A stretch of DNA of 63,988 nucleotides, the filler included, from Limisphaerales bacterium (GTDB lineage: Bacteria > Verrucomicrobiota > Verrucomicrobiia > Limisphaerales > SIBE01): the NCBI GenBank assembly GCA_044225505.1. It is 3 parts of 3 records of this genome, joined end to end, with 100 filler letters (N's around TTAATTAATTAA, not from the genome) between each part and the next. Parts side by side here need not be neighbours in the genome. Positions count along the whole stretch, not along the records: positions 44,818 to 63,988 come from JBGAIN010000157.1; 2 more parts are not named here. One strand, written 5' to 3'. Below, one piece after another: positions 1-63,988 of this stretch. Both the position numbers and the translations under genes were made by a program. The notes under the pieces were generated by a model that did not search any database, was not told the origin of the DNA, and worked only from the letters and a program-made list of their open reading frames with translations. Each line of letters starts with the position of its first letter. Positions within the stretch are counted from its first letter, which is position 1.

Positions 1-67
1 TTTCATCTGTTTCCAGATAAGCGCAGTTCCCCTCGGATCCGCTGCCCAGAATGGTGAGGCGAGTCAC
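1..67 (-). CDS. MBL-fold metallo-hydrolase (YycJ/WalJ-like), N-terminus only; runs off the left edge
   Basis: Manual translation from GTG at 67 gives MTRLTILGSGSEGNCAYLETDE, the typical LGSGSxGN start of MBL-fold hydrolases. Not in the ORF track. Confidence 0.75.
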   Translation of the reverse strand, partial: MTRLTILGSGSEGNCAYLETDE

Positions 68-170
68 ACGCTCGACCTTACGCCAAGCAAGCAGATCCCG
101 GCAACTGTTTTGGAATCAAACCATTGAGGACGCACGAGCGACTGGGTGTCGAGGGCTAGCAAAGGCCACG

Positions 171-188
171 ATGCGAAATCTGTGCCAA
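171..188 (-). promoter_or_regulatory. sigma-54 (-24/-12) motif, reverse-oriented relative to rpoN
   Basis: Minus strand reads TTGGCACAGATTTCGCAT: TGGCAC at -24 and exact GG-N10-GC spacing. Confidence 0.55.
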
Positions 189-240
189 CTTCTGACTTCG
201 TTCTTGAGATCTTAGAGGATCCGTCTAAGATCGAGCATCG

Positions 241-1731
241 ATGGCTCAGGGCTTACATTTATCACAGAAGATGGCGCTCTCGCAGGTGCTGGCGCCACAA
301 CTCCAGCAGTCGCTGGCCTTGTTGCAGGCGCCGACCTTGGAGTTGAAAGCACTCATCGAGCAGGAGCTGCAGCAAAATCCCGTCCTTGAAGAGGGGATGA
401 CCGCCGAAGCTGAACAGGAAAACAAAGCGCAGGAGTCGAATGTTCCAGACCAGAGCGATCCCGCGGAACCTCCTGCGGACGTCACGTTTGATCCTGCGAC
501 CGAGAAGCCAAGTGGACCGGCCGACGACTTTCAGGCGGAATTTGAAAGACTCGCTCAACTCGATCAGGAGTGGCGAGACAACTTTTCCCAGAACAGCGGT
601 CCTCAACGGTTCAGTCAAGAGGACGAAGAACGTCGCCAGTTCATGTTCGATTCGCTCGTGGCGGACACTTCGTTGCAGGAAACCTTGCTCGAGCAAGTTC
701 GATTGTCCGACCTGAGCCCGGAGCAGCGGCCGATCGCAGAAATGATCATCGGAAACATCGATGACTACGGTTATCTCCAAGCTTCCTTGGATGAACTGGC
801 GTTCTCGACCAACATCCCTTCAGAGCAGATCGCAAGCGTTCTCAAGGTCATCCAGAGCTTTTACCCCCCGGGTGTCGGAGCCCGCGACCTGCGCGAATGC
901 CTCCTTCTCCAGCTCGAAAGAGCCGATCGGAAGGAAACCCTCGAGTATGGGATTATTGATAAGTACTTTGACGCCTTGGGGAAACGTCGATTGCCAGAGA
1001 TTGGGCGCGGTTTAGGACTGACCGTCGATGAAGTCCAGAATGCGGTAGAACGAATCAGTCACCTTGAACCCCGACCCGGCCGCGCTTTCCTCCCGGACAA
1101 CGACCAGTACATCTTGCCAGAAGTATTCGTGCAAAAAGTTGGGGAAGACTGGGTCGTGACGAGCAACAACGAGCAAGTTCCCCACTTGCGCATCAGCAAC
1201 ACTTACAAAGATCTGATGTCGCAAGCGGATAGCTCCAGTGAAGTGCGCGAATATATTCGAGAGAAGATCCGGGCCGGCAAGTTCTTGATCAAAAGCTTGC
1301 ATCAGCGTCAGCAAACGATCTTGAACATCGCCAAGGAAATCGTCCATCGACAACGCGAATTCTTGGAAAAAGGGGTCGCCCATCTAAAACCACTCACGAT
1401 GCTTCAGATCGCGGAAGTCGTGGGGGTCCACGAAACCACCGTCAGCCGGGCGGTCTCCGGGAAATACATGCAAACGCCACGCGGGATTTTCGAGATGAAG
1501 TACTTTTTCACCTCGGGGATCAAGACGGCCAGCGGCGTCGGCATGTCCAATACCTCGGTAAAAGACATCATTTCCGAGATGATCAAGGAGGAAAACCCGG
1601 GCAAACCGCTCTCCGACGAAGAAATCGTCAAACTCCTTGCCGACAAAGGCATCGTCATCGCTCGCCGCACCGTCGCCAAGTACCGATCAGAGCTGAATAT
1701 CTTGCCGTCCCACTTGCGTAAGATTTACTGA
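241..1731 (+). CDS. rpoN: RNA polymerase sigma-54 factor
   Basis: Region I LAPQLQQSLALLQ, HETTVSRAV helix-turn-helix, RpoN box ARRTVAKYR. Confidence 0.98.
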   Translation: MAQGLHLSQKMALSQVLAPQLQQSLALLQAPTLELKALIEQELQQNPVLEEGMTAEAEQENKAQESNVPDQSDPAEPPADVTFDPATEKPSGPADDFQAEFERLAQLDQEWRDNFSQNSGPQRFSQEDEERRQFMFDSLVADTSLQETLLEQVRLSDLSPEQRPIAEMIIGNIDDYGYLQASLDELAFSTNIPSEQIASVLKVIQSFYPPGVGARDLRECLLLQLERADRKETLEYGIIDKYFDALGKRRLPEIGRGLGLTVDEVQNAVERISHLEPRPGRAFLPDNDQYILPEVFVQKVGEDWVVTSNNEQVPHLRISNTYKDLMSQADSSSEVREYIREKIRAGKFLIKSLHQRQQTILNIAKEIVHRQREFLEKGVAHLKPLTMLQIAEVVGVHETTVSRAVSGKYMQTPRGIFEMKYFFTSGIKTASGVGMSNTSVKDIISEMIKEENPGKPLSDEEIVKLLADKGIVIARRTVAKYRSELNILPSHLRKIY

Positions 1732-1803
1732 ACGACGCTTGGTGATTGATTCACCCTCGATCCTCAACCCGCGCGACGCCTGCAAGATTGCGCGGATCAC
1801 TTC

Positions 1804-3579
1804 TTAAGTCGCGAACGCCGTCATTTTATCATCGTCGGCCGATTCGAGCAGCGTTGAGGCTGGAAGCCGTTCGGTCGTCATCAGCAAAGCCAACACTTGC
1901 TCCCGGGTCAGGGTATCCTGAACGAGAAGGGCTTCCGCGAGTCTGCGAGTGTTCTCGCGCTGGGCAGCGATAATCTGACGCGCCTCCTCGCAAGCACTCG
2001 AAAGCAACATGTTGATCTCACGCTCGGCGTCCTGCTTCTCCGGTTCGTAATAGAGCTTTTGCCCCATTCCCCAATCATGAATCATTTTGCGCGCAATGTT
2101 TTTGGCGGACTCCAAATCGCCATGAGCACCATTGGTCATGTCGCCGCAGAATGCTTCCTCGGCAGCGCGTCCTCCCATCAGGACCGCCAATTGTTCCAGG
2201 AGAAACTTGCGACCATGAATGTTCTGATCTTGATGAGGTAGGACGGTCGTTGAACCGAGCGCCTGGCCGCGCGGGACGATGCTGACTTTGTGCAACGGCG
2301 GGAGCAATGTCTTCTGCAGGTAGATAATGGCATGCCCAGCTTCGTGGAACGCCACCACTCGTCTTTCCCCTTCTTGAAGCACCATGGATTTGCGTTCTTT
2401 CCCGAAGCGAACCTTGTCCCGTGCTTCTTCAAGCTCGGCCAAGCTGATTGTCTTGCGGTTACGCAACGCCGTCAGGATGGCCGCCTCGTTGATCAAGTTT
2501 GCCAAATCAGCCCCGGACATGCCCGGCGTGGTCTGCGCAATAATATCCAGCGCGGTCTCTTGGGCCAGCATTGGCGTTCTCTTCCCGTGAGTTTCCAAAA
2601 TCGCCCGGCGCCCCTTCGCGTCGGGCAATGGAACATACACTTTCCGATCAAATCGCCCCGGCCTGAGCAGAGCTTCGTCCAAGTCTTCGGGCCGGTTCGT
2701 CGCCGCGACGACGATAATCCCTTCGGCGCTCTCAAATCCGTCCATGGCGGTGAGCAGCGCATTGTTCGTTTGCTGCATTTCGCCGTTTTGATCGAGTTTC
2801 CGGTGTTTCCCCAGGCAATCGATCTCATCGATGAAAATGATGGCCGGCTTGCTCTTCCTGGCTCGGCGGAACAACTCGCGGATTCGGCGTGCGCCAACCC
2901 CCACATAGATTTCGGTGAAATCGCTGCCACTGGCGCTGTAAAAACTGGCGTTTGCTTCCCCCGCGATGGCTTTGGCCAACATGGTCTTTCCGGTCCCGGG
3001 AGGTCCGATCAATAGAATTCCTTTGGGCAGAGTCCCCCCCAACCGAGTGTATTTGGTCGGATCCCTCAGAAAGTCGATCACTTCTTGAACCTCGGACTTG
3101 GCCTCGTCCACGCCAGCAACATCCTGGAATCGAATGGATGGGCGATCATGGACCATTTGAGCGCTCCTCCCCTTTCCCAAGTTCACCTGGTAAGCGACCA
3201 ACCCAAGCACCAGAGTGAGAACGACAAGGGTCGGAACCATGTCTAGAATCTTGGCGCGTGTACTGATTCTAGGCATCTCCAACTTGATGTTCGGCCCAGA
3301 GAGTAAATTGGTGAGTTGCCCTTCAGTCAGATGCGTTGTGATTGTAAATTCGGTCTCGCCCCGACGCGGTTTCTGGGTGTAGGTGCCTTTCACTGTATAG
3401 ATATCGCCAAAACTCCGGGGCACAATTTCCGCGTTCAAAATCGCCTTTTCCCCTAGCAATCGCTCCAATTGACGCAAGTTTATCTCTTCGGGAACCAGTT
3501 TCGCACTCGGAGTCAACGCGAGCAGCACGCCGAAGGCAGCGAGGACGATGATTAAAGCGTAACGGAAATGGTTGGACAT
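1804..3579 (-). CDS. ftsH: ATP-dependent zinc metalloprotease FtsH family (paralog)
   Basis: Two N-terminal hydrophobic segments, Walker A GPPGTGKT, Walker [22 protein letters not shown], zinc motif HEAGH. Confidence 0.93.
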
Positions 3580-3630
3580 TACTCAGCGGTTCGGGGTTTC
3601 GACTTCAGTCGTATCCGGGTTTCAAAGGTC

Positions 3631-3646
3631 GGCAGAAACCATGCCA
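3631..3646 (-). promoter_or_regulatory. sigma-54 promoter motif upstream of ftsH paralog
   Basis: Minus strand TGGCATGGTTTCTGCC (GG-N10-GC), about 50 nt upstream of the ftsH start and in the same orientation. Confidence 0.6.
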
Positions 3647-3712
3647 CCCCGCCGATTGGCACTAACTCGACAGACTCGACGCCGAAAAGCTGGGATGATC
3701 CGGCGCCAATCG

Positions 3713-4564
3713 CTACGGAGTGGCAGCCTTGGGGGAAGCCAAGAGGAAATGGCGAAGTTCAGCCAACTTGTCCGTATTGATTAGGTCCACGTGGGCTGCG
3801 AGCATCTCGCCCCACACCTCGCTATGGTCTGCGGTTCCCCAGAATCGCAACATCCGACCTTGCGCATGTGCTTTGGACACGAAACTGCGGAGAAGCACCG
3901 CGTCGGAATCTGGCAGGGGTCCCCGGCCTCGCCAGGCAAAAAGAGACTTCCAATCTTCGCTGACCAACGGAATCAAGCTTACAGGGTCCCCCCCATTTAG
4001 ATCCGCTGGCCGACCGTCCAGGGCGGCGAAACGGATGGGCTGAGCTAACAGGGCGGCCCGCGACCGGTTTCCTGAGACAATGGCTGTGATCGCGTTTGTC
4101 TCGATGGCATTCTGAGTAAACCTCGTCAGTATGTTGGTGTACTGAAGCAAGACTTCATGCAAGGCCGCATAGGTTTGTTCCGCCTCCGATTTGACGTCGA
4201 TCAGCAGGACTATCGGGGGGCCCCCTTTGTAAACACGCCCGCCATTCCGTTGAACTCGTTCGCGCAGTGGATCCAGGTAAAGCGCTTGAAGGGTCCTCTC
4301 GGGGCGGACCTGCGCTCGGTCATGGGCCACTAGTAACTGTCCGGAAACCAAGTAGATATCGGCTTCGACACTGCAAAACCCATTGTCCAGCGCCTCGAGG
4401 AGCGGGCGGGTCTGCTCATAGTCATTGTGAGAGTGCGCCTGGCGCAATGGGTCAACCGCGAGCTTGGCGTCGGCCGCGCGACTGAGAACAGGCGCGGCCC
4501 AAAGCACGCAGACACCGAGAATGGAAAGGAACTGAATCATGTTCTTGGCTTTGAACTCTGACAT
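3713..4564 (-). CDS. secreted PI-PLC/glycerophosphodiester phosphodiesterase-like protein
   Basis: Signal peptide, AHSHNDYE, SVEAD, LLIDVK and DLINTD motifs. Confidence 0.85.
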   Translation of the reverse strand: MSEFKAKNMIQFLSILGVCVLWAAPVLSRAADAKLAVDPLRQAHSHNDYEQTRPLLEALDNGFCSVEADIYLVSGQLLVAHDRAQVRPERTLQALYLDPLRERVQRNGGRVYKGGPPIVLLIDVKSEAEQTYAALHEVLLQYTNILTRFTQNAIETNAITAIVSGNRSRAALLAQPIRFAALDGRPADLNGGDPVSLIPLVSEDWKSLFAWRGRGPLPDSDAVLLRSFVSKAHAQGRMLRFWGTADHSEVWGEMLAAHVDLINTDKLAELRHFLLASPKAATP

Positions 4565-4629
4565 TCCACCGCAATCGCTTTGACAGACCCCTCTTATTGC
4601 CTAACCGTGCTCCCCATTGAGTTGGTCAT

Positions 4630-5598
4630 GTGCGTTGCAGCATCTTATCCAAAACAAATTTGAGTTCCAGCCAAACCACCACCCCTGCACCCAGAGGCCT
4701 CGTTCTCCTGGCCTTTGCCGCCATTTACCTAATTTGGGGATCGACCTACCTGGGCATTCGCTTTGCCGTCGAGTCGATTCCGCCTTTTATGCTGGGGGGC
4801 GGCCGGTTCCTTTTCGCGGGCGGTCTCCTCTATCTTTGGCTTCGCCGCCGTGGAGCTCCAGGCCCTTCGCCAGCCGATTGGAAAAACGCGTTGATCGCCG
4901 GAACGTTGCTCCTCGGCATTGGCAATGGCGGCGTGAATTGGGCGGAGCAGAGGGTCCCCTCCAGCTTGGTCGCTCTCGTCATCGCCATTACGCCGCTCTG
5001 GTTTGTCCTGTTCGAGTCGCTTCGTCCGGGCGGAGCATGGCCAAACCGGGGAACAGTGATTGGGCTTGTGATTGGGTTTGGGGGATTGCTCTGGCTCATT
5101 CGTCAACGAGATGGAGTGGTGGGTGAACGGATCGACCCGGCAGGTTTGGCGTCCATTCTAGCCGCTAGCGTCGCCTGGGCTCTCGGCTCCATCTACTCCC
5201 GCTACACACCCAAACCTGAACCTGCGCTGATGGGAGGGGCGCTCCAAATGTTGGCTGGCGGCAGCGTCTTGATGTTCGTTGGAATTATTTCGGGCGAAGC
5301 GGACCGCTTTTCTTTTTATCAGGCCTCCCACCGATCCCTGGTCGCGTTCACTTACTTGACTTTAATCGGCTCGCTGGTCGGTTTCACCGCTTACAGTTGG
5401 CTGCTTAAAGTCAGCACGCCGGCGCGCGTCTCCACCTACGCCTATGTTAACCCGGTGATTGCCTTGTTTCTCGGCCGCGTTTTCGGAGGGGAACTGCTGA
5501 CTCCAGGCTTACTGCTGGCCGCCGCGATCATTCTCGCTGGAGTCATCATCATCAGCACCACTACCAATCGCCCGTCCGCCTCGAAGATAGACTCCTGA
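4630..5598 (+). CDS. EamA/DMT family transporter (YedA-like)
   Basis: IYLIWGSTY motif, about 10 TM segments, STYAYVNPVIA. Start uncertain. Confidence 0.92.
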   Translation: MRCSILSKTNLSSSQTTTPAPRGLVLLAFAAIYLIWGSTYLGIRFAVESIPPFMLGGGRFLFAGGLLYLWLRRRGAPGPSPADWKNALIAGTLLLGIGNGGVNWAEQRVPSSLVALVIAITPLWFVLFESLRPGGAWPNRGTVIGLVIGFGGLLWLIRQRDGVVGERIDPAGLASILAASVAWALGSIYSRYTPKPEPALMGGALQMLAGGSVLMFVGIISGEADRFSFYQASHRSLVAFTYLTLIGSLVGFTAYSWLLKVSTPARVSTYAYVNPVIALFLGRVFGGELLTPGLLLAAAIILAGVIIISTTTNRPSASKIDS

Positions 5599-5634
5599 TC
5601 GCACCAGGGGACCCCATCTCTGCATGCGCCAAAA

Positions 5635-6618
5635 TCAACGCGTGGTCTCACGGTTTCGAAGCGCGGCAATTTCCTCGCGGTTGCATTCCCAGACGAGGTT
5701 GGACGCCAGCGACTCTTTCTTAACCGCGCGAAACTCGGCGGGTAACCGGCGCTTGGTGAGCCGCCGCTCGGTCAACCCGGCCTCGGTGCAGCCTAAAAGC
5801 AAGGCAAACGCCTTGTAAACACGAGGTCGGCCAAGGACCCGCACCGCACCATCAACCATAGCCGGGCAAAACTTGCGATCCAGCACGAGAAAACTCACCG
5901 GCAAGCTTCTCAGATCGATTCCCGTGACGGTGGCGAAGCGTCCCCAGTTCGGGTCCGTGAATACCGCTGGCGGAGGTGGAGCAAAATGATGGCACCAATG
6001 CGGGCTCGCCGGGGTCGTCATCACCCCGCAAGCTCCCTGATGCGGACATGGAGCGACAAGTCGAAAAGTCTGACGCAAATCCTCCCGCAAGCGACATAAC
6101 CTTCGACTGATCTCCGAAGTCCCTGGTTCCACCCAAAGAACAGTCTGCGCTCGGTTGACCAACTCCAGCAACGCGTTCACTTGCGCTTCGTCGAGTTCGC
6201 TGAGCACGTGGCTCAGGAGCAAGGTGTTAAACGGCGCATCCGCCCCGGCAATCGCCACGGGAACTGCGGGGCATTTCATCTGGGCTCGTTTCCGGGCGAA
6301 TTCAGCCGCCAGATTGGATCGATCGGCCAACAGGAGGCTCGCGCCAGCGCTCAGGCCGAAAGCTCCCACAAACGCGCGCCCGGCCACCCCGCTGCCGCAC
6401 CCCCAGTCCAGGACATTCCCAGGAGGCGGTGCCCAACCAAGCTCCCGCAAGTCTTTTAGGACGAAATCCCACTTCCATCCGATGCGTTGGGCAAAGGTTT
6501 GATCGTAGCTCTCGAGATCCGATTCGCACCGCCAGTAGTCACTCGCTCCCGCCGTGCCCTGGAGATAGGCCTCGCGCAGACGATTTAGAGCCGTCCAATC
6601 GATTTGCTCCCATTTCAT
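5635..6618 (-). CDS. Rsm22/METTL17-like SAM-dependent methyltransferase
   Basis: VLDWGCGSG motif I, SHVLSEL, VEPGT, APCPHQGAC...WCHH; 4-nt overlap with upstream gene. Confidence 0.8.
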   Translation of the reverse strand: MKWEQIDWTALNRLREAYLQGTAGASDYWRCESDLESYDQTFAQRIGWKWDFVLKDLRELGWAPPPGNVLDWGCGSGVAGRAFVGAFGLSAGASLLLADRSNLAAEFARKRAQMKCPAVPVAIAGADAPFNTLLLSHVLSELDEAQVNALLELVNRAQTVLWVEPGTSEISRRLCRLREDLRQTFRLVAPCPHQGACGVMTTPASPHWCHHFAPPPPAVFTDPNWGRFATVTGIDLRSLPVSFLVLDRKFCPAMVDGAVRVLGRPRVYKAFALLLGCTEAGLTERRLTKRRLPAEFRAVKKESLASNLVWECNREEIAALRNRETTR

Positions 6619-7850
6619 GATGTCGCCAGGGCCGACGGACCCGCCTCGAGCAAAGAGTCCAGCCGATGGTGCCGCAACCCGAAAAAGGCTTTCAGCTCCA
6701 AGATTTGCGCGCGAATTGCCAGGTCACCAAACGGCGGCCGCTGTCGCACTGCGGCGATCATGAGATTCTTGGGAGTGTGTTCCGACGCCACGAACTCGAT
6801 CAACTTCGTGCGATATCCGGCCCATTCTAAGAAGAGCGCCCGGAGCCCGTCGGTCGTCCATTCCGCGAGCCGTTCGGCCATGATGCCGTGTTTGAGCACC
6901 GGCGTGAACGGAGGAGGATTCCCGAATTCCGGGCGCAGCTCTTTGTGGCAACAGGGGGCCACCAGAATCAGTTCGGCGCCCAGTTGGATGCCTCGCGTTA
7001 TAGCATCGTCTGTGGCCGTGTCACACGCGTGAAGCGCAATCAAAGCGGACGCCGCCGAAACTGGCACCGACGAGATATCGCCTTGAATAAACTGAAGATC
7101 CACCGCGCCGATCGATTGCGCTAACGCGTGGCTCGTTCGGGTAAGATCCTCTCGGACATCGACGCCCAGGACACGGACAGGCAATTTCCAGATCCGTCGG
7201 CAAAGATGCCACAAACCAAACGTCAAATATCCCTTTCCACAGCCCATATCGACGACCGTCTTCACGGCGTTGGGTTCGGAACCAAGTCCTTCGACCCATC
7301 CCAAATCTTTCGCCAAGTGAGAAAAAATCTCGAGATAACGACGAATCTGAGTGTGCTTGTCGGCCATTCCGGGTTTGGGAAATCCGCGCGCGTTGGTGAC
7401 ACCCAATCCGCAAAGCCAGTCTTGCGCCGAAGCGTCGAGCAACGTCTGATGCCGTTGATCGTGTTCGCGGGAGGGAGCGGTCTTCACCGACGGTTTGTGT
7501 CGAATCAACCGGGGCCGGGCCGAGCCGCGTGTGGTGAACTGCCAATCTCCGCGTGTGGTGCAGAGCAAGGCATTTGAGAAAGGCGACCCCAGCCGGCTTA
7601 ATACCCAGGGCACACTCTGGGCAATCGCAATATTTTCCACCACGTCGCGCGTGGCAAAATGCGAGGTCAAGGAGAGATGTGGCACTTGTTTTAGCTCGAT
7701 ACAACGCCCGGTCACTCGAATGACACCATCGTTGGCGGGTTCGGGCGACGAAAGGACCAGTCGCACAAAGGTTCGCTGAGCTAGGCTATCCGCCAAGCGC
7801 TGGCCTAATTGTTGAGCAGGTTCAGAATCGGTCAAGGGTTCGTGAATCAC
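6615..7850 (-). CDS. SAM-dependent methyltransferase (Methyltransf_32-like)
   Basis: VVDMGCGKGYLTF, ALHACDTATD, APCCH, EHTPKN motifs. Confidence 0.88.
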   Translation of the reverse strand: MIHEPLTDSEPAQQLGQRLADSLAQRTFVRLVLSSPEPANDGVIRVTGRCIELKQVPHLSLTSHFATRDVVENIAIAQSVPWVLSRLGSPFSNALLCTTRGDWQFTTRGSARPRLIRHKPSVKTAPSREHDQRHQTLLDASAQDWLCGLGVTNARGFPKPGMADKHTQIRRYLEIFSHLAKDLGWVEGLGSEPNAVKTVVDMGCGKGYLTFGLWHLCRRIWKLPVRVLGVDVREDLTRTSHALAQSIGAVDLQFIQGDISSVPVSAASALIALHACDTATDDAITRGIQLGAELILVAPCCHKELRPEFGNPPPFTPVLKHGIMAERLAEWTTDGLRALFLEWAGYRTKLIEFVASEHTPKNLMIAAVRQRPPFGDLAIRAQILELKAFFGLRHHRLDSLLEAGPSALATS

Positions 7851-8044
7851 GTGACCGCAGTTTGACCTTCCAAACCACGGAAGGCAAACACGACCTCATA
7901 AAGAAAGCCTCCCCCCAAGACTGGATGCTCACCCCGTCCCCTGCTCGCTTAAATAAAACGGTTCTTATCCCGATGCATTCCGCGTCAAATTCGCTTGCCT
8001 GTACGTCTCCCAGCCACGAATCTCAACAAAAATCCCGCATCGCT

Positions 8045-8953
8045 ATGCCAGGACTATTCTACAGACCTCTCGGACGGCGTGAATTCCTCAAACTCTCGTC
8101 TCGGACTGTTCTTGGGAGTGCGCTCGCCTTATCCACGCTGACGCCACGAACGCTTCAAGCCGACAGCAGTGCCGCGTTGCGGTTGGCTCTCCTGTCAGAT
8201 ACCCACGTGGCCGCTGATCCAAAAAACGAAAACCGAAAATTCCTACCTTGGGACAATTTGCAGAAAGCCGTCTCCGAGGTGTCTGCCATTGGACCTGACG
8301 CAGTGTTGCTGAACGGCGACGCGGCGCGTCTCACAGGCGAGGTCGAAGACTACCAGGCCGTTCGTTCGCTGCTTCAACCGTTAGCTGAGAAGTGCCCTGT
8401 CTGCATCGGCATGGGCAATCATGACAACCGGGAAAACTTTCTCAAGGTATTCACCGAGTCGCCAGCCGTGAAAGCGAAAGTGGCGGAAAAGCACGTGCTC
8501 ATCCTGGAGCAACCTGTTCTGCGCGTAATCCTGCTCGATTCATTGTTCTATGTGAACAAGGTCGCTGGATTGCTTGGGAAAGGGCAACGCGACTGGCTCG
8601 ACAAGCACTTGGCAAGCAGCGACAGCCGCCCCACCGTGATCTTCGTCCACCACACCCTCGGCGATGGCGATGGAGAGCTGTTGGATGCCGACGCTCTGCT
8701 CCGCGTGGCGCGCCCCTATCCAAAGGTCAAAGCGATCTTCTACGGGCATTCGCACGAGTATTCCTACAAACAGGACCATGGGATCCACCTCGTTAACCTC
8801 CCCGCGGTTGGCTACAATTTCTCCGACAAAGAACCGGTCGGATGGGTCGACGCCCGCTTTACCGCCACGGGCGCAGATCTGACGTTGAAAGCATTCGGCG
8901 GTAACCTGGCTCAGAACGGCCGCACCACCTCATTAGCCTGGCGCCAGGTCTAA
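8045..8953 (+). CDS. Tat-exported calcineurin-like metallophosphoesterase
   Basis: RREFLK Tat motif; SDTH, NGD, GNHD, HH and GHSH metal motifs. Start moved to ATG 8045. Confidence 0.88.
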   Translation: MPGLFYRPLGRREFLKLSSRTVLGSALALSTLTPRTLQADSSAALRLALLSDTHVAADPKNENRKFLPWDNLQKAVSEVSAIGPDAVLLNGDAARLTGEVEDYQAVRSLLQPLAEKCPVCIGMGNHDNRENFLKVFTESPAVKAKVAEKHVLILEQPVLRVILLDSLFYVNKVAGLLGKGQRDWLDKHLASSDSRPTVIFVHHTLGDGDGELLDADALLRVARPYPKVKAIFYGHSHEYSYKQDHGIHLVNLPAVGYNFSDKEPVGWVDARFTATGADLTLKAFGGNLAQNGRTTSLAWRQV

Positions 8954-9121
8954 CGGCGCGCATCGAGGTTCTGGAGTCTTAGCGGTGCGACGAGGTCGAA
9001 GGCCAATCTCACGGTTCATCGCTCTCCACAGCTCCCTCCCCAGAGGTTGCATCGTTTCTTGCCCCGTGAAGCTTCGCTCAGGGTCGTTGCGCTTGGCGTC
9101 GTTTCGAGCCACTATACGGGA

Positions 9122-10405
9122 GTGGGAGGTCGATCCGTCATCATCATCGGCGCTGGCGCAGCGGGCCTCGCGGCTGCGTTTGAGCTGGCCCACACCGGCC
9201 ATCAAGTTCGAATCCTGGAAGGACGAAACCGCATTGGCGGACGGTTACATACCATTCGCACGTCCCAGGGCGCTCTTCCTATCGAACTCGGTGCCGAGTT
9301 TTTACACGGAGAGAATGTGCCCACGTGGAGATTTGTACGCGCGGCCAATCTGGCAACGCACGAAGTGCCAGACCGGCACTGGGATTGCCGCCACGGCCGG
9401 CCGAAAGAAGATCCAGCGTTCGCTGACGCACTTTCCCCGCTGACGGATCCACAGCGCCTGCCCGCTGCGGATCTGACCTTCAATCAGTTTTTAGGAACCG
9501 TGCCCGATCTGAGCGATGAACAACAGCGTCGCCTGCTAGAGTATGTCGAAGGATTTCACGCTGCGGATCCAGCTCAGATTAGTGTTCACGCCATCGCCGC
9601 GGCAGAAAAGGCCGCTGCTGAACTGGAAGGGAGCCGACAGTTCCGCATCACTTCCGGGTATCAAGCCTTGGTCGCGTGGTTTGCTTCCCAACTAACACAA
9701 GATTCCGTTCGATTGCACATGCATTGCACAGCGAAATGCATTCGCTGGCGCCCAGGGTCGGTCGAAGTCGATGTCGAAGAAGGCGAACAGAAAAACACTT
9801 ACCCAGCGGATGCCGCGATCATTACGGTCCCGCTAGGAATTCTACAGGAAAATGCCGCGGAGAATCGACTGCATTTCTCACCAGCACTCGGGGCCCATCG
9901 CGAGGCCCTGAATGCGCTCGCGTTCGGGAATGTGACCAAACTCATTCTGCAGTTTCGGAAACGGTTTTGGCCGGAAGAGAACTTCGGTTTCCTTCACTCG
10001 TGTGATGAATGGTTTCCAACGTGGTGGGCGGATGAGCGTGGATTCTTGCTCACCGCCTGGGCAGGAGGGCCACGAGCCGATCTGCTCGCAGCTCGGGACG
10101 AGAGTTTTGCCAAAACTCAAGCTATGCGAGCGTTAGCCACTATGTTTGACACCCCTCCATCCCACCTGGAAAACGAACTGGAAGCCATCTTCACGCACCC
10201 TTGGGCTCGCGACCCGTTCTCCCGAGGCGCTTATAGCTACGTTCGAGCGGGTGGCGCCGGGGCCGTTGAGCAACTCGCCGAACCTATCTCCCAGACTCTG
10301 TTCATTGCTGGAGAAGCGACCGCTCCCCATGGCCAACTCGGAACCGTTCATGGCGCCCTGGAAAGCGGACGACGTGCCGCCCTCGCCCTCCTCCGATCCC
10401 CGTAG
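9122..10405 (+). CDS. flavin monoamine oxidase family protein
   Basis: IIGAGAAGLAAA FAD motif, GGR, ELGAEF, FSRGAYS, AGEAT...GTVHGALESG. Likely GTG start at 9122. Confidence 0.9.
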   Translation: MGGRSVIIIGAGAAGLAAAFELAHTGHQVRILEGRNRIGGRLHTIRTSQGALPIELGAEFLHGENVPTWRFVRAANLATHEVPDRHWDCRHGRPKEDPAFADALSPLTDPQRLPAADLTFNQFLGTVPDLSDEQQRRLLEYVEGFHAADPAQISVHAIAAAEKAAAELEGSRQFRITSGYQALVAWFASQLTQDSVRLHMHCTAKCIRWRPGSVEVDVEEGEQKNTYPADAAIITVPLGILQENAAENRLHFSPALGAHREALNALAFGNVTKLILQFRKRFWPEENFGFLHSCDEWFPTWWADERGFLLTAWAGGPRADLLAARDESFAKTQAMRALATMFDTPPSHLENELEAIFTHPWARDPFSRGAYSYVRAGGAGAVEQLAEPISQTLFIAGEATAPHGQLGTVHGALESGRRAALALLRSP

Positions 10406-10667
10406 ACCCTCCGGAGATGTGGATGAATTCAGGACAGGCGGGAAGCAATAAAGCCGCTTGCGGGCAGTGAACGGTCGGCGGCCAAGGCGCTGGTCTTGAG
10501 ACAAGTCAGGATTCGGCGTCGAATCAGCCGTTGCCAGGGCCACTTTAGGGCCTTCCAGCCCGTCTAGCGCAAGTCTCCCTGCAGCTGTGCATGATTCCTG
10601 CTCAAGCGCACTCAACACGGCCGCCTTGGGCCCGCGAACTTGCATGGGCTTCCCGGAACCGTGACAC

Positions 10668-13547
10668 ATGCGGAGACTGATTTGGAATGCCCGATCGTTC
10701 GCCCCGCCTTTTCCCAAAGGCCGGCCGAACACCATTTTCGCGCAACTCCAGTCTAACCTGCCAATTCAGCCTCTTGCCTGGACGCCGTGTTGCGCGGTCC
10801 TAGCCAGCCTTATTTTCACCTGCACGGGGGGGAGCGCCATCGCCGCTCGTGTCGAAAAGGAGGCCACCGCATCCGCTGCTCAGGCGGCGGCGACTTCACC
10901 TCAAGGTCCTCAAGATCAAGGGTTTCCCACACCCACAGCACCCAATCCCGCGCTCCGCGAACTGACGCAGGTGGCCCAGATTCGCAATCTCGCTCCGCAA
11001 GAAGCGTCCCGCGGCTATCCCGTCCGGGTCACGGGCGTGGTGACCCATCAGGATCCCGAGCTTAGCCTGCAATTTGTGCAGGATGAGACCGCTGGAATCT
11101 ATTTGGAGCTCCTGGATCCCGCCTCCCAACGGCTGCCGGAATCGGGTCACCGTGTTGAAATCACGGGATTTAGCAGTCCTGGGGACTACGCGCCGCTCAT
11201 TCGGGTCCAGAGCGTTCAGGACCTTGGCGAGTCCTCTCCGCCCACACCGAAAAACGCGACCTTGAGGATGCTGTTGACGGGTGCGGAAGACAGCCAATGG
11301 GTTGCTGTGACGGGAGTGGTTCGCAGCCAGGTCGTGCGCGACAACCATACGATCCTGGGCCTTTCGACGGACGATGGCCGAGTGAACGTAACCATTCCAG
11401 AGGCGAACAAGCACCCCGCCCCCCGGCGTTACGAAAACCAAACGGTTGAAGTCCACGCCGTCTGCGCAACCGTGTTCAACGAGCGCCGGCAACTGCAAGG
11501 CGTGGAGTTGCATGCACCCTCGTGGAGCCGCATCCTGATCAAAGAGACTTCCTCTGAAGACCCCACAAAGCTGCCGCTTTCGCACGTCAACGAACTGCTG
11601 CAGTTCAACCCTGGCCAGAATGGACCTCGCCGTTCGCGTATTCAGGGAATCGTCACGTTGCGTCAAGCGAACGGTATCGTCTTCGTCCAAGACGACACCG
11701 GTGGCGTGCGGATTCAGGCGAGTGACTCCGCGGCGGCCCTCACAGCGCGTCAGGCCGTGGAAGTCGTCGGTCTGCCCAGCGTTTCCGAGCGTCTCCCCTT
11801 GTTGAAGGATGCGATCTTCAAATCCGCCACGAATCGATGGATAGTACCGCCGCTGGTTTTGAGGCCAGACGGGGCACTCAACCCATCATTTCATGCGACG
11901 CTCGTTTCGATGGAAGGTCGCGTCATCGGTCACTCCACCCGGACACGAGACGAGACTCTGACGATTCAATTCGGTCCCCTCATGACCGACGCGGTGCTGG
12001 AAACCGCTCACAACTCCGCCGAACTTTCCCACGTGACGATGGGCAGCGTGGTTCGTCTCACGGGCGTTTATTCTGCTCACCTGGACGAGGACGGGAACGG
12101 GCAGTCATTTCAGTTGCTCCTGCGCGATGCCGGGGACGTGCTTTTGCTTTCCCAGCCAAGCTGGTGGACACCCCGGCGGATTCTATGGGCCACGACCGGT
12201 TCTGGCGTGGCCCTCTGCGGGGCAGTCGCCTGGATCTGGCTGCTTCGACGCGAAGTCCAAGGTCGCACGCGCGAACTTCAGGAAGAAATCGCGGAACGCA
12301 AATCGTTGGTCGACAAACTGCGGAAATTGTCGCGGGCGGTCGAGCATAGTCCGACGAGCATTGTTATCACAGACACTGCCGGACGCATCGAATACGTTAA
12401 TCCCAAGTTCACCCGTCTCACCGGATACTCCGCCGAGGAAGTGATTGGACAAACGCCTGCGATCCTAAAATCGGGCTCGACACCGCCCGAAGACTACCGG
12501 CGTTTATGGAACGTCCTCCGGGCCGGGCAAGAATGGCAGGGTGAATTTCACAACAAGAAAAAGAACGGCGACCTTTACTGGGAGTATGCGTTTATTTCGC
12601 CGATCACCAACCCCGACGGGGAAATTACCCACTACGTCGCTGTTAAAGAAGATATTACCGATCGCAAACGGTCTGAAGCGGAACTGAAAGAGACGCATCA
12701 GAAACTGCTGGACGCTTCCCGTCAAGCGGGCATGGCCGAAGTCGCCACCAGCGTTCTGCACAACGTCGGCAACGTGTTGAACAGCGTCAACGTCTCGGCC
12801 AGTCTGGTGGTTGACCAGATCCAACATTCCCGGGCGGCGGGTTTGAAAAAGATGGTGACCTTGTTGCGCGCGCACGAAGGGGACCTGGCCCATTTCATGA
12901 CCGAAGACCCGAAAGGCAAGCAGGTCCTTCCCTACCTGGAGGGGATGGCCGACCAGCTTGATCAAGAGCAAACGGGCGCGCTGCAAGAGCTGGAGTTGCT
13001 CACGAAGAACATCGAACACATCAAGGACATCGTCTCGGTCCAACAAGCTTACGCCAAAGTTTCCGGCGTCATCGAAACCGTGAGTGTCAAGGAACTGATA
13101 GAGGATGCCTTGCGGATGAACGTCGGCGCGCTCACCCGGCACGAGATTCAGGTCAGCCGCGAGTACCAACCGGCCCTGCCCAGCATTGCGGTCGAAAAAC
13201 ACAAAGTCTTGCAGATCCTGGTCAACCTGATCAGCAACGCCAAGACGGCTTGTCACGATTCTGGCCGCCCGGACAAACGATTAGCCATCTCCGCACGTAA
13301 CGGCGGCTGCTGGATCCGCATTGCGATCTCTGACAACGGCGTTGGAATTGCAGGGGAAAACTTAACGCGGATTTTTAGTCACGGATTCACCACGCGCCAA
13401 GGTGGGCATGGCTTTGGTCTGCATAGCGGCGCACTGGCTGCCCGGGAACTGGGTGGACAGCTGCTCGTCCAGAGTGAAGGACTTGGTCGCGGAGCCACGT
13501 TCACACTGGAATTACCGGTCAAAACGCTGAAGACGGGCGAAGCCTAA
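10668..13547 (+). CDS. membrane PAS-domain sensor histidine kinase with repeated extracytoplasmic domains
   Basis: Repeated GVVT...FVQDxTxG modules, TM segment, PAS/PAC, H-box ATSVLHNVGN, N/G1/F/G2 boxes. Start uncertain. Confidence 0.9.
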   Translation: MRRLIWNARSFAPPFPKGRPNTIFAQLQSNLPIQPLAWTPCCAVLASLIFTCTGGSAIAARVEKEATASAAQAAATSPQGPQDQGFPTPTAPNPALRELTQVAQIRNLAPQEASRGYPVRVTGVVTHQDPELSLQFVQDETAGIYLELLDPASQRLPESGHRVEITGFSSPGDYAPLIRVQSVQDLGESSPPTPKNATLRMLLTGAEDSQWVAVTGVVRSQVVRDNHTILGLSTDDGRVNVTIPEANKHPAPRRYENQTVEVHAVCATVFNERRQLQGVELHAPSWSRILIKETSSEDPTKLPLSHVNELLQFNPGQNGPRRSRIQGIVTLRQANGIVFVQDDTGGVRIQASDSAAALTARQAVEVVGLPSVSERLPLLKDAIFKSATNRWIVPPLVLRPDGALNPSFHATLVSMEGRVIGHSTRTRDETLTIQFGPLMTDAVLETAHNSAELSHVTMGSVVRLTGVYSAHLDEDGNGQSFQLLLRDAGDVLLLSQPSWWTPRRILWATTGSGVALCGAVAWIWLLRREVQGRTRELQEEIAERKSLVDKLRKLSRAVEHSPTSIVITDTAGRIEYVNPKFTRLTGYSAEEVIGQTPAILKSGSTPPEDYRRLWNVLRAGQEWQGEFHNKKKNGDLYWEYAFISPITNPDGEITHYVAVKEDITDRKRSEAELKETHQKLLDASRQAGMAEVATSVLHNVGNVLNSVNVSASLVVDQIQHSRAAGLKKMVTLLRAHEGDLAHFMTEDPKGKQVLPYLEGMADQLDQEQTGALQELELLTKNIEHIKDIVSVQQAYAKVSGVIETVSVKELIEDALRMNVGALTRHEIQVSREYQPALPSIAVEKHKVLQILVNLISNAKTACHDSGRPDKRLAISARNGGCWIRIAISDNGVGIAGENLTRIFSHGFTTRQGGHGFGLHSGALAARELGGQLLVQSEGLGRGATFTLELPVKTLKTGEA

Positions 13548-13649
13548 TGGATTCGGCTATGTCATTAATACGTCAATCGCGCGTCCACAGGCCCAAACCA
13601 GGACGTTGCGGTGACTGGCACCAAACGCTTATCCACCCGAAGAGGTCTC

Positions 13650-15533
13650 ATGTCTAACCAAGGTCATCCTCTCGCCGGGCGTATTTTGATCGTTGACGAC
13701 AACGAAGCCATTCACCAGGACTTTCGCAAGATCCTGGCACCGACACGCCGATCGGCCGCCGGACTTGATGAGCTTGAAACCAGCCTCTTCGGGGATTCCG
13801 CGGGTAAGCATCAGCGCACCTTCCAACTGGATTCCGCGTTCCAAGGCCAGGAAGCGTTAGCCAAGTTGAAGGCGGCCAAGGCGGCCGGACAGCCTTACAT
13901 GATGGCTTTTATGGACGTCCGCATGCCTCCGGGTTGGGATGGTGTCGAAACTACCTCCCGGCTCTGGGAAGAAGATCCTGACTTGCAAGTGGTGATTTGC
14001 ACGGCCTATTCGGATTACTCGCTCGACTCGCTGATTCAGCGGCTGGGTCATTCGGATCGCATGGTCATTCTGAAAAAGCCTTTTGACACGATCGAAGTTC
14101 TGCAACTGGCCAGCGCGTTAACCGAAAAGTGGCGGCTAACCCGAGCAGCGAGACAACGGGTCGATGATCTGGAGCAAGTCGTCCATGAACGAACGGTCGA
14201 ACTCCAAAAGGCCAACGAACGCCTCCAAGTCGAGTCTCAACGCGCCAACGACCTGGCCACAGCCGCGATGGCGGGAAGCCGCGCCAAGAGCGAATTCCTC
14301 GCCGTGATGAGCCACGAGATCCGCACTCCGATGAACGGGATCATCGGCATGACGGACTTGCTGCTCGAAACCGCCCTCGGCCCGGAGCAACGCAGCTACG
14401 CGCTCACGGTCAAGCAGAGCGCGGATGCGTTGCTGACGATCCTCAACGACATCTTGGATTCATCGCGGATTGAAGCGGGCAAACTGACGCTGGAATCCAT
14501 CGATTTTGATGTGCATCACATGGCCAAGGGAGCCGTGGACCTGCTGACCGAACGAGCCAAAACGAAAGGGCTCGATCTTCGATTCACCATGGCCAGCGCG
14601 GTGCCTGGATACCTCCGCGGGGATCCGCATCGCCTGCGCCAACTACTGCTCAATCTCCTCAGCAACGCCATCAAATTTACCGAGAAAGGGTATGTCGAGC
14701 TCACCTTGAAGAGCGAAAGCCATCCAGATGGCTCCATTCAATTGCATTGCGCCGTCCGGGATACAGGCATTGGCCTATCCGCTGAAGCGCAGCACAAACT
14801 GTTTCAGCCATTCAGCCAGGCGGACGCGTCCACCTCCCGCAAATACGGCGGCACGGGCCTCGGCCTGGCGATCTGTCGAAAGCTCGTCGAAATGATGGGG
14901 GGTCAGATCGGAGTCGATAGCGCGGAAGGTCAAGGCTCCATCTTCTGGTTCAACGTGCGTCTGACGCAACCGACCGGTCCCAGGCCAACTCCCACCGCCA
15001 AACCGAGCGGCGGTGCCAATACCGCCATGTTCGCCCCGGGCAAAGGCCCTCGCCTTTTGTTGGTCGAGGACGATCCCGTCAATTGCCGAGTCGCAGGCCA
15101 ACAACTACGGCGTTTGGGTTGCGAGTTCGATATCGCACACAACGGCCGGGACGCTTTCAACCGCTGGCAAGACGGCGCCTACCATCTCATCTTCATGGAT
15201 TGCCACATGCCCGAAATGGACGGGTTCACCGCCGCCAGGAAAATCCGCGATGCGGAGAAAGAGCATGGACGGAACCGCACTTGCATCGTGGCGCTGACTG
15301 CCGCCGCGATGGACGGCGATCGTGAAGCGTGCTTGAAGGCTGGCATGGACGATTACCTTTCCAAGCCGGTCAAGATTGAGGGACTGCGCATGATCCTACT
15401 GCGCAATTTGTCGCCGGAGCTCCTCCAGCAGGAAGCCGCTCCGGCCGTCGCCGCCCGACCGCCCGCGGAGACTCCCGCACCGGTCACTCAGGCCGACATT
15501 GTGCCGCCGCTGGCCCCAACATCGCCTCGGTAA
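13650..15533 (+). CDS. hybrid REC-HisKA-HATPase-REC sensor kinase/response regulator
   Basis: N-terminal receiver (ILIVDD...FMDVRMP), [12 protein letters not shown]-box, GGTGLGL, C-terminal receiver (IFMDCHMP). Confidence 0.93.
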
Positions 15534-15618
15534 CCGGCCGCATTTTTCACGGTCGCGACTGTCGTAAACCTCCGCGGGGAAGACCGACAATCCCAACAGC
15601 GCATTTCCTGACGCCGGT

Positions 15619-16830
15619 TTACCCTGCCTTTTGAACGTCCGGTTCCCCGATCGTTTGCTCGGAGCGACAAAGGCATTGCCACGCGGCCAGGCTGCCTAGC
15701 AGCGCAACCACCGCACACACAAAATACGGCAACGCCGCATGTGACGCATACAGCACATTTGCAAACACAGGCCCCACAATTCGGGCCAAACTCGCCACGC
15801 TCTGAGCCACTCCCAAGGTCGCCCCTTGCTCGTCCGCGGGAGTTCGGATGGAGATGAGTCCGAAAGTGGGCGGGCGATTGATCCCAGATCCGGCCGCGAA
15901 GAGCGCGAGCACGATCATCAGTCCGGCCAGCGTCGCGGTGATCGGCAGCGCCACGAGACTCACCGCCAGCAACAGCATGCTGCCGAAGATCAGTTTTTGT
16001 TCGCCGAACTTCTTATTCAACCGTCCGATCAGACCCGCTTGCAGAAAGGCCGAAAGAACGCCGCAGTAAGTGAACAAGTACCCGGCGTGGCTTTCGTCGT
16101 AATGAAATTTCTCCTTTACCAGGAGACTGAACGTGCTCTCAAAACAAGCGAAACAAAACGTCGCCAGAAAATAGATTCCGATCACAAACCCCACCGTCGG
16201 CCGGTTCAAGATGTGCATCCATTGCGCCAAACTGGGGCGCGATGGCGCATGGTCCGAGGCTGGCTTCCAACTTTCGACCAACACGAAGCAACCCAACAGG
16301 AAATTGGCAGCGCAAAACACCGCCGCGGCCCAACCGGGTCCGGGCAACCCGAACCGGGCGAACGTAAACGCGCCTAACGCTGGGCCGAAGATAAAGCCGA
16401 AGCCAAACGCCATTCCGATGAGGCCCATCCGCTGAGTCCGCTTCTCGGGAGGGGTGATATCCGCGATGTAAGCATTCGCCACCGACAGGTTCGCGCCGCA
16501 AATCCCGGCAAAGACCCGCGACGCCAGCATCACCCAAAGCCCATTCTGTCCGGTCATGGTCGATGCGATCGCGAAGAGTGCATACGATATGGCCGAACCG
16601 GCGTTGCTGATGAGGATCACTGGCCGACGTCCAATGCGATCAGAAAGGCGCCCCCATGCCGGAGCGAACAGGAACTGCATCACCGAAAACGAGGCGATGA
16701 TCATCCCGATTTCGAAGCCGGACGCCCCGAAACGTTTGCTGTAGATCGGCAGCAGCGGCATGACAATGCCGAAGCCAACCAGGTCAATGAAGACGCTCAA
16801 AAATATGATCAGGAGTGACGGTCTTTTCAT
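15619..16830 (-). CDS. MFS transporter, TetA/DHA1-like
   Basis: GRLSDRIGRRPV motif A, GFIFGPALG motif C, about 12 TM segments. Confidence 0.92.
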   Translation of the reverse strand: MKRPSLLIIFLSVFIDLVGFGIVMPLLPIYSKRFGASGFEIGMIIASFSVMQFLFAPAWGRLSDRIGRRPVILISNAGSAISYALFAIASTMTGQNGLWVMLASRVFAGICGANLSVANAYIADITPPEKRTQRMGLIGMAFGFGFIFGPALGAFTFARFGLPGPGWAAAVFCAANFLLGCFVLVESWKPASDHAPSRPSLAQWMHILNRPTVGFVIGIYFLATFCFACFESTFSLLVKEKFHYDESHAGYLFTYCGVLSAFLQAGLIGRLNKKFGEQKLIFGSMLLLAVSLVALPITATLAGLMIVLALFAAGSGINRPPTFGLISIRTPADEQGATLGVAQSVASLARIVGPVFANVLYASHAALPYFVCAVVALLGSLAAWQCLCRSEQTIGEPDVQKAG

Positions 16831-17045
16831 GAAATTCTGCTCGAACCGGGCGGCAAGCTAGCGTAACCAAAACAAAATTGCTAACCCTGAGTTGCGCTTA
16901 CGGGAACAATCCAAACTTATACCCCCGCTTCGGCCCGGGGATCATGCCCGAGGACATTGACTTCAAGCTTTCTTACCCAACGAAAATGGAACAGCTCCAA
17001 GACTCTCGTAAGATGCTTAAGAGGAGAGGTTTGGGAGAGTGTCAA

Positions 17046-17117
17046 CAAATTGCGGACACCGCGATCCCCTGGAATCCTCATTTTACGGAGCGCGACTGTG
17101 TCCGCAGGACCAGTCGC
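17046..17117. repeat. intergenic motif cluster (CAAATTGCGGACAC / TGTCCGCAGGAC), copy 1
   Basis: TGCGGACAC (17051-17059) and GTGTCCGCA (17098-17106) form a 9-bp inverted repeat. Both longer motifs recur at 21268-21486. Confidence 0.65.
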
Positions 17118-17249
17118 AGGATTCGATTTTCCGAAGCCATCGAACTATCGGGACGTTCTGGGAAGCAGCCGCGGTCCGGGAATGTCGCGAGAATTGCTGG
17201 CCGCCCGCCTGCCGTCGTTGCCTCTAAACCGCCCCAAGCTCCCGCAAAT

Positions 17250-18350
17250 TCATCGCTGCACCCGCGCACCGCCGCCGCGCATCAGACGTTCGACCTCCGC
17301 CAAACTGGCCATCGAGGTGTCTCCTGGCGTCGTCATGGCGAGCGCCCCGTGCGCTGCGCCATAATCCACGGCTTTCTGCGGATCACCCGTCGTCAGGAAT
17401 CCATAGATCAATCCCGACGCAAAGCTATCTCCCCCACCCACCCGATCGAGGATCTCGACGTTCTTTCGCTGGACCGCCTCATAAAAGGCGCCGTCGGCCC
17501 AGCAGATCGCTCCCCAATCGTTTACTGACGCCGAACGGACCGTCCGCAACGTGGTCGCTGTCACGCGGAAATTGGGGAACTCAGCAATGGCCCGTTCGAT
17601 CATCTTCTTAAAGTGCGTGACGTCGATCTCCGAGATGTTTTCGTCCACCCCCTCCACTTCAAATCCCAGGCACGCCGTAAAATCCTCTTCGTTCCCGATC
17701 ATCACGTCGACATGACGCGCAATCCGACGATTCACTTCCTGGGCGGCTTTGTGTCCGCCAATCGACTTCCAGAGAGACGGGCGATAGTTCAGGTCGTACG
17801 AGACCATCGTCCCGTATTTCTTGGCGGCTTGCACCGCTTCCTCCACTAGCCGCGGCGTGGTCTCGGAAAGCGCGGCGAAGATGCCTCCGGTGTGGAACCA
17901 GCGAACTCCGCGCCGGCCAAACAGATCGTCCCAGTCGAAATCGCCTGGTTTCAATTGCGCCGCGGCTGTGTTGCCGCGGTCGGGAACACCCACCGCGCCC
18001 CGGACCCCAAAGCCGCGTTCGGTGAAGTTAAGCCCATTGCGGATGGTCCGCCCCACTCCGTCATACGGACGCCATCGAATGAATGAGGTATCGACCCCGC
18101 CTTGCAAGATGAAATCTTCCAACAATCGGCCCACTTCATTGTCGGCAAAAGCCGTGCACAGGGCCGTGCGCATTCCAAAGCAGCGACGCAACCCGCGAGC
18201 GACGTTGTACTCGCCGCCCCCTTCCCAAACTTTGAACTCGCGTGCGGTTCGGACCCGGCCTTCGCCCGGGTCAAACCGCAACATGACCTCGCCCAGAGCG
18301 ACGAGATCGAACTGGCACTGTGCCGCAGGTTTGAGGTCCAGAGAACGCAT
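17250..18350 (-). CDS. kdgK: PfkB family sugar kinase (2-keto-3-deoxygluconate kinase-like)
   Basis: LGEVMLR, GGGEYNVA, YDLNYRPSLW, DRVGGGDSFASG. Start moved to ATG 18350. Confidence 0.85.
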   Translation of the reverse strand: MRSLDLKPAAQCQFDLVALGEVMLRFDPGEGRVRTAREFKVWEGGGEYNVARGLRRCFGMRTALCTAFADNEVGRLLEDFILQGGVDTSFIRWRPYDGVGRTIRNGLNFTERGFGVRGAVGVPDRGNTAAAQLKPGDFDWDDLFGRRGVRWFHTGGIFAALSETTPRLVEEAVQAAKKYGTMVSYDLNYRPSLWKSIGGHKAAQEVNRRIARHVDVMIGNEEDFTACLGFEVEGVDENISEIDVTHFKKMIERAIAEFPNFRVTATTLRTVRSASVNDWGAICWADGAFYEAVQRKNVEILDRVGGGDSFASGLIYGFLTTGDPQKAVDYGAAHGALAMTTPGDTSMASLAEVERLMRGGGARVQR

Positions 18351-18367
18351 GGACAGGGGCGGAAGGT

Positions 18368-19183
18368 CTAGTCCCGTAGCCGCCAGAACTTGAATGGCGT
18401 CGCGGGGCCAGGGGTGAACTCGTAACGGTTTCGCACGTTGGGCACGTCCGTGTAAGGTCCTTTTGCCTCGCTTGCGGTTTGCAAGACCGAGAGGCCCGTC
18501 CACTCAATGATCACCTTGTTCGGCTCGCGTCGAATACCAACTTTGCTACCGGCACTACCGCTGATAATGCGCGCGGCGAAGTTGGCCACCGGCCCGCCCG
18601 ATTGGCTGAAATTATAAAGGAGCCATTTGCCGCTGGCCTTTTGCCAGAAATCATCGTAACTATCGCCCACGGAAGGCTTTTGCCGGAAAACGAGCCCCGC
18701 TTGATCGCCTGCCCCCCCGGTAATCCCGGTGAACTCAACGGTCCAAATAACATCTCCTGGCACAGCCAGACTCAAACCGCTAAAGGTCTTGGTTTGCCAC
18801 CCGGGGACGAGTCCAAAAGCGCCACTGTCGTAGAGCAACGTCCCAGGCGTCGCATCCCCCGAGGGCGTTACGGGCCCATCCGCTTTATATAAACGCAACC
18901 GCGCTGTTTCGTCTCCGCCCGCCACGAAGTTCCCATAGTACTCGAAGGCAAACTCGGACATGGTCTGGGCCCCACCCTTGAGGATGACCTCATCGCCAAA
19001 CTCCACCACGCCTGCGAACGGGTAGTAAACGTTTGTCCCGCCCGTATCGGAATTGTCAAAGACAATGTCCGCTTGCGCTGGAAGGCGACTCAACGCTAAT
19101 AGGCATACTACGGTCAAAAGCAAACGGACTCGGGAGGACGCAGGCATATCAAGCTTCTTTCTCACAGTGAACTGGATTCGCAT
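18368..19183 (-). CDS. secreted beta-rich protein with short C-terminal KFWRL-ending domain
   Basis: Signal peptide ending AQA-D, beta-rich body, C-terminal VIIEWTG...LQTA...GPYTDV...FKFWRLRD. Start uncertain. Confidence 0.7.
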   Translation of the reverse strand: MRIQFTVRKKLDMPASSRVRLLLTVVCLLALSRLPAQADIVFDNSDTGGTNVYYPFAGVVEFGDEVILKGGAQTMSEFAFEYYGNFVAGGDETARLRLYKADGPVTPSGDATPGTLLYDSGAFGLVPGWQTKTFSGLSLAVPGDVIWTVEFTGITGGAGDQAGLVFRQKPSVGDSYDDFWQKASGKWLLYNFSQSGGPVANFAARIISGSAGSKVGIRREPNKVIIEWTGLSVLQTASEAKGPYTDVPNVRNRYEFTPGPATPFKFWRLRD

Positions 19184-19339
19184 TGACTGATCTCGTCCAG
19201 GCATGAGGCCCGGGCGAGGGTGCATCTTCAACTTAGCCGACGACCGTATCAGAAACGGACCTCTGAATCAAAGTATTTCATCCGCTTTTTTCTGCACACT
19301 CGCTTGACCCAAACTTCACCACCTGCGACACATAGACTC

Positions 19340-20671
19340 ATGCTCAGAATCCTCCTTTCCACCGCCATTCTTTCCTCTGGCGCGTTGCTCATCACGGCCG
19401 AGGATTACACCCTCCATTCCTTCAAAAAGACCCAGGTCACCGACCACTTCTGGTCCGAAGGCGCTTACTTCGGCGATTTCAACAAAGACGGTACCATGGA
19501 TGTCGTTTCCGGCCCGTTCTGGTATGAAGGCCCGGACTTTAAGAAACAGCACGAGTACTATCCCGCCAAAGCCACCTTCACGCGCAAAGGCGCCGATGGC
19601 AAAGACGAAACCATTCCTGGTTACGAAGGCAGCCTCGGCACTAAAAACGCCTATTCCGACGATTTCCTGACCTACACCTACGATTTTAATAAAGACGGCT
19701 GGACGGACATTCTGATCATCGGCTTTCCCGGGGCCGAAACGTTCTGGTACGAGAACCCGCGCGGCAAGGAAGGCCACTGGCCCCGGCACGTCGCGATCGA
19801 TGTCACCGACAACGAATCCCCCGGCTTTACCGATATCAATGGCGATGGCAAACCCGAACTGATCTGCAATTCCAAAGGCTTTTTCGGCTATGCCACCCCG
19901 GACTGGGACAACCCGGACAACGTTTGGAAATTCCATCCCATCTCACCGAATAATAACTATCACCGCTACACCCACGGACTCGGAGTCGGCGATGTCGACG
20001 GAGACGGTCGCATGGATCTTCTCGAAAAAGATGGGTGGTGGGAACAACCCTCCTCGCTCGCGGGCGATCCCGTTTGGAAACGGCATCCCTACCCTTTCGC
20101 CCCGGGCACGGGCAGTTCCCAGATGTTTGCCTACGACGTCAATGGCGACGGCTTGAACGACGTCATCACCAGCTTGAACCCGCACGGCTACGGTTTTGCC
20201 TGGTACGAACAAGTCAAACAAAACGCCGATATCAGCTTCCGCAAACACTATATCCTGAACGAACAGACCGATAAAGACAAACGCCCCGCGCCCAACCGTT
20301 ACGGCGTCATCTTCTCCCAACACCATGCCGTGGACCTCATTGATATGGACGGCGACGGCATCAAAGACATCGTCACGGGCAAACGGTTCTGGGCGCACGG
20401 CCCGGAAGGCGACGCGGAACCGAGCGCCCCTGCTGTGCTTTATTGGTTTAAGCTCGTGCGCTTGCCGAGTCACCAGGTCGAGTTCATCCCTTACCAGATC
20501 GATGATAACTCGGGCGTGGGCACCCAGGTCGCGGCCGCGATCGCTCGGACCAACGCCCTGCCCGATATCGTCGTCGGCAATAAAAAGGGCACCTTCGTCT
20601 TCCAACACGAAACCAAAAAGGTCAGCCAAGCGGAATGGGAACGCGCCCAGCCTAAGGCGCAGTCGAACTAA
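19340..20671 (+). CDS. secreted FG-GAP/VCBS repeat protein
   Basis: Signal peptide and repeated DxNxDGxxD motifs (DFNKDGTMD, DINGDGKPE, DVDGDGRMD, DVNGDGLND, DMDGDGIKD). Confidence 0.9.
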   Translation: MLRILLSTAILSSGALLITAEDYTLHSFKKTQVTDHFWSEGAYFGDFNKDGTMDVVSGPFWYEGPDFKKQHEYYPAKATFTRKGADGKDETIPGYEGSLGTKNAYSDDFLTYTYDFNKDGWTDILIIGFPGAETFWYENPRGKEGHWPRHVAIDVTDNESPGFTDINGDGKPELICNSKGFFGYATPDWDNPDNVWKFHPISPNNNYHRYTHGLGVGDVDGDGRMDLLEKDGWWEQPSSLAGDPVWKRHPYPFAPGTGSSQMFAYDVNGDGLNDVITSLNPHGYGFAWYEQVKQNADISFRKHYILNEQTDKDKRPAPNRYGVIFSQHHAVDLIDMDGDGIKDIVTGKRFWAHGPEGDAEPSAPAVLYWFKLVRLPSHQVEFIPYQIDDNSGVGTQVAAAIARTNALPDIVVGNKKGTFVFQHETKKVSQAEWERAQPKAQSN

Positions 20672-20758
20672 ACTGATTCACGCCTGCGCCCCCTGCGCTT
20701 GGCCATCAGAACGCTGATCTCCTGCGGTTAACTCGCGGAGGCAAAACGGCTTTTCATC

Positions 20759-21103
20759 CTATTGCCTCCGGGGCTTGGCCGGGTGCGGTAGGTCAATTCC
20801 CCAATGCTGCCAGGGAGCGCCCTGGTTTTTCACGATCTTCAACCCACACGCGCGGCAGATCGCCCAGCGACGGCGCGCCCGCTTGCGCTCGGCTAAGGCT
20901 CGGACGCAATGGCCACTCGGCGCGATACAAAGCACCGACGGCGTGACGCACACCCCCTCGACGCAGCTCGGGCATTGGAAAAACTGGCAGCGCACCGGTG
21001 CGGGAGCTGAAGTGGCGTAGGAAGGAGCCGTGGAACTCGGGCTGGCGACAGGATCGGGATGGTCGTGCAGAGCCTCAGGTTGGTTTGGTTTCTGAGCGTT
21101 CAT
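20759..21103 (-). CDS. small Cys-rich hypothetical protein
   Basis: 114 aa from ATG 21103 with CQFFQCPSC...C...C...C and CRAC motifs; no recognisable family. Confidence 0.45.
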   Translation of the reverse strand: MNAQKPNQPEALHDHPDPVASPSSTAPSYATSAPAPVRCQFFQCPSCVEGVCVTPSVLCIAPSGHCVRALAERKRARRRWAICRACGLKIVKNQGAPWQHWGIDLPHPAKPRRQ

Positions 21104-21267
21104 CTCGATATCAAAACAACGGCGGTGCGGCGCACGCGAAGCCGGACGCGATATCTCGTGCCAAGCGGGAGAATCCCCGCTCAAACTTAACCCTAACGCT
21201 CCCTGCAAAAGCTCTAGGTGAAACCGGCCGTATCCGCAATCTTTTCTAAATTTGATGGGTGCGGCTA

Positions 21268-21486
21268 TGTCCGCAGGACTAAATGGAAAGAACCAAGGGT
21301 GGCACCGATCGGCGATGGTCCGTTACGTGTTGGAGCTCGGCGTCCCGTAGCCGACGAAGTCATGCGGCGGATTTCCCTGCGAATTGGGGCCTTCCTTTCC
21401 GCCTCCTCACCTCGGCCGCTACCATGGCAAAACAGGCTCCGAACGGCAGGAGACCTGGTTCCGACGATTCCGCAAATTGCGGACAC
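21268..21486. repeat. intergenic motif cluster, copy 2 (motif order swapped)
   Basis: TGTCCGCAGGAC at 21268-21279 and CAAATTGCGGACAC at 21473-21486; palindrome CCGCAA-A-TTGCGG at 21470-21482. Confidence 0.65.
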
Positions 21487-21506
21487 GTCGCGGCGCCAGC
21501 ATCGTT

Positions 21507-22400
21507 TCAATACGGCACCGATCGATCCGCTTCCAGAAAATCCGGGATACCATTGTGGTTCTTATCGAGCTGGCCCTTCGTGTAGGCATAGAGGATCAGG
21601 AGCGCCGCCGCGCCGAAGACCCCGATCCCGCCCAGGAGGATGGCAGTGCCATGCTCCGGGAGCGTTTGTGCCAGCACCACCATCCCAGCCCCCACCCCGA
21701 TCGCTAAAGCGGCTTTGGTCCACCAACCGAAGTAAATCAACACGCCCGCCACCAGCGTCATCATGGCAATCCCCGCCCACATCACCGGTTGCATCTGGCC
21801 TGCCCGCCGCGCCCATTCGCTGCCGGTATCTTTCTGCGCTGCGCCAAGGCGGGTCTCGGTGCGATCTCTGGAGGTCATGCGCACTGGAACCGCTCGGTCG
21901 ATGACAACAATTTGTTGACGTTCTGGCCGGAAACTCCCGCCACCTGGCCGTGGCGAGGTTTCAATCGCCCGATTTCCTGGATCGTTCACCGACGTCCCGA
22001 GTTCAATGGCCGAGCCCGCGGGCAACACGTATTCCAGCGTCTGTTGCGATTCAACCGTCTGCTGCGACGGTTCCTTGGGGTTGTCCGACTGACGCAGCGT
22101 CGCCACGTTGGTGTGTCCCGCGCGGCCGATACCTGTCGTGGCGCTTCCGCCCCGGAGGGGTTCGACCGTCTGACAGCCTGCTAAAGCGATGAAGAGCACC
22201 ACCAACACGGCCAGAAGTGCGAGCAACCCCGCCGTGCGCGAGATGGAAAACACTGCCACACTGTTCCGCACAAACGATCGATGCGGAGTGCTGCGCGTGA
22301 ACACCACTTCCGAATGGCGGACTCCATGCAAACAGCCGTTGCTAAAGAGCACCCAGCGCCGTTCCCGTGACTGCGGTTTGGATTTGGTCGGGTGTTTCAT
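21507..22400 (-). CDS. hypothetical membrane protein with lipobox-like LAGC, three C-terminal TM segments and DKNHNGIPD tail
   Basis: Hydrophobic stretch ending LAGC, C-terminal hydrophobic segments, DxNxNG Ca-loop-like motif. Abuts the contig end, so the start is uncertain. Confidence 0.65.
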   Translation of the reverse strand: MKHPTKSKPQSRERRWVLFSNGCLHGVRHSEVVFTRSTPHRSFVRNSVAVFSISRTAGLLALLAVLVVLFIALAGCQTVEPLRGGSATTGIGRAGHTNVATLRQSDNPKEPSQQTVESQQTLEYVLPAGSAIELGTSVNDPGNRAIETSPRPGGGSFRPERQQIVVIDRAVPVRMTSRDRTETRLGAAQKDTGSEWARRAGQMQPVMWAGIAMMTLVAGVLIYFGWWTKAALAIGVGAGMVVLAQTLPEHGTAILLGGIGVFGAAALLILYAYTKGQLDKNHNGIPDFLEADRSVPY

Positions 22401-22403
22401 AAG

Positions 22404-22503
22404 NNNNNNNNNNNNNNNNNNNNNNNNNNNNNNNNNNNNNNNNNNNNTTAATTAATTAANNNNNNNNNNNNNNNNNNNNNNNNNNNNNNNNNNNNNNNNN
22501 NNN
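22404..22503. other. assembly/contig linker (N44-TTAATTAATTAA-N44)
   Basis: 100-nt block with an all-frame stop spacer at 22448-22459. Confidence 0.97.
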
Positions 22504-22610
22504 GTCGATGGATGGTTCCGGAGGGATACCCAGTCCAGTGTCTGGCATAGAACCGGCTGACGTCGGTCGCGTCCGTGACCAGTTCGACCGTTGTTAGTCC
22601 GTCAGCATTG

Positions 22611-23018
22611 ATGAAGAGTTCAGCGCAGTGCGAGAATCAAGACCAAGGTCAAACCATTTTGTTGGTAGAAGACGAAGGCCCCGTTCGTACCGTTGTCAAA
22701 CGAGTTCTCCAGCGCCACGGCTACCATGTGCTCGAAGCAACATGCGGTCAGGAAGCCCTAGACTTGTGGCAACAACACGCTGACAGGATCGTCCTTTTAT
22801 TTACAGACCTCGTGTTACCCGACGGAATGAATGGGCGTGAACTTGCCCAGAGGCTTCGTTCTCAGAAGCACACGCTGCGGATTCTCTTTACGACTGGTTA
22901 CAACTCCGATGTGGTCGCCCCCTTAGCCGGGGACGTGGGGGTGCATTTTCTGGCCAAACCGTACCGCCCCGCGGAACTAGTCCAAATGGTCCAACAAAGC
23001 ATTCACGGAATTTCCTGA
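22611..23018 (+). CDS. single-domain response regulator (receiver)
   Basis: TILLVEDE, FTDLVLPDGMNG, TTGY, KPY. Confidence 0.88.
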   Translation: MKSSAQCENQDQGQTILLVEDEGPVRTVVKRVLQRHGYHVLEATCGQEALDLWQQHADRIVLLFTDLVLPDGMNGRELAQRLRSQKHTLRILFTTGYNSDVVAPLAGDVGVHFLAKPYRPAELVQMVQQSIHGIS

Positions 23019-23095
23019 ACGGCGCTCGGAAGCGTTCGCTTGTGCGGCAGCTCCCGGAGGCCTATGCTCGGCCCATGCCGTGTCAGGCACCGTGA

Positions 23096-24451
23096 ATGAG
23101 TAACTCACCTCACTTCGAGACGACTTCGTTGGAGATTCTACGGCGAGCCTTGGTCGAACTTGATCGAGGATTCGCCCTGTTGCCCGCTGCGGAGTCGGAC
23201 TCGGTGAATCCGAAAGAGCTGGAGCGGATTTTACTGCAAACGGCTCGTCGGTTACACGAGAATTATCCCTATTTCCATCCACTCTACGCAGGTCAAATGC
23301 TGAAGCCTCCCCATGCGATCGCTCGCTTGGCGGCAACCCTTGCGCTCTGGATAAATCCAAATAACCACGCCCTCGATGGGGGGCGGGCCAGTTCTGCGAT
23401 GGAGAAGGAAGCGGTGGCCGAGATTGGAAGGCTATGGGGTTGGGATTCACTCTTGGGCCACCTTACCAGCGGCGGGACTATGGCCAATCTGGAGGCCCTA
23501 TGGATTGCCGGGCAATTGCGGCCCGGTGAAACCATCGTTGCTTCCCAACAGGCCCACTACACCCATGGAAGGCTGAGCCGAGTCCTGCAATTGCCTTTTG
23601 AATCTGTGGCCACGGACAATCGGGGACGAATGGACCTGAGTGCTCTGCAGAAACTGCTTAGGACCAAAACGGTCGGCACGGTCGTGGCCACGGTTGGAAC
23701 CACAGCCTGTGGCGCCGTCGACCCTGTCGATGATTTGCTGGAATTGCGCGCTCAACATGGGTTTCGCTTGCACATCGATGCGGCCTACGGGGGGTACTTC
23801 GTCCTGGCAGATAACCTGGAGAGAGAGACGCAGCGCGCTTACGCTCGCCTGGGCGAGGCGGACTCCATCGTGATCGATCCGCATAAACATGGCTTACAGC
23901 CCTACGGCTGTGGTTGCGTGCTTTTCAAGGATCCGGCCGTCGGACGATTCTATCGCCATGATTCTCCCTACACTTACTTCACGTCCGAGGAACTGCATCT
24001 GGGAGAGATCAGTCTCGAATGTTCCCGTCCAGGCGCAGCCGCGGTGGCTCTCTGGGCGACGCAACAGTTGTTCCCGCTCGTTCGACAGGGACTCTTTGCT
24101 CAAATGTTGCAGAAAAGCCGACAGGCGGCTTTGGAGCTCCACGCGCGACTGGCAGCCGATTCCAGATTTCTCCCTTTCGGTCCACCTGAACTCGACATCG
24201 TCACTTGGGTTTGTCGTGCCGCAAGCGTCAGTTCCTCTTCCGCGCGGGCAGAGCAAATCTTTCGCGAAGCGGCACGACGGGACTTGCACCTGGCGCTGGC
24301 GACGTTGCCGTGTCCGTTCTTCGACTTGGCGCAGGAGGGGATCGCGGTGGATCAACCTCAGGTGCGGTGTCTCCGGTCGGTATTAATGAAACCGGAACAT
24401 CGAGGGTGGATAGATGAGATCTGGAGGATTTTGAATTTGGCAGCGGCATAG
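23096..24451 (+). CDS. group II PLP-dependent decarboxylase
   Basis: TSGGTMAN, AHYT, HIDAAYGG, DPHK (PLP lysine). Confidence 0.92.
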   Translation: MSNSPHFETTSLEILRRALVELDRGFALLPAAESDSVNPKELERILLQTARRLHENYPYFHPLYAGQMLKPPHAIARLAATLALWINPNNHALDGGRASSAMEKEAVAEIGRLWGWDSLLGHLTSGGTMANLEALWIAGQLRPGETIVASQQAHYTHGRLSRVLQLPFESVATDNRGRMDLSALQKLLRTKTVGTVVATVGTTACGAVDPVDDLLELRAQHGFRLHIDAAYGGYFVLADNLERETQRAYARLGEADSIVIDPHKHGLQPYGCGCVLFKDPAVGRFYRHDSPYTYFTSEELHLGEISLECSRPGAAAVALWATQQLFPLVRQGLFAQMLQKSRQAALELHARLAADSRFLPFGPPELDIVTWVCRAASVSSSSARAEQIFREAARRDLHLALATLPCPFFDLAQEGIAVDQPQVRCLRSVLMKPEHRGWIDEIWRILNLAAA

Positions 24452-24518
24452 TTCTAATCTTGTGGGCGGGGCAGGGGCCCTGGGAGCCCGCCTTAGGGCT
24501 CCTGAAAGAGAGGCTGGC

Positions 24519-24542
24519 GCGACTGGCGACTGGCGACTGGCG
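24519..24542 (+). repeat. tandem heptamer repeat (GCGACTG)x3 plus partial copy
   Basis: Directly visible; preceded by hairpin GGAGCCC-N6-GGGCTCC at 24483-24502. Confidence 0.8.
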
Positions 24543-24596
24543 GCGAGAGTGGTGGCCAGGCGGAGTAATGGATGGTTTGACGTTGAGAGCGGCTCT

Positions 24597-24612
24597 AGCA
24601 TCTCTTGTGCCA
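24597..24612 (-). promoter_or_regulatory. sigma-54 (-24/-12) motif
   Basis: Minus strand TGGCACAAGAGATGCT, GG-N10-GC. Confidence 0.45.
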
Positions 24613-24696
24613 GAATCTCCAGGCGGCCGCTGGAGCGGCCCTAGGGCCAATAATACGGTTGCACCGAGTTCTCATTTCTGATCATACTCTCGATGC

Positions 24697-26013
24697 GTGA
24701 CCCGGATTCAGCGTTTCCGTTACCGCTCGTTTACCCTTCTCTTAGGCGGGGTTTGCCTATGCGTTTTCCCTCTCCTTCCGTTGGTTGCAGCTGTTCTCCC
24801 GCTAACACACGACGTTTACCTTTGGCAGCGTTCCTGGGACTCCGATGTGAAAGCGGCGGTTGGGCTCCATTCCTCCGCCTTTAGCGAACTGGTCGTTCTA
24901 GCCGCGGAGGTAAGCTGGAAGGGCAAATCGCCTCGGTTGACGCGAGTAGCCCTCGATTACGACGCACTTAAGAGATGTTCGCCAAGCGTGGGTTTGGCTC
25001 TTCGGATCGGTCCGTTTAATGGCCCATTCAGTGGAACCGGCGAGCCGCTGGAATCGCTTTCGCAGCTGGCGTCCGGTCTCCTGCAGGAGGCCAAAGAGAA
25101 CGGCATCATTGTCCGGGAGCTTCAATTGGACTTCGATTGCGCGGACTCAAAACTGTCCGGTTACGCAGCGTGGATCCAGTCGCTCCGTCGTCAAATCCGG
25201 CCGGTCGCCGTGACGATCACGGCCCTCCCGAGTTGGCTGTTCCAGTCGGCCTTCAAAGAACTGGTTCGAGCGACGGATGGCTACGTCTTGCAAGTCCATT
25301 CGCTGCAACGCCCCAAGGGGATTAATGATCCTTTTGACCTTTGTCCGCCAGACATGGCAATTCGAGCTGTCGATCGTGCCGGCAAGTATGGTATTCCGTT
25401 TCGGGTGGCTCTTCCGACCTACGGCTACCGACTCATCTTCGATGCCAGTGGTAAGTTTCTAGCCCTTGCGGCGGAAACTCTGCCAGCGAGCTTACCGGCC
25501 AACGTCCGAATGCGCGAAGTGCAATCAGATCCCGCGGCGATGGCGGAGTTGGTTCGGCACTGGGCCAGCGAACGTCCCGCTGCGCTGCGCGGGATAATCT
25601 GGTATCGGCTACCTGTGCGCGGAGATCAGCTGAATTGGCCGTGGCCGACTTTGGCGACCGTGATGGCCGGCCAGGCGCCGCAGGAGCGCTGGCGATTTGA
25701 CGTGCAGCGTTCCAAGACCGGCCTCGTCGAAATTTCCGTGGTTAATGAAGGCCAGTTACCCTTGGCTTTCCCAGCAGCGGTGACCATCCGTTGGGGGCAA
25801 TCCCGTCTCATCGCTGCGGACGGATCAGGAGGTTACGTTTTTACCGAGGATGGTCCGCGCGGCTGTCGTCTCCAACTTCCGCCCGCTACTCCTCCCACGC
25901 GACTCCGACCCGGGGCAAAACATTTGATCGGCTGGATGCGGCTAACCAAAGACGAGGAAGTGTGCCTTGAGCTTGCAGCATATGAACCATCAAAAATCGA
26001 GACCATTCGATGA
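24697..26013 (+). CDS. DUF3142 domain protein
   Basis: YLWQRSW, LQLDFDCA, ITALPSW, VLQVH, ALPTYG, IWYRLP motifs; signal peptide. Confidence 0.85.
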   Translation: MTRIQRFRYRSFTLLLGGVCLCVFPLLPLVAAVLPLTHDVYLWQRSWDSDVKAAVGLHSSAFSELVVLAAEVSWKGKSPRLTRVALDYDALKRCSPSVGLALRIGPFNGPFSGTGEPLESLSQLASGLLQEAKENGIIVRELQLDFDCADSKLSGYAAWIQSLRRQIRPVAVTITALPSWLFQSAFKELVRATDGYVLQVHSLQRPKGINDPFDLCPPDMAIRAVDRAGKYGIPFRVALPTYGYRLIFDASGKFLALAAETLPASLPANVRMREVQSDPAAMAELVRHWASERPAALRGIIWYRLPVRGDQLNWPWPTLATVMAGQAPQERWRFDVQRSKTGLVEISVVNEGQLPLAFPAAVTIRWGQSRLIAADGSGGYVFTEDGPRGCRLQLPPATPPTRLRPGAKHLIGWMRLTKDEEVCLELAAYEPSKIETIR

Positions 26014-28360
26014 GAGTCGTATCGACAATGAAACAGCCTTGGCGGGGGCCGGACGCTGGAACTGGGCGACGGCGTTTGGAAAAGCGTCGTCAAAACTCTG
26101 CGATGGGAGACGATCCCGTTTCAGAGCCCTTCTCCTCGTCCTGGCTGGCTGGCTGGTTGGCAGCAGCGGCATAACCGATGTTCGAGCTTGCGGTCCGTTC
26201 TTCCCAAATATGCTGTTGCTCGGTGGGGATCTGGCGCTCCTTGAGGCGCCACAAAGCGACTTTGCCATTGAATTGCGGCGATTGCCCTTATCTAAGCAAC
26301 GTTTCACCGCGTTACCTGCAACAAACGGTCTGCCCGTCCAGACCGCGGAAGCTGAGTGGTCTGACTTGCAGCGCGCACTGGCCAAACTCAATCCGCGAGA
26401 CCCCGAAACAGGCGAGCTTCTGGCGAGCTTTCAACAAGTTCGACGCGCGTTGCGTCGCCACGCCGAAGCTCTGGAACAGTGGCGAGAACGGCAGCTCTTT
26501 CGCAAAGGAGAAAAAAATGCAGAGCCCCGCCCAGACTTAGCGCCGGTCTCGATTCCAGCGGGTTTGCCTGGCGAGTTCAGAGATTACCTCGCAGGCAGTG
26601 TCGCGTTCCATGCGGGTGACACGAATGGCGCGCGTGCGGCCTGGCAACAGCTGTTGGAGCGTCCGGACTCCGATCGTTTTTGGCGATCGACTTGGGCGGC
26701 GTTCATGCTGGGGAAGACGCTGATCGATTTCAATGCGGAGTTGGCGGTCGGTTTCTTTCAGCTTGTGCGCCATCTCGCGGAAGCCGGTTTTTCCGATTCG
26801 CTTGGCCTGGCGGCCGCCAGCTATGGATGGGAAGCGAAAGCCGAGTGGAGACGCGGGAACCATGCGGCGGCACTTCGGCTTTATTTGATTCAACACCAGA
26901 CGGGAGATCCGACTGCTCTGGTGTCTTTGCGCTTGACGGTAAGTCAACTGTTGTCTGGTCCCCCGGCTAATCTAGAGCCGGTCGCCTGGGATCCTGTGGC
27001 GCAGAGAATCGTCACTGCCTATCTGGTCTCGCGCCCTGGAACGGCCGATCGGGAGGCTGTCGAGCAGATGACGGGATTGCTGCAGAATTGGCTCGCCGCA
27101 GTTAAGAACCTCGATGACAGAGAGATTGCGTCCGCGGACAGCTTGGCGCTGGCAGCGTATCGCGCGGGGTTGTTCGACCTGGCGAGCGGTTGGCTGCAGC
27201 GCGCTGGAACGACATCGGCGATGGCGCAGTGGCTTCGAGCGAAACTGCTGTTGCGCGAAGGCAACGTTGCTGAGGCTGCCAAGCTCCTCGCCAGTGTTAG
27301 TCACTTATTTGCCAAAGAGGGAGAGTGGTCCGCGCCGATCGCCCTCGATGCGAGTGGTTCGCCCTCGGATCGGGCCTGGAACATGCGTTCGCTAATCCGC
27401 CAATCGATGGGCGAGATGGGCGTTCTGCACCTGGCCCGGCGCGAGTATTACGAGGCTTTGGATACGTTGTTGCGGGCTGGTTTTTGGAACGACGCTGCTT
27501 ACGTCGCGGAGGTTGTGCTCGCTCCCGACGAAGTGATGGCCTATGCTGATCGGCAGTGGCCCGAGCCGGAGGTGGAGGAGGGAACCGCGCCTGCTAAACC
27601 GTGGAATGCCTACGCCGAGGGCACCGTCAAGCCTGGCGCGGTCGGACCTGCTCTACGATACTTGGTCGCACGGCGGCTAGCGCGGCTGGGCCGATGGACC
27701 GAAGCGATCGCCTTCTATCCAGTGCAATGGCGACCTCAATTCCAGGCGTTCGCCGAAGCCCTACAGGACGGTCGAAACCCGTCCTTGCCTGTCGAAGAGC
27801 GCGCCAAGCGCCTTTGGACGGCAGCCCAATTAGCGCGGCACGGAGGAATGGAGTTGCTTGGGACAGAATTGGAACCGGATTGGCACGTCTACGAAGGACA
27901 GTTTCAAGGGAATCCGGTCACGGCGCTCCGAGGTCGACGAATCGAAGAGACTCTAACATCCAATAACTCTGATCCCGCTTGTCCCAGTGACACCCTCGTG
28001 GCGAGTTCAGAGGATGAACAACGGCGTGTCGAAGAACACAAAGTCCAGCCGGCGCGACGGTTTCACTACCGTTACATGGCGGCGGAACTCGGTTGGGAAG
28101 CGGCTCAACTCATGCCGGATAACACAGACGAGACAGCGCGCGTCCTTTGGCAGTCCGGAAGTTGGGTAAAGGCGCGTGATCCGAAGTTGGCCGACCGATT
28201 CTATAAGGCGCTCGTTAATCGTTGTCGCAGGACTCGCCTCGGGCATTTTGCAGATATCGTGCGCTGGTTTCCACCCTTCGCGATCCCTGAAACTCTTCCG
28301 ACCATGGAAGCGATCGCCTTGAACGATTCACCCAGCGTGTTGACTGAGCCTTGGCCTTAA
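25982..28360 (+). CDS. secreted TPR-like helical protein, partner of DUF3142
   Basis: Signal-like region followed by ACGPFFP; Ala/Leu/Trp-rich helical repeats; RFHYRY near the C-terminus; overlaps the DUF3142 gene. Confidence 0.75.
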   Translation: MNHQKSRPFDESRIDNETALAGAGRWNWATAFGKASSKLCDGRRSRFRALLLVLAGWLVGSSGITDVRACGPFFPNMLLLGGDLALLEAPQSDFAIELRRLPLSKQRFTALPATNGLPVQTAEAEWSDLQRALAKLNPRDPETGELLASFQQVRRALRRHAEALEQWRERQLFRKGEKNAEPRPDLAPVSIPAGLPGEFRDYLAGSVAFHAGDTNGARAAWQQLLERPDSDRFWRSTWAAFMLGKTLIDFNAELAVGFFQLVRHLAEAGFSDSLGLAAASYGWEAKAEWRRGNHAAALRLYLIQHQTGDPTALVSLRLTVSQLLSGPPANLEPVAWDPVAQRIVTAYLVSRPGTADREAVEQMTGLLQNWLAAVKNLDDREIASADSLALAAYRAGLFDLASGWLQRAGTTSAMAQWLRAKLLLREGNVAEAAKLLASVSHLFAKEGEWSAPIALDASGSPSDRAWNMRSLIRQSMGEMGVLHLARREYYEALDTLLRAGFWNDAAYVAEVVLAPDEVMAYADRQWPEPEVEEGTAPAKPWNAYAEGTVKPGAVGPALRYLVARRLARLGRWTEAIAFYPVQWRPQFQAFAEALQDGRNPSLPVEERAKRLWTAAQLARHGGMELLGTELEPDWHVYEGQFQGNPVTALRGRRIEETLTSNNSDPACPSDTLVASSEDEQRRVEEHKVQPARRFHYRYMAAELGWEAAQLMPDNTDETARVLWQSGSWVKARDPKLADRFYKALVNRCRRTRLGHFADIVRWFPPFAIPETLPTMEAIALNDSPSVLTEPWP

Positions 28361-28426
28361 CCGAGTCAAGTTACCCCATTTGAGCCTGCGGCCCCTCTCC
28401 GGTGCATCGAGTGGAGGGCAGCCGAA

Positions 28427-29233
28427 TTAGCAAATCCGCATTGTCAGTCCGCCGTCGATGCTGACTGTTTCCCCGGTGATATAATCGTTCGTGAGGAGTT
28501 CACGGATCAGGCTGGCGACCTGTTCGGGAGTTCCTTCTCGATGGAGAGGAATCCGCTTTTCGACATTGAACTGCTGAACCTCACGCCGCATGGCCTGGTG
28601 AAAATCCGTTCGAATGATCCCCGGCGCGACGCAGTTAACGCGAATCTGGTCATCAGCGAGTTCGTAGGCGAGTGCGCGCGTGAGCTGAGGCAACGCTCCT
28701 TTGACAGCTTGATAGGCAAGGTTCGTCTTTATTCCGCGGATCCCCGCGGCAGACGAGATCAAGAGTATCGCACCGCCACCCCGTTGTTTCATCCATGGCA
28801 CACTTGCCCGACAAAGGTGAAAAATTGCGTGCAGATGCACATCGAAGGCGGCATACCATGCCTCGGGTGTCAGTTCGAGAAGGCCTCCTGGAACTGGACC
28901 GCCCGCTGAATGCACGACGATGTCGACCCCCCCAAAGTGCTCGACGGTTCGGTCCACGCACTTCTGCGCTTCTTTCGGTTGCATTAGGTCAGCGCTGATG
29001 AGCAGGCATTCCCGTCCTATCCTGCGGATGTCAGCGCGAAGGGTCTCGGCGATCTCATCGGTTCGGCGCGCGACTAGGGCTAGCCTTGCACCTGCCTGAG
29101 CACAGGCCAGGGCTGTGGCAGCGCCAATGCCTCTTGTTCCGCCCGTAATCAAGCAAACTTTGTCTTGGAGTGAGCCGGTGGCAGGGGAAGATGGGATTGG
29201 GTGGTTCACGAGAATAAGTGTGCCAGGTGCCAT
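28427..29233 (-). CDS. SDR family oxidoreductase
   Basis: TGGTRGIG, YQAVK catalytic motif, RVNCVAPG, IDGG. Confidence 0.93.
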   Translation of the reverse strand: MAPGTLILVNHPIPSSPATGSLQDKVCLITGGTRGIGAATALACAQAGARLALVARRTDEIAETLRADIRRIGRECLLISADLMQPKEAQKCVDRTVEHFGGVDIVVHSAGGPVPGGLLELTPEAWYAAFDVHLHAIFHLCRASVPWMKQRGGGAILLISSAAGIRGIKTNLAYQAVKGALPQLTRALAYELADDQIRVNCVAPGIIRTDFHQAMRREVQQFNVEKRIPLHREGTPEQVASLIRELLTNDYITGETVSIDGGLTMRIC

Positions 29234-29359
29234 GGCTGCGGCGAAGCGTAAATCCTAACCGTGATGCGAATCCATCATTCGCGGCTCGGCCTGGCTTCCC
29301 TATTGGCTTGTGTCAACGAATGACCGTCGGCATGTTGAGTCAAGAACGTTTCAACCCCT

Positions 29360-30319
29360 ATGACCTGGTTACCCAGTAATATGTTGGTCGGGGCTGTCGA
29401 GGCTGGAGGAACAAAATGGGTCTGTGCGGTCGGCTCGGGCCCAAACCGAGAGCTTCTCAGCCGCGTGGAGTTTCCTGTCGGAGACGATCCCACCGCATTG
29501 ATTGCCGAAGTGATCGCGTGGCTCAAGGCGCGCGAGACCGCTTGCGGTCGTTTGCGCGCGATTGGAATCGCATGCTTTGGCCCTTTGGACCTGGACACGC
29601 AATCTCCTACCTACGGATTCATCACGACGACCCCCAAGAAAGCGTGGCGGAATTTCGACATCGTCGGCCCATTTCGAAAAGCGTTTTCGCGTATCCCAGT
29701 CGGACTTGATACCGACGTCAACGGAGCTGGGATTGGCGAATTTGTCTGGGGCCATGCCCGGGGACTGGAAGACTTTGTCTATGTCACCATGGGCACAGGC
29801 ATTGGCGGCGGCGGCATGGCGCGCGGCCGGATTCTGCATGGATTGGTTCACCCGGAGATGGGGCATTTGTTGCTCCCAACTCTCCCGGGCGACTCGTTTG
29901 CCGGGGCGTGCGACTTCCACGGACGGTGTTGGGAAGGACTCTGCTCTGGGCCGGCGATAGAATTACGGGCCGGGGCACGCGCCGAATCGCTTCCGGAAGA
30001 TCACCCTGCGTGGACGTGGGTTGCACAGTACACAGCAATGGCTCTGGCGAATATTATCTGTGTCCTATCGCCCCGGAGGATCATCGTTGGCGGCAGTGTC
30101 CGCAAAGCCGGACGCCTTGGGCAAGATCAGTTTTTTACCCTGGTTCGGTCTTTTGTCCGTGATTCGCTGAACCACTACATCGCCTCGGACGAGTTGGGTC
30201 CGGACCGAATCTCACGTTACATCGTTCCGCCGATGCTGGATGACGACGCTGGAATATGTGGCGCTATTGCTCTTGGTCAAAGCGCCGCCAGGCGTCCGGA
30301 GGAAGCGACGACCAGTTGA
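29360..30319 (+). CDS. ROK family kinase (fructokinase-like)
   Basis: EAGGTK, FGPLD, TDVNGA, GTGIGGG, HPEMGH, zinc-site CDFH..C. Confidence 0.9.
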   Translation: MTWLPSNMLVGAVEAGGTKWVCAVGSGPNRELLSRVEFPVGDDPTALIAEVIAWLKARETACGRLRAIGIACFGPLDLDTQSPTYGFITTTPKKAWRNFDIVGPFRKAFSRIPVGLDTDVNGAGIGEFVWGHARGLEDFVYVTMGTGIGGGGMARGRILHGLVHPEMGHLLLPTLPGDSFAGACDFHGRCWEGLCSGPAIELRAGARAESLPEDHPAWTWVAQYTAMALANIICVLSPRRIIVGGSVRKAGRLGQDQFFTLVRSFVRDSLNHYIASDELGPDRISRYIVPPMLDDDAGICGAIALGQSAARRPEEATTS

Positions 30320-30348
30320 TTCCCTGGCAAAGTGCATTAGCCTATTGC

Positions 30349-30777
30349 GTGGCTCATAGCTCCGAAGAAACGGTTGGCCCTGATGCGCGTCCAGAGTTAA
30401 CGGAGCTGCGTCGACGTCTGCTCGACTTGCATAAGGCGTTGATCGATTCGGAACGAATTGGTTACGAAAAAGTGTTCGGTTCCGTGAATTCTTCTGCGGA
30501 TTTTCTCGATCTACTGATCCGGGATCCTTGGTTTGGCTGGCTCCGGCCAGTCTCCGAATTGATCGTGTTGATCGACGAAACGCTGGATGGCGATAGTCCA
30601 ATTCCCGCCGATGACCTGGCTCGATTTCAGAAAAGCATTCGAGTTCTGTTAACGCCATCGGATTTGAGGGAGAGCTTCGCCTCGCATTACGTCGAGTCTC
30701 TGCAGCGGGATGCGGATGTCATCTTCGCTCATGGTGAACTGGTTAAAACGCTGCCGGCAGTGAAGCGAGCGGAATAA
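30349..30777 (+). CDS. conserved hypothetical alpha-helical protein
   Basis: LHKALIDSER...DPWFGWLRPVSELIV pattern; probable GTG start at 30349. Confidence 0.7.
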   Translation: MAHSSEETVGPDARPELTELRRRLLDLHKALIDSERIGYEKVFGSVNSSADFLDLLIRDPWFGWLRPVSELIVLIDETLDGDSPIPADDLARFQKSIRVLLTPSDLRESFASHYVESLQRDADVIFAHGELVKTLPAVKRAE

Positions 30778-30905
30778 CGTCGGTTCCGAGTGGAAACCAA
30801 GCGCTGGATACAAGGCGAATCTAAGATCGAGCTTGGAGGGTGTCTTTTCGCTGGTGTGCGCGTGGCTCAGAGGAGTGGGCGCTTCCGCGTGTGACCACGG
30901 ACGCC

Positions 30906-31646
30906 TTAACGTTCGCCGTCTTGCAGCAAGCGGGTTTGTTTCTTGAGGGCACGCAAGCCGAAGTAAACGACGGCGCCTGCAAGTGCTAGAATCAACCAGG
31001 GCAAATCTACTCGGAGTTTACCTTCGACAATCGAATCCCCGGCTATTTCTAGAAATGCATACGTCGTCGTCAGAACGAAGAACCCGGTATACTCCCGCCG
31101 GAGAACGCATCGCCAACTAAACCTTAAGCTTGGCCTGCGCCATAGCCGAAAGTTCGGAATGACAGCGGGCGTCACCGCTGCCCAACGCTCGAATTCTTCA
31201 CCGAAGCGGTCGCGCAGAAATGATTCCTCGGCGAACATGATTCTCTCGTAGGAGAGAGCGCAGATACAAGTCACGAGAGCGACGATCCACCACGTGTGGA
31301 ATACCATGGCCACGCCCAGTGCCATGACGTAGTTGCCGAGGTACAGAGGATGGCGGACGACGGAGTACATCCCCGTAGTGTTGAGGCTGCCGGCAACCTG
31401 CTCTCGTGTATTGCGGCCCGAGGTGTCCTTGGGCACAAACCCAATCGTCAAGCCGCGAACGACTAACCCGAGAAACGATACAGCCAGGCAGCACGTATTC
31501 CACGCCTCACCCCAAAGATGGCGGCGGCCAACATAAGTGAACGAGAGGAGTCCAGTGATAATAAGGGGAATTCCGCAGAGTCCCAGGAAACTCCGGTGAC
31601 GGAACAACCAGGCACCGCGGGTCTCAAATTCTGTACGTAGGGACAT
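30906..31646 (-). CDS. ICMT/PEMT-family membrane methyltransferase, LmtA (lipid A phosphate methyltransferase)-like
   Basis: TSGRNT..QVA.SLNTTGMYSVVRHPLYLGN and YERIMFAEE motifs. Confidence 0.8.
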   Translation of the reverse strand: MSLRTEFETRGAWLFRHRSFLGLCGIPLIITGLLSFTYVGRRHLWGEAWNTCCLAVSFLGLVVRGLTIGFVPKDTSGRNTREQVAGSLNTTGMYSVVRHPLYLGNYVMALGVAMVFHTWWIVALVTCICALSYERIMFAEESFLRDRFGEEFERWAAVTPAVIPNFRLWRRPSLRFSWRCVLRREYTGFFVLTTTYAFLEIAGDSIVEGKLRVDLPWLILALAGAVVYFGLRALKKQTRLLQDGER

Positions 31647-31875
31647 AAATTACGATTTGACCAGGAACGCTCGCTGTCGTTCAAACAGACTGAGCGCGAA
31701 GAATGCAGTTTGGATCGCCGCCCAGGGTTTGATTTTACATCCGGCCCTCGGTAGCACTTCAAGACAGGAATTGCTTGTTGTCAAGAGCCTTTTGGACGTG
31801 TTTACGGCCGCAATGAACCTTCATCAGCGGCCGTGCGACCAGTCTGTCGATGGGGTCGAGCGCACGCGTCTAACG

Positions 31876-32976
31876 CTAGCTCCGAACCCCCAGCCCAATG
31901 ACTTCGCGGCAATACTTGAGGCTTCGCTCCAGTTCGGATCGTTGGTAATCCTGCTCGCCTTTGCCATCGGCCGCCCGAAACGGCGCAAGCGCCTTACCAC
32001 CCTTCGCAAATGAGAGAAACTTGGCGAAATCAGCCGCACGCGCTTTTGGGAACGCTTCCCAGAATTCGGGCTTCAAATACGGAAAATCGAGCGCGAACCC
32101 TGAAATAGTTTCGATATTCACAGGCACTCCTGGGCACAACCTGGCAAATTCCTTAAAGTAATTCTTCCAGTTGACCATGCCTTCACCCATTGCCGTCCAT
32201 TGAATCTTTGCCCCTGTGTCAGATTCCCACACCATGGAATCGCGAAGACTCGTGCACAACGCGTAGGGTCCAAGGACCTCCAAACTGGCTTGCGGATCTT
32301 CTAATGTCCAAGTTGCATTGCCGGAATCCAGGTTGACACCCACATAGTCTTTGCCCGCTTCCTCGACAAGCGTGACCAATTCCCAGGCTTGCATATCGCC
32401 CGCATGATTCTCGATGGCAATTTTGACTCCTGCATCGATCGCTTGACTGCGGCACGCCTGGCATACTTTGACTGTGTCTTTAATGCGAGCTTCGATCCCG
32501 CCCGGTGTGCGGCGATCCTCTCGACTCCCAAGCACGACCCGAAAGGCAGGTGACCCCAGGGCTTTGGCCATCCGAATCCCAAGCCGCAAGTGTTCTTCAG
32601 CTGTTCCCCAGTCTTTCTTAAACGTTTTGGACGTGGGACAAATGCTCCAGGAACCGAGCCAAATCTCGATCCCTTGGTCCGTTGCGCTCTTGCGAAGATC
32701 CCGCAGATAACTGTCTTCGAAAGACTTGAACGGGCCGAGATCTGTAATAAAGAGAGTGTCGCACTTCAGCGAAGCCGCGTAGGGGATCAATTCCTCAGCT
32801 TTCCACTTCATGGCGCGGACGGCGAAGTTGTCCATCCCAAGCTTGATCTTGGAACTGGCCAAACTGCTCGCAGGAGCAGCGGAAGCCAGCGGCCAACCCT
32901 GACTGACAGCCGCTCCGGCTAAACCAATCGTCTGAATAAACCGGCGACGATTCAGATTCGGGAATTGAAAGTTCAT
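31876..32976 (-). CDS. Tat-exported sugar phosphate isomerase/epimerase (TIM barrel)
   Basis: RRRFIQ Tat motif, IENHAGD, DSGN, MGEG. Start moved to ATG 32976. Confidence 0.87.
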   Translation of the reverse strand: MNFQFPNLNRRRFIQTIGLAGAAVSQGWPLASAAPASSLASSKIKLGMDNFAVRAMKWKAEELIPYAASLKCDTLFITDLGPFKSFEDSYLRDLRKSATDQGIEIWLGSWSICPTSKTFKKDWGTAEEHLRLGIRMAKALGSPAFRVVLGSREDRRTPGGIEARIKDTVKVCQACRSQAIDAGVKIAIENHAGDMQAWELVTLVEEAGKDYVGVNLDSGNATWTLEDPQASLEVLGPYALCTSLRDSMVWESDTGAKIQWTAMGEGMVNWKNYFKEFARLCPGVPVNIETISGFALDFPYLKPEFWEAFPKARAADFAKFLSFAKGGKALAPFRAADGKGEQDYQRSELERSLKYCREVIGLGVRS

Positions 32977-33067
32977 AGTCAACAACGTCCGCGTTTTGAA
33001 ATCTGACAATATTTCGCCCGTAAGCTGGAAGAAAAGCAATGCGTTTTCTCCTGGCGGCCGTCTAACC

Positions 33068-33919
33068 TCAATTTGCCGGCAGCATTAGAGTCGTTTCGCA
33101 GGCCTGCTGAGGTGTGGCCGGTCCAGCCCGGTAGACAAGAATTCCGGCTATCGACTCCGGCCAACTCTTTCCCAATCGGCGCACGCTTTTGCGCACGGAC
33201 GAGATTCCGCCACCGGGAAGTTCGGACCGGGGCAGATCCTGGAGTTCGTATTCACTATTGGCGTAAGGGTAAAAATCCAGGTCGATCAAACGGCGTGGCA
33301 CCTCGATGCGGATGGGGCGAAGTTCGCCTTGCACAGGTGCGTCCCAGCGTGTCTGGGACAAAAGATGGAGTTGACGTGCGGTTGACCCAGGCGTCTCGGG
33401 CTCGGGAATTCGTTCACGCCCCTGTTTCAGCCAGGTGGGTGTCGCCGCAGGCTGCGGGGAGACCTCTACAGCGAGGGATGTCAGCACTTTGGCATGACCT
33501 GGGAGGCACACCTTGCCGCAGTCCAGCCATGAGATAGTCGCGCTTATCTCCAGCGAGGTAAAGGGTGCGTTCGTGGCCACATGGAGGGGCACAAGAAGAA
33601 TGACGTTACTCGAATAGACAAACGTTGTGAATGGAGGGGTGATCAGTTTCTCGGGAATCGGCCATTGGATATCCCCAGCGGTGACGGACTTCGGCAAATG
33701 CCAGTCGATCTGGGTGGCTTGTCCGGAGTCGCCTGGGTTTCTCCAGTATGTGTGATGGTTCAACGGCATGATCAGTTCGATTCCAGCAATCACCGTGTCG
33801 CCAGGTCGCGCGGCGAGGGCAGACAGATGCAATCGTGCTGACGTCGGCGAAGCCGCGTCTGCATGAAGGGCAAACATGCATGCGGCGCCCAACGTTCCAA
33901 TGATTTGTCGAAGGATCAT
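33068..33919 (-). CDS. DsbD N-terminal-domain protein (stand-alone)
   Basis: Signal peptide, HTYWRNPGDSG, WPIP, WLDCGKVCLP. Confidence 0.8.
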   Translation of the reverse strand: MILRQIIGTLGAACMFALHADAASPTSARLHLSALAARPGDTVIAGIELIMPLNHHTYWRNPGDSGQATQIDWHLPKSVTAGDIQWPIPEKLITPPFTTFVYSSNVILLVPLHVATNAPFTSLEISATISWLDCGKVCLPGHAKVLTSLAVEVSPQPAATPTWLKQGRERIPEPETPGSTARQLHLLSQTRWDAPVQGELRPIRIEVPRRLIDLDFYPYANSEYELQDLPRSELPGGGISSVRKSVRRLGKSWPESIAGILVYRAGPATPQQACETTLMLPAN

Positions 33920-34015
33920 CGCACGAACGATTGACTCAATTCCGATTCTAGGCAACCGCAGAAATACGAGGTGCCCGTTGTGTTCGTGCCTGGTCCGTGG
34001 CATACTCGAGAAAGA

Positions 34016-35164
34016 ATGGAGTCCGTGATTCAGGCCAGATCGGGCACCTCCCGTTTTCAATGGTTAAGGACGGTCGACGAATCGATGGAAGCCATGCTCG
34101 CCGAAATCGGCCGCGCACGCGTTTCTGTTCGGTTGGAGATGTACATTTTCACCGCGTGTCCGGTCGGTGAACGGTTTCGCGATGCCATGATCCAAGCGGC
34201 CCTTGGCGGGGCTCGAGTCCGCGTCTTGATCGATTCGTGGGGGTCGATCACGCTGTCGGACAAGTTCTGGGATCCGTTGCGCGCGGTGGGTGGCGAGGTT
34301 CGATGGTTCAACCCGTTGTGTCTCGGACGTTATGGTATTCGTGATCACCGCAAGCTGCTGGCTTGCGACGATGTGGTGGCGTTTGTAGGCGGGTTCAATA
34401 TCTCGACGGAATATCAAGGGGACGGAGTGACGCGCGGTTGGTTTGACTTAGGTCTGCGAATCGATGGAGTCGTGGCGCGGGAGTTGGCCAATTCGTTTGA
34501 TACGCTATTCCTTTTGGCCGATTTTAAACATCGTCGGTTTAATCGCTTTCGCCGGTCGGTAAATCAAAAAGTTGTCTCAAGCCCGGAGGCGCAAATTATC
34601 CTGGCTGGGCCCGGTCATCACCCACAACTGTTAAAGTCTATTCTCCTCAGAGACCTGCGTTCGTCTCGTTCAATTCTAATCGTGGCGGCCTACTTTCTGC
34701 CGCCGCGACCGATTCGGCGAGCACTGATCCGGGCGGCGCGTCGCGGAGCCCGGGTGCGAATCATTCTGGGGGCGAAGTCAGACGTTCCGTTGTTGCAGTT
34801 CGCGGTCCGGAGGTTCTATCAGAGCTTTCTCCGGGCTGGGATTGAAATCTACGAGTATCAGCCTCAAATTCTCCATGCCAAATTGATCGTCCTTGAGAAC
34901 GCGGTCTACGCCGGATCGGCGAATCTGGATCGTCGAAGCTTTCTCGCCAACTACGAGCTGATGGTGCGGCTGCACGACCGGGATTCGATCTCCGAGGCGG
35001 AGGCGATTTTCGCGAACACACTAACTCATTGTCGGCAGATTGAACGCCGGTTGTGGCCCCGCTCGCGCAGTTTTTGGAACAAGCTTAAAGAATGGTGGGC
35101 GTTCTTCCTCCTTGCTCGAGTTGATGCCTGCCTGACCCGACGGCAGCTGCGCAACCTGCGATAA
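34016..35164 (+). CDS. cardiolipin synthase / phospholipase D family (ClsB-like)
   Basis: Two HKD-type motifs: DHRKLLACD and LHAKLIVLE...GSANLD. Confidence 0.9.
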   Translation: MESVIQARSGTSRFQWLRTVDESMEAMLAEIGRARVSVRLEMYIFTACPVGERFRDAMIQAALGGARVRVLIDSWGSITLSDKFWDPLRAVGGEVRWFNPLCLGRYGIRDHRKLLACDDVVAFVGGFNISTEYQGDGVTRGWFDLGLRIDGVVARELANSFDTLFLLADFKHRRFNRFRRSVNQKVVSSPEAQIILAGPGHHPQLLKSILLRDLRSSRSILIVAAYFLPPRPIRRALIRAARRGARVRIILGAKSDVPLLQFAVRRFYQSFLRAGIEIYEYQPQILHAKLIVLENAVYAGSANLDRRSFLANYELMVRLHDRDSISEAEAIFANTLTHCRQIERRLWPRSRSFWNKLKEWWAFFLLARVDACLTRRQLRNLR

Positions 35165-35400
35165 GGCCCAGCATGACAGGCGGACCCAAAGAAACCAAGG
35201 CCGCGGCGATTTGCCAGAACCTGGTCGGAAATAATCGCAGACTGTAAGCGTTTGCTGAGAAACGCCAGGAGCGTTCGTCAAAAAGCAACGCGTGGAAGCT
35301 CTCGAAGGCGAGAGGCCAATTCCAGCAGGCAACGCCTCCGGCAATCAGTGTCAGGATGATCCAAAGGATGGCAGCTCGGTTCAGAACGCATCGGATCGCT
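35165..35400 (-). pseudogene. C-terminal fragment of a DUF1461/Lit-like membrane protein
   Basis: AFESFHALLFDERSWRF...LRLFPTRFWQ matches the family pattern as I recall it; 5' part missing; boundaries approximate. Confidence 0.5.
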
Positions 35401-35421
35401 GGCCCGGACATTTGTGTCCCG

Positions 35422-35643
35422 ATGGCACGGATCGATTCCATCCGACGCGAACCCTCGGAAAGTGCCGTCGTCCTGCTCTTCACGAAGTCGCCAGGTGGGA
35501 CGTTCAGTGTTCAGTCGTCGACCAACTTGACAGCATGGTCGATGATTGGCAGTGGCGTGGCCGAAACAAACGCCCCGACCACTTTCATCGATCGGACCCC
35601 GGGTTTTGACGGTGGCCGGTTTTATCGGCTGCTTTGGGAGTGA
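35422..35643 (+). pseudogene. orphan C-terminal RFYR-type domain
   Basis: VQSSTNLTAW...TFID...RFYRL, with no signal peptide and no passenger domain. Confidence 0.55.
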
Positions 35644-35741
35644 TTGGAGTCGATCGCGCGAACCTTCGATTGCCGTGGCATCGCGGGCCGGATCGGACGG
35701 GACGGCGCAGTGGATTCTTGCAGCGGTTCGGAGCCCTCCGT

Positions 35742-37932
35742 TCAGGATCTTGTATCCAAACAACCACGGACTGCCGCCGCAAGTTGCTGCGCGTGGTATG
35801 GCTTTGGCAGATAGATGATGCCGGCTTTGGTGGCAACGCCGGACATAACTCGCTCCGAACTGTAACCGCTAGAGATGATAGCCTTTAGGCCAGGCTTTAA
35901 AGCCTGTAATCGTTCGACGAGTTCTAGGCCGGTCATGCCTTCCGGCATGACCATGTCTGTCAACAGCAGATCGACTCGAGCCCCGTGTGTTTGCCATAGA
36001 GTCACCGCCTCCTGGCCATTGGCTGCTCTCAAGACCTGGTATCCGTTGAGCGAAGGCCTGCGCGACAACGTGCCGGACTTTCTCCTCATCTTCGACGAGT
36101 AAAATGGTCTCCTTACCCCCGCTCATGGGAGGGAGCGAAGGGTGGGATTCAGCTGAATCGGCTGGATTCGTTCCCGCTGGAAAGAAGATATGGAATGTGG
36201 TTCCGCGGCCAACGGCGCTTTCCACTTCGACCCAGCCTTTATGTTGTGTCGCGATTCCATGAACCGTTGCCAGGCCAAGCCCAGTTCCGCGCCCCGGTTC
36301 TTTGGTCGTGAAGAACGGCTCAAAAAGGCGTTTCATCGTTGCCGTATCCATTCCGCAACCCGTATCCGCAACATCTAAGCGCACGAATGATCCACGCCGG
36401 CGCTCGCGTCTCTCGAGCGCGGCCGCTTCGTCGAACTGCGTGGCGGAAGTCCGCACGGTGATCCGACCTCCTTTCGGCATCGCGTCGCGGGCGTTAACCA
36501 CCAGGTTGACCAGAATCTGCTCGATCATGCCGACGTCGGCGTCCACCCAGGGAAGCGGTTCCGATTGTTCAAAGCGCAGCTGGATATCTTCTCCAATCAA
36601 CCGCGTCAGCATCTTCATCAGGTTGGCGATCACCAAATTGATGTCGAGTGGCTTCACGTTCAACACGGAACGGCGGCTGAACATCAGTAGTTGGCGAGTC
36701 AGACCTGCAGCCCGCCGGGCCTCGGAGTCCAGCTCTTTCAGAGTGACGCGGGTGCGTTCGTTGATGTCAGGGGTGGCCTGGAGCAGCTCCAGGTGCATCA
36801 TAATGACCGCGAGAATGTTGTTGAAATCGTGCGCTACGCCTCCGGCTAATTGTCCGATTCCTTCTAACTTTTGAGCTTGGCGAAGCTGCGCCTCAAGCCG
36901 TTTCCGGTCGGTAATATCGATATCCACACCAATAATACGATCTGGTTTTCCTTCCGAATCAAAATACGTGCGTCCTCGAACGAGACCCCAACGATCGCCT
37001 CCGTCGCGACATCGAAAGTGCAACTCCGCTTGAAACTGGCCATCGCCATGCCGGGCTCGCTTCTGTGCCTCGGCGTGGATTTCCCGGCTATCCGGATGGA
37101 CCAGGGCGAGGAATGCCTCGTCTGTCCCCGGAAACGTGCCTGGAGCAAAACCCATCAGACGTTCCTGTTCCGCGGACCAATGGAGGCGGTTGGCTTTGAC
37201 ATCCCGGTCCCAGGTTCCAATCAGCGCAGCTTGGCTCGCCAGGCGCAACCGTTCTTCCGAGACGCGCAAGGCCTGTTCGACCCGTTTTTGCTCGGTGATG
37301 TCCGTGTGAGTGCCGACAACGCGAAGCGGCTTGCCGTCGGGAGTCCGGACCACGACTTTCCCGCGGTCGGCGATCCATTTGTAGCTTCCGTCTTTGCACC
37401 GGATTCTATGTTCGTTGACATACTCGGGTGTTTGGCCGGAGAGATGCCGATCGAGGGCTTCTAACGAGGCTGCGAGATCATCAGGGTGGATCCGGTCTCG
37501 CCAAGATGAGACGTTAGGCGCGAACTCGCCGGGCTCGAACTGGAACATCTGGGTCCAGCCGGGGCTGTAAAACACTTCGCCCGTTTGGACGTTCCAGTCC
37601 CAAACTCCATGGCCGGCGCCTTCCATCGCAAACTGCCAGCGTTGGTCGCTGGCCAATAAGAGCTGAGCCGATTTTCGAATCACTCGAAAATAATGGTTCA
37701 GCGCCAGCCCCAAGAGACAGGCCGTGACAAAGACGAAGAACCATCCCTTGACAGTTTCGAGGAGCGCTTCGGTGGGACCGCTATGCACAAAACGATGCAA
37801 CAACCAGCCCGTCCCAAAAATCCAAAGAGTCCCTGCGAGCGCGTAGCCCAGACTAATCCTGAGCGCCAAGCTTTGGGCGGGTACCCAGCGGGCTTCTGGG
37901 CTATCGGCGCTTATCACCTTCGGATTTGCCAT
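35742..37932 (-). pseudogene. hybrid PAS-PAS-HisKA-HATPase-REC kinase with frameshift in the receiver domain
   Basis: GVAHDFNN H-box. The receiver begins ETILLVEDE in one frame and continues LNGYQVL...TDMVMP in another frame from about 36051. Confidence 0.85.
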
Positions 37933-38235
37933 GCTTGGCCTTTGTTAGCTCGGGACGATCGATCGATTCCGAGTCGACGACTTTCGCACCCTGAACACCC
38001 CCCTCTCGGTTAGTCACCACCTGTCACCTGTCTTCTGGCAGAGGCGCGGATGGATACGCGAGGCTACGCAATCGATCCCGCAGAAGCAAGCTAGCATCCG
38101 ACAAACCACGCAGAACGAGTTGGAGATTCGTTGAGGAAAGGCCACCTCCCGTCGTCTTGTGAACTGACGAAAGAGGAAGTAAGAGCCTGGATGAACTTGT
38201 GATCCGGCAACGCAACCGTCGACACGGCAGGCGGG

Positions 38236-38946
38236 CTAAAGCGAACGCAGCCGAATGTTGCGCAGCGCGGACTTGGTTTGGTAAGCCGATATCCCCAGCG
38301 GTTCGGCCAATTCGATTTCTCCGGCCCGCACCGTGATGCGGCGATCTTTGATATCTACGTTGATGAGTTTTTCCTGGTCGATCCAAGCCTCGATCTTGGC
38401 CTGAGTGACCCGAACGCGAATGGCATACCATTTGCCCTTGTCAAAGGATAAGAACTTGGTGGTTTCGTTCTCGGAAGCATCCATGCCATCAATGCTGGAA
38501 ATCCCGACGACCCCACCTCCCCAGCCACCGACCACCAGGCTGCAGTGCCCAGTCCCTGCGGGAAAGGTCAGAGCACAGAAGAAATCGCTGCCATCCACTT
38601 TCATGGCCTCCAGTGCCAACTCGTACTCCCCGTGCGGCGGAGGATTCGTGTAGGTGATGCCCGTCAAAACGGCACCCATCTCGAAAAGAATGGCCGCGCT
38701 TGGCTCCGCTTTCGCGGTGGCTTTGAAGTTCGGGTCGACCGTGATTTCGCCGTGACCCGCGAAATCCGTCACTTTCCACCCTTTCAAGCTCTGCCCGTCG
38801 AACATCGGTTTCCAGTCCGCGCTTTTTTCGGGCGCGGCGTTAGCCGGCTTGGTCGGCGCTGGGTTCGACTTCTCTGCGGCCCAGGTTGGCTTGGGGACAA
38901 GCACCGTTGCCGCGACGGCAACCCAAAGGAGGCAGTTCATGCGCAT
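38236..38946 (-). CDS. DUF1080 (3-keto-disaccharide hydrolase-like) protein
   Basis: Signal peptide, MFDGQSLKGW, GSDFFC, GGWGGGVVG, LRNIRLR. Confidence 0.88.
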   Translation of the reverse strand: MRMNCLLWVAVAATVLVPKPTWAAEKSNPAPTKPANAAPEKSADWKPMFDGQSLKGWKVTDFAGHGEITVDPNFKATAKAEPSAAILFEMGAVLTGITYTNPPPHGEYELALEAMKVDGSDFFCALTFPAGTGHCSLVVGGWGGGVVGISSIDGMDASENETTKFLSFDKGKWYAIRVRVTQAKIEAWIDQEKLINVDIKDRRITVRAGEIELAEPLGISAYQTKSALRNIRLRSL

Positions 38947-38949
38947 GGC

Positions 38950-41238
38950 TTATCCTAAGCGAGCACGCCGTCCATTACCAGGCAGGAGTTGCTCTCGCGC
39001 CACCCAGTAGAGTCCGCCGCACAGCAGAACAAACGGGATCAACGACAGTAAATCGGCGTTCGGTCCAACAAACAGCGGATTGTGTGCGGTCGCCCACTGA
39101 GTGAAGAACGCGTCCACCTGATCAAAGACGCCGGCCATGAAGGCGATAATAATTCCGGAAATGGCGCCACCTGCGATATATCCGGAGGCCATCAACACGC
39201 CTGGACTTTTGTCCGCCTCCGCGGCGAGTTGCTCTTCGGAGATCGCCGCGCCGCGAAACTCGCGCCGTCGCCGCCAATCGGCCAGCCACCGAATCATCCC
39301 TCCAATAAATATGGGGCTCGAGGACGAGAGTGGGAGATAGACACCCACCGCAAACGCGAGCGACGGGATCCCGGACATTTCCAGGACAATGGCAATCATA
39401 ACGCCGAACAAGACCAAACTCCAAGGCAGCTTGCGATCCAGAATCCCCTTAATAATATAGGACATCAACGTGGCCTTCGGAGCGTCAAACTTACGCACCT
39501 CCGTGCCGTCCGGGCGTTTGGAATGTGTGCCGTTGATCCCGGGATCCACCAGATACACCGCCGCCCCGCTACTATCGACGAGGTAACGGCCGGACGGTCC
39601 GCCGGCATCATCGGTTTTTTGCCAGACGTGGTAGGTTTTCGAGTCAGTCTTGGCTTGTGGCCCGGAGAGCGGTTCGGTGGCGGTCAGTTGCCGGACATCC
39701 GTTTTAAGCCCAGGGGCTACTTCACTAGCGGGGACGTAGACCGTCGCGGCGTTGTTTAACCGGAGCAAAATTGGGCCCAGCACGAGCGCCGAACCCAACG
39801 CTCCCAGCAAGATGGCAATTTGTTGGTAACGCGGTGTGGCGCCGACGAGAAACCCTGTCTTTAAATCCTGCGAGGTCGTCCCGCCGTTGGAGGCGGCAAT
39901 ACAAACGATTCCGCCGACCGAGAGGGCGGTCACGTAATAGGTGCCTCCCACCCAGCCCATCACGAGGAAGATGAGACAGGTCAGGAGCAGAGTCGCCACA
40001 GTCATTCCCGAAATCGGGTTAGAAGATGAGCCGATCTCGCCAGTCAGGCGCGACGACACCGTCACAAAGAGAAATCCGAAAACGATAATCAGCGCCGCGC
40101 CGAGCGGGTTCATGTGGAGCGGTGGCGCCGCTGTTATCGCAAGCACCAGAACGGCGATCCCGATTAACACGAATCGCATGGAGAGATCGCGGTCTGTTCG
40201 GACCAGATCAGTCCGTGCTGCGGGAGCGATCTTAAAATCCTTTAACCCCGCTTGCAGGCCTTTCCATATCGTGGGCAAAGAACGGAACAGGCTGATGATG
40301 CCACCCGCGGCCACTGCTCCGGCACCAATGTAAAGCACATAGGCGCTGCGGATCTGCCCGGGCGACATTTCCGAGATGGGGACCGATCCCGGAGAAAGCG
40401 CCGCGGTGAGGCCCGCACCGAAAAACTTGATCATGGGGATAAGGACCAGATAGGCCAGGACGCCGCCTGCGCACATGATCGAACCAATTCGCGGCCCGAT
40501 AATGTAGCCCACCCCTAAGAGCTCAGGCGAAATCTCGGCACTGATCGATCCGCCTTGGAAGTGGCGTCCGGCGAAAATCCGTTCTGGAATATCCTTCCAA
40601 CCCTTGAGTCCCACCATCACCGTCTTGTAGAGCAACCCGATTCCAAACCCGGTAAAGATCGTCTGTGCGCCGACGTTTTGGCTTAGACCCGCGGCCGCAG
40701 CGACCCGATACTCTTCCAGAGCAGAGCTCGACGCAGCCGCCCGACTTTCCGCAGAGGCCCCGGCCTTCAAGACGGCGGCACAAGCGGTGCCTTCAGGATA
40801 TTTCAGTGTCTCATGTTCTTGAACGATGAGTGCCCGGCGGAGGGGGATCATCATCAGAATCCCCAGCAATCCTCCCAAGACTGCAACCAACATCACTCGG
40901 GTCAACTCCAAGTCGAAGCCTAGAATCAAGATGGCTGGCATGGTCACGCCGACGCCGAAAGCGATGGACTCGCCGGCGGACCCGGCGGTTTGAACCAGGT
41001 TGTTTTCCAGGATCGTGGCATCGCGCAGGCCAAACTTGGAGAGCACGCGAAAGAAGGCTAATGAGATGACTGCCACCGGGATCGACGCACTCACGGTCAG
41101 GCCAACCTTGAGGACCAGATAGAGCGACGATGCACCGAAGATCATCCCGAGGACCGTCCCTAGAATCAAAGAGCGCACGGTGAACTCCCGCATGCTGGTT
41201 TCGGGCGAAATGTACGGTTGAAATTGGGGGGCAGGCAT
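38950..41238 (-). CDS. OPT family oligopeptide transporter
   Basis: [33 protein letters not shown] motifs. Confidence 0.95.
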
Positions 41239-41469
41239 GGGTGCTTCGTTCGCGTTCTTGGATCGGTCACGAGATACTTATTCTGGGCTGATGCCGATTT
41301 CAATGCGCATTTTCCCGCTTCGCCGCTTTCGCGTAAGAATACCGATCAGACCTCACTAACAGGACGGTCGCCGCATCTAGCCTCATTAGGCCCCCGCGTC
41401 CCAAGACTATATTACGCTGTCGCGCACAATCCGTTGGACAGGCGAATTCGCAAACGGTAGCAAGGAGGT

Positions 41470-43830
41470 ATGAGTTTGCGTGGGCTTGTCTTCATGATGT
41501 GTCTCGGGGCGAGTCTTGAGCATTCCAGCGCGGCCGCGGACGAGTCCCCTGGAACTCCTCCTGGGACTGTTTATAGCCGCCAAATTCAACCGCTCCTGGA
41601 GCGATATTGCTATTCCTGTCATGGGAATGGCCGTCGCAAAGGCGATCTGGCCTTGGACACGTTTTCCGACGAAGCCGCTATGCGCGCCGACCTTCGGACC
41701 TGGCAAAACGTGCTCCACCATGTCCGGACCGGTGAAATGCCTCCTCGAAACAAGCCGCAGCCAACCCTCGAAGAGCGCGATCGCATGGTCGCCTGGATTG
41801 AAGCCGACGTCTTTCAAACGGACTGCAACCATCCCGATCCCGGCCGAGTCACGATTCGCCGGTTGAACCGTGTCGAATACAACAACACTATCCGCGCGTT
41901 GACCGGAATCACATTTGAAGCTGGCGTTGATTTTCCGGCAGATGACATCGGATACGGATTCGACAACATTGGCGATGTGCTGTCGCTCCCGCCAATCTTG
42001 TTAGAGAAGTATATGGCAGCCGCGGAGAAGGTTTTGAGCGCCGTCTTAAACACAAACCTGCCACCCAGTTACCCGATCGCGCGGTTGGTGCCGGATGAAC
42101 TCGAAGCCACGGCGCCGGGCGGGTCCTATGGACGCGGAGCGAGGCTGCTGTCGCGTGAAGGGGAGATGAGCGCCGCCGTCCCGTTCTCCAGCTTTGGCGA
42201 GTATGCGATTCGCATTCGCGCATTTGGGCAGCAAGCCGGTCCGGAACCGGTGCGAATGGATCTTCGGCTCGATGGCGAGTTGGTGTCGGTCGTCGACGTG
42301 ACAGCGGTCGAAAGCGCACCGCGCACTTACGAATGTCGACTTATCCTGGAGCCGGGCCGCAAGTGCCTGACGGTCGGGTATATCAATAACTATGTAAATC
42401 CGAACGACCCGGATCCAAACAACCGAGACCGTAACCTCATCGTGGAGAGTCTCGAGATCGCCGGGCCGATTCTGCCGGAGCAAATGAGATACACCGATTC
42501 GTATCGCCAGGTTGTCCGTTGCCGACCGGACGAAGGAGTTGCGCCAAGGCAGTGTGCGGAACGCATTTTGGAGCGCTTTGCCACCCAAGCGTTCCGGCGC
42601 CCCGTCTTGACTTCCGAGAAAGACCGTCTTTGCCGCTTGTTCGATCTGGCCAACGATGAGGGCCTGGGTTTCGAAGAGTCGCTTCGAGTGCCGCTGACCG
42701 CCATCCTGGTTTCACCGCACTTCCTGTTTCGCGGCGAGCTCCAGACGGATCCCAACGACCCTGGTCAGATTCGTCCGGTCGATGAATTCGCCCTCGCCAC
42801 CCGCTTGTCCTATTTCCTTTGGAGCACGATGCCTGACCAAGCGCTCTTTACCGAGGCGGAGCAGGGGACCCTCCGACAGAATCTTTCGGTCCAAGTAAAC
42901 CGAATGTTGCGAGACTCTAAGATACGGGCGCTGGTAGACAATTTCGCATTGCAATGGCTTCAAGTAAGGAGCTTGAGAGCCGTTGCTCCGGACTGGCTGG
43001 AGTTTCCCGAATTTGACGACGAGCTGCGCGCGGCCATGGAAAACGAGACGGCGCTATTCTGTGACGCCATCGTCACCGAGGACCGTTCGGTCTTGGAGTT
43101 TCTCGACGCCGATTATACCTTCCTCAACGAGCGATTAGCGCAGCATTACCGGATCGACGGGGTCGTTGGGCCGGAGTTCCGACGCGTCTTCCTCCATGGA
43201 ACCGCGCGCGGCGGCATCCTGACCCAAGGAAGTATCCTTACGATCACGTCGAACCCGACCAGGACTTCGCCCGTGAAACGTGGCAAGTGGGTCCTGGAGA
43301 ATATTCTGGGCGCGCCTCCGCCCCCACCGCCCCCGAATGTTCCGGAACTCAAGAGCGCCAAGGAACTCCGGGGCACGTTGCGTCAACGGATGGAACAACA
43401 CCGGGAGAATGCCTTGTGTGCATCCTGCCACGCGCGGATGGATCCCATCGGGTTTGGCTTCGAAAACTTCAACGCGGTTGGCGGATGGCGTGCGCAAGAC
43501 GGCGTCGACCCGGTCGATCCTAGCGGCGAGCTATCCAGTGGTGAGAAGTTTCAGGGACCTGCGGAATTGAAACGTATTCTGGTCTCTGCCAAGCGGCAGG
43601 ATTTCCTCCGGTGTCTCACCGAAAAGCTCCTCACCTACGCTCTGGGACGCGGCTTGGAATACTTCGACAAATGTGCGGTCGATCAGATTGTCGAACGGGT
43701 TGCCGCTCAAAACTACCGCTTCTCCAGTCTGGTCTCCGAGATCATTCAGAGTGCGCCGTTTCAACTGCGACGGGGAGAAAAGACCCCGGACTCAGCGGCT
43801 CAACCGGCGAGGGAAAAGGTCGACACTTAA
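41470..43830 (+). CDS. DUF1592/1588/1587/1595/1585 (PSD) cytochrome-c-domain protein
   Basis: CYSCH and CASCH haem motifs, RRLNRVEY, RLSYFLW, TSPVKRG; internal beta-rich insert ending DRNLIV. Confidence 0.9.
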   Translation: MSLRGLVFMMCLGASLEHSSAAADESPGTPPGTVYSRQIQPLLERYCYSCHGNGRRKGDLALDTFSDEAAMRADLRTWQNVLHHVRTGEMPPRNKPQPTLEERDRMVAWIEADVFQTDCNHPDPGRVTIRRLNRVEYNNTIRALTGITFEAGVDFPADDIGYGFDNIGDVLSLPPILLEKYMAAAEKVLSAVLNTNLPPSYPIARLVPDELEATAPGGSYGRGARLLSREGEMSAAVPFSSFGEYAIRIRAFGQQAGPEPVRMDLRLDGELVSVVDVTAVESAPRTYECRLILEPGRKCLTVGYINNYVNPNDPDPNNRDRNLIVESLEIAGPILPEQMRYTDSYRQVVRCRPDEGVAPRQCAERILERFATQAFRRPVLTSEKDRLCRLFDLANDEGLGFEESLRVPLTAILVSPHFLFRGELQTDPNDPGQIRPVDEFALATRLSYFLWSTMPDQALFTEAEQGTLRQNLSVQVNRMLRDSKIRALVDNFALQWLQVRSLRAVAPDWLEFPEFDDELRAAMENETALFCDAIVTEDRSVLEFLDADYTFLNERLAQHYRIDGVVGPEFRRVFLHGTARGGILTQGSILTITSNPTRTSPVKRGKWVLENILGAPPPPPPPNVPELKSAKELRGTLRQRMEQHRENALCASCHARMDPIGFGFENFNAVGGWRAQDGVDPVDPSGELSSGEKFQGPAELKRILVSAKRQDFLRCLTEKLLTYALGRGLEYFDKCAVDQIVERVAAQNYRFSSLVSEIIQSAPFQLRRGEKTPDSAAQPAREKVDT

Positions 43831-44520
43831 CGCCTCAGAGCCTGGCGCGCTCGATAAAAGCGGGCTTGGCCCTGGCGCGGGATTCGCAACTCGGTATCCG
43901 TTTCGTCCGACCGGAGCAGAACGGTCGCGACAGATTCCCAGTGCACCAGATCGAGAGACTCTTCCACCGTCACTTCAACGTCGGGGAGGCTGGAGATTCG
44001 CAGCCCGAGTTCGTTTCGGTCCGCGGTCACGACCCCAAAGCGAACCGTTTGGACGAGCGCATCCTCTTCCCATCCAGCGAAGATCCCTTGGCTCGGATTG
44101 TGATATTTGCCACTTGCGGTCTGTTCCAGTTTGACGGCCCAAACCATAAAGACGCGCTTGGAACTTGGAAGAGCGACCGTGAAGTCCAGCTCGACCAGTC
44201 CGGCCGGCCTTGAAAGATCGAATTTGCCGTCGCTTGCTATGGCCGTCCGGCGAGAGAAATCCGGAGTAGGGAACAGGCACGTGACCGAACAAGAAGACCG
44301 CTTTCACCGAATTGGTGCCGGCAGCGTGGTCCGCCAGGACGAGCGATTTGATCGATTCGACCGAATTCGTCGGAGCAATGTCGTGGCGTCGCTCGATCCA
44401 TCCATCGCCAACCAAGTCCTGTTGAAGTTGGTTTAACTCGCGCTGCAAAGTTCCCGCGTGCGTCCCATCCACAATCAAGACGACCGCACCACGGTCCTCA
44501 ATCAAAGTCGCCCTGTCCCG
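43827..44520 (-). pseudogene. degraded secreted protein gene (frameshift, probable internal deletions) with C-terminal RFYR domain
   Basis: DLVGDGW...FLFGHVPVPYSG..PDGH in one frame, then DGKFD...AVKLEQTASG.Y.NPSQG...RFYRAR in another frame from about 44232. Confidence 0.6.
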
Positions 44521-44717
44521 CGGCGACGGTTAAACCGAATCTGACTCTCTGACGCATGGATCGGACCGCTTGCAACGTTCGGCGATAGCTTGGCAGGCCC
44601 GTCCGGATACGCCATCAGGCGGCAGCTCAGTCTTCGTATCCTCTCCCTCCTGACGGCCCCCGCGCTTGGGGGGGGGCGGCAGGGATGCGCGCAACCTTTT
44701 TATGGTTCCGGGGTTCC

Positions 44718-44817
44718 NNNNNNNNNNNNNNNNNNNNNNNNNNNNNNNNNNNNNNNNNNNNTTAATTAATTAANNNNNNNNNNNNNNNNNNNNNNNNNNN
44801 NNNNNNNNNNNNNNNNN
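44718..44817. other. assembly/contig linker (N44-TTAATTAATTAA-N44)
   Basis: Identical in design to the linker at 22404-22503. Confidence 0.97.
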
Positions 44818-45815
44818 ACCTCGTTATGGTCTTGCGTCGGACAGATGGGCATCTTCTATGGCAGACGGCGGTGCGTGAAGAATGGCCCCACGAAGGCGGG
44901 CACGAGACCGGTAGTCCGGCCTCGAGTTCCCCGGTGACCGACGGGGAACGAATCTACGCCTCGTTTGGGTCGCACGGCCTTTACTGTTTGGATATGGACG
45001 GAAAGGTCATCTGGCAAAAGGACCTGGGGCGTATGCAAACGCTACACTCTCACGGCGAAGGGAGTTCTCCGGTGCTCTCGGGAGATACGTTGATCCTGAA
45101 TTGGGATCACGAAGGGGCGTCCTTCCTCTATGCGTTCGACAAGCGAACGGGGAAACAGCTTTGGCAGGTGTCCCGCGATGAGAAAACGTCCTGGTCTACG
45201 CCTTTAGTCGTTCGCGTGGATGGGAGACAGCAAGTGATCGTGAGTGCCACGAAGAAGATCCGAGGGTACGACCTTGAGACGGGTTCCCAGCTCTGGGAAT
45301 GCGCGGGGCTTACCGACAATGTCGTTTCGTCACCCGTTTACACGGATGGACTTTTGATTTCCGGGAACAGCTACTACCAGCAAGCGATGCTGGCGATCCG
45401 GCTGATCGGAGCGCGAGGAGATTTGGCACGGACGGACCATGTGGTTTGGAAGCTCAACCGTTTGACTCCCTATGTCTCATCGCCCTTAGTCTATGATGAG
45501 ACGCTTTATTTTCTGCGGCATAACCAGAATGTGCTTTCGCGCTTTAACCCCAGAACTGGGAAGCCGCTGGCCGAGCCGGTACGTCTCGAAGGCATACGCG
45601 ATTTCATCTTCGCGTCGCCAGTCGGCGCCGCGGGACGCATCTACGTGACCGGACGAGATGGGGCGACCGTCGTACTGCAACATGACCGGGAGAATGCGGT
45701 CCTTGCGGTGAACCGGCTAGATGACTCTTTCAGCGCATCGGCCGCACTAGCGGGGCGTGAAATGTATCTTCGCGGTGAGCGTTTCCTATATTGTCTGGCA
45801 GAGGTTGGAAAGTAG
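44818..45815 (+). CDS. PQQ-binding-like beta-propeller protein (5'-truncated by contig start)
   Basis: Repeated SSP/STP...DxxTGxxxW blades. Confidence 0.88.
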
Positions 45816-45818
45816 GGG

Positions 45819-46157
45819 TCAACCAGCGCGGTGGATCTCACGATCGCGCGTTACGGTCGGAGACGCATGCTCCGGGCCGAGATCCAGACAGTGCTTGGGA
45901 CACGCTTCAACGCACGCACCACAGTGGATGCAGCGCAGCCGATCGATAATCCATTGCTTTTGAGCCCGCAGGACACGCAAGGCGGCCGTTGGGCATTTCT
46001 TCGCGCAGACGGTGCAGTAAACACAGTGCTCTTGCTTAAATAAAAGCTGACCCCGAGAACCTGCGATGAGCCGGCGTGGTTCGAATGGATAGCGGCTGGT
46101 GGGCGGCGACGTGAAGGCCCATTTCAAGACCAGCTTGCTCATGGCGAAGTAACCCAT
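45819..46157 (-). CDS. echF: Ech hydrogenase 2x[4Fe-4S] subunit
   Basis: TSRYPF, CVYCTVCAKKCP and CIHCGACVEACP. Confidence 0.9.
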   Translation of the reverse strand: MGYFAMSKLVLKWAFTSPPTSRYPFEPRRLIAGSRGQLLFKQEHCVYCTVCAKKCPTAALRVLRAQKQWIIDRLRCIHCGACVEACPKHCLDLGPEHASPTVTRDREIHRAG

Positions 46158-46158
46158 A

Positions 46159-47235
46159 TTACCTTTCGGTGCAACTGATGCAGGGGTCGATCGTGAGAAC
46201 GATCACGGGCACATCCGCCAGCTCACATCCTGGCAGCAACTGAAGCATTGCGGGCAGGTTGGCAAACGTGGGTGTGCGCACGCGAAACCGGACCAGATGT
46301 TTCGACCCGTTTGCCTTTAGATGGTAGATGACTTCTCCGCGGGGTTGCTCGGTTCGGACTATGGCTTCGCCCTGAGGATTGCCGCTCACTTTCACGGAGA
46401 TTTCACCTTGCGGCATTTTGGCACACGCTTGCCGGATGAGGTCAATGGATTGAGTTAATTCCGCGCAGCGGACCGCACATCGAGCGTAACAGTCTCCTTC
46501 AGTGCGGACGATGGGCTGGAAGTCCAACTCACCAAAGGCGGCATAACCCTCGGTGCGAATGTCCTGGCTAACGCCGCTTGCTCGCGACATTGGTCCGACG
46601 CACCCAAGCTGATAGGCATCTTCTCGCGAGAGCACGCCTACTTGGCGAAGCCGCTGTTGGACGGAGCGATCATCAAGAAAGACGTGGACGATTTCTTGGA
46701 TATCTGCCTCGATCCGTTGCAGCGCTTGGAGGATGTCTTGAAGTGCGTTGTGGTCGATGTCGCGCCGAACGCCGCCGATTTTGCAGGAGCCGAAAATGAC
46801 TCGACCTCCAGTCGTGGCTTCGATGATATTTAAAACGCTCTCGCGCACCCGCCAGGAGTGCATAAAGAGACTTTCGAAGCCTATGGCATCGGCCATTAGA
46901 CCTAGCCAGAGGAGATGGCTATGGAGCCGAGAAAGTTCTCCCCAGATCGTTCGCAGGAATAGCGCCCGCGGCGGAACGGCAATATCCATCAACGTCTCGA
47001 CAGCCTGACAGTAAGTCTGTCCGTGAATAAAACTGCAAATCCCACACACGCGCTCGGCGACGTAGACAAACTCCACGTAGTCTTTCTTCTCCACGAGCTT
47101 TTCCAGTCCCCGATGGATAAAGCCGATCGATGGCATGGCCTCGACGACCTTTTCGTCCTCAATGACAAGGTCCAGGTGGACAGGCTCTGGCAAGACCGGA
47201 TGTTGGGGTCCAAATGGGACGATCGTGCGCGACAT
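46159..47235 (-). CDS. echE: Ech [NiFe] hydrogenase large subunit
   Basis: PFGPQHP, HRGLEK, L1 ERVCGIC, L2 DPCISCTER at the very C-terminus. Start moved to ATG 47235. Confidence 0.95.
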   Translation of the reverse strand: MSRTIVPFGPQHPVLPEPVHLDLVIEDEKVVEAMPSIGFIHRGLEKLVEKKDYVEFVYVAERVCGICSFIHGQTYCQAVETLMDIAVPPRALFLRTIWGELSRLHSHLLWLGLMADAIGFESLFMHSWRVRESVLNIIEATTGGRVIFGSCKIGGVRRDIDHNALQDILQALQRIEADIQEIVHVFLDDRSVQQRLRQVGVLSREDAYQLGCVGPMSRASGVSQDIRTEGYAAFGELDFQPIVRTEGDCYARCAVRCAELTQSIDLIRQACAKMPQGEISVKVSGNPQGEAIVRTEQPRGEVIYHLKANGSKHLVRFRVRTPTFANLPAMLQLLPGCELADVPVIVLTIDPCISCTER

Positions 47236-47239
47236 AAGG

Positions 47240-47665
47240 TCAAAGTGGAGCGCTGCTTGGGAGGGCGACCGCACGCGACGTGGGTTGCACCGCGGAAGCC
47301 GGCTTCGAGGGGGGAGCTTTGACCTTGGCGAACGGGAATTTGACTGCCGTCTTGTAAAGGTTTCCGCCAAAGTCGACCGCCATGCCATTTACTTGCACCT
47401 GGAACAGGTCATGCAATTCGTTTTCGTAGAGCATGGCGCAAGCGAAGATGGAACTGATGCTTGGGACTTGCGGGCTCGATCCCGATAACAAAAGCCGGAG
47501 ATGGGCAAGTTGTCCGGCAAGGTCGAACGTGTAGGTGAGTTCAACGACTTCCGGGAGTCGAGTCGCGCTGATTTGGACGAGGCGAGATCCGCTTGCTTGC
47601 AGACCTTGCACTCGATTCAACAGCGTTTCAGACGTGATCGGCTCAAGCTTGGGCGGGTGGTGCAT
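47240..47665 (-). CDS. echD: Ech hydrogenase subunit D (NuoC-like)
   Basis: RLVQI, ELTYTF, PSISSIFACAMLYENELHDLF. Start moved to ATG 47665. Confidence 0.88.
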   Translation of the reverse strand: MHHPPKLEPITSETLLNRVQGLQASGSRLVQISATRLPEVVELTYTFDLAGQLAHLRLLLSGSSPQVPSISSIFACAMLYENELHDLFQVQVNGMAVDFGGNLYKTAVKFPFAKVKAPPSKPASAVQPTSRAVALPSSAPL

Positions 47666-48629
47666 AAAGATCGCGTTGCAGGTGGATCCAAGTAATGGCA
47701 GGGGTAAAAACCTCGGTCTTGTATTCTCGATAACCCAATTTGTGAAATCGCCTGAGATTTCTTTCGCTTTTGCTCCCAACGTAGGTGGCATGGCGTTGCG
47801 CGCCCGGAAAGTAATGTTCAATCTCACGGAGCAGTTTTTGGCCGATACCGCGGTTTCGAAAGTAGGGATGGACAATCAGTTGGCGAATATGCAGCGTCTC
47901 CAGTTCTGCATAGCCACGCACGGAACCGATGATCTTACCGTTAACGACGGCCTTCAGGATTTGTGTTCTGCGGGGCACGCTCCGTTCTGGGGTGTTTGCA
48001 GACTCCTGCGGAATAGCCATTTGAAGCTCCGTTGACTCAAACTCGGCCTCCAGTTGTTCGAGGGTTTGCTCCAGGGCAGGCAGGCTGTCGTCGCCATAGA
48101 TTTCTGCCTCGCTTTGATAGGCGATTTTTTGCAGGGCGAGGATTTCGGCGGCATCGGCTATTCTGGCTCGTTGAATGAGTACTTTGTCGAGAGAGTTCGC
48201 GATCGATTGCATCGCTCGCTGTTTCTCTTCCAAGACGGCAAGTGAGCGAACGACACCGTCGATGATTGCCTCGGGGCGAGCCGCACATCCGGGGATGTAG
48301 ACGTCGACAGGGATGGCTGTATCCACACCGCCCGAGATATTGTAGCACTCGCGGAAAATGCCGCCGCTCGCGGCGCATGAACCGATGGCTACGACGACTT
48401 TGGGCTCAACGAGTTGGTGGTAGATGTTGCGAATGACAGCTCGGCTCTGTTCGTTCACGGCGCCTGTCACCAGGAAGATGTCTGCATGCTTCGGGTTACC
48501 CGTGTTTACGACGCCGAGGCGTTCCACATCGAACATCGGAGTGAGACAAGCGAGTGTTTCAATATCGCACCCGTTACAGCTCGAAGCGTCGTAATGAATA
48601 ATCCAGGGAGATTTGCGAAGGCTGGACAT
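47643..48629 (-). CDS. echC: Ech hydrogenase small subunit fused to a C-terminal GNAT acetyltransferase domain
   Basis: aa 1-140: SCNGCDIE, GSCA, PGCAARPE (Cys18/21/85/115). aa ~150-322: GNAT with IIGSVR, LIVHPYFRNRGIG, KLGY. Confidence 0.9.
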   Translation of the reverse strand: MSSLRKSPWIIHYDASSCNGCDIETLACLTPMFDVERLGVVNTGNPKHADIFLVTGAVNEQSRAVIRNIYHQLVEPKVVVAIGSCAASGGIFRECYNISGGVDTAIPVDVYIPGCAARPEAIIDGVVRSLAVLEEKQRAMQSIANSLDKVLIQRARIADAAEILALQKIAYQSEAEIYGDDSLPALEQTLEQLEAEFESTELQMAIPQESANTPERSVPRRTQILKAVVNGKIIGSVRGYAELETLHIRQLIVHPYFRNRGIGQKLLREIEHYFPGAQRHATYVGSKSERNLRRFHKLGYREYKTEVFTPAITWIHLQRDLYAPPAQA

Positions 48630-48636
48630 GGCAAAG

Positions 48637-49488
48637 TTACCGCAGAAGAGAGAGAATTAAAATATTGCCGAAGCCGAGGAGGACGGCCACCAGCCAAGCG
48701 CTTCGCAGGGCCGTTTGCCATTTCAGACGGGCGAAGACATTATCGACCCAAACGACGAGAAGGAAGACGGCGACGGAGACGATCAATCCAAGAATCGGCA
48801 ATGCCGCAAAGAACAAATAAACCCAACCGAGCAACAGCACGATTTCATACCAGTGTGCGATTTCAATCATGGCCAACGTCCGCCCGGAGAACTCCGTCGT
48901 GATGCCGCGCACGAGCTCTTGATGCGCGTGGTGCGAGCTGGAGAGGTCAAATGGTGATTTGCGGAGTTTAATCTCCAACGTATAGAGGAATCCGAAGAAG
49001 ATCCCGGGCAGGGCGACCACCAGGAGGCCAGGATGGCGCGCGATCTCGTGAACGTAAAAGCTCTTTGTGGCCATGTACATTCCAACGGCCGTCAAGAGCA
49101 CCATCGGCTCGTAGGCCATCATTTGCAGAAGCTCACGTTCCGCACCCAAGAAGCTGTAAGGCGAACTCGCTTTGTAGGCGCCAAGAACGAAGAAGATGGC
49201 CCCCAGCGTCAGCGCAAAAATGACCAGGAGCAAGTCTGAGCCGCCAAAAAACAATGCGCCTGTAAAAATGACGAGGAGCAAAAAGAAAACGATGAAGTGA
49301 TTCTGTGAACGGCGGACTACAACGTTCTCTTTTTGGCAGAGCTTAAAGACGTCATAGAAGGGCTGGAGTAGCGGCGGGCCGAGGCGAGCTTGCATCCTAG
49401 CAGAAATGCGGCGGTCCCAACCCGCCAACAGACCGCCCAGCAGCGGGGCTCCGACCAAAAAGACAAGGATCCTAATCCACGCACTCAT
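48637..49488 (-). CDS. echB: Ech hydrogenase membrane subunit B (NuoH-like)
   Basis: DRRISARMQARLGPP.LQPFYD, GAEREL, KSPFD, HQEL. ATGA overlap with echA. Confidence 0.92.
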   Translation of the reverse strand: MSAWIRILVFLVGAPLLGGLLAGWDRRISARMQARLGPPLLQPFYDVFKLCQKENVVVRRSQNHFIVFFLLLVIFTGALFFGGSDLLLVIFALTLGAIFFVLGAYKASSPYSFLGAERELLQMMAYEPMVLLTAVGMYMATKSFYVHEIARHPGLLVVALPGIFFGFLYTLEIKLRKSPFDLSSSHHAHQELVRGITTEFSGRTLAMIEIAHWYEIVLLLGWVYLFFAALPILGLIVSVAVFLLVVWVDNVFARLKWQTALRSAWLVAVLLGFGNILILSLLR

Positions 49489-51383
49489 AACACAGCGATC
49501 ACAAACATAAAGGCTATGAACGAGATACTGGCGATGGCGCCCCATTGAGCGAGCCACCCTTCGTTAAGGAGACCGCACAAATAATAATTGCTAAGACCCA
49601 CATCCCTTGGTCGATTGGCGCCGCCCAGGAACCGCAAGCTGCTCTGGAGGTTAGCGCCTGAGAGGTAGGCGTCCGTGACACGGACACCGCGTCCGTAATT
49701 CAGAAAGCTCACGGGAAACAGTAGGACCATGAGCATCATTAGGGTCATCACCAGCACATTGCCCGACGCCATCGAAGCCGAGCGTCCATAAACGGACACC
49801 ACGTAGACCTCAATCAGATGGGAGGAGAGAACCGGGAAAAGGAGACAGGTCAACAACGTCGCGCCAGATAGTCCATACAGGATGGTCAATTCTCCGGTCG
49901 CCAGGCGCGGCAGGGGCGTCGAATCGAGCCCTAGCACTTCCAGCAGTTTTCCCATCCATTTCACCCAGAAAAAGAGGGTGGCGGCACTGCCAAAGACGAT
50001 GAACACGGAGAGCGGGGCATACGCGTCGATCACGGCCTTGAGCACGGCCCATTTGCTGATGAGCATGCCAAAAGGGGCTAGGAACATCCCGGCCATGCCG
50101 ATTAACATCATGACTGCGACTTGGGGCATGCGCTTGATCAGGCCAGCCATGGATTCAATATCGCGGCTGTGCAACCGGTGTTCCACAACGCCAACGCAAA
50201 GGAATAAGAGGCACTTCGACACGGCGTGGAACACGATCATCAGCACGCCCGCCCAGACCGCTGCGTCCGTGCCAATGCCGCCGCACAGGACAATGAGTCC
50301 GAGGTTAGCGACTGTTGATTGTGCCAGCACCCGCTTGGCGTCGCTGGTAGTGATAGCCGCGAGAGACCCGACGAGAAAGGTCGTCGCGCCGACGAGCGCC
50401 ACCATGAGCCCCACCTTGGTTCCTGAAATGACGGGGGCCATCCGCAGAACGAGGTAAACCCCCGCCTTGACCATCGTGCTCGAGTGCAACAGAGCAGAAA
50501 CTGGAGTCGGAGCCACCATTGCCCCAAGCAGCCATGGGCAGAAGGGAAGTTGCGCGGATTTGGCAATCCCCGCGAAGCAAAGCAAAGTGGCGGGGAACAT
50601 GACTAAAGAAGCTTGCGAGTGAAGAAGGCCCTGCAATTCGCATGTTCCTAGATTCTGTTGGCACCACTGAATCGCGATGCTAAACGCCAAGCCTCCAGTT
50701 AAGTTCATCCACAGGGCACGGTGTGCATTATCGCGAGCTTGAGCGGTTCCGGTGTAGCCGATGAGCAGAAATGAACAGAGGGTCGTGATTTCCCAGAAGA
50801 AGAAGATCCAGCGCAGATCGTTGGCGAATACGAGTCCGAACATCGCACCCAGAAACGCAACCAGCAGCCCGAAGAAAAGAGGCTGGCGATCGGGAGTTTC
50901 TCGGTGAGCGTGTGCGTGATAGTCTCGCATATAACTCAAGGCGTAAACGCAAATGCCGCCTCCAACCCAGCCGTTGATGATGGCCATCAAAACAGAGAGC
51001 TTGTCGATGAAGAGTGGGGTGTTGGCGTGCGCAACGGAGCCGCTGCTAAATTCCGACCAAAGGCCGATGGCCAGCTGCGCAATGATCAGTGTGAATACAC
51101 CTGGTTTGCGGTCTCTGAGGCCAACCCAACCCAGGTAAGCGGCGATACCCATCTCAAGGACAAACATGACGGCATCCACGGTTGAACGGGGAAAAACGGT
51201 GGGAAATTCCATGATCGGGCCGGGGGCTTTCAGGAGCCCTAACGTTCCGAAAGCGACGGTCAGAGTTACCGCAACGACCGCGAATCTGCGGATTACGTCG
51301 GACCGGATGAAACAAAGTGTAGTTCCCAGCGCGATTGGCGCCAGGATTAAGACCCAAACGAGTGTCATGCTGAATGTCGGCAC
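49485..51383 (-). CDS. echA: Ech hydrogenase antiporter-like membrane subunit A (NuoL/MrpA-like)
   Basis: FFWEITTLCSFLLIG, KSAQLPF..WL.GAMVAPTPVSALLHSSTMVKAG, many TM segments. Confidence 0.92.
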   Translation of the reverse strand: MPTFSMTLVWVLILAPIALGTTLCFIRSDVIRRFAVVAVTLTVAFGTLGLLKAPGPIMEFPTVFPRSTVDAVMFVLEMGIAAYLGWVGLRDRKPGVFTLIIAQLAIGLWSEFSSGSVAHANTPLFIDKLSVLMAIINGWVGGGICVYALSYMRDYHAHAHRETPDRQPLFFGLLVAFLGAMFGLVFANDLRWIFFFWEITTLCSFLLIGYTGTAQARDNAHRALWMNLTGGLAFSIAIQWCQQNLGTCELQGLLHSQASLVMFPATLLCFAGIAKSAQLPFCPWLLGAMVAPTPVSALLHSSTMVKAGVYLVLRMAPVISGTKVGLMVALVGATTFLVGSLAAITTSDAKRVLAQSTVANLGLIVLCGGIGTDAAVWAGVLMIVFHAVSKCLLFLCVGVVEHRLHSRDIESMAGLIKRMPQVAVMMLIGMAGMFLAPFGMLISKWAVLKAVIDAYAPLSVFIVFGSAATLFFWVKWMGKLLEVLGLDSTPLPRLATGELTILYGLSGATLLTCLLFPVLSSHLIEVYVVSVYGRSASMASGNVLVMTLMMLMVLLFPVSFLNYGRGVRVTDAYLSGANLQSSLRFLGGANRPRDVGLSNYYLCGLLNEGWLAQWGAIASISFIAFMFVIAVL

Positions 51384-51545
51384 GCCGCTGTCTTCATCGC
51401 GTCACAAGCGTCGCCGACACGCACGCCGGAATCAGTCAGCGACAGAAAGGGTGAAAGCGAGGCTATGCCGACAAGCGCCGGTCTACTACACTCATCTTGG
51501 CAAAGCTAGAACGTCCTTTGGCAATTCCATCCCGCGGAGACTGTA

Positions 51546-51782
51546 TCAACAAGGTTGATGACCCCAGTCACTCTCCCGGAGCTCATCTTCAAAAAGTGCC
51601 ATCTGTTCTTCGGGAGTCAGTGGTTTTGGAGTTGGCGCTGCCTCACCAGAGTCCGGAACGTGCGATCGGTCGCCAGCCGTTGGCGGAGTGGGTTGTTCCT
51701 CGGCCGGTGTCGAGGACGGGCGCGGTTTTGGGATAAGTGACATAGGCGGTAAGGGCTGAGGAACAGCGTCAGTTGGGTCCAT
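51546..51782 (-). CDS. small Pro-rich protein ending EEQMALFEDELRESDWGHQPC
   Basis: 78 aa from ATG 51782: disordered N-terminus and an ordered-looking C-terminal motif that I recall from Verrucomicrobia small proteins. Confidence 0.65.
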   Translation of the reverse strand: MDPTDAVPQPLPPMSLIPKPRPSSTPAEEQPTPPTAGDRSHVPDSGEAAPTPKPLTPEEQMALFEDELRESDWGHQPC

Positions 51783-52071
51783 GTCTAGCAGGCTGCGTTT
51801 TGCACCTATCCGACCTGTTGGAGGAACTGTTCTCTCCTGGTTGGCCTTTCTTGCTACGATTAGGCAAAACACGTCGCTTAAATTGGTCATGGTGCAACTC
51901 CAGTGTCTGGCGACGCATTTAAAATGGCGCAGCCTGCGCGCAAAGTCACGAGCAAAGCCGGGGCTCCGGCTGTATGGAAGCGACCTCTCCATGACCAGCC
52001 GGGGCGAGCGGGCTTCGGGCCGTACTCTGATAAGCCCGCCTTCAAAAGCCTCGCTTCGTTGGACGCGAATC

Positions 52072-52848
52072 TCAGCGCGACAGATAGGGACGGAGCGCAG
52101 CGGTCCAAAGCTCGTAACCCTGCCGATTCATGTGCAACTGGTCTTTCAAGAAAAGTTCAGGGCGTGGCTCACCGTTGGGTCCGAGCATCGGGGTGAACAC
52201 ATCCACAAATTGAAGTCGGCGGTCACCTTCAGTTAAGTGCGCGATACGGCGGTTCACTTCGCGAACGCTGTCACGCAGGCGCCACCGAGAAGGACTGGGT
52301 TTCACCGAAATATAGGTGATGATGGTCTCAGGGAGGATAGCGCGGATCTTTTGGACAAAAGCCTGATAATCTTGAGCTACTTCTTCAGGTTTCTTGCCGG
52401 CCGCCAGATCGTTGTCTCCGGCATAAACCACCACCTGTCTCGGTTGGTAGGGAAGCACAATCCGATCGGCAAACTGGATGCTATCGATCATTTGTGATCC
52501 GCCAAATCCGCGGTTCACGACGGGCAACTCTCGGAAGTCCTCCGGCAATGTCTTCCACATCCGAATGCTCGAGCTGCCGACGAATACGATGCTCCCTTTC
52601 GGGGGAGGATTGGTTTTGTCTTGCGCTTCAAAGTCGCGGATGGCGCTTTCCCATTGGGATGACTTGGAAGAAGGCGCCAGTGCGCCACAAGCGCGATCAA
52701 CGAGCACGCCGCCTTCGATAACGGACCAGACGATCAGAACCGAACAGAGGATCCGCCAGAACGGGCGAGTCCAAGCGATGCCATGACCTATTGCGCGAAG
52801 AACTTGGGCACGTCGGCTCGAGGGTAAGGAGAGAGTCCTATTATCCAT
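52072..52848 (-). CDS. SGNH/GDSL hydrolase family protein
   Basis: FVGSSSIRMW, NRGFGGS, YAGDND, DQLH. Start moved to ATG 52848. Confidence 0.92.
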   Translation of the reverse strand: MDNRTLSLPSSRRAQVLRAIGHGIAWTRPFWRILCSVLIVWSVIEGGVLVDRACGALAPSSKSSQWESAIRDFEAQDKTNPPPKGSIVFVGSSSIRMWKTLPEDFRELPVVNRGFGGSQMIDSIQFADRIVLPYQPRQVVVYAGDNDLAAGKKPEEVAQDYQAFVQKIRAILPETIITYISVKPSPSRWRLRDSVREVNRRIAHLTEGDRRLQFVDVFTPMLGPNGEPRPELFLKDQLHMNRQGYELWTAALRPYLSR

Positions 52849-52936
52849 TCCTGAAGTATGGCGATTCGGTCGGGGATTGAAAAGCTCGCAACGCTTTTGC
52901 TTTGCGACCCCATCAGAATACCCTATTTTGAACGCC

Positions 52937-53623
52937 ATGTTCAAACCGGCCGATTTGTTTGACCTTAGCCAGACGGAGCATGCGGGCCTCTTCGAGGGCT
53001 GCGAGTATGCTTGGGATGCGCTCAAAAACATTAAGGCGTATTTGGCCGCAATTACCTTTTCTGGGCTGCATAACAAGTGTGATGGAGTTGCTTATATTGG
53101 CGAACGAGTCTCCATTGGGGAAGGGACGGTGGTCGAGGACGGCGCGATGATTAAAGGCCCAGCGATCATCGGGAAAAATTGCCAGATCCGTCACAACGCG
53201 TACATCCGCGATAATGTTATCATTGGAGACGATTGTGTCGTCGGCAATTCTTCCGAGCTCAAGCAGGCGCTGCTCTTTAACCGATCGCAAGTGCCCCACT
53301 TCAACTATGTGGGGGATTCAATTCTTGGGTATAAAGCCCATCTCGGCGCAGGGGTTGTTCTGTCGAACTACAAGCTCGTTCCGGGCAATATTCAGGTCGA
53401 AATCGACGGGAAGCCCTTCGACACTGGACTACGCAAGTTTGGCGCGCTGTTGGGAGACAAAGCGGAAGTGGGCTGCAACGCCGTTCTCTATCCAGGCACA
53501 GTCGTCGGTCGAGGGTCTGTGGTCTACCCGAACGTCTCTTGGCGGGGAATCCTCCCAGCGAATTCGATCGTGAAGAACAAAGCGGAGTTCGAGGTGGTGA
53601 CGCGTCGCCCCAGTTCAGGCTAA
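52937..53623 (+). CDS. GlmU-like left-handed beta-helix acyltransferase (stand-alone domain)
   Basis: Hexapeptide repeats, PHFNYVGDSILG, LRKFGA, VGCNAVL. Confidence 0.85.
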   Translation: MFKPADLFDLSQTEHAGLFEGCEYAWDALKNIKAYLAAITFSGLHNKCDGVAYIGERVSIGEGTVVEDGAMIKGPAIIGKNCQIRHNAYIRDNVIIGDDCVVGNSSELKQALLFNRSQVPHFNYVGDSILGYKAHLGAGVVLSNYKLVPGNIQVEIDGKPFDTGLRKFGALLGDKAEVGCNAVLYPGTVVGRGSVVYPNVSWRGILPANSIVKNKAEFEVVTRRPSSG

Positions 53624-53630
53624 AGGTGGC

Positions 53631-55727
53631 ATGACCAGTTTGGTGGAGCATCAGCCCGCTGGTCCGAGCGGTCCCCAAGACTTGGTAAGCCAGGTCGAGG
53701 CGATTTTTTCACCTGCTGGAATCTTGTCCAAGGCTCGCAATTTCGAGTATCGCCCTCAGCAACAGCAAATGGCCGTGGCCGTGGCGAAGGCACTACAGCG
53801 GCAAGATCACCTTGTCGTGGAGGCTGGCACGGGGGTAGGGAAAAGTCTGGCGTATCTCATTCCGTCGATCCTCTTCGCGGTCAGCAAGAAGAAGAAGGCG
53901 GTGATCTCAACCCACACGATTAATCTCCAGGAACAGCTCATTGGGAAGGATCTTCCCATGTTGGAACAGGTGTTGCCCGTTCCTTTCGCGTTCACAATGT
54001 TGAAAGGCCGCAATAATTATCTTTGCACGCGTCGGTTGCATAAAGCGATGCAGCAAGCAGACGGGCTCTTTACCACTCCTGAGATCGCAGAATTGAAACG
54101 TATTTACCTGTGGTCCAAGGAGACACGCGATGGGAGCTTATCCGATTTCGAGATCGAGCCAGATGCTAAAGTTTGGCAACAAGTCTGTTCGGAACGTGGG
54201 CTTTGTTCGCCAACGTTGTGCGGGCACGGATCGGAGTTCGCCTCCCGGAACGAGGTCTGTTTTTTTCAGCGCGCTCGGAGCCGGATTTTGTCGGCGGATG
54301 TGCTGGTGCTCAATCACACCCTCTTTTTCATGCACCTGGGCGGCTTGGAGGAAGAGGTGAAAGGTGGGGTGCTATTCAAGAACGACTTTGTGGTGTTTGA
54401 CGAAGCACACACGATTGAGAACGTGGCTTCGAAACACGTGGGATTGAGCCTTTCCAGTGCCCAAGTCCGTTTTGCGCTGCATCGCTTGTGGAATCCCCGC
54501 ACGGAAAAGGGCTTGCTTTTTTCGCTGCGGCAAGGCGCGGCAATCCAACGTGTTCAGGATGTCCTGGACGAAAGTGACCTGTTTTTTACGGCTGTGGAAG
54601 AGGCGTGCGAACAAATTATCCAGGGCCGAACCATGCCGGCTTCGGAGGGGGGGAAAGGGCGCGCTTGGACCGAACTGCGGGTCCGCAAGGCCGATTTGGT
54701 CGAGGACACCGTGAGTCTTCCCGTCCAACGTTTGCGCGAGAGCGTGAGCGATCTGATCAAGGTTGTCGAAGACAAGGACACGGCCCAAGAGTTGATGGAA
54801 TGTAACCGGCGTCTGGAAGAACTCCGCGACGCCGTTGCGACGTTCGTGAGCCAGCGCCGAGAGAGTTACGTCTACTGGGTTGGGCGGAGTGGGAGAGTGC
54901 AGCGGAACGTCACCTTAAGTGCGGCGCCGGTCGACATTGCCGACTATCTCCGTGCGCGACTGTTTGGCGCGGATACCTCGATTATCTTGACCAGCGCCAC
55001 GCTGTCAACGTCGGCCCAAGGGCCTGTTGCACGTAAAGAAAGTGGAGATGCCAATGGCCTCAATTACTGCGCCCGGAGGATTGGGGCGGACGCCGCTTTG
55101 AAGCTGCAGGTCGGATCACCTTTTGACTACGAACAGCAAATGAGGCTCTTTGTTGTCTCAAAAATGCCGGATCCGCGCGAGGTAGGTTATGAGGAGGCGT
55201 TGATTCGCTGGATCGAGCATTTCATCCGCATGACCCATGGGAAAGCATTCGTCCTGTTCACCAACTTCCGCCTCATGCAAACGGTCGGCGAAAAGATGGA
55301 GCCCTTCTTCGCTGAACTTGGCTTGGAGTGCTTCATCCAGGGCACAGGTATTCCTCGTACGTTAATGTTGGAGAAATTCAAAGCGGATGTGAATTCGGTG
55401 CTCTTTGGAACGGACAGTTTTTGGCAAGGAGTCGATGTTCCCGGGGAGTCCCTCTCCAATGTGATTATTACCAGGCTGCCCTTTGCTGTGCCGGACCATC
55501 CTTTGATCGAGGCACGGATCGAGGAAATTGAGGCTTCGGGCGGCAATTCATTTGCCGACTATTCTTTGCCGGAGGCGATTCTCAAGTTCCGGCAGGGAGC
55601 CGGTCGGTTGATTCGAACGACAACCGATCGTGGCATCGTGGTTGTCTTGGATAATCGGATCTTAACCAAGCGTTATGGCCAGGCGTTCCTGGGTGCGCTC
55701 CCCAAGTGTCCGCTTGAGATTATTTGA
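53631..55727 (+). CDS. DinG/YoaA family ATP-dependent helicase
   Basis: Q motif RPQQ, EAGTGVGKS, Fe-S Cys cluster, DEAH, TSATL, QGAGRLIR. Confidence 0.95.
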   Translation: MTSLVEHQPAGPSGPQDLVSQVEAIFSPAGILSKARNFEYRPQQQQMAVAVAKALQRQDHLVVEAGTGVGKSLAYLIPSILFAVSKKKKAVISTHTINLQEQLIGKDLPMLEQVLPVPFAFTMLKGRNNYLCTRRLHKAMQQADGLFTTPEIAELKRIYLWSKETRDGSLSDFEIEPDAKVWQQVCSERGLCSPTLCGHGSEFASRNEVCFFQRARSRILSADVLVLNHTLFFMHLGGLEEEVKGGVLFKNDFVVFDEAHTIENVASKHVGLSLSSAQVRFALHRLWNPRTEKGLLFSLRQGAAIQRVQDVLDESDLFFTAVEEACEQIIQGRTMPASEGGKGRAWTELRVRKADLVEDTVSLPVQRLRESVSDLIKVVEDKDTAQELMECNRRLEELRDAVATFVSQRRESYVYWVGRSGRVQRNVTLSAAPVDIADYLRARLFGADTSIILTSATLSTSAQGPVARKESGDANGLNYCARRIGADAALKLQVGSPFDYEQQMRLFVVSKMPDPREVGYEEALIRWIEHFIRMTHGKAFVLFTNFRLMQTVGEKMEPFFAELGLECFIQGTGIPRTLMLEKFKADVNSVLFGTDSFWQGVDVPGESLSNVIITRLPFAVPDHPLIEARIEEIEASGGNSFADYSLPEAILKFRQGAGRLIRTTTDRGIVVVLDNRILTKRYGQAFLGALPKCPLEII

Positions 55728-55813
55728 CGCTTTCTTGGGTCAGGGCGACACGGATGCTAAATTTCAAGCATAACCCGCTTGTCTAAATGCGGCCTTTCAC
55801 TCACACTCCCTCC

Positions 55814-56218
55814 ATGCCTGAGATCGCCAAGTTTGTGCATAACGGGGCGGCGCGGATCACGCCCAAGATTCTGCGCGGCGTCCATAAGAAGCTGCCGCTG
55901 TTGAAGGTGGAGTTCGCCCAAATTAACGCGCCGCGCTTTCCTCATTTGGTTGACCAGCTCGAGTTCCTCGCCGACGTCGTTGAGGATTTCGCGGATGGCG
56001 CCGCTGACGATTTGCCGTTTGTTACGATTGCGAGTGCCACATTTGCTTTGATATATGCCCATCGGCAGATGGATTTGATTCCCGACACCATCCCGGAGTT
56101 TGGGCATGCTGATGATTCCGGCGTGGTGCGCGCGGTCCTAATAGAACATGAGCGGTTTCTTTCGGCTTACGCTGCCAAACAAGGGGTGAACTGGGCTAAA
56201 ATCACCGTCAAACCATAA
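55814..56218 (+). CDS. DUF1232/YkvA-like small protein
   Basis: ALIY...DLIPDTIP.FG..DD motif. Confidence 0.8.
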   Translation: MPEIAKFVHNGAARITPKILRGVHKKLPLLKVEFAQINAPRFPHLVDQLEFLADVVEDFADGAADDLPFVTIASATFALIYAHRQMDLIPDTIPEFGHADDSGVVRAVLIEHERFLSAYAAKQGVNWAKITVKP

Positions 56219-56596
56219 CCGAACGGTTGGTTGAGGTGTGATCAAAACTGCGTGAGATTAAGGGCCGCCGTTGCGCCCTGAGACCAGCTGCATAGTCTCT
56301 CCATTTGCAGGAGCTCTTCGAATCGCGAGACGTGTTTTGGCAGATGGGTGGCTGAGTCGATCAGGCTTCGTCGGACTCGCCCGAGCCGAGCCCCATGGAA
56401 ATACCGGGTCTCAACTTACGCACTCTTAAAGATGACCGGCCAGGTGCCGACTCATCGGATTGGTTTGCCGTGGCAGGCCTAAAATCTCAGGCAATCCAGG
56501 CCTGATTCCTAACGGAGTCTGAGACCCCTTCTGGGACATGGCGGACGCGAGGATGACCTTGCCTCTCGCGACCTGCTCGAGCTAACGTCCGGTTCG

Positions 56597-58330
56597 GTGC
56601 ATCCAGACTCCAACGAGTTAGAGGCGCGATATGAACGGCTGAAACTGCTTTATCAGGTCAGCAACGTCATTCATTCCACCCTCGACGCCAGACATGCGCT
56701 TGAACTGATTCTCCGCGAGGCCGTCCGAATCATGCGCGCTTCGAGCGGTTCCGTCATTCTGTTGAACCCGACCTCCGGCTTCCTGGATATCGAGGCTGCC
56801 TACGGACTCCCGGACGATGCGGTTGGGTTGAAGCTTCGGTTGGGGGAAGGAGTCACGGGTTGGGTCGCCCGCGAAGGCAAACCAGCTCGGGTGGGAAGGG
56901 TTGCGACTGATCCCCGCTACATCATGGTCCGGCCCAACGTTGGATCCGAATTGGCGGTGCCGCTGGAAGTGAACGGCGAGATCCGAGGTGTCCTAAACGT
57001 CGACTCGGATCGGGAGAACGCGTTTAGCGCGGACGACCAGCGGTTGCTTGAAGATTTAGCGATTCAGGCCGCTAAAGTCATTCAAAACACCTGGTTGTAC
57101 GAACAGGTCCGATTAAAAGCGCGTCTTTTCGAGTCGCTTGTCAGTGTCGGCCAGACCATCAACTCCACCGTCACGCTAGATGACGCACTTCAGGTCATTA
57201 CCCGAGAAGCGTGTGTTTTGATGGACGCTAAAATGGCATCGCTCCTCTTGCTGGATGAGACTCAGGAATGGCTCGATCTGCGCGCCAGCCACGGAGCTGG
57301 GCCGGACTACGTCAATAAACCTCGGCTAAACGTTGCCGAGAGCTTGCTCGGCGTCGTCGTGCGACGCAAAAAGCCACTGCAAGTCGAGAATGTGCAAGTT
57401 TCCACTCGTTACCAGAATGTTGAAGTGGCTCGTCGCGAGGGATTGGTCTCGCTTTTGAGCGTTCCGCTCGTCTTCCGGGAACAGGCTACGGGAACGCTCA
57501 ATGTGTATACCGACGAACTGCACAGCTTTTCCAATGAGGAGATCCGGATCCTTTCTGCGTTGGCGGATCTTTCCGCTGTCGCCATTGAGAAAGCGCGACT
57601 TTACGATCGTATTGTCGGTTTGGAGGAGGAATTGCGGCAAAGCGAAAAGCTCTCCGTGATCGGGCTGCTTGCCGCGGAAGTGGCCCATGAGATCCGAAAT
57701 CCGTTGACGGTCATGAAGATGCTTTACCACTCGCTTGACCTCAGCTTTCCGTCCACGGATCCTCGATCCAAAGATGTGGAGGTTATCGGGCAAAAGATGG
57801 ATCATCTTAATAAGATCGTGGAGCACGTGCTCGATTTGGCTCGTAGCAACGAACCCCAATTGGCGCCCGTCAATCTGAATCAACTCATTGATGACTTGGG
57901 ATTGCTCACCAGGCACAAGTTGAAACACCATGGGGTGACGCTGGTCCGGAAGCTCGACCCGACGCTGCCAGCCGTCATGGCCGATGCCACCCAACTGGAG
58001 CAAGTCTTCCTCAATCTGACACTCAACGCCTTGGAAGCGATGCCTCGCGGGGGGCGACTCACGGTGATTTCTCGCCCGAGTCACGGATCGTCATCGAAAC
58101 CGCGCGCGCGCGTCATGATCGCGTTCAAAGACACGGGCGATGGAATGTCTCCAGAGCAGCAGAAACGGGCTTTTACGTCACTTCTAAGCACGACGAAGCA
58201 GAAAGGGACCGGCCTGGGCCTGGCGATCGTCGCGAAGATTGTCGAAGCACACCAGGGCAAGATCCGAGTCCATTCGTCGCCGGGAGTGGGAACGACTGTA
58301 ACCGTGATCTTGCCGGTCAAAGGAAACTAG
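56597..58330 (+). CDS. cytoplasmic double-GAF sensor histidine kinase
   Basis: Two GAF domains (SELAVPL, SLLSVPL), AHEIRNPL H-box, GTGLGL; no TM segment. Confidence 0.93.
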   Translation: MHPDSNELEARYERLKLLYQVSNVIHSTLDARHALELILREAVRIMRASSGSVILLNPTSGFLDIEAAYGLPDDAVGLKLRLGEGVTGWVAREGKPARVGRVATDPRYIMVRPNVGSELAVPLEVNGEIRGVLNVDSDRENAFSADDQRLLEDLAIQAAKVIQNTWLYEQVRLKARLFESLVSVGQTINSTVTLDDALQVITREACVLMDAKMASLLLLDETQEWLDLRASHGAGPDYVNKPRLNVAESLLGVVVRRKKPLQVENVQVSTRYQNVEVARREGLVSLLSVPLVFREQATGTLNVYTDELHSFSNEEIRILSALADLSAVAIEKARLYDRIVGLEEELRQSEKLSVIGLLAAEVAHEIRNPLTVMKMLYHSLDLSFPSTDPRSKDVEVIGQKMDHLNKIVEHVLDLARSNEPQLAPVNLNQLIDDLGLLTRHKLKHHGVTLVRKLDPTLPAVMADATQLEQVFLNLTLNALEAMPRGGRLTVISRPSHGSSSKPRARVMIAFKDTGDGMSPEQQKRAFTSLLSTTKQKGTGLGLAIVAKIVEAHQGKIRVHSSPGVGTTVTVILPVKGN

Positions 58331-58411
58331 CCATTGTCAGGTGGCGATGAGGTGTGCCCATGAAATTTGTTTAATTCCGGCTTCTGGAGTAATGATTGCA
58401 TCATGGTGTTT

Positions 58412-60019
58412 ATGAAACCGCAGGAAAACGAGAAAGGGCTCAAGCGGAGCCGCCGCACGTTGCCCATGCTAATTGTAGTCGGGGCGTTGCTGCTCGGTCC
58501 CTGGGCGCTAACCAGCCCGCAGGCACAACAAGTCCCCGTCGTTGAGCGGAAGCTCTCGAACGGCATGAAAGTGTTGATGGTCGAGCGGCGCGATGAGCCA
58601 TCCGTGGCGGGAGGATGGGTGGCGCACGTTGGTAGCGCCAACGAACGTCCGGGGATAACAGGCATCGCGCATCTCTTCGAACATATGATGTTCAAGGGAA
58701 CACCCACCATCGGCACCAAGAACTACCACCGAGATCTGGAAATCATCGCCGCTCAGGAAAAAGTCCGCGATGAAATGCGCGCCGAGGATGCGAAACTACG
58801 GACGGCTTATCGGCGAGGCGAAGTCGACGACCTGCTCAAGCCGGAGAATCAAAGCCCGCGCATGAAAGAACTCCAAAAACAGTTTGCCGATCTCATTCGG
58901 CAACAGCGCGAGATCCTGGTCAAAAATGAATTCGACCGTATTTATACGGCGGCCGGGGCTTCTGGCATGAATGCGTTCACCAGCCAAGACATGACCGGCT
59001 ATTTCATCAATGTCCCTGCCAATAAACTCGAGCTATGGGCCTGGATGGAGTCTGAACGCCTTTTGCATCCGGTTTTTCGTGAGTTTTATGCCGAACGCGA
59101 CGTGGTGTTCGAGGAACGGCGCATGCGGACGGAGTCGACCCCGTTAGGTAAATTTGCCGAGGAGTTCGAGTCGTTGATCTGGCAATCGCATCCTTACCAC
59201 TGGCCCGTGGTCGGATGGCCATCGGACATCCCGGCCATTAGCAAAGCTCAAGCGGATGAGTTTTATTCGATCTATTATGCTCCTCAGAACCTAACGCTGG
59301 TCCTGGTCGGCGATTTCCAAAGCGGAGCCACAGAGCAACTCTGTGAGAAGTATTTTGGCCGTATTCCAGCGGGAACGAAACCAGCCCCCGATGTCGTCAC
59401 GATGGAAGTGCCACAGTCCGCCGAAAAGCGGATGTCCGCCGATGCGGAAGCCAATCCGCAAGTGGACATTTACTGGCATACCGTGCCGTTTCAGCATAAG
59501 GATTCCTACCCCTTGGAGGTCTTAGCCCAGTTGCTTTCCACGCGGACAGGCCGGCTGCACAAGGGTTTGGTCCTAGGCTCGGGCGTCGCCACAGAAACCT
59601 ACGCCGACCAGGACTCGCGCAAGTGGGCTGGGGTCTTCAATGCTGGCGGAGAAGCCCGCGACGGTCATTCGCCGCAAGAAGTCGAGACTGCCATCTACAC
59701 CGAATTGGATCGGCTCAAGAATGAGCCAGTGCCACCGCTAGAATTGCAGAAAGTCAAAAACAATTTTGCGGCTGCTGAATATCGGAAGCTCGCGGCCAAT
59801 TTTCCGATTCTGATGCAGGTGCTCCACAGTGAAGGCCTTGGCGATTGGCGCGAAGTCAACCAAGCAGCGCCGCTCTATCAGGCTGTGAGCGCTGCCGATA
59901 TTCAACGGGTCGCACGCACTTATTTCACAAAGGAAAACCGGTCCGTGGCCGTTTACCTGCGTAAAGGATCTCCAACCCGGACCGAAACTCACGATTCCAG
60001 TCCTGCTGCCCAACCATGA
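58412..60019 (+). CDS. M16 family peptidase, catalytic subunit
   Basis: Signal peptide, HLFEH (HxxEH), NAFTS, EERR. Confidence 0.93.
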   Translation: MKPQENEKGLKRSRRTLPMLIVVGALLLGPWALTSPQAQQVPVVERKLSNGMKVLMVERRDEPSVAGGWVAHVGSANERPGITGIAHLFEHMMFKGTPTIGTKNYHRDLEIIAAQEKVRDEMRAEDAKLRTAYRRGEVDDLLKPENQSPRMKELQKQFADLIRQQREILVKNEFDRIYTAAGASGMNAFTSQDMTGYFINVPANKLELWAWMESERLLHPVFREFYAERDVVFEERRMRTESTPLGKFAEEFESLIWQSHPYHWPVVGWPSDIPAISKAQADEFYSIYYAPQNLTLVLVGDFQSGATEQLCEKYFGRIPAGTKPAPDVVTMEVPQSAEKRMSADAEANPQVDIYWHTVPFQHKDSYPLEVLAQLLSTRTGRLHKGLVLGSGVATETYADQDSRKWAGVFNAGGEARDGHSPQEVETAIYTELDRLKNEPVPPLELQKVKNNFAAAEYRKLAANFPILMQVLHSEGLGDWREVNQAAPLYQAVSAADIQRVARTYFTKENRSVAVYLRKGSPTRTETHDSSPAAQP

Positions 60020-61566
60020 AGTCTCTCTGTTGTCTTTCCCAAAACCGACCCTCGATCCGGGTCACTGTTGCCGGGGCTCTGCTCGTTTTACAAGGCTTCG
60101 TTGGATTGGCCGCCGAGGCAGAAGCTCGTTCGACTATTCCCGACCGGCCGGAGAAGCTGTCTTTTCCCCCGCTGCAGTACCAGCCACCGCGCGCCGCGGA
60201 CGTGCGCGTGCGCTTGAAGGCTGGACCCGTGGCGTATGTGATTCCGGATCGTGAGCTACCGCTGGTGAATGTGGTGGTTTACGTGCGCGCGGGTGGATAC
60301 CTGACTCCGCGTGGCAAAGAAGGACTGGAGGATCTGGCCGGTTACCTCCTCGCCCGCGGGGGCACGATTGACCGAAAGGCCGACGATCTAGAGGAACGGT
60401 TGGACTTTTTGGCCGCTCGCCTGAACTCTGCGTTCGGAGATACTCACGGAACCGTCAGTCTGAACTTGCTTTCCAAGGACCTGCCCGAGGGCTTGGGCCT
60501 CCTCCGCGAAGTCTTGTGTCAACCGCGCTTTCAGGAGGACAAGCTCGCTTTGCGCAAGCAACAACTCTTGCAGGAGATGCAACAACGAAACGATGAATCC
60601 GCCGCCATTGAATCGCGGGAACGTCGCTATCTCGCGTACGGTGAGGATTTTTGGGCGAATCAACTCCCTACCGCCGCTTCGGTCCAAGGCATTTCACAGT
60701 CGGATTTGCAGGGGTTCCATCGACGATGGATCCACCCCGCAAATTTCGTGGTGGCTGCCAGCGGCGATTTTGTCCGAGAGGAGATGATCCGCAAGTTGGA
60801 GACCCTGTTTTCGGACTGGCCATTCTCGGGAGACCGTTCTCCATCAATTCCGACCAATACCGTGTTTGCCGCTCCGGGCACCTACCTGGTCAACAAGGAG
60901 GTTAACCAGGGACGTGCCTCGATTCTCTTGCCGGGAATCCAGCGGGATAACCCGGATTTCTTCCCTGTGACAGTCATGAACGACATTCTCGGCGGTGGCG
61001 GATTCACCTCACGCATTGTGAACCGGGTCCGCTCGGATGAAGGCCTGGCCTACTCGGCAGGATCACACTTCCCTGGTGGGACATACTTTCCAGCGACCTT
61101 TACGGCGATGTTCCAATCAAAATCGCGGACGGTCGCGTATGCCGCGTCGATTCTTTTGGAGGAAATGGCCAGGCTGTCTGGCACCGCTCCTTCCAAAGAA
61201 GAGTTGGTCACCTCAAAACAGTCGTTTATCGAATCGTTTCCTCGCAACTTTTCGACCAAAGCCAGAACGGCCAGTGTGTTTGCCGAGGATGAACTGACCG
61301 GGCGGTTCGCGAAGGACCCGGAATATTGGCAGACATATCGCCAGAAGATCCAGGCCGTTACCGCAGACGATGTGAAACGCGTCGCGGAACGCTATTTGCA
61401 GCCAGAAAAGTTAGTCGTTTTGGTCGTGGGGCAAAAAGAGGAGATCCTGCGCGGACACCCTGATCATCCCGTCACCCTTCAATCTCTGACTCAAGGGAAG
61501 CTGATCGACCGTCCATTGCGCGACCCGTTGACAATGCGACCGATGAGCGATTCTGCCAGACAATAA
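60016..61566 (+). CDS. M16 family peptidase, non-catalytic partner
   Basis: No HxxEH; SRI..RVR...GLAY motif; ATGA overlap with the upstream gene. Confidence 0.9.
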   Translation: MKSLCCLSQNRPSIRVTVAGALLVLQGFVGLAAEAEARSTIPDRPEKLSFPPLQYQPPRAADVRVRLKAGPVAYVIPDRELPLVNVVVYVRAGGYLTPRGKEGLEDLAGYLLARGGTIDRKADDLEERLDFLAARLNSAFGDTHGTVSLNLLSKDLPEGLGLLREVLCQPRFQEDKLALRKQQLLQEMQQRNDESAAIESRERRYLAYGEDFWANQLPTAASVQGISQSDLQGFHRRWIHPANFVVAASGDFVREEMIRKLETLFSDWPFSGDRSPSIPTNTVFAAPGTYLVNKEVNQGRASILLPGIQRDNPDFFPVTVMNDILGGGGFTSRIVNRVRSDEGLAYSAGSHFPGGTYFPATFTAMFQSKSRTVAYAASILLEEMARLSGTAPSKEELVTSKQSFIESFPRNFSTKARTASVFAEDELTGRFAKDPEYWQTYRQKIQAVTADDVKRVAERYLQPEKLVVLVVGQKEEILRGHPDHPVTLQSLTQGKLIDRPLRDPLTMRPMSDSARQ

Positions 61567-61632
61567 ACCGGTCCAGTGCGTGAGGTCCGAGGCTGGTGGT
61601 GGCCGCGCCCGCGGCAGGCCGCCCAGCTTGCA

Positions 61633-62532
61633 TCAACGGCAGCGTAATTCCTCCAATTCTTCAGGTGTCCGAGGCCAATCCTTGCGAAGGAGCAGCGACA
61701 GAGAACGGTCCGCGAGCAGTTTTCCTCCGGTCTGGCAGGCTGGGCAATAGTTGGTCTCGTTGTTCACATAGCGGATCCTCTGAACCTTGGATCCGCAAAC
61801 CGGGCAGGGTTGTCCGAATTTACCGTGCACTGCCATTTCTGGTCGAAATGCCGTGACATTCTCTGGAAAGGCATTGCCAGCTTGCGTCCGGAGGAGATCC
61901 TTCCAATACCTTAAAGTCGATTGACTGGCGGCATGAAGAGTCTCAAAATGTTCTGGCGACAGTTTGTGGGTCTGAACGACCGGGGATACCCTGGCGGCGT
62001 GTAGAATCTCGTCGGAGTAGGCATTGCCAATGCCACTGATAATGCGCGGATCGGTCAGCGCGCGTTTCACGGTGTGGTTCTCACGCGTGAGTGCTTCCCT
62101 GAATTGAGTAACGTTGCAGGTCAGAACTTCGAGGCCTCCTGGATCGATGGCGGCCAAGCCGGAGCCACGCTCGATCAGATGGAGCGAGGCGCGCTTCTGA
62201 GTCCCCGATTCGGTGAGAGTGAGAATTCCCGACTCAAACTGCAGGAGGGCGGCGGTGATTCGCTTTAGGGGTTTGCCTCCAGAATCTGACCAATGCAGGC
62301 GTCCTGCAATCATCAGATGCATCACCAGCCACAATCCAGAGGTGAATTCCATCACAATGCGTTTCCCTACACGATGCAATGCGACCACCGTTTCGCCCTC
62401 AACCGCGTTGATCGGCGGACGGACCGTGCGGAGGAGAAATGGACTGGCGACTTGGATCCGCGTCAGTCGAGTCTGGCGAACACGAGTTTCTAACGCTTCG
62501 ATGTAAACTTCGATGTCGGGAAGCTCGGGCAC
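61633..62532 (-). CDS. Fpg/Nei family DNA glycosylase
   Basis: N-terminal PELPD, HLMIAG, H2TH GIGNAYSDE, zinc finger CPVC...CPACQ. Confidence 0.92.
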   Translation of the reverse strand: MPELPDIEVYIEALETRVRQTRLTRIQVASPFLLRTVRPPINAVEGETVVALHRVGKRIVMEFTSGLWLVMHLMIAGRLHWSDSGGKPLKRITAALLQFESGILTLTESGTQKRASLHLIERGSGLAAIDPGGLEVLTCNVTQFREALTRENHTVKRALTDPRIISGIGNAYSDEILHAARVSPVVQTHKLSPEHFETLHAASQSTLRYWKDLLRTQAGNAFPENVTAFRPEMAVHGKFGQPCPVCGSKVQRIRYVNNETNYCPACQTGGKLLADRSLSLLLRKDWPRTPEELEELRCR

Positions 62533-62653
62533 AGGCCGACTTTAGCGCAGGGACGCTTTTGACTCCAGTCCGGCGCTCCAGGCGGCTGGAGGACAGAACT
62601 ATCGAATCGCCCTCGGCTTGAATCATTAGGCGGCCCTGGGCACAGTGACGCCA

Positions 62654-63988
62654 ATGAACCGGAGACACTTCGTTAAATCGGCGTTTTTGGGGATTGCTCC
62701 TTTGACCATTGCCGGGAAAGCGCCACACTCCCGTCCGTCCCTTCCGAGTCCGGCTCCGTTTGAATTCCATGAATGGACCCTCGCTGATTTTCGCAAGGTG
62801 CTAGACTCAGGCCGGTTGACCGCCGTCGACGTCGTTAAGAAATACTTGGAACGTATCGACATGGTGGATCGTCAGGGCCCAGCTCTGAACTCGGTCATCG
62901 AGCTGAATCCCGATGCCATCGCTGTCGCTCGCGCTTTGGATCGAGAACTGAAATCGGTCGGCCCGCGCGGCCCGTTGCACGGAATTCCCGTCCTGATCAA
63001 GGACAACATTGCCACCCGCGACCGAATGAAGACGACGGCCGGATCCTTGGCGCTCCTGGAATCGGTCGCCAAGGCAGATGCCTTTCTCGTGCAGCAACTC
63101 CGAGCTGCCGGAGCGGTTCTCCTGGGAAAAACCAATTTGAGTGAGTGGGCGAATTTTCGTTCCAGCCGATCGACGAGTGGATGGAGCGGTCGCGGCGGCT
63201 TGACCAAGAACCCTTACGTCCTTGATCGCAACCCGTCCGGATCGAGCTCCGGTTCCGCGGTCGCCGTGGCGGCAAATCTTTGTCCCCTGGCCGTGGGAAC
63301 AGAGACGGACGGATCGATCGTTTCGCCTTCTTCCGTGAACGGAGTCGTGGGGATCAAACCGACACTCGGCCTGGTGAGTCGCTCTGGGATCGTGCCAATC
63401 GCTCACAGCCAGGATACGGCCGGGCCCATGGCGCGCACTGTCACCGACGCCGCACTGCTTCTAAACGCCCTGGTCGGTCGCGATCCAAACGATCCGATCA
63501 CCAACGCGTGCCGCGCGGAATCCGATTACACCCGGTTCCTCGATACGAAGGGTCTTGAGGGCGCACGCCTGGGAGTCTGCCGGAAATTCTTTGACCTCAC
63601 GCCCGAGGCCGGGAGGGTCGCGGAGTCCGCATTGAACGTGCTGCGAGAGCAGAGGGCCACGTTGATTGACCCCGCGGATGTGCCATCCTACGGGAAGTTC
63701 GGCAACGTCGAAATGGAAGTTTTGCTTTACGAGTTTAAGGCGGATTTGAACAAATACCTCGCTGACCTGGAACCGGGGCGAGGCGTAAAAACTCTCGCGG
63801 AGATTATCGAGTTTAACGAGAGCCATCGTCGCGAGGAGATGCCGTTTTTCGGTCAGGAAATTCTGTCTCAAGCGCAAAACAAAGGACCGCTCTCCGAGCC
63901 GGCCTATCTTAAGGCATTGGAAGATTGCCGGCGCTTGGCGCGAGAGGAAGGGATCGACGCCATCATGAATCAGCATCAACTCGACGCG
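62654..63988 (+). CDS. Tat-exported amidase (amidase-signature family); runs off the right edge
   Basis: Manual translation: MNRRHFVK..., GPLHGIPVLIKDNI, GKTNLSEW, GSSSGS, GTETDGSI. Absent from the ORF track because there is no stop in the window. Confidence 0.93.
   Translation, partial: MNRRHFVKSAFLGIAPLTIAGKAPHSRPSLPSPAPFEFHEWTLADFRKVLDSGRLTAVDVVKKYLERIDMVDRQGPALNSVIELNPDAIAVARALDRELKSVGPRGPLHGIPVLIKDNIATRDRMKTTAGSLALLESVAKADAFLVQQLRAAGAVLLGKTNLSEWANFRSSRSTSGWSGRGGLTKNPYVLDRNPSGSSSGSAVAVAANLCPLAVGTETDGSIVSPSSVNGVVGIKPTLGLVSRSGIVPIAHSQDTAGPMARTVTDAALLLNALVGRDPNDPITNACRAESDYTRFLDTKGLEGARLGVCRKFFDLTPEAGRVAESALNVLREQRATLIDPADVPSYGKFGNVEMEVLLYEFKADLNKYLADLEPGRGVKTLAEIIEFNESHRREEMPFFGQEILSQAQNKGPLSEPAYLKALEDCRRLAREEGIDAIMNQHQLDA

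Follow-up and report, generated by a model that had tools for sequence, protein, structure and literature searches.

A GNAT-type domain fused to the EchC small subunit of an Ech-type [NiFe] hydrogenase in a Limisphaerales bacterium and its relatives

Ech hydrogenases, characterised as EchABCDEF in Methanosarcina barkeri, Thermoanaerobacter and Desulfovibrio, count among the simplest complex I relatives and provide anaerobes with a main route for releasing excess reducing power as H2. In the ech operon of a Limisphaerales bacterium the small subunit EchC is fused to a domain of the GNAT acetyltransferase type, and the locus thereby raises the question of what a domain from an acetyl-CoA family does when it is fixed to the subunit holding the last iron-sulfur cluster of such an enzyme. 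The initial annotation of this DNA knew of no description of the architecture; our full-text literature search likewise found none, and the literature searched described no regulatory or accessory domain of Ech.

The window (the whole stretch of DNA analysed, 63,988 bases) comprises three contigs with runs of N between them; the echABCDEF operon lies intact on the minus strand of the third (44818-63988), with Pfam matches for all six subunits. The gene order, which is conserved in related loci, is headed by echA (49485..51383; 632-aa ORF), encoding a NuoL/Mrp-antiporter-like membrane subunit (Proton_antipo_M, E 1.2e-51), followed by echB (48637..49557; 306 aa as listed ORF, start putative), encoding a NuoH-like membrane subunit (NADHdh, E 2.3e-45) that is 60-81% identical across related loci. 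Downstream of these lie the echC-GNAT fusion gene (47643..48629; 328 aa plus stop), the NuoC-like echD (47240..47665; 141 aa; Complex1_30kDa, E 1.5e-6, with tblastn matches in relatives), echE for the [NiFe] large subunit (46159..47235; 358 aa from MSRTIVPFGPQ; Complex1_49kDa and NiFeSe_Hases) and echF for a 2x[4Fe-4S] ferredoxin-like protein (45819..46157; 112 aa; Fer4 in two stretches). EchE contains the nickel-iron ligands of the N-terminal RxCGxC and C-terminal DPCxxC motifs, and Cys64, Cys67, Cys352, Cys355 and Met1 show little or no variation across 57 rows, the window among them, while the eight cysteines of EchF for two [4Fe-4S] clusters are invariant in 54 rows. A genome search further revealed HypD (513 bits, contig C253; the sole Hyp protein searched), pyruvate:ferredoxin oxidoreductase (PFOR) and acetate kinase. 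Because the metal ligands of EchE, EchC and EchF are invariant and these additional genes are present, the operon encodes a genuine six-subunit, membrane-bound Ech-type (group 4) [NiFe] hydrogenase, which is predicted to couple ferredoxin-dependent H2 evolution to ion translocation, with PFOR as the likely source of its reduced ferredoxin.

The complex resembles the characterised Ech enzymes in its set and order of six genes, its two membrane and four soluble subunits and the retained Ni-Fe and Fe-S ligands, and the N-terminal part of its EchC shares 72-77% identity with the unfused EchC found in Methanoregula and Clostridia MAGs. It differs from them in the extra C-terminal GNAT domain of ~180 residues on EchC and in a clade-specific tail, T[RK][DE]xE, on EchF. 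No gene beyond echA-F was common to the flanks when 56 flanking ORFs from 12 loci were compared, and the neighbouring genes point to no target of the GNAT domain. Sporadic neighbours include hypA/hypB, a HypC-radical-SAM gene, GltD-like genes and sigma-54 activators.

Could the fusion be an artefact of mis-assembly, frameshift or read-through that joins two separate genes? Such a case does occur in the related locus L014, where a frameshift in a long-read MAG, whose other ech genes are broken as well, gives an apparent 488-aa EchC-GNAT-EchD triple fusion by read-through, and this locus was left out. In the window, the uninterrupted 328-aa ORF that had been described is indeed present, and Logan contigs from two other studies (X4, spanning 47423-48700, and X5, spanning 47200-48567) cross the region 48150-48230 with 0 gaps and hence without an indel; the six substitutions inside the ORF among the Logan contigs comprise five synonymous changes and one Leu202Val. 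No RNA data set was listed for this stretch; of two metatranscriptomic sets that hold small shares of it, contig X19 spans 48442-48700. The same architecture recurs in 57 further genes, all complete and from assemblies made independently, and in 119 further protein clusters, and both halves of the gene are under purifying selection. We regard an artefact as refuted for practical purposes and conclude that an EchC small subunit is fused to a GNAT-type domain. The proposed 23-nt overlap of the fusion gene with echD (stop codon at 47643-47645) holds if echD starts at the inferred ATG 47665 (MHHPPKLEP...), a start that fits the EchD alignments of relatives.

The first 147 residues (48189..48629, minus strand) constitute the complete EchC/NuoB-type subunit that the initial annotation had recognised: PF01058 (Oxidored_q6) matches residues 18-127 with E 7.6e-29, and the [4Fe-4S] ligands Cys18, 21, 85 and 115 are invariant in all 58 aligned fused proteins (the window and 57 loci). 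Residues 148-328 (47646..48188, minus strand) form the GNAT domain, with PF00583 (216-300, E 4.6e-11), PF13508 and PF13673 all above their gathering scores, as expected for the full GNAT fold that had been claimed. The two domains were thought to be separated by a short linker; instead, in the AlphaFold2 (AF2) model (whole-model pTM 0.77) the terminal EchC helix, 119-145, is continuous (pLDDT 88-97) and leads straight into GNAT strand 151-154, so that a rigid helix is predicted to join them. The closest solved small subunits are MbhJ of the Pyrococcus furiosus MBH (PDB 6CFW; E 2.5e-41; 50% identity by Foldseek) and HycG of E. coli formate hydrogenlyase (7Z0S; E 6.2e-35). MbhJ (167 aa), unlike the protein in the window, ends after the helix that here continues into the GNAT domain, and no GNAT domain is found on any solved EchC homologue listed.

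Within the GNAT domain, residues 222-320 are modelled with a pLDDT of about 95-97, the AF2 secondary structure matches the GNAT order beta1-alpha1-alpha2-beta2-4-alpha3-beta5-alpha4-beta6-7, and Foldseek retrieves GNAT structures including PaiA, ArsN and RimI at TM 0.7-0.8 on the target; the fold is complete. The disordered, low-complexity insert that carries Leu202Val lies between helix alpha2 and strand beta2 (residues 199-221; 47967..48035, minus strand; pLDDT 49-58) and is variable, comprising 17-25 residues in 15 of the 58 fused proteins and 1-4 in the other 43. The two active-site features that had been reported, an R/Q-x-x-G-x-G loop and a phenylalanine in RRFHKLGY, are both there. Motif A, the acetyl-CoA pyrophosphate loop R258-N-R-G261-I-G263 (47841..47858, minus strand), is intact in the window, and its pattern [RQ]xxGx[GA] is kept in 47/58 fused proteins (window included) and 34/37 free-standing relatives. 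Alignment with these relatives places Phe295 (codon 47745..47747, minus strand) at the canonical motif-B position four residues before the conserved Gly, where other GNATs have a tyrosine that acts as general acid; Ser288 and Asn291 are also kept.

Assignment of the domain to a known acetyltransferase family was unsuccessful. No NCBIfam model exceeded its cut-off for the window GNAT or for another 14 proteins retrieved in the GNAT search, of which at least 3 (P0124, P0125, P0169) are fragments of fusions, and the database names of GNAT relatives are generic. RimI (ribosomal protein S18-alanine N-acetyltransferase) was rejected at 27-28 bits against a TIGR01575 cut-off of 86.4, and PanM/PanZ at 24.6-26 bits against 68 for NF033213; a Pfam PanZ match of 27 bits (cut-off 22) is overlapped by stronger generic GNAT matches. 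By sequence, the closest solved protein is YpeA (2PDO, E 1.2e-4), and the genome itself contains no paralogue of the window GNAT at E <= 1e-5.

The initial annotation suggested a search for other proteins with both PF01058 and a GNAT domain and for their presence in ech operons. The best 120 database matches all carry both domains, and wherever the contig reaches far enough, the fusions lie in operons with echA-B-C-D-E-F in the same order and on the same strand. We identified 60 fused loci in genomes, of which 57 were complete and used; according to record titles, these 57 other complete genes belong to Verrucomicrobiota, Planctomycetota, Omnitrophota and Elusimicrobiales. Further database records include an Atlas cluster with 208 members, and one JGI protein, 'Ni,Fe-hydrogenase III small subunit/GNAT superfamily N-acetyltransferase', is named for both domains. 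The architecture is thus not rare in databases, and the fusion is old and conserved, if apparently undescribed. A single origin of the fused GNAT is compatible with the tree (p-AU 0.763), and holding the fused rows together is better by 22 lnL. In the EchC+EchE tree, lineages with the motif-B tyrosine branch early, and a 47-row crown clade (SH-aLRT 94) carries Leu or Phe. Three crown lineages (L061, L062 and L068) have lost the GNAT cleanly, from which it follows that Ech can do without the domain. Compensation in other subunits after this loss was sought, but no subunit had more than 1-3 conserved columns altered in at least two of the three lineages, too few to interpret; a class sample of 401 genomes, searched for further GNAT-less crown members, yielded just unfused EchC of 62-71% identity from other Ech clades.

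The domain has a counterpart in a free-standing GNAT subfamily (about 150-165 aa), which is 36-46% identical to it and shares the alpha1-alpha2 motif LQK.AYQSEA..Y....P.L.QTL as well as Lys226, Arg238, Glu271 and Lys319. Our free comparison set comprised 37 rows, since P0124, P0125 and P0169 were removed from the initial 40 after the tree had placed them in the fused clade as fragments of fused genes, and all counts were redone. The free proteins keep both the motif-B tyrosine and Gly261 in 37/37, whereas the fused ones have mostly lost the former, with Leu in 29, Phe in 16, Tyr in 10 and Cys in 3 (n=58); the replacement by Leu, Phe or Cys is a property of the crown clade, and the early-branching lineages keep Tyr. 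The Tyr-to-Phe change is not a quirk of this genome. Tyrosine and motif A are both retained in 10/58 fused proteins, and all 11 fused proteins with a broken motif A are also without the tyrosine. At the same time, the fused proteins gained His254 (57/58), Tyr256 (54/58) and Trp314 (48/58), which together with the beta6-beta7 hairpin make up a constraint specific to them.

Measurement of selection gave a median dN/dS of 0.319 for the GNAT versus 0.154 for the N-terminal EchC domain (206 pairs), and the identity between the window GNAT and those of other fused proteins drops to 36-58%. When the fused proteins were divided into three residue classes (Tyr plus CoA loop; CoA loop only; neither), GNAT dN/dS was alike at 0.336, 0.266 and 0.257, so that selection on the domain is independent of the catalytic residues. 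These data bear on the proposal of the initial annotation that Phe295 is easier to reconcile with binding or regulation than with catalysis. The contrast between 37/37 free and 10/58 fused proteins with tyrosine speaks for it; Phe295 itself is no proof of inactivity, since the motif-B tyrosine is dispensable in some GNATs.

Where the domain may sit was addressed by docking and by motif counts. Docking of GNAT(148-328) on EchC-N+EchE+EchF, which divides at residue 147/148 what is naturally one chain, scored 0.57 (runs 0.57, 0.45 and 0.64), with runs sharing at least 92% of contacts and a partner pLDDT of at least 75; controls reached 0.02 at best and 0.00 on an EchE swap. The mark used is reached by 116/157 solved complexes and 2/215 mismatched pairs, and with scores at or below 0.60 it is reached by 18 of those 157 solved complexes and by both passing mismatches, so the model hints that the GNAT may dock on EchC/EchE/EchF. 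A candidate contact is the C-terminal tail of EchF, T103-R-D-R-E107 in the window (45837..45851, minus strand): its motif T[RK][DE]xE is present in 48/54 fused loci, in 1/3 GNAT-less crown loci, having diverged in the other two, and in 0/12 unfused outgroup loci. The tail was also considered as an acetylation target and rejected, the [RK] position being Lys in 6/8 Tyr-bearing and 25/46 Tyr-less proteins, with no signal from 3 independent pairs.

Taking these observations together, we favour, with a probability of about 50%, the reading that the GNAT is a recruited accessory domain that is now non-catalytic or weakly catalytic and is predicted to bind CoA in this genome. A free-standing GNAT acetyltransferase would have joined the C-terminus of EchC, apparently once and long ago, so as to lie directly after the last EchC helix and probably dock on the cytoplasmic EchC/EchE/EchF module. 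Early-branching lineages, with the full catalytic set of tyrosine and acetyl-CoA loop, may have kept acetyl transfer; the crown clade, to which this genome belongs, has lost the general-acid tyrosine, and purifying selection maintains the fold, the CoA loop and the clade-specific surface. Most likely, then, the domain here has become a module with little or no catalysis that continues to bind acetyl-CoA or CoA, and what selection keeps would be a structural or regulatory contribution to the hydrogenase and not an enzymatic one. Since CoA loops are broken in 11/58 fused proteins under equal selection, CoA binding does not appear to be the role kept across the clade, and it may not matter in the window either; the same observation combined with the three clean losses means that the clade-wide selected role must go beyond acetyl-CoA chemistry. 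Alternatively, the domain could be an active acetyltransferase that works in cis on the complex or its partners, using acetyl-CoA from PFOR to modify ferredoxin, a small molecule, or an Ech subunit at a lysine or the N-terminus, with the tyrosine dispensable because the substrate is held close. The complete fold, intact loop, Ser288 and Asn291 in the window, the ten fused proteins with both catalytic elements, the strong conservation of the acceptor-side beta6-beta7 loop, the presence of PFOR and acetate kinase, and the occurrence of the nearest free subfamily in fusions with numerous unrelated enzymes, the pattern expected of a protein-modifying or enzyme-regulating module, would all suit an enzyme. 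We nevertheless consider this possible but unlikely, as a tyrosine found in every free relative is lost in 48/58 fused proteins, in 11 of them along with the CoA loop, with dN/dS not raised, as its state is unlinked to Lys/Arg in the EchF tail, and as no specific acetyltransferase family exceeded its cut-off.

Equal selection with or without the tyrosine or CoA loop, a conserved surface specific to fused proteins, the rigid helical join and tentative docking, and an EchF motif that accompanies the GNAT are what one would expect of a pseudoenzyme without ligand that is kept for stabilising or capping the peripheral arm. Such enzyme-derived accessory subunits are known from complex I (the SDR fold of NDUFA9 with NADPH, acyl carrier protein, gamma-carbonic anhydrases and Thermus Nqo15), and the parallel is that an enzyme-family fold is attached to a complex-I-type core with its catalytic residues partly lost and the fold kept; it differs in that here a GNAT module, which may dock on the complex, is covalently fused to a NuoB homologue in a hydrogenase. 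A purely structural role is rendered improbable by the window and 46 other fused proteins, which keep every scored CoA-contact feature despite long divergence, and by the three lineages that shed the GNAT without visible compensation elsewhere in the complex. More speculative, and in our view quite improbable, is that the domain is an acetyl-CoA/CoA gauge on Ech, in which the ligand would shift its seating on EchC/EchF/EchE, possibly via the EchF tail. Ferredoxin oxidation, H2 release and ion pumping would thereby be matched to the acetyl-CoA made by PFOR, with the Tyr-type early lineages acetylating a subunit as a switch. A known GNAT for comparison is PanZ/PanM, which binds acetyl-CoA but controls PanD through protein contact and transfers no acetyl group; there a GNAT fold serves as a CoA-dependent protein-binding module, as it may here, although its partner and context are unrelated and the window GNAT is not a member by the NCBIfam cut-off. 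If the gauge were real, the family would be one observed in transition from an enzyme to an allosteric sensor of a bioenergetic complex.

Pyruvate oxidation yields both acetyl-CoA and reduced ferredoxin, and the fusion offers a directly testable link between these two products. The graded series from Tyr plus CoA loop through CoA loop only to neither, under similar selection, is a clean natural series for the change from enzyme to accessory subunit, the kind of origin proposed for supernumerary complex I subunits. The fusion is carried by uncultured Verrucomicrobiota and Planctomycetota that are common in peat, lakes and activated sludge, habitats in which the turnover of H2 is important.

The echC-GNAT gene (47643..48629, minus strand) is a single open frame of 328 aa, in which Pfam places an Oxidored_q6 match at residues 18-127 (E 7.6e-29) and three GNAT families, PF00583 (E 4.6e-11), PF13508 and PF13673, across residues 216-319, all above their gathering scores. 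The N-terminal half was assigned to the NuoB subfamily (NCBIfam NF005012, 129.7 bits with a cut-off of 116), and no NCBIfam model scored above its cut-off in the C-terminal half. On the same strand, Pfam identified the genes for NuoL-like EchA (49485-51383), NuoH-like EchB (48637-49557), NuoC-like EchD (about 47240-47665), the [NiFe] large subunit EchE (about 46159-47235) and the two-cluster ferredoxin EchF (45819-46157). The operon is located on the third contig of the window (C261, 44818-63988). Since the window consists of three contigs set end to end (C238 at 1-22403 and another at 22504-44717, with N runs at 22404-22503 and 44718-44817), genes to the left of 44818 are not neighbours of the operon. 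Another group-4-type cluster, with fusions of other kinds, is present in this genome (locus L081 on contig C225, 5359-13157, minus strand); its products are a 299-aa protein in which a 2x[4Fe-4S] ferredoxin part is fused ahead of the NuoB domain, a 572-aa NuoC-NuoD fusion, and NuoL-like, NuoH-like, 4L-like and antiporter-like subunits.

The fusion proposed in the initial annotation was borne out by its recurrence in 57 complete genes elsewhere (295-341 aa) and by independent assemblies. DNA near-identical to that of the window is present in sequencing runs from activated sludge and bioreactors in several studies, and contigs from two of these studies span the domain junction with 0 gaps; within the ORF the independent contigs carry 6 substitutions, 5 of them synonymous. 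The 57 genes come from a search in which each species was represented by a single genome; it confirmed 251 relatives and retained the best 80. Of these, 60 carry the fusion, and two genes cut by contig ends as well as L014 were set aside. The latter, a 488-aa EchC-GNAT-EchD frame (7001-8467) in a long-read MAG, was rejected as a frameshift read-through near the GNAT C-terminus, and the echA, echB and echE matches of this locus are broken too. Among 5.8 billion protein clusters searched, 2825 matched; the best 120 of these all contain PF01058 together with GNAT families and, besides the window's own protein, show 64-71% identity and lengths of 300-365 aa. Both families are present in every one of the 208 members of an ESM Atlas cluster.

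According to record titles, carriers belong to Verrucomicrobiota (Limisphaerales, Opitutaceae, Verrucomicrobiales, Lacunisphaera), Planctomycetota (Tepidisphaeraceae, Phycisphaerales, Planctomycetales), Lentisphaerae, Omnitrophota and Elusimicrobiales, and include two bins labelled Candidatus Acidoferrum. Across the related fused loci, order and strand of echA-B-C-D-E-F are constant as far as the contigs extend. In even genome samples the fusion is patchy: 8 of 401 genomes carry it in the phylum sample, in which 61 genomes have any EchC-like match at E <= 1e-40 and the GNAT part was verified in the seven carriers besides the window's own genome. In the class sample (401 genomes), the 13 matches at E <= 1e-60 included 6 carriers; for two of them the fusion is inferred only from open frames of 338-345 aa together with matches that extend as far as residue 198-199. 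EchC-like domains also occur within open frames of 425-525 aa in genomes of these samples (G107:C69:95424-95843, G032:C46:15884-16300, G422:C87:6223-6645 and G439:C92:2588-3007), which may represent further kinds of EchC fusion. In the portion of the literature returned by a full-text search on Ech/NuoB-type hydrogenase subunits with acetyltransferase or GNAT, we found no description of this architecture.

The operon belongs to a real hydrogenase: the nickel-iron ligands Cys64, Cys67, Cys352 and Cys355 of EchE are invariant in 57 aligned sequences, as are the four cysteines of EchC (58/58) and the eight of EchF (54 rows). The closest solved small subunits to the EchC part are MbhJ (6CFW, the closest, E 2.5e-41) and HycG (7Z0S), and no entry named as Ech appeared in the list of solved-structure matches. 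The genome (9.0 Mb, 95% complete) encodes HypD, acetate kinase and a full-length pyruvate:ferredoxin oxidoreductase (1834 bits), a gene set that fits ferredoxin-driven H2 release during fermentation, the physiology being inferred.

We reconstructed the history of the fusion using a tree of EchE and the EchC part without GNAT (74 rows), from which L014, L020, L039, L043, L063, L064 and L076 were omitted because their EchE is incomplete or broken. A bacterial clade received an SH-aLRT of 100. Early branches in it comprise Elusimicrobiales, Planctomycetales/Omnitrophota, Lentisphaerae and Opitutaceae-type fusions, with the motif-B tyrosine retained, and the crown clade that includes the window (47 rows, SH-aLRT 94) carries Leu or Phe at this position, with a single Tyr (L047). 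For the GNAT-less rows L061, L062 and L068, the nested position within the crown clade makes clean secondary loss the best interpretation. Transfer of the operon between phyla is indicated by Planctomycetota rows that fall among those of Verrucomicrobiota. The record titles of L068, L023 and L032 (Bifidobacteriaceae, Candidatus Acidoferrum) clash with their placement in this Verrucomicrobiota crown clade, which may reflect mis-binned contigs or gene transfer. In the tree of the GNAT part, two changes between fused and free labels are needed and starred branches force just one; constraining the fused GNATs together, in a group that included the relabelled fragments P0124, P0125 and P0169, gave a tree better by 22 log-likelihood units (p-AU 0.763), so that the test does not reject fusion in one event.

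The C-terminal part matches GNAT in both Pfam and Foldseek, in agreement with the domain call of the initial annotation. In an AlphaFold2 model of the fused protein (98 aligned rows, pTM 0.77), pLDDT is about 95-97 over residues 222-320 and helix 119-145 continues into GNAT strand 151-154 with no flexible break (pLDDT 88-97). Residues 199-221 form a disordered insert, which measures 1-4 residues in 43 of the 58 fused proteins and 17-25 in the other 15. Foldseek retrieved ordinary GNAT enzymes (PaiA, ArsN, RimI-type, HP0935) and MbhJ, and the closest solved sequence to the GNAT domain is YpeA (E 1.2e-4). When the C-terminal 189 residues alone were used as query, 1552 matches were obtained among 1.84 billion representatives, the nearest being free-standing GNATs of 150-170 aa and fusions to many unrelated domains. 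The free relatives are annotated merely as 'GNAT family N-acetyltransferase' and reach no NCBIfam model at its cut-off; this nearest free subfamily is a promiscuous module. Elsewhere, related members are fused to the tryptophan and chorismate pathway enzymes PRAI (three times), IGPS and chorismate mutase (twice), and also to CHMI, a YbaK-type editing domain, TatA, glyoxalases, methyltransferases and HAD hydrolases (P0127, P0135, P0147, P0149, P0193 and P0210 among others).

Catalytic and cofactor residues were compared in an alignment of 58 fused proteins (the window and 57 others) with 40 apparently free relatives; P0124, P0125 and P0169 proved by the later tree to be fragments of fused genes and were dropped after the tree had been seen, leaving a recount on 37 free rows. 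The motif-B tyrosine is present in 37/37 free proteins and in 10 fused ones, the remainder having Leu (29), Phe (16, window included) or Cys (3). Gly261 of the pyrophosphate loop is conserved in 37/37 free and 50/58 fused proteins, Asn291 in 35/37 and 41/58, and the whole loop [RQ]xxGx[GA] is intact in 34/37 and 47/58. The loop is broken in 11 fused proteins, none of which has the tyrosine, and it is present in 10/10 Tyr-bearing ones. Fixed in fused proteins only are His254 (57/58), Tyr256 (54/58), Trp314 (48/58) and the beta6-beta7 hairpin FKTEPFTPAITWV. The window combines Phe295 with an intact loop, Ser288 and Asn291, so that every scored CoA-binding feature is kept and the tyrosine is gone. 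Judged from these residues, its GNAT would be expected to retain binding of acetyl-CoA or CoA while transferring acetyl groups slightly or not at all, and its role at the peripheral arm would be structural or regulatory, a reading to which we assign a probability of about 0.5. An active acetyltransferase driven by proximity is less likely, and a scaffold without ligand slightly less likely still.

Selection was assessed by Nei-Gojobori dN/dS on the 206 of 1653 pairs with dS of 0.1-0.8, for which the median was 0.319 for GNAT versus 0.154 for the remainder of EchC. GNAT medians were 0.336 for proteins with tyrosine and loop (11 pairs), 0.266 with the loop only (140 pairs) and 0.257 with neither (23 pairs); thus, selection keeps the domain irrespective of the survival of catalytic and cofactor residues. 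The most economical account is a single recruitment of a free GNAT to the EchC C-terminus; the domain was probably active to begin with and has since been turning into an accessory one. The acetyl-CoA sensor suggested by the initial annotation is an unproven sub-case of the binding reading, and as a clade-wide explanation it is weakened by the broken-loop members and the three domain losses.

For placement in the complex, GNAT (residues 148-328) was folded against the EchC part, EchE and EchF. The docking score of 0.57 (runs 0.57, 0.45 and 0.64) gives weak support. The calibration mark was reached by 116/157 solved complexes and 2/215 mismatched pairs, and scores of 0.60 or under included only 18 of the 157 and both mismatches that passed. 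Controls reached at best 0.02, and 0.00 with EchE replaced; at least 92% of contacts are shared between the runs, with partner pLDDT of at least 75. The EchF C-terminal tail T[RK][DE]xE (window 45837-45851, EchF residues 103-107; same place in L001-L060) was found in 48/54 fused loci, 0/12 unfused outgroup loci and 1/3 GNAT-less crown loci, having diverged in L061 and L062. Because there are three losses only, a link between this tail and the GNAT domain stays a hint from sequence.

Two of the 12 loci with scanned flanks carry a GltD/NfnB-like gene (Fer4_20 and Pyr_redox_2) directly after echF (L007 9758-11170, L053 9820-11247), a possible sign that some carriers link Ech to NAD(P)H. In two loci the operon is adjoined by GAF-domain sigma-54 activators (L041 2065-3783, L053 11268-12920), hypA/hypB lie ahead of echA in L015 (2505-3736), and hypA with a HypC-radical-SAM fusion follows echF in L057 (9675-11319).
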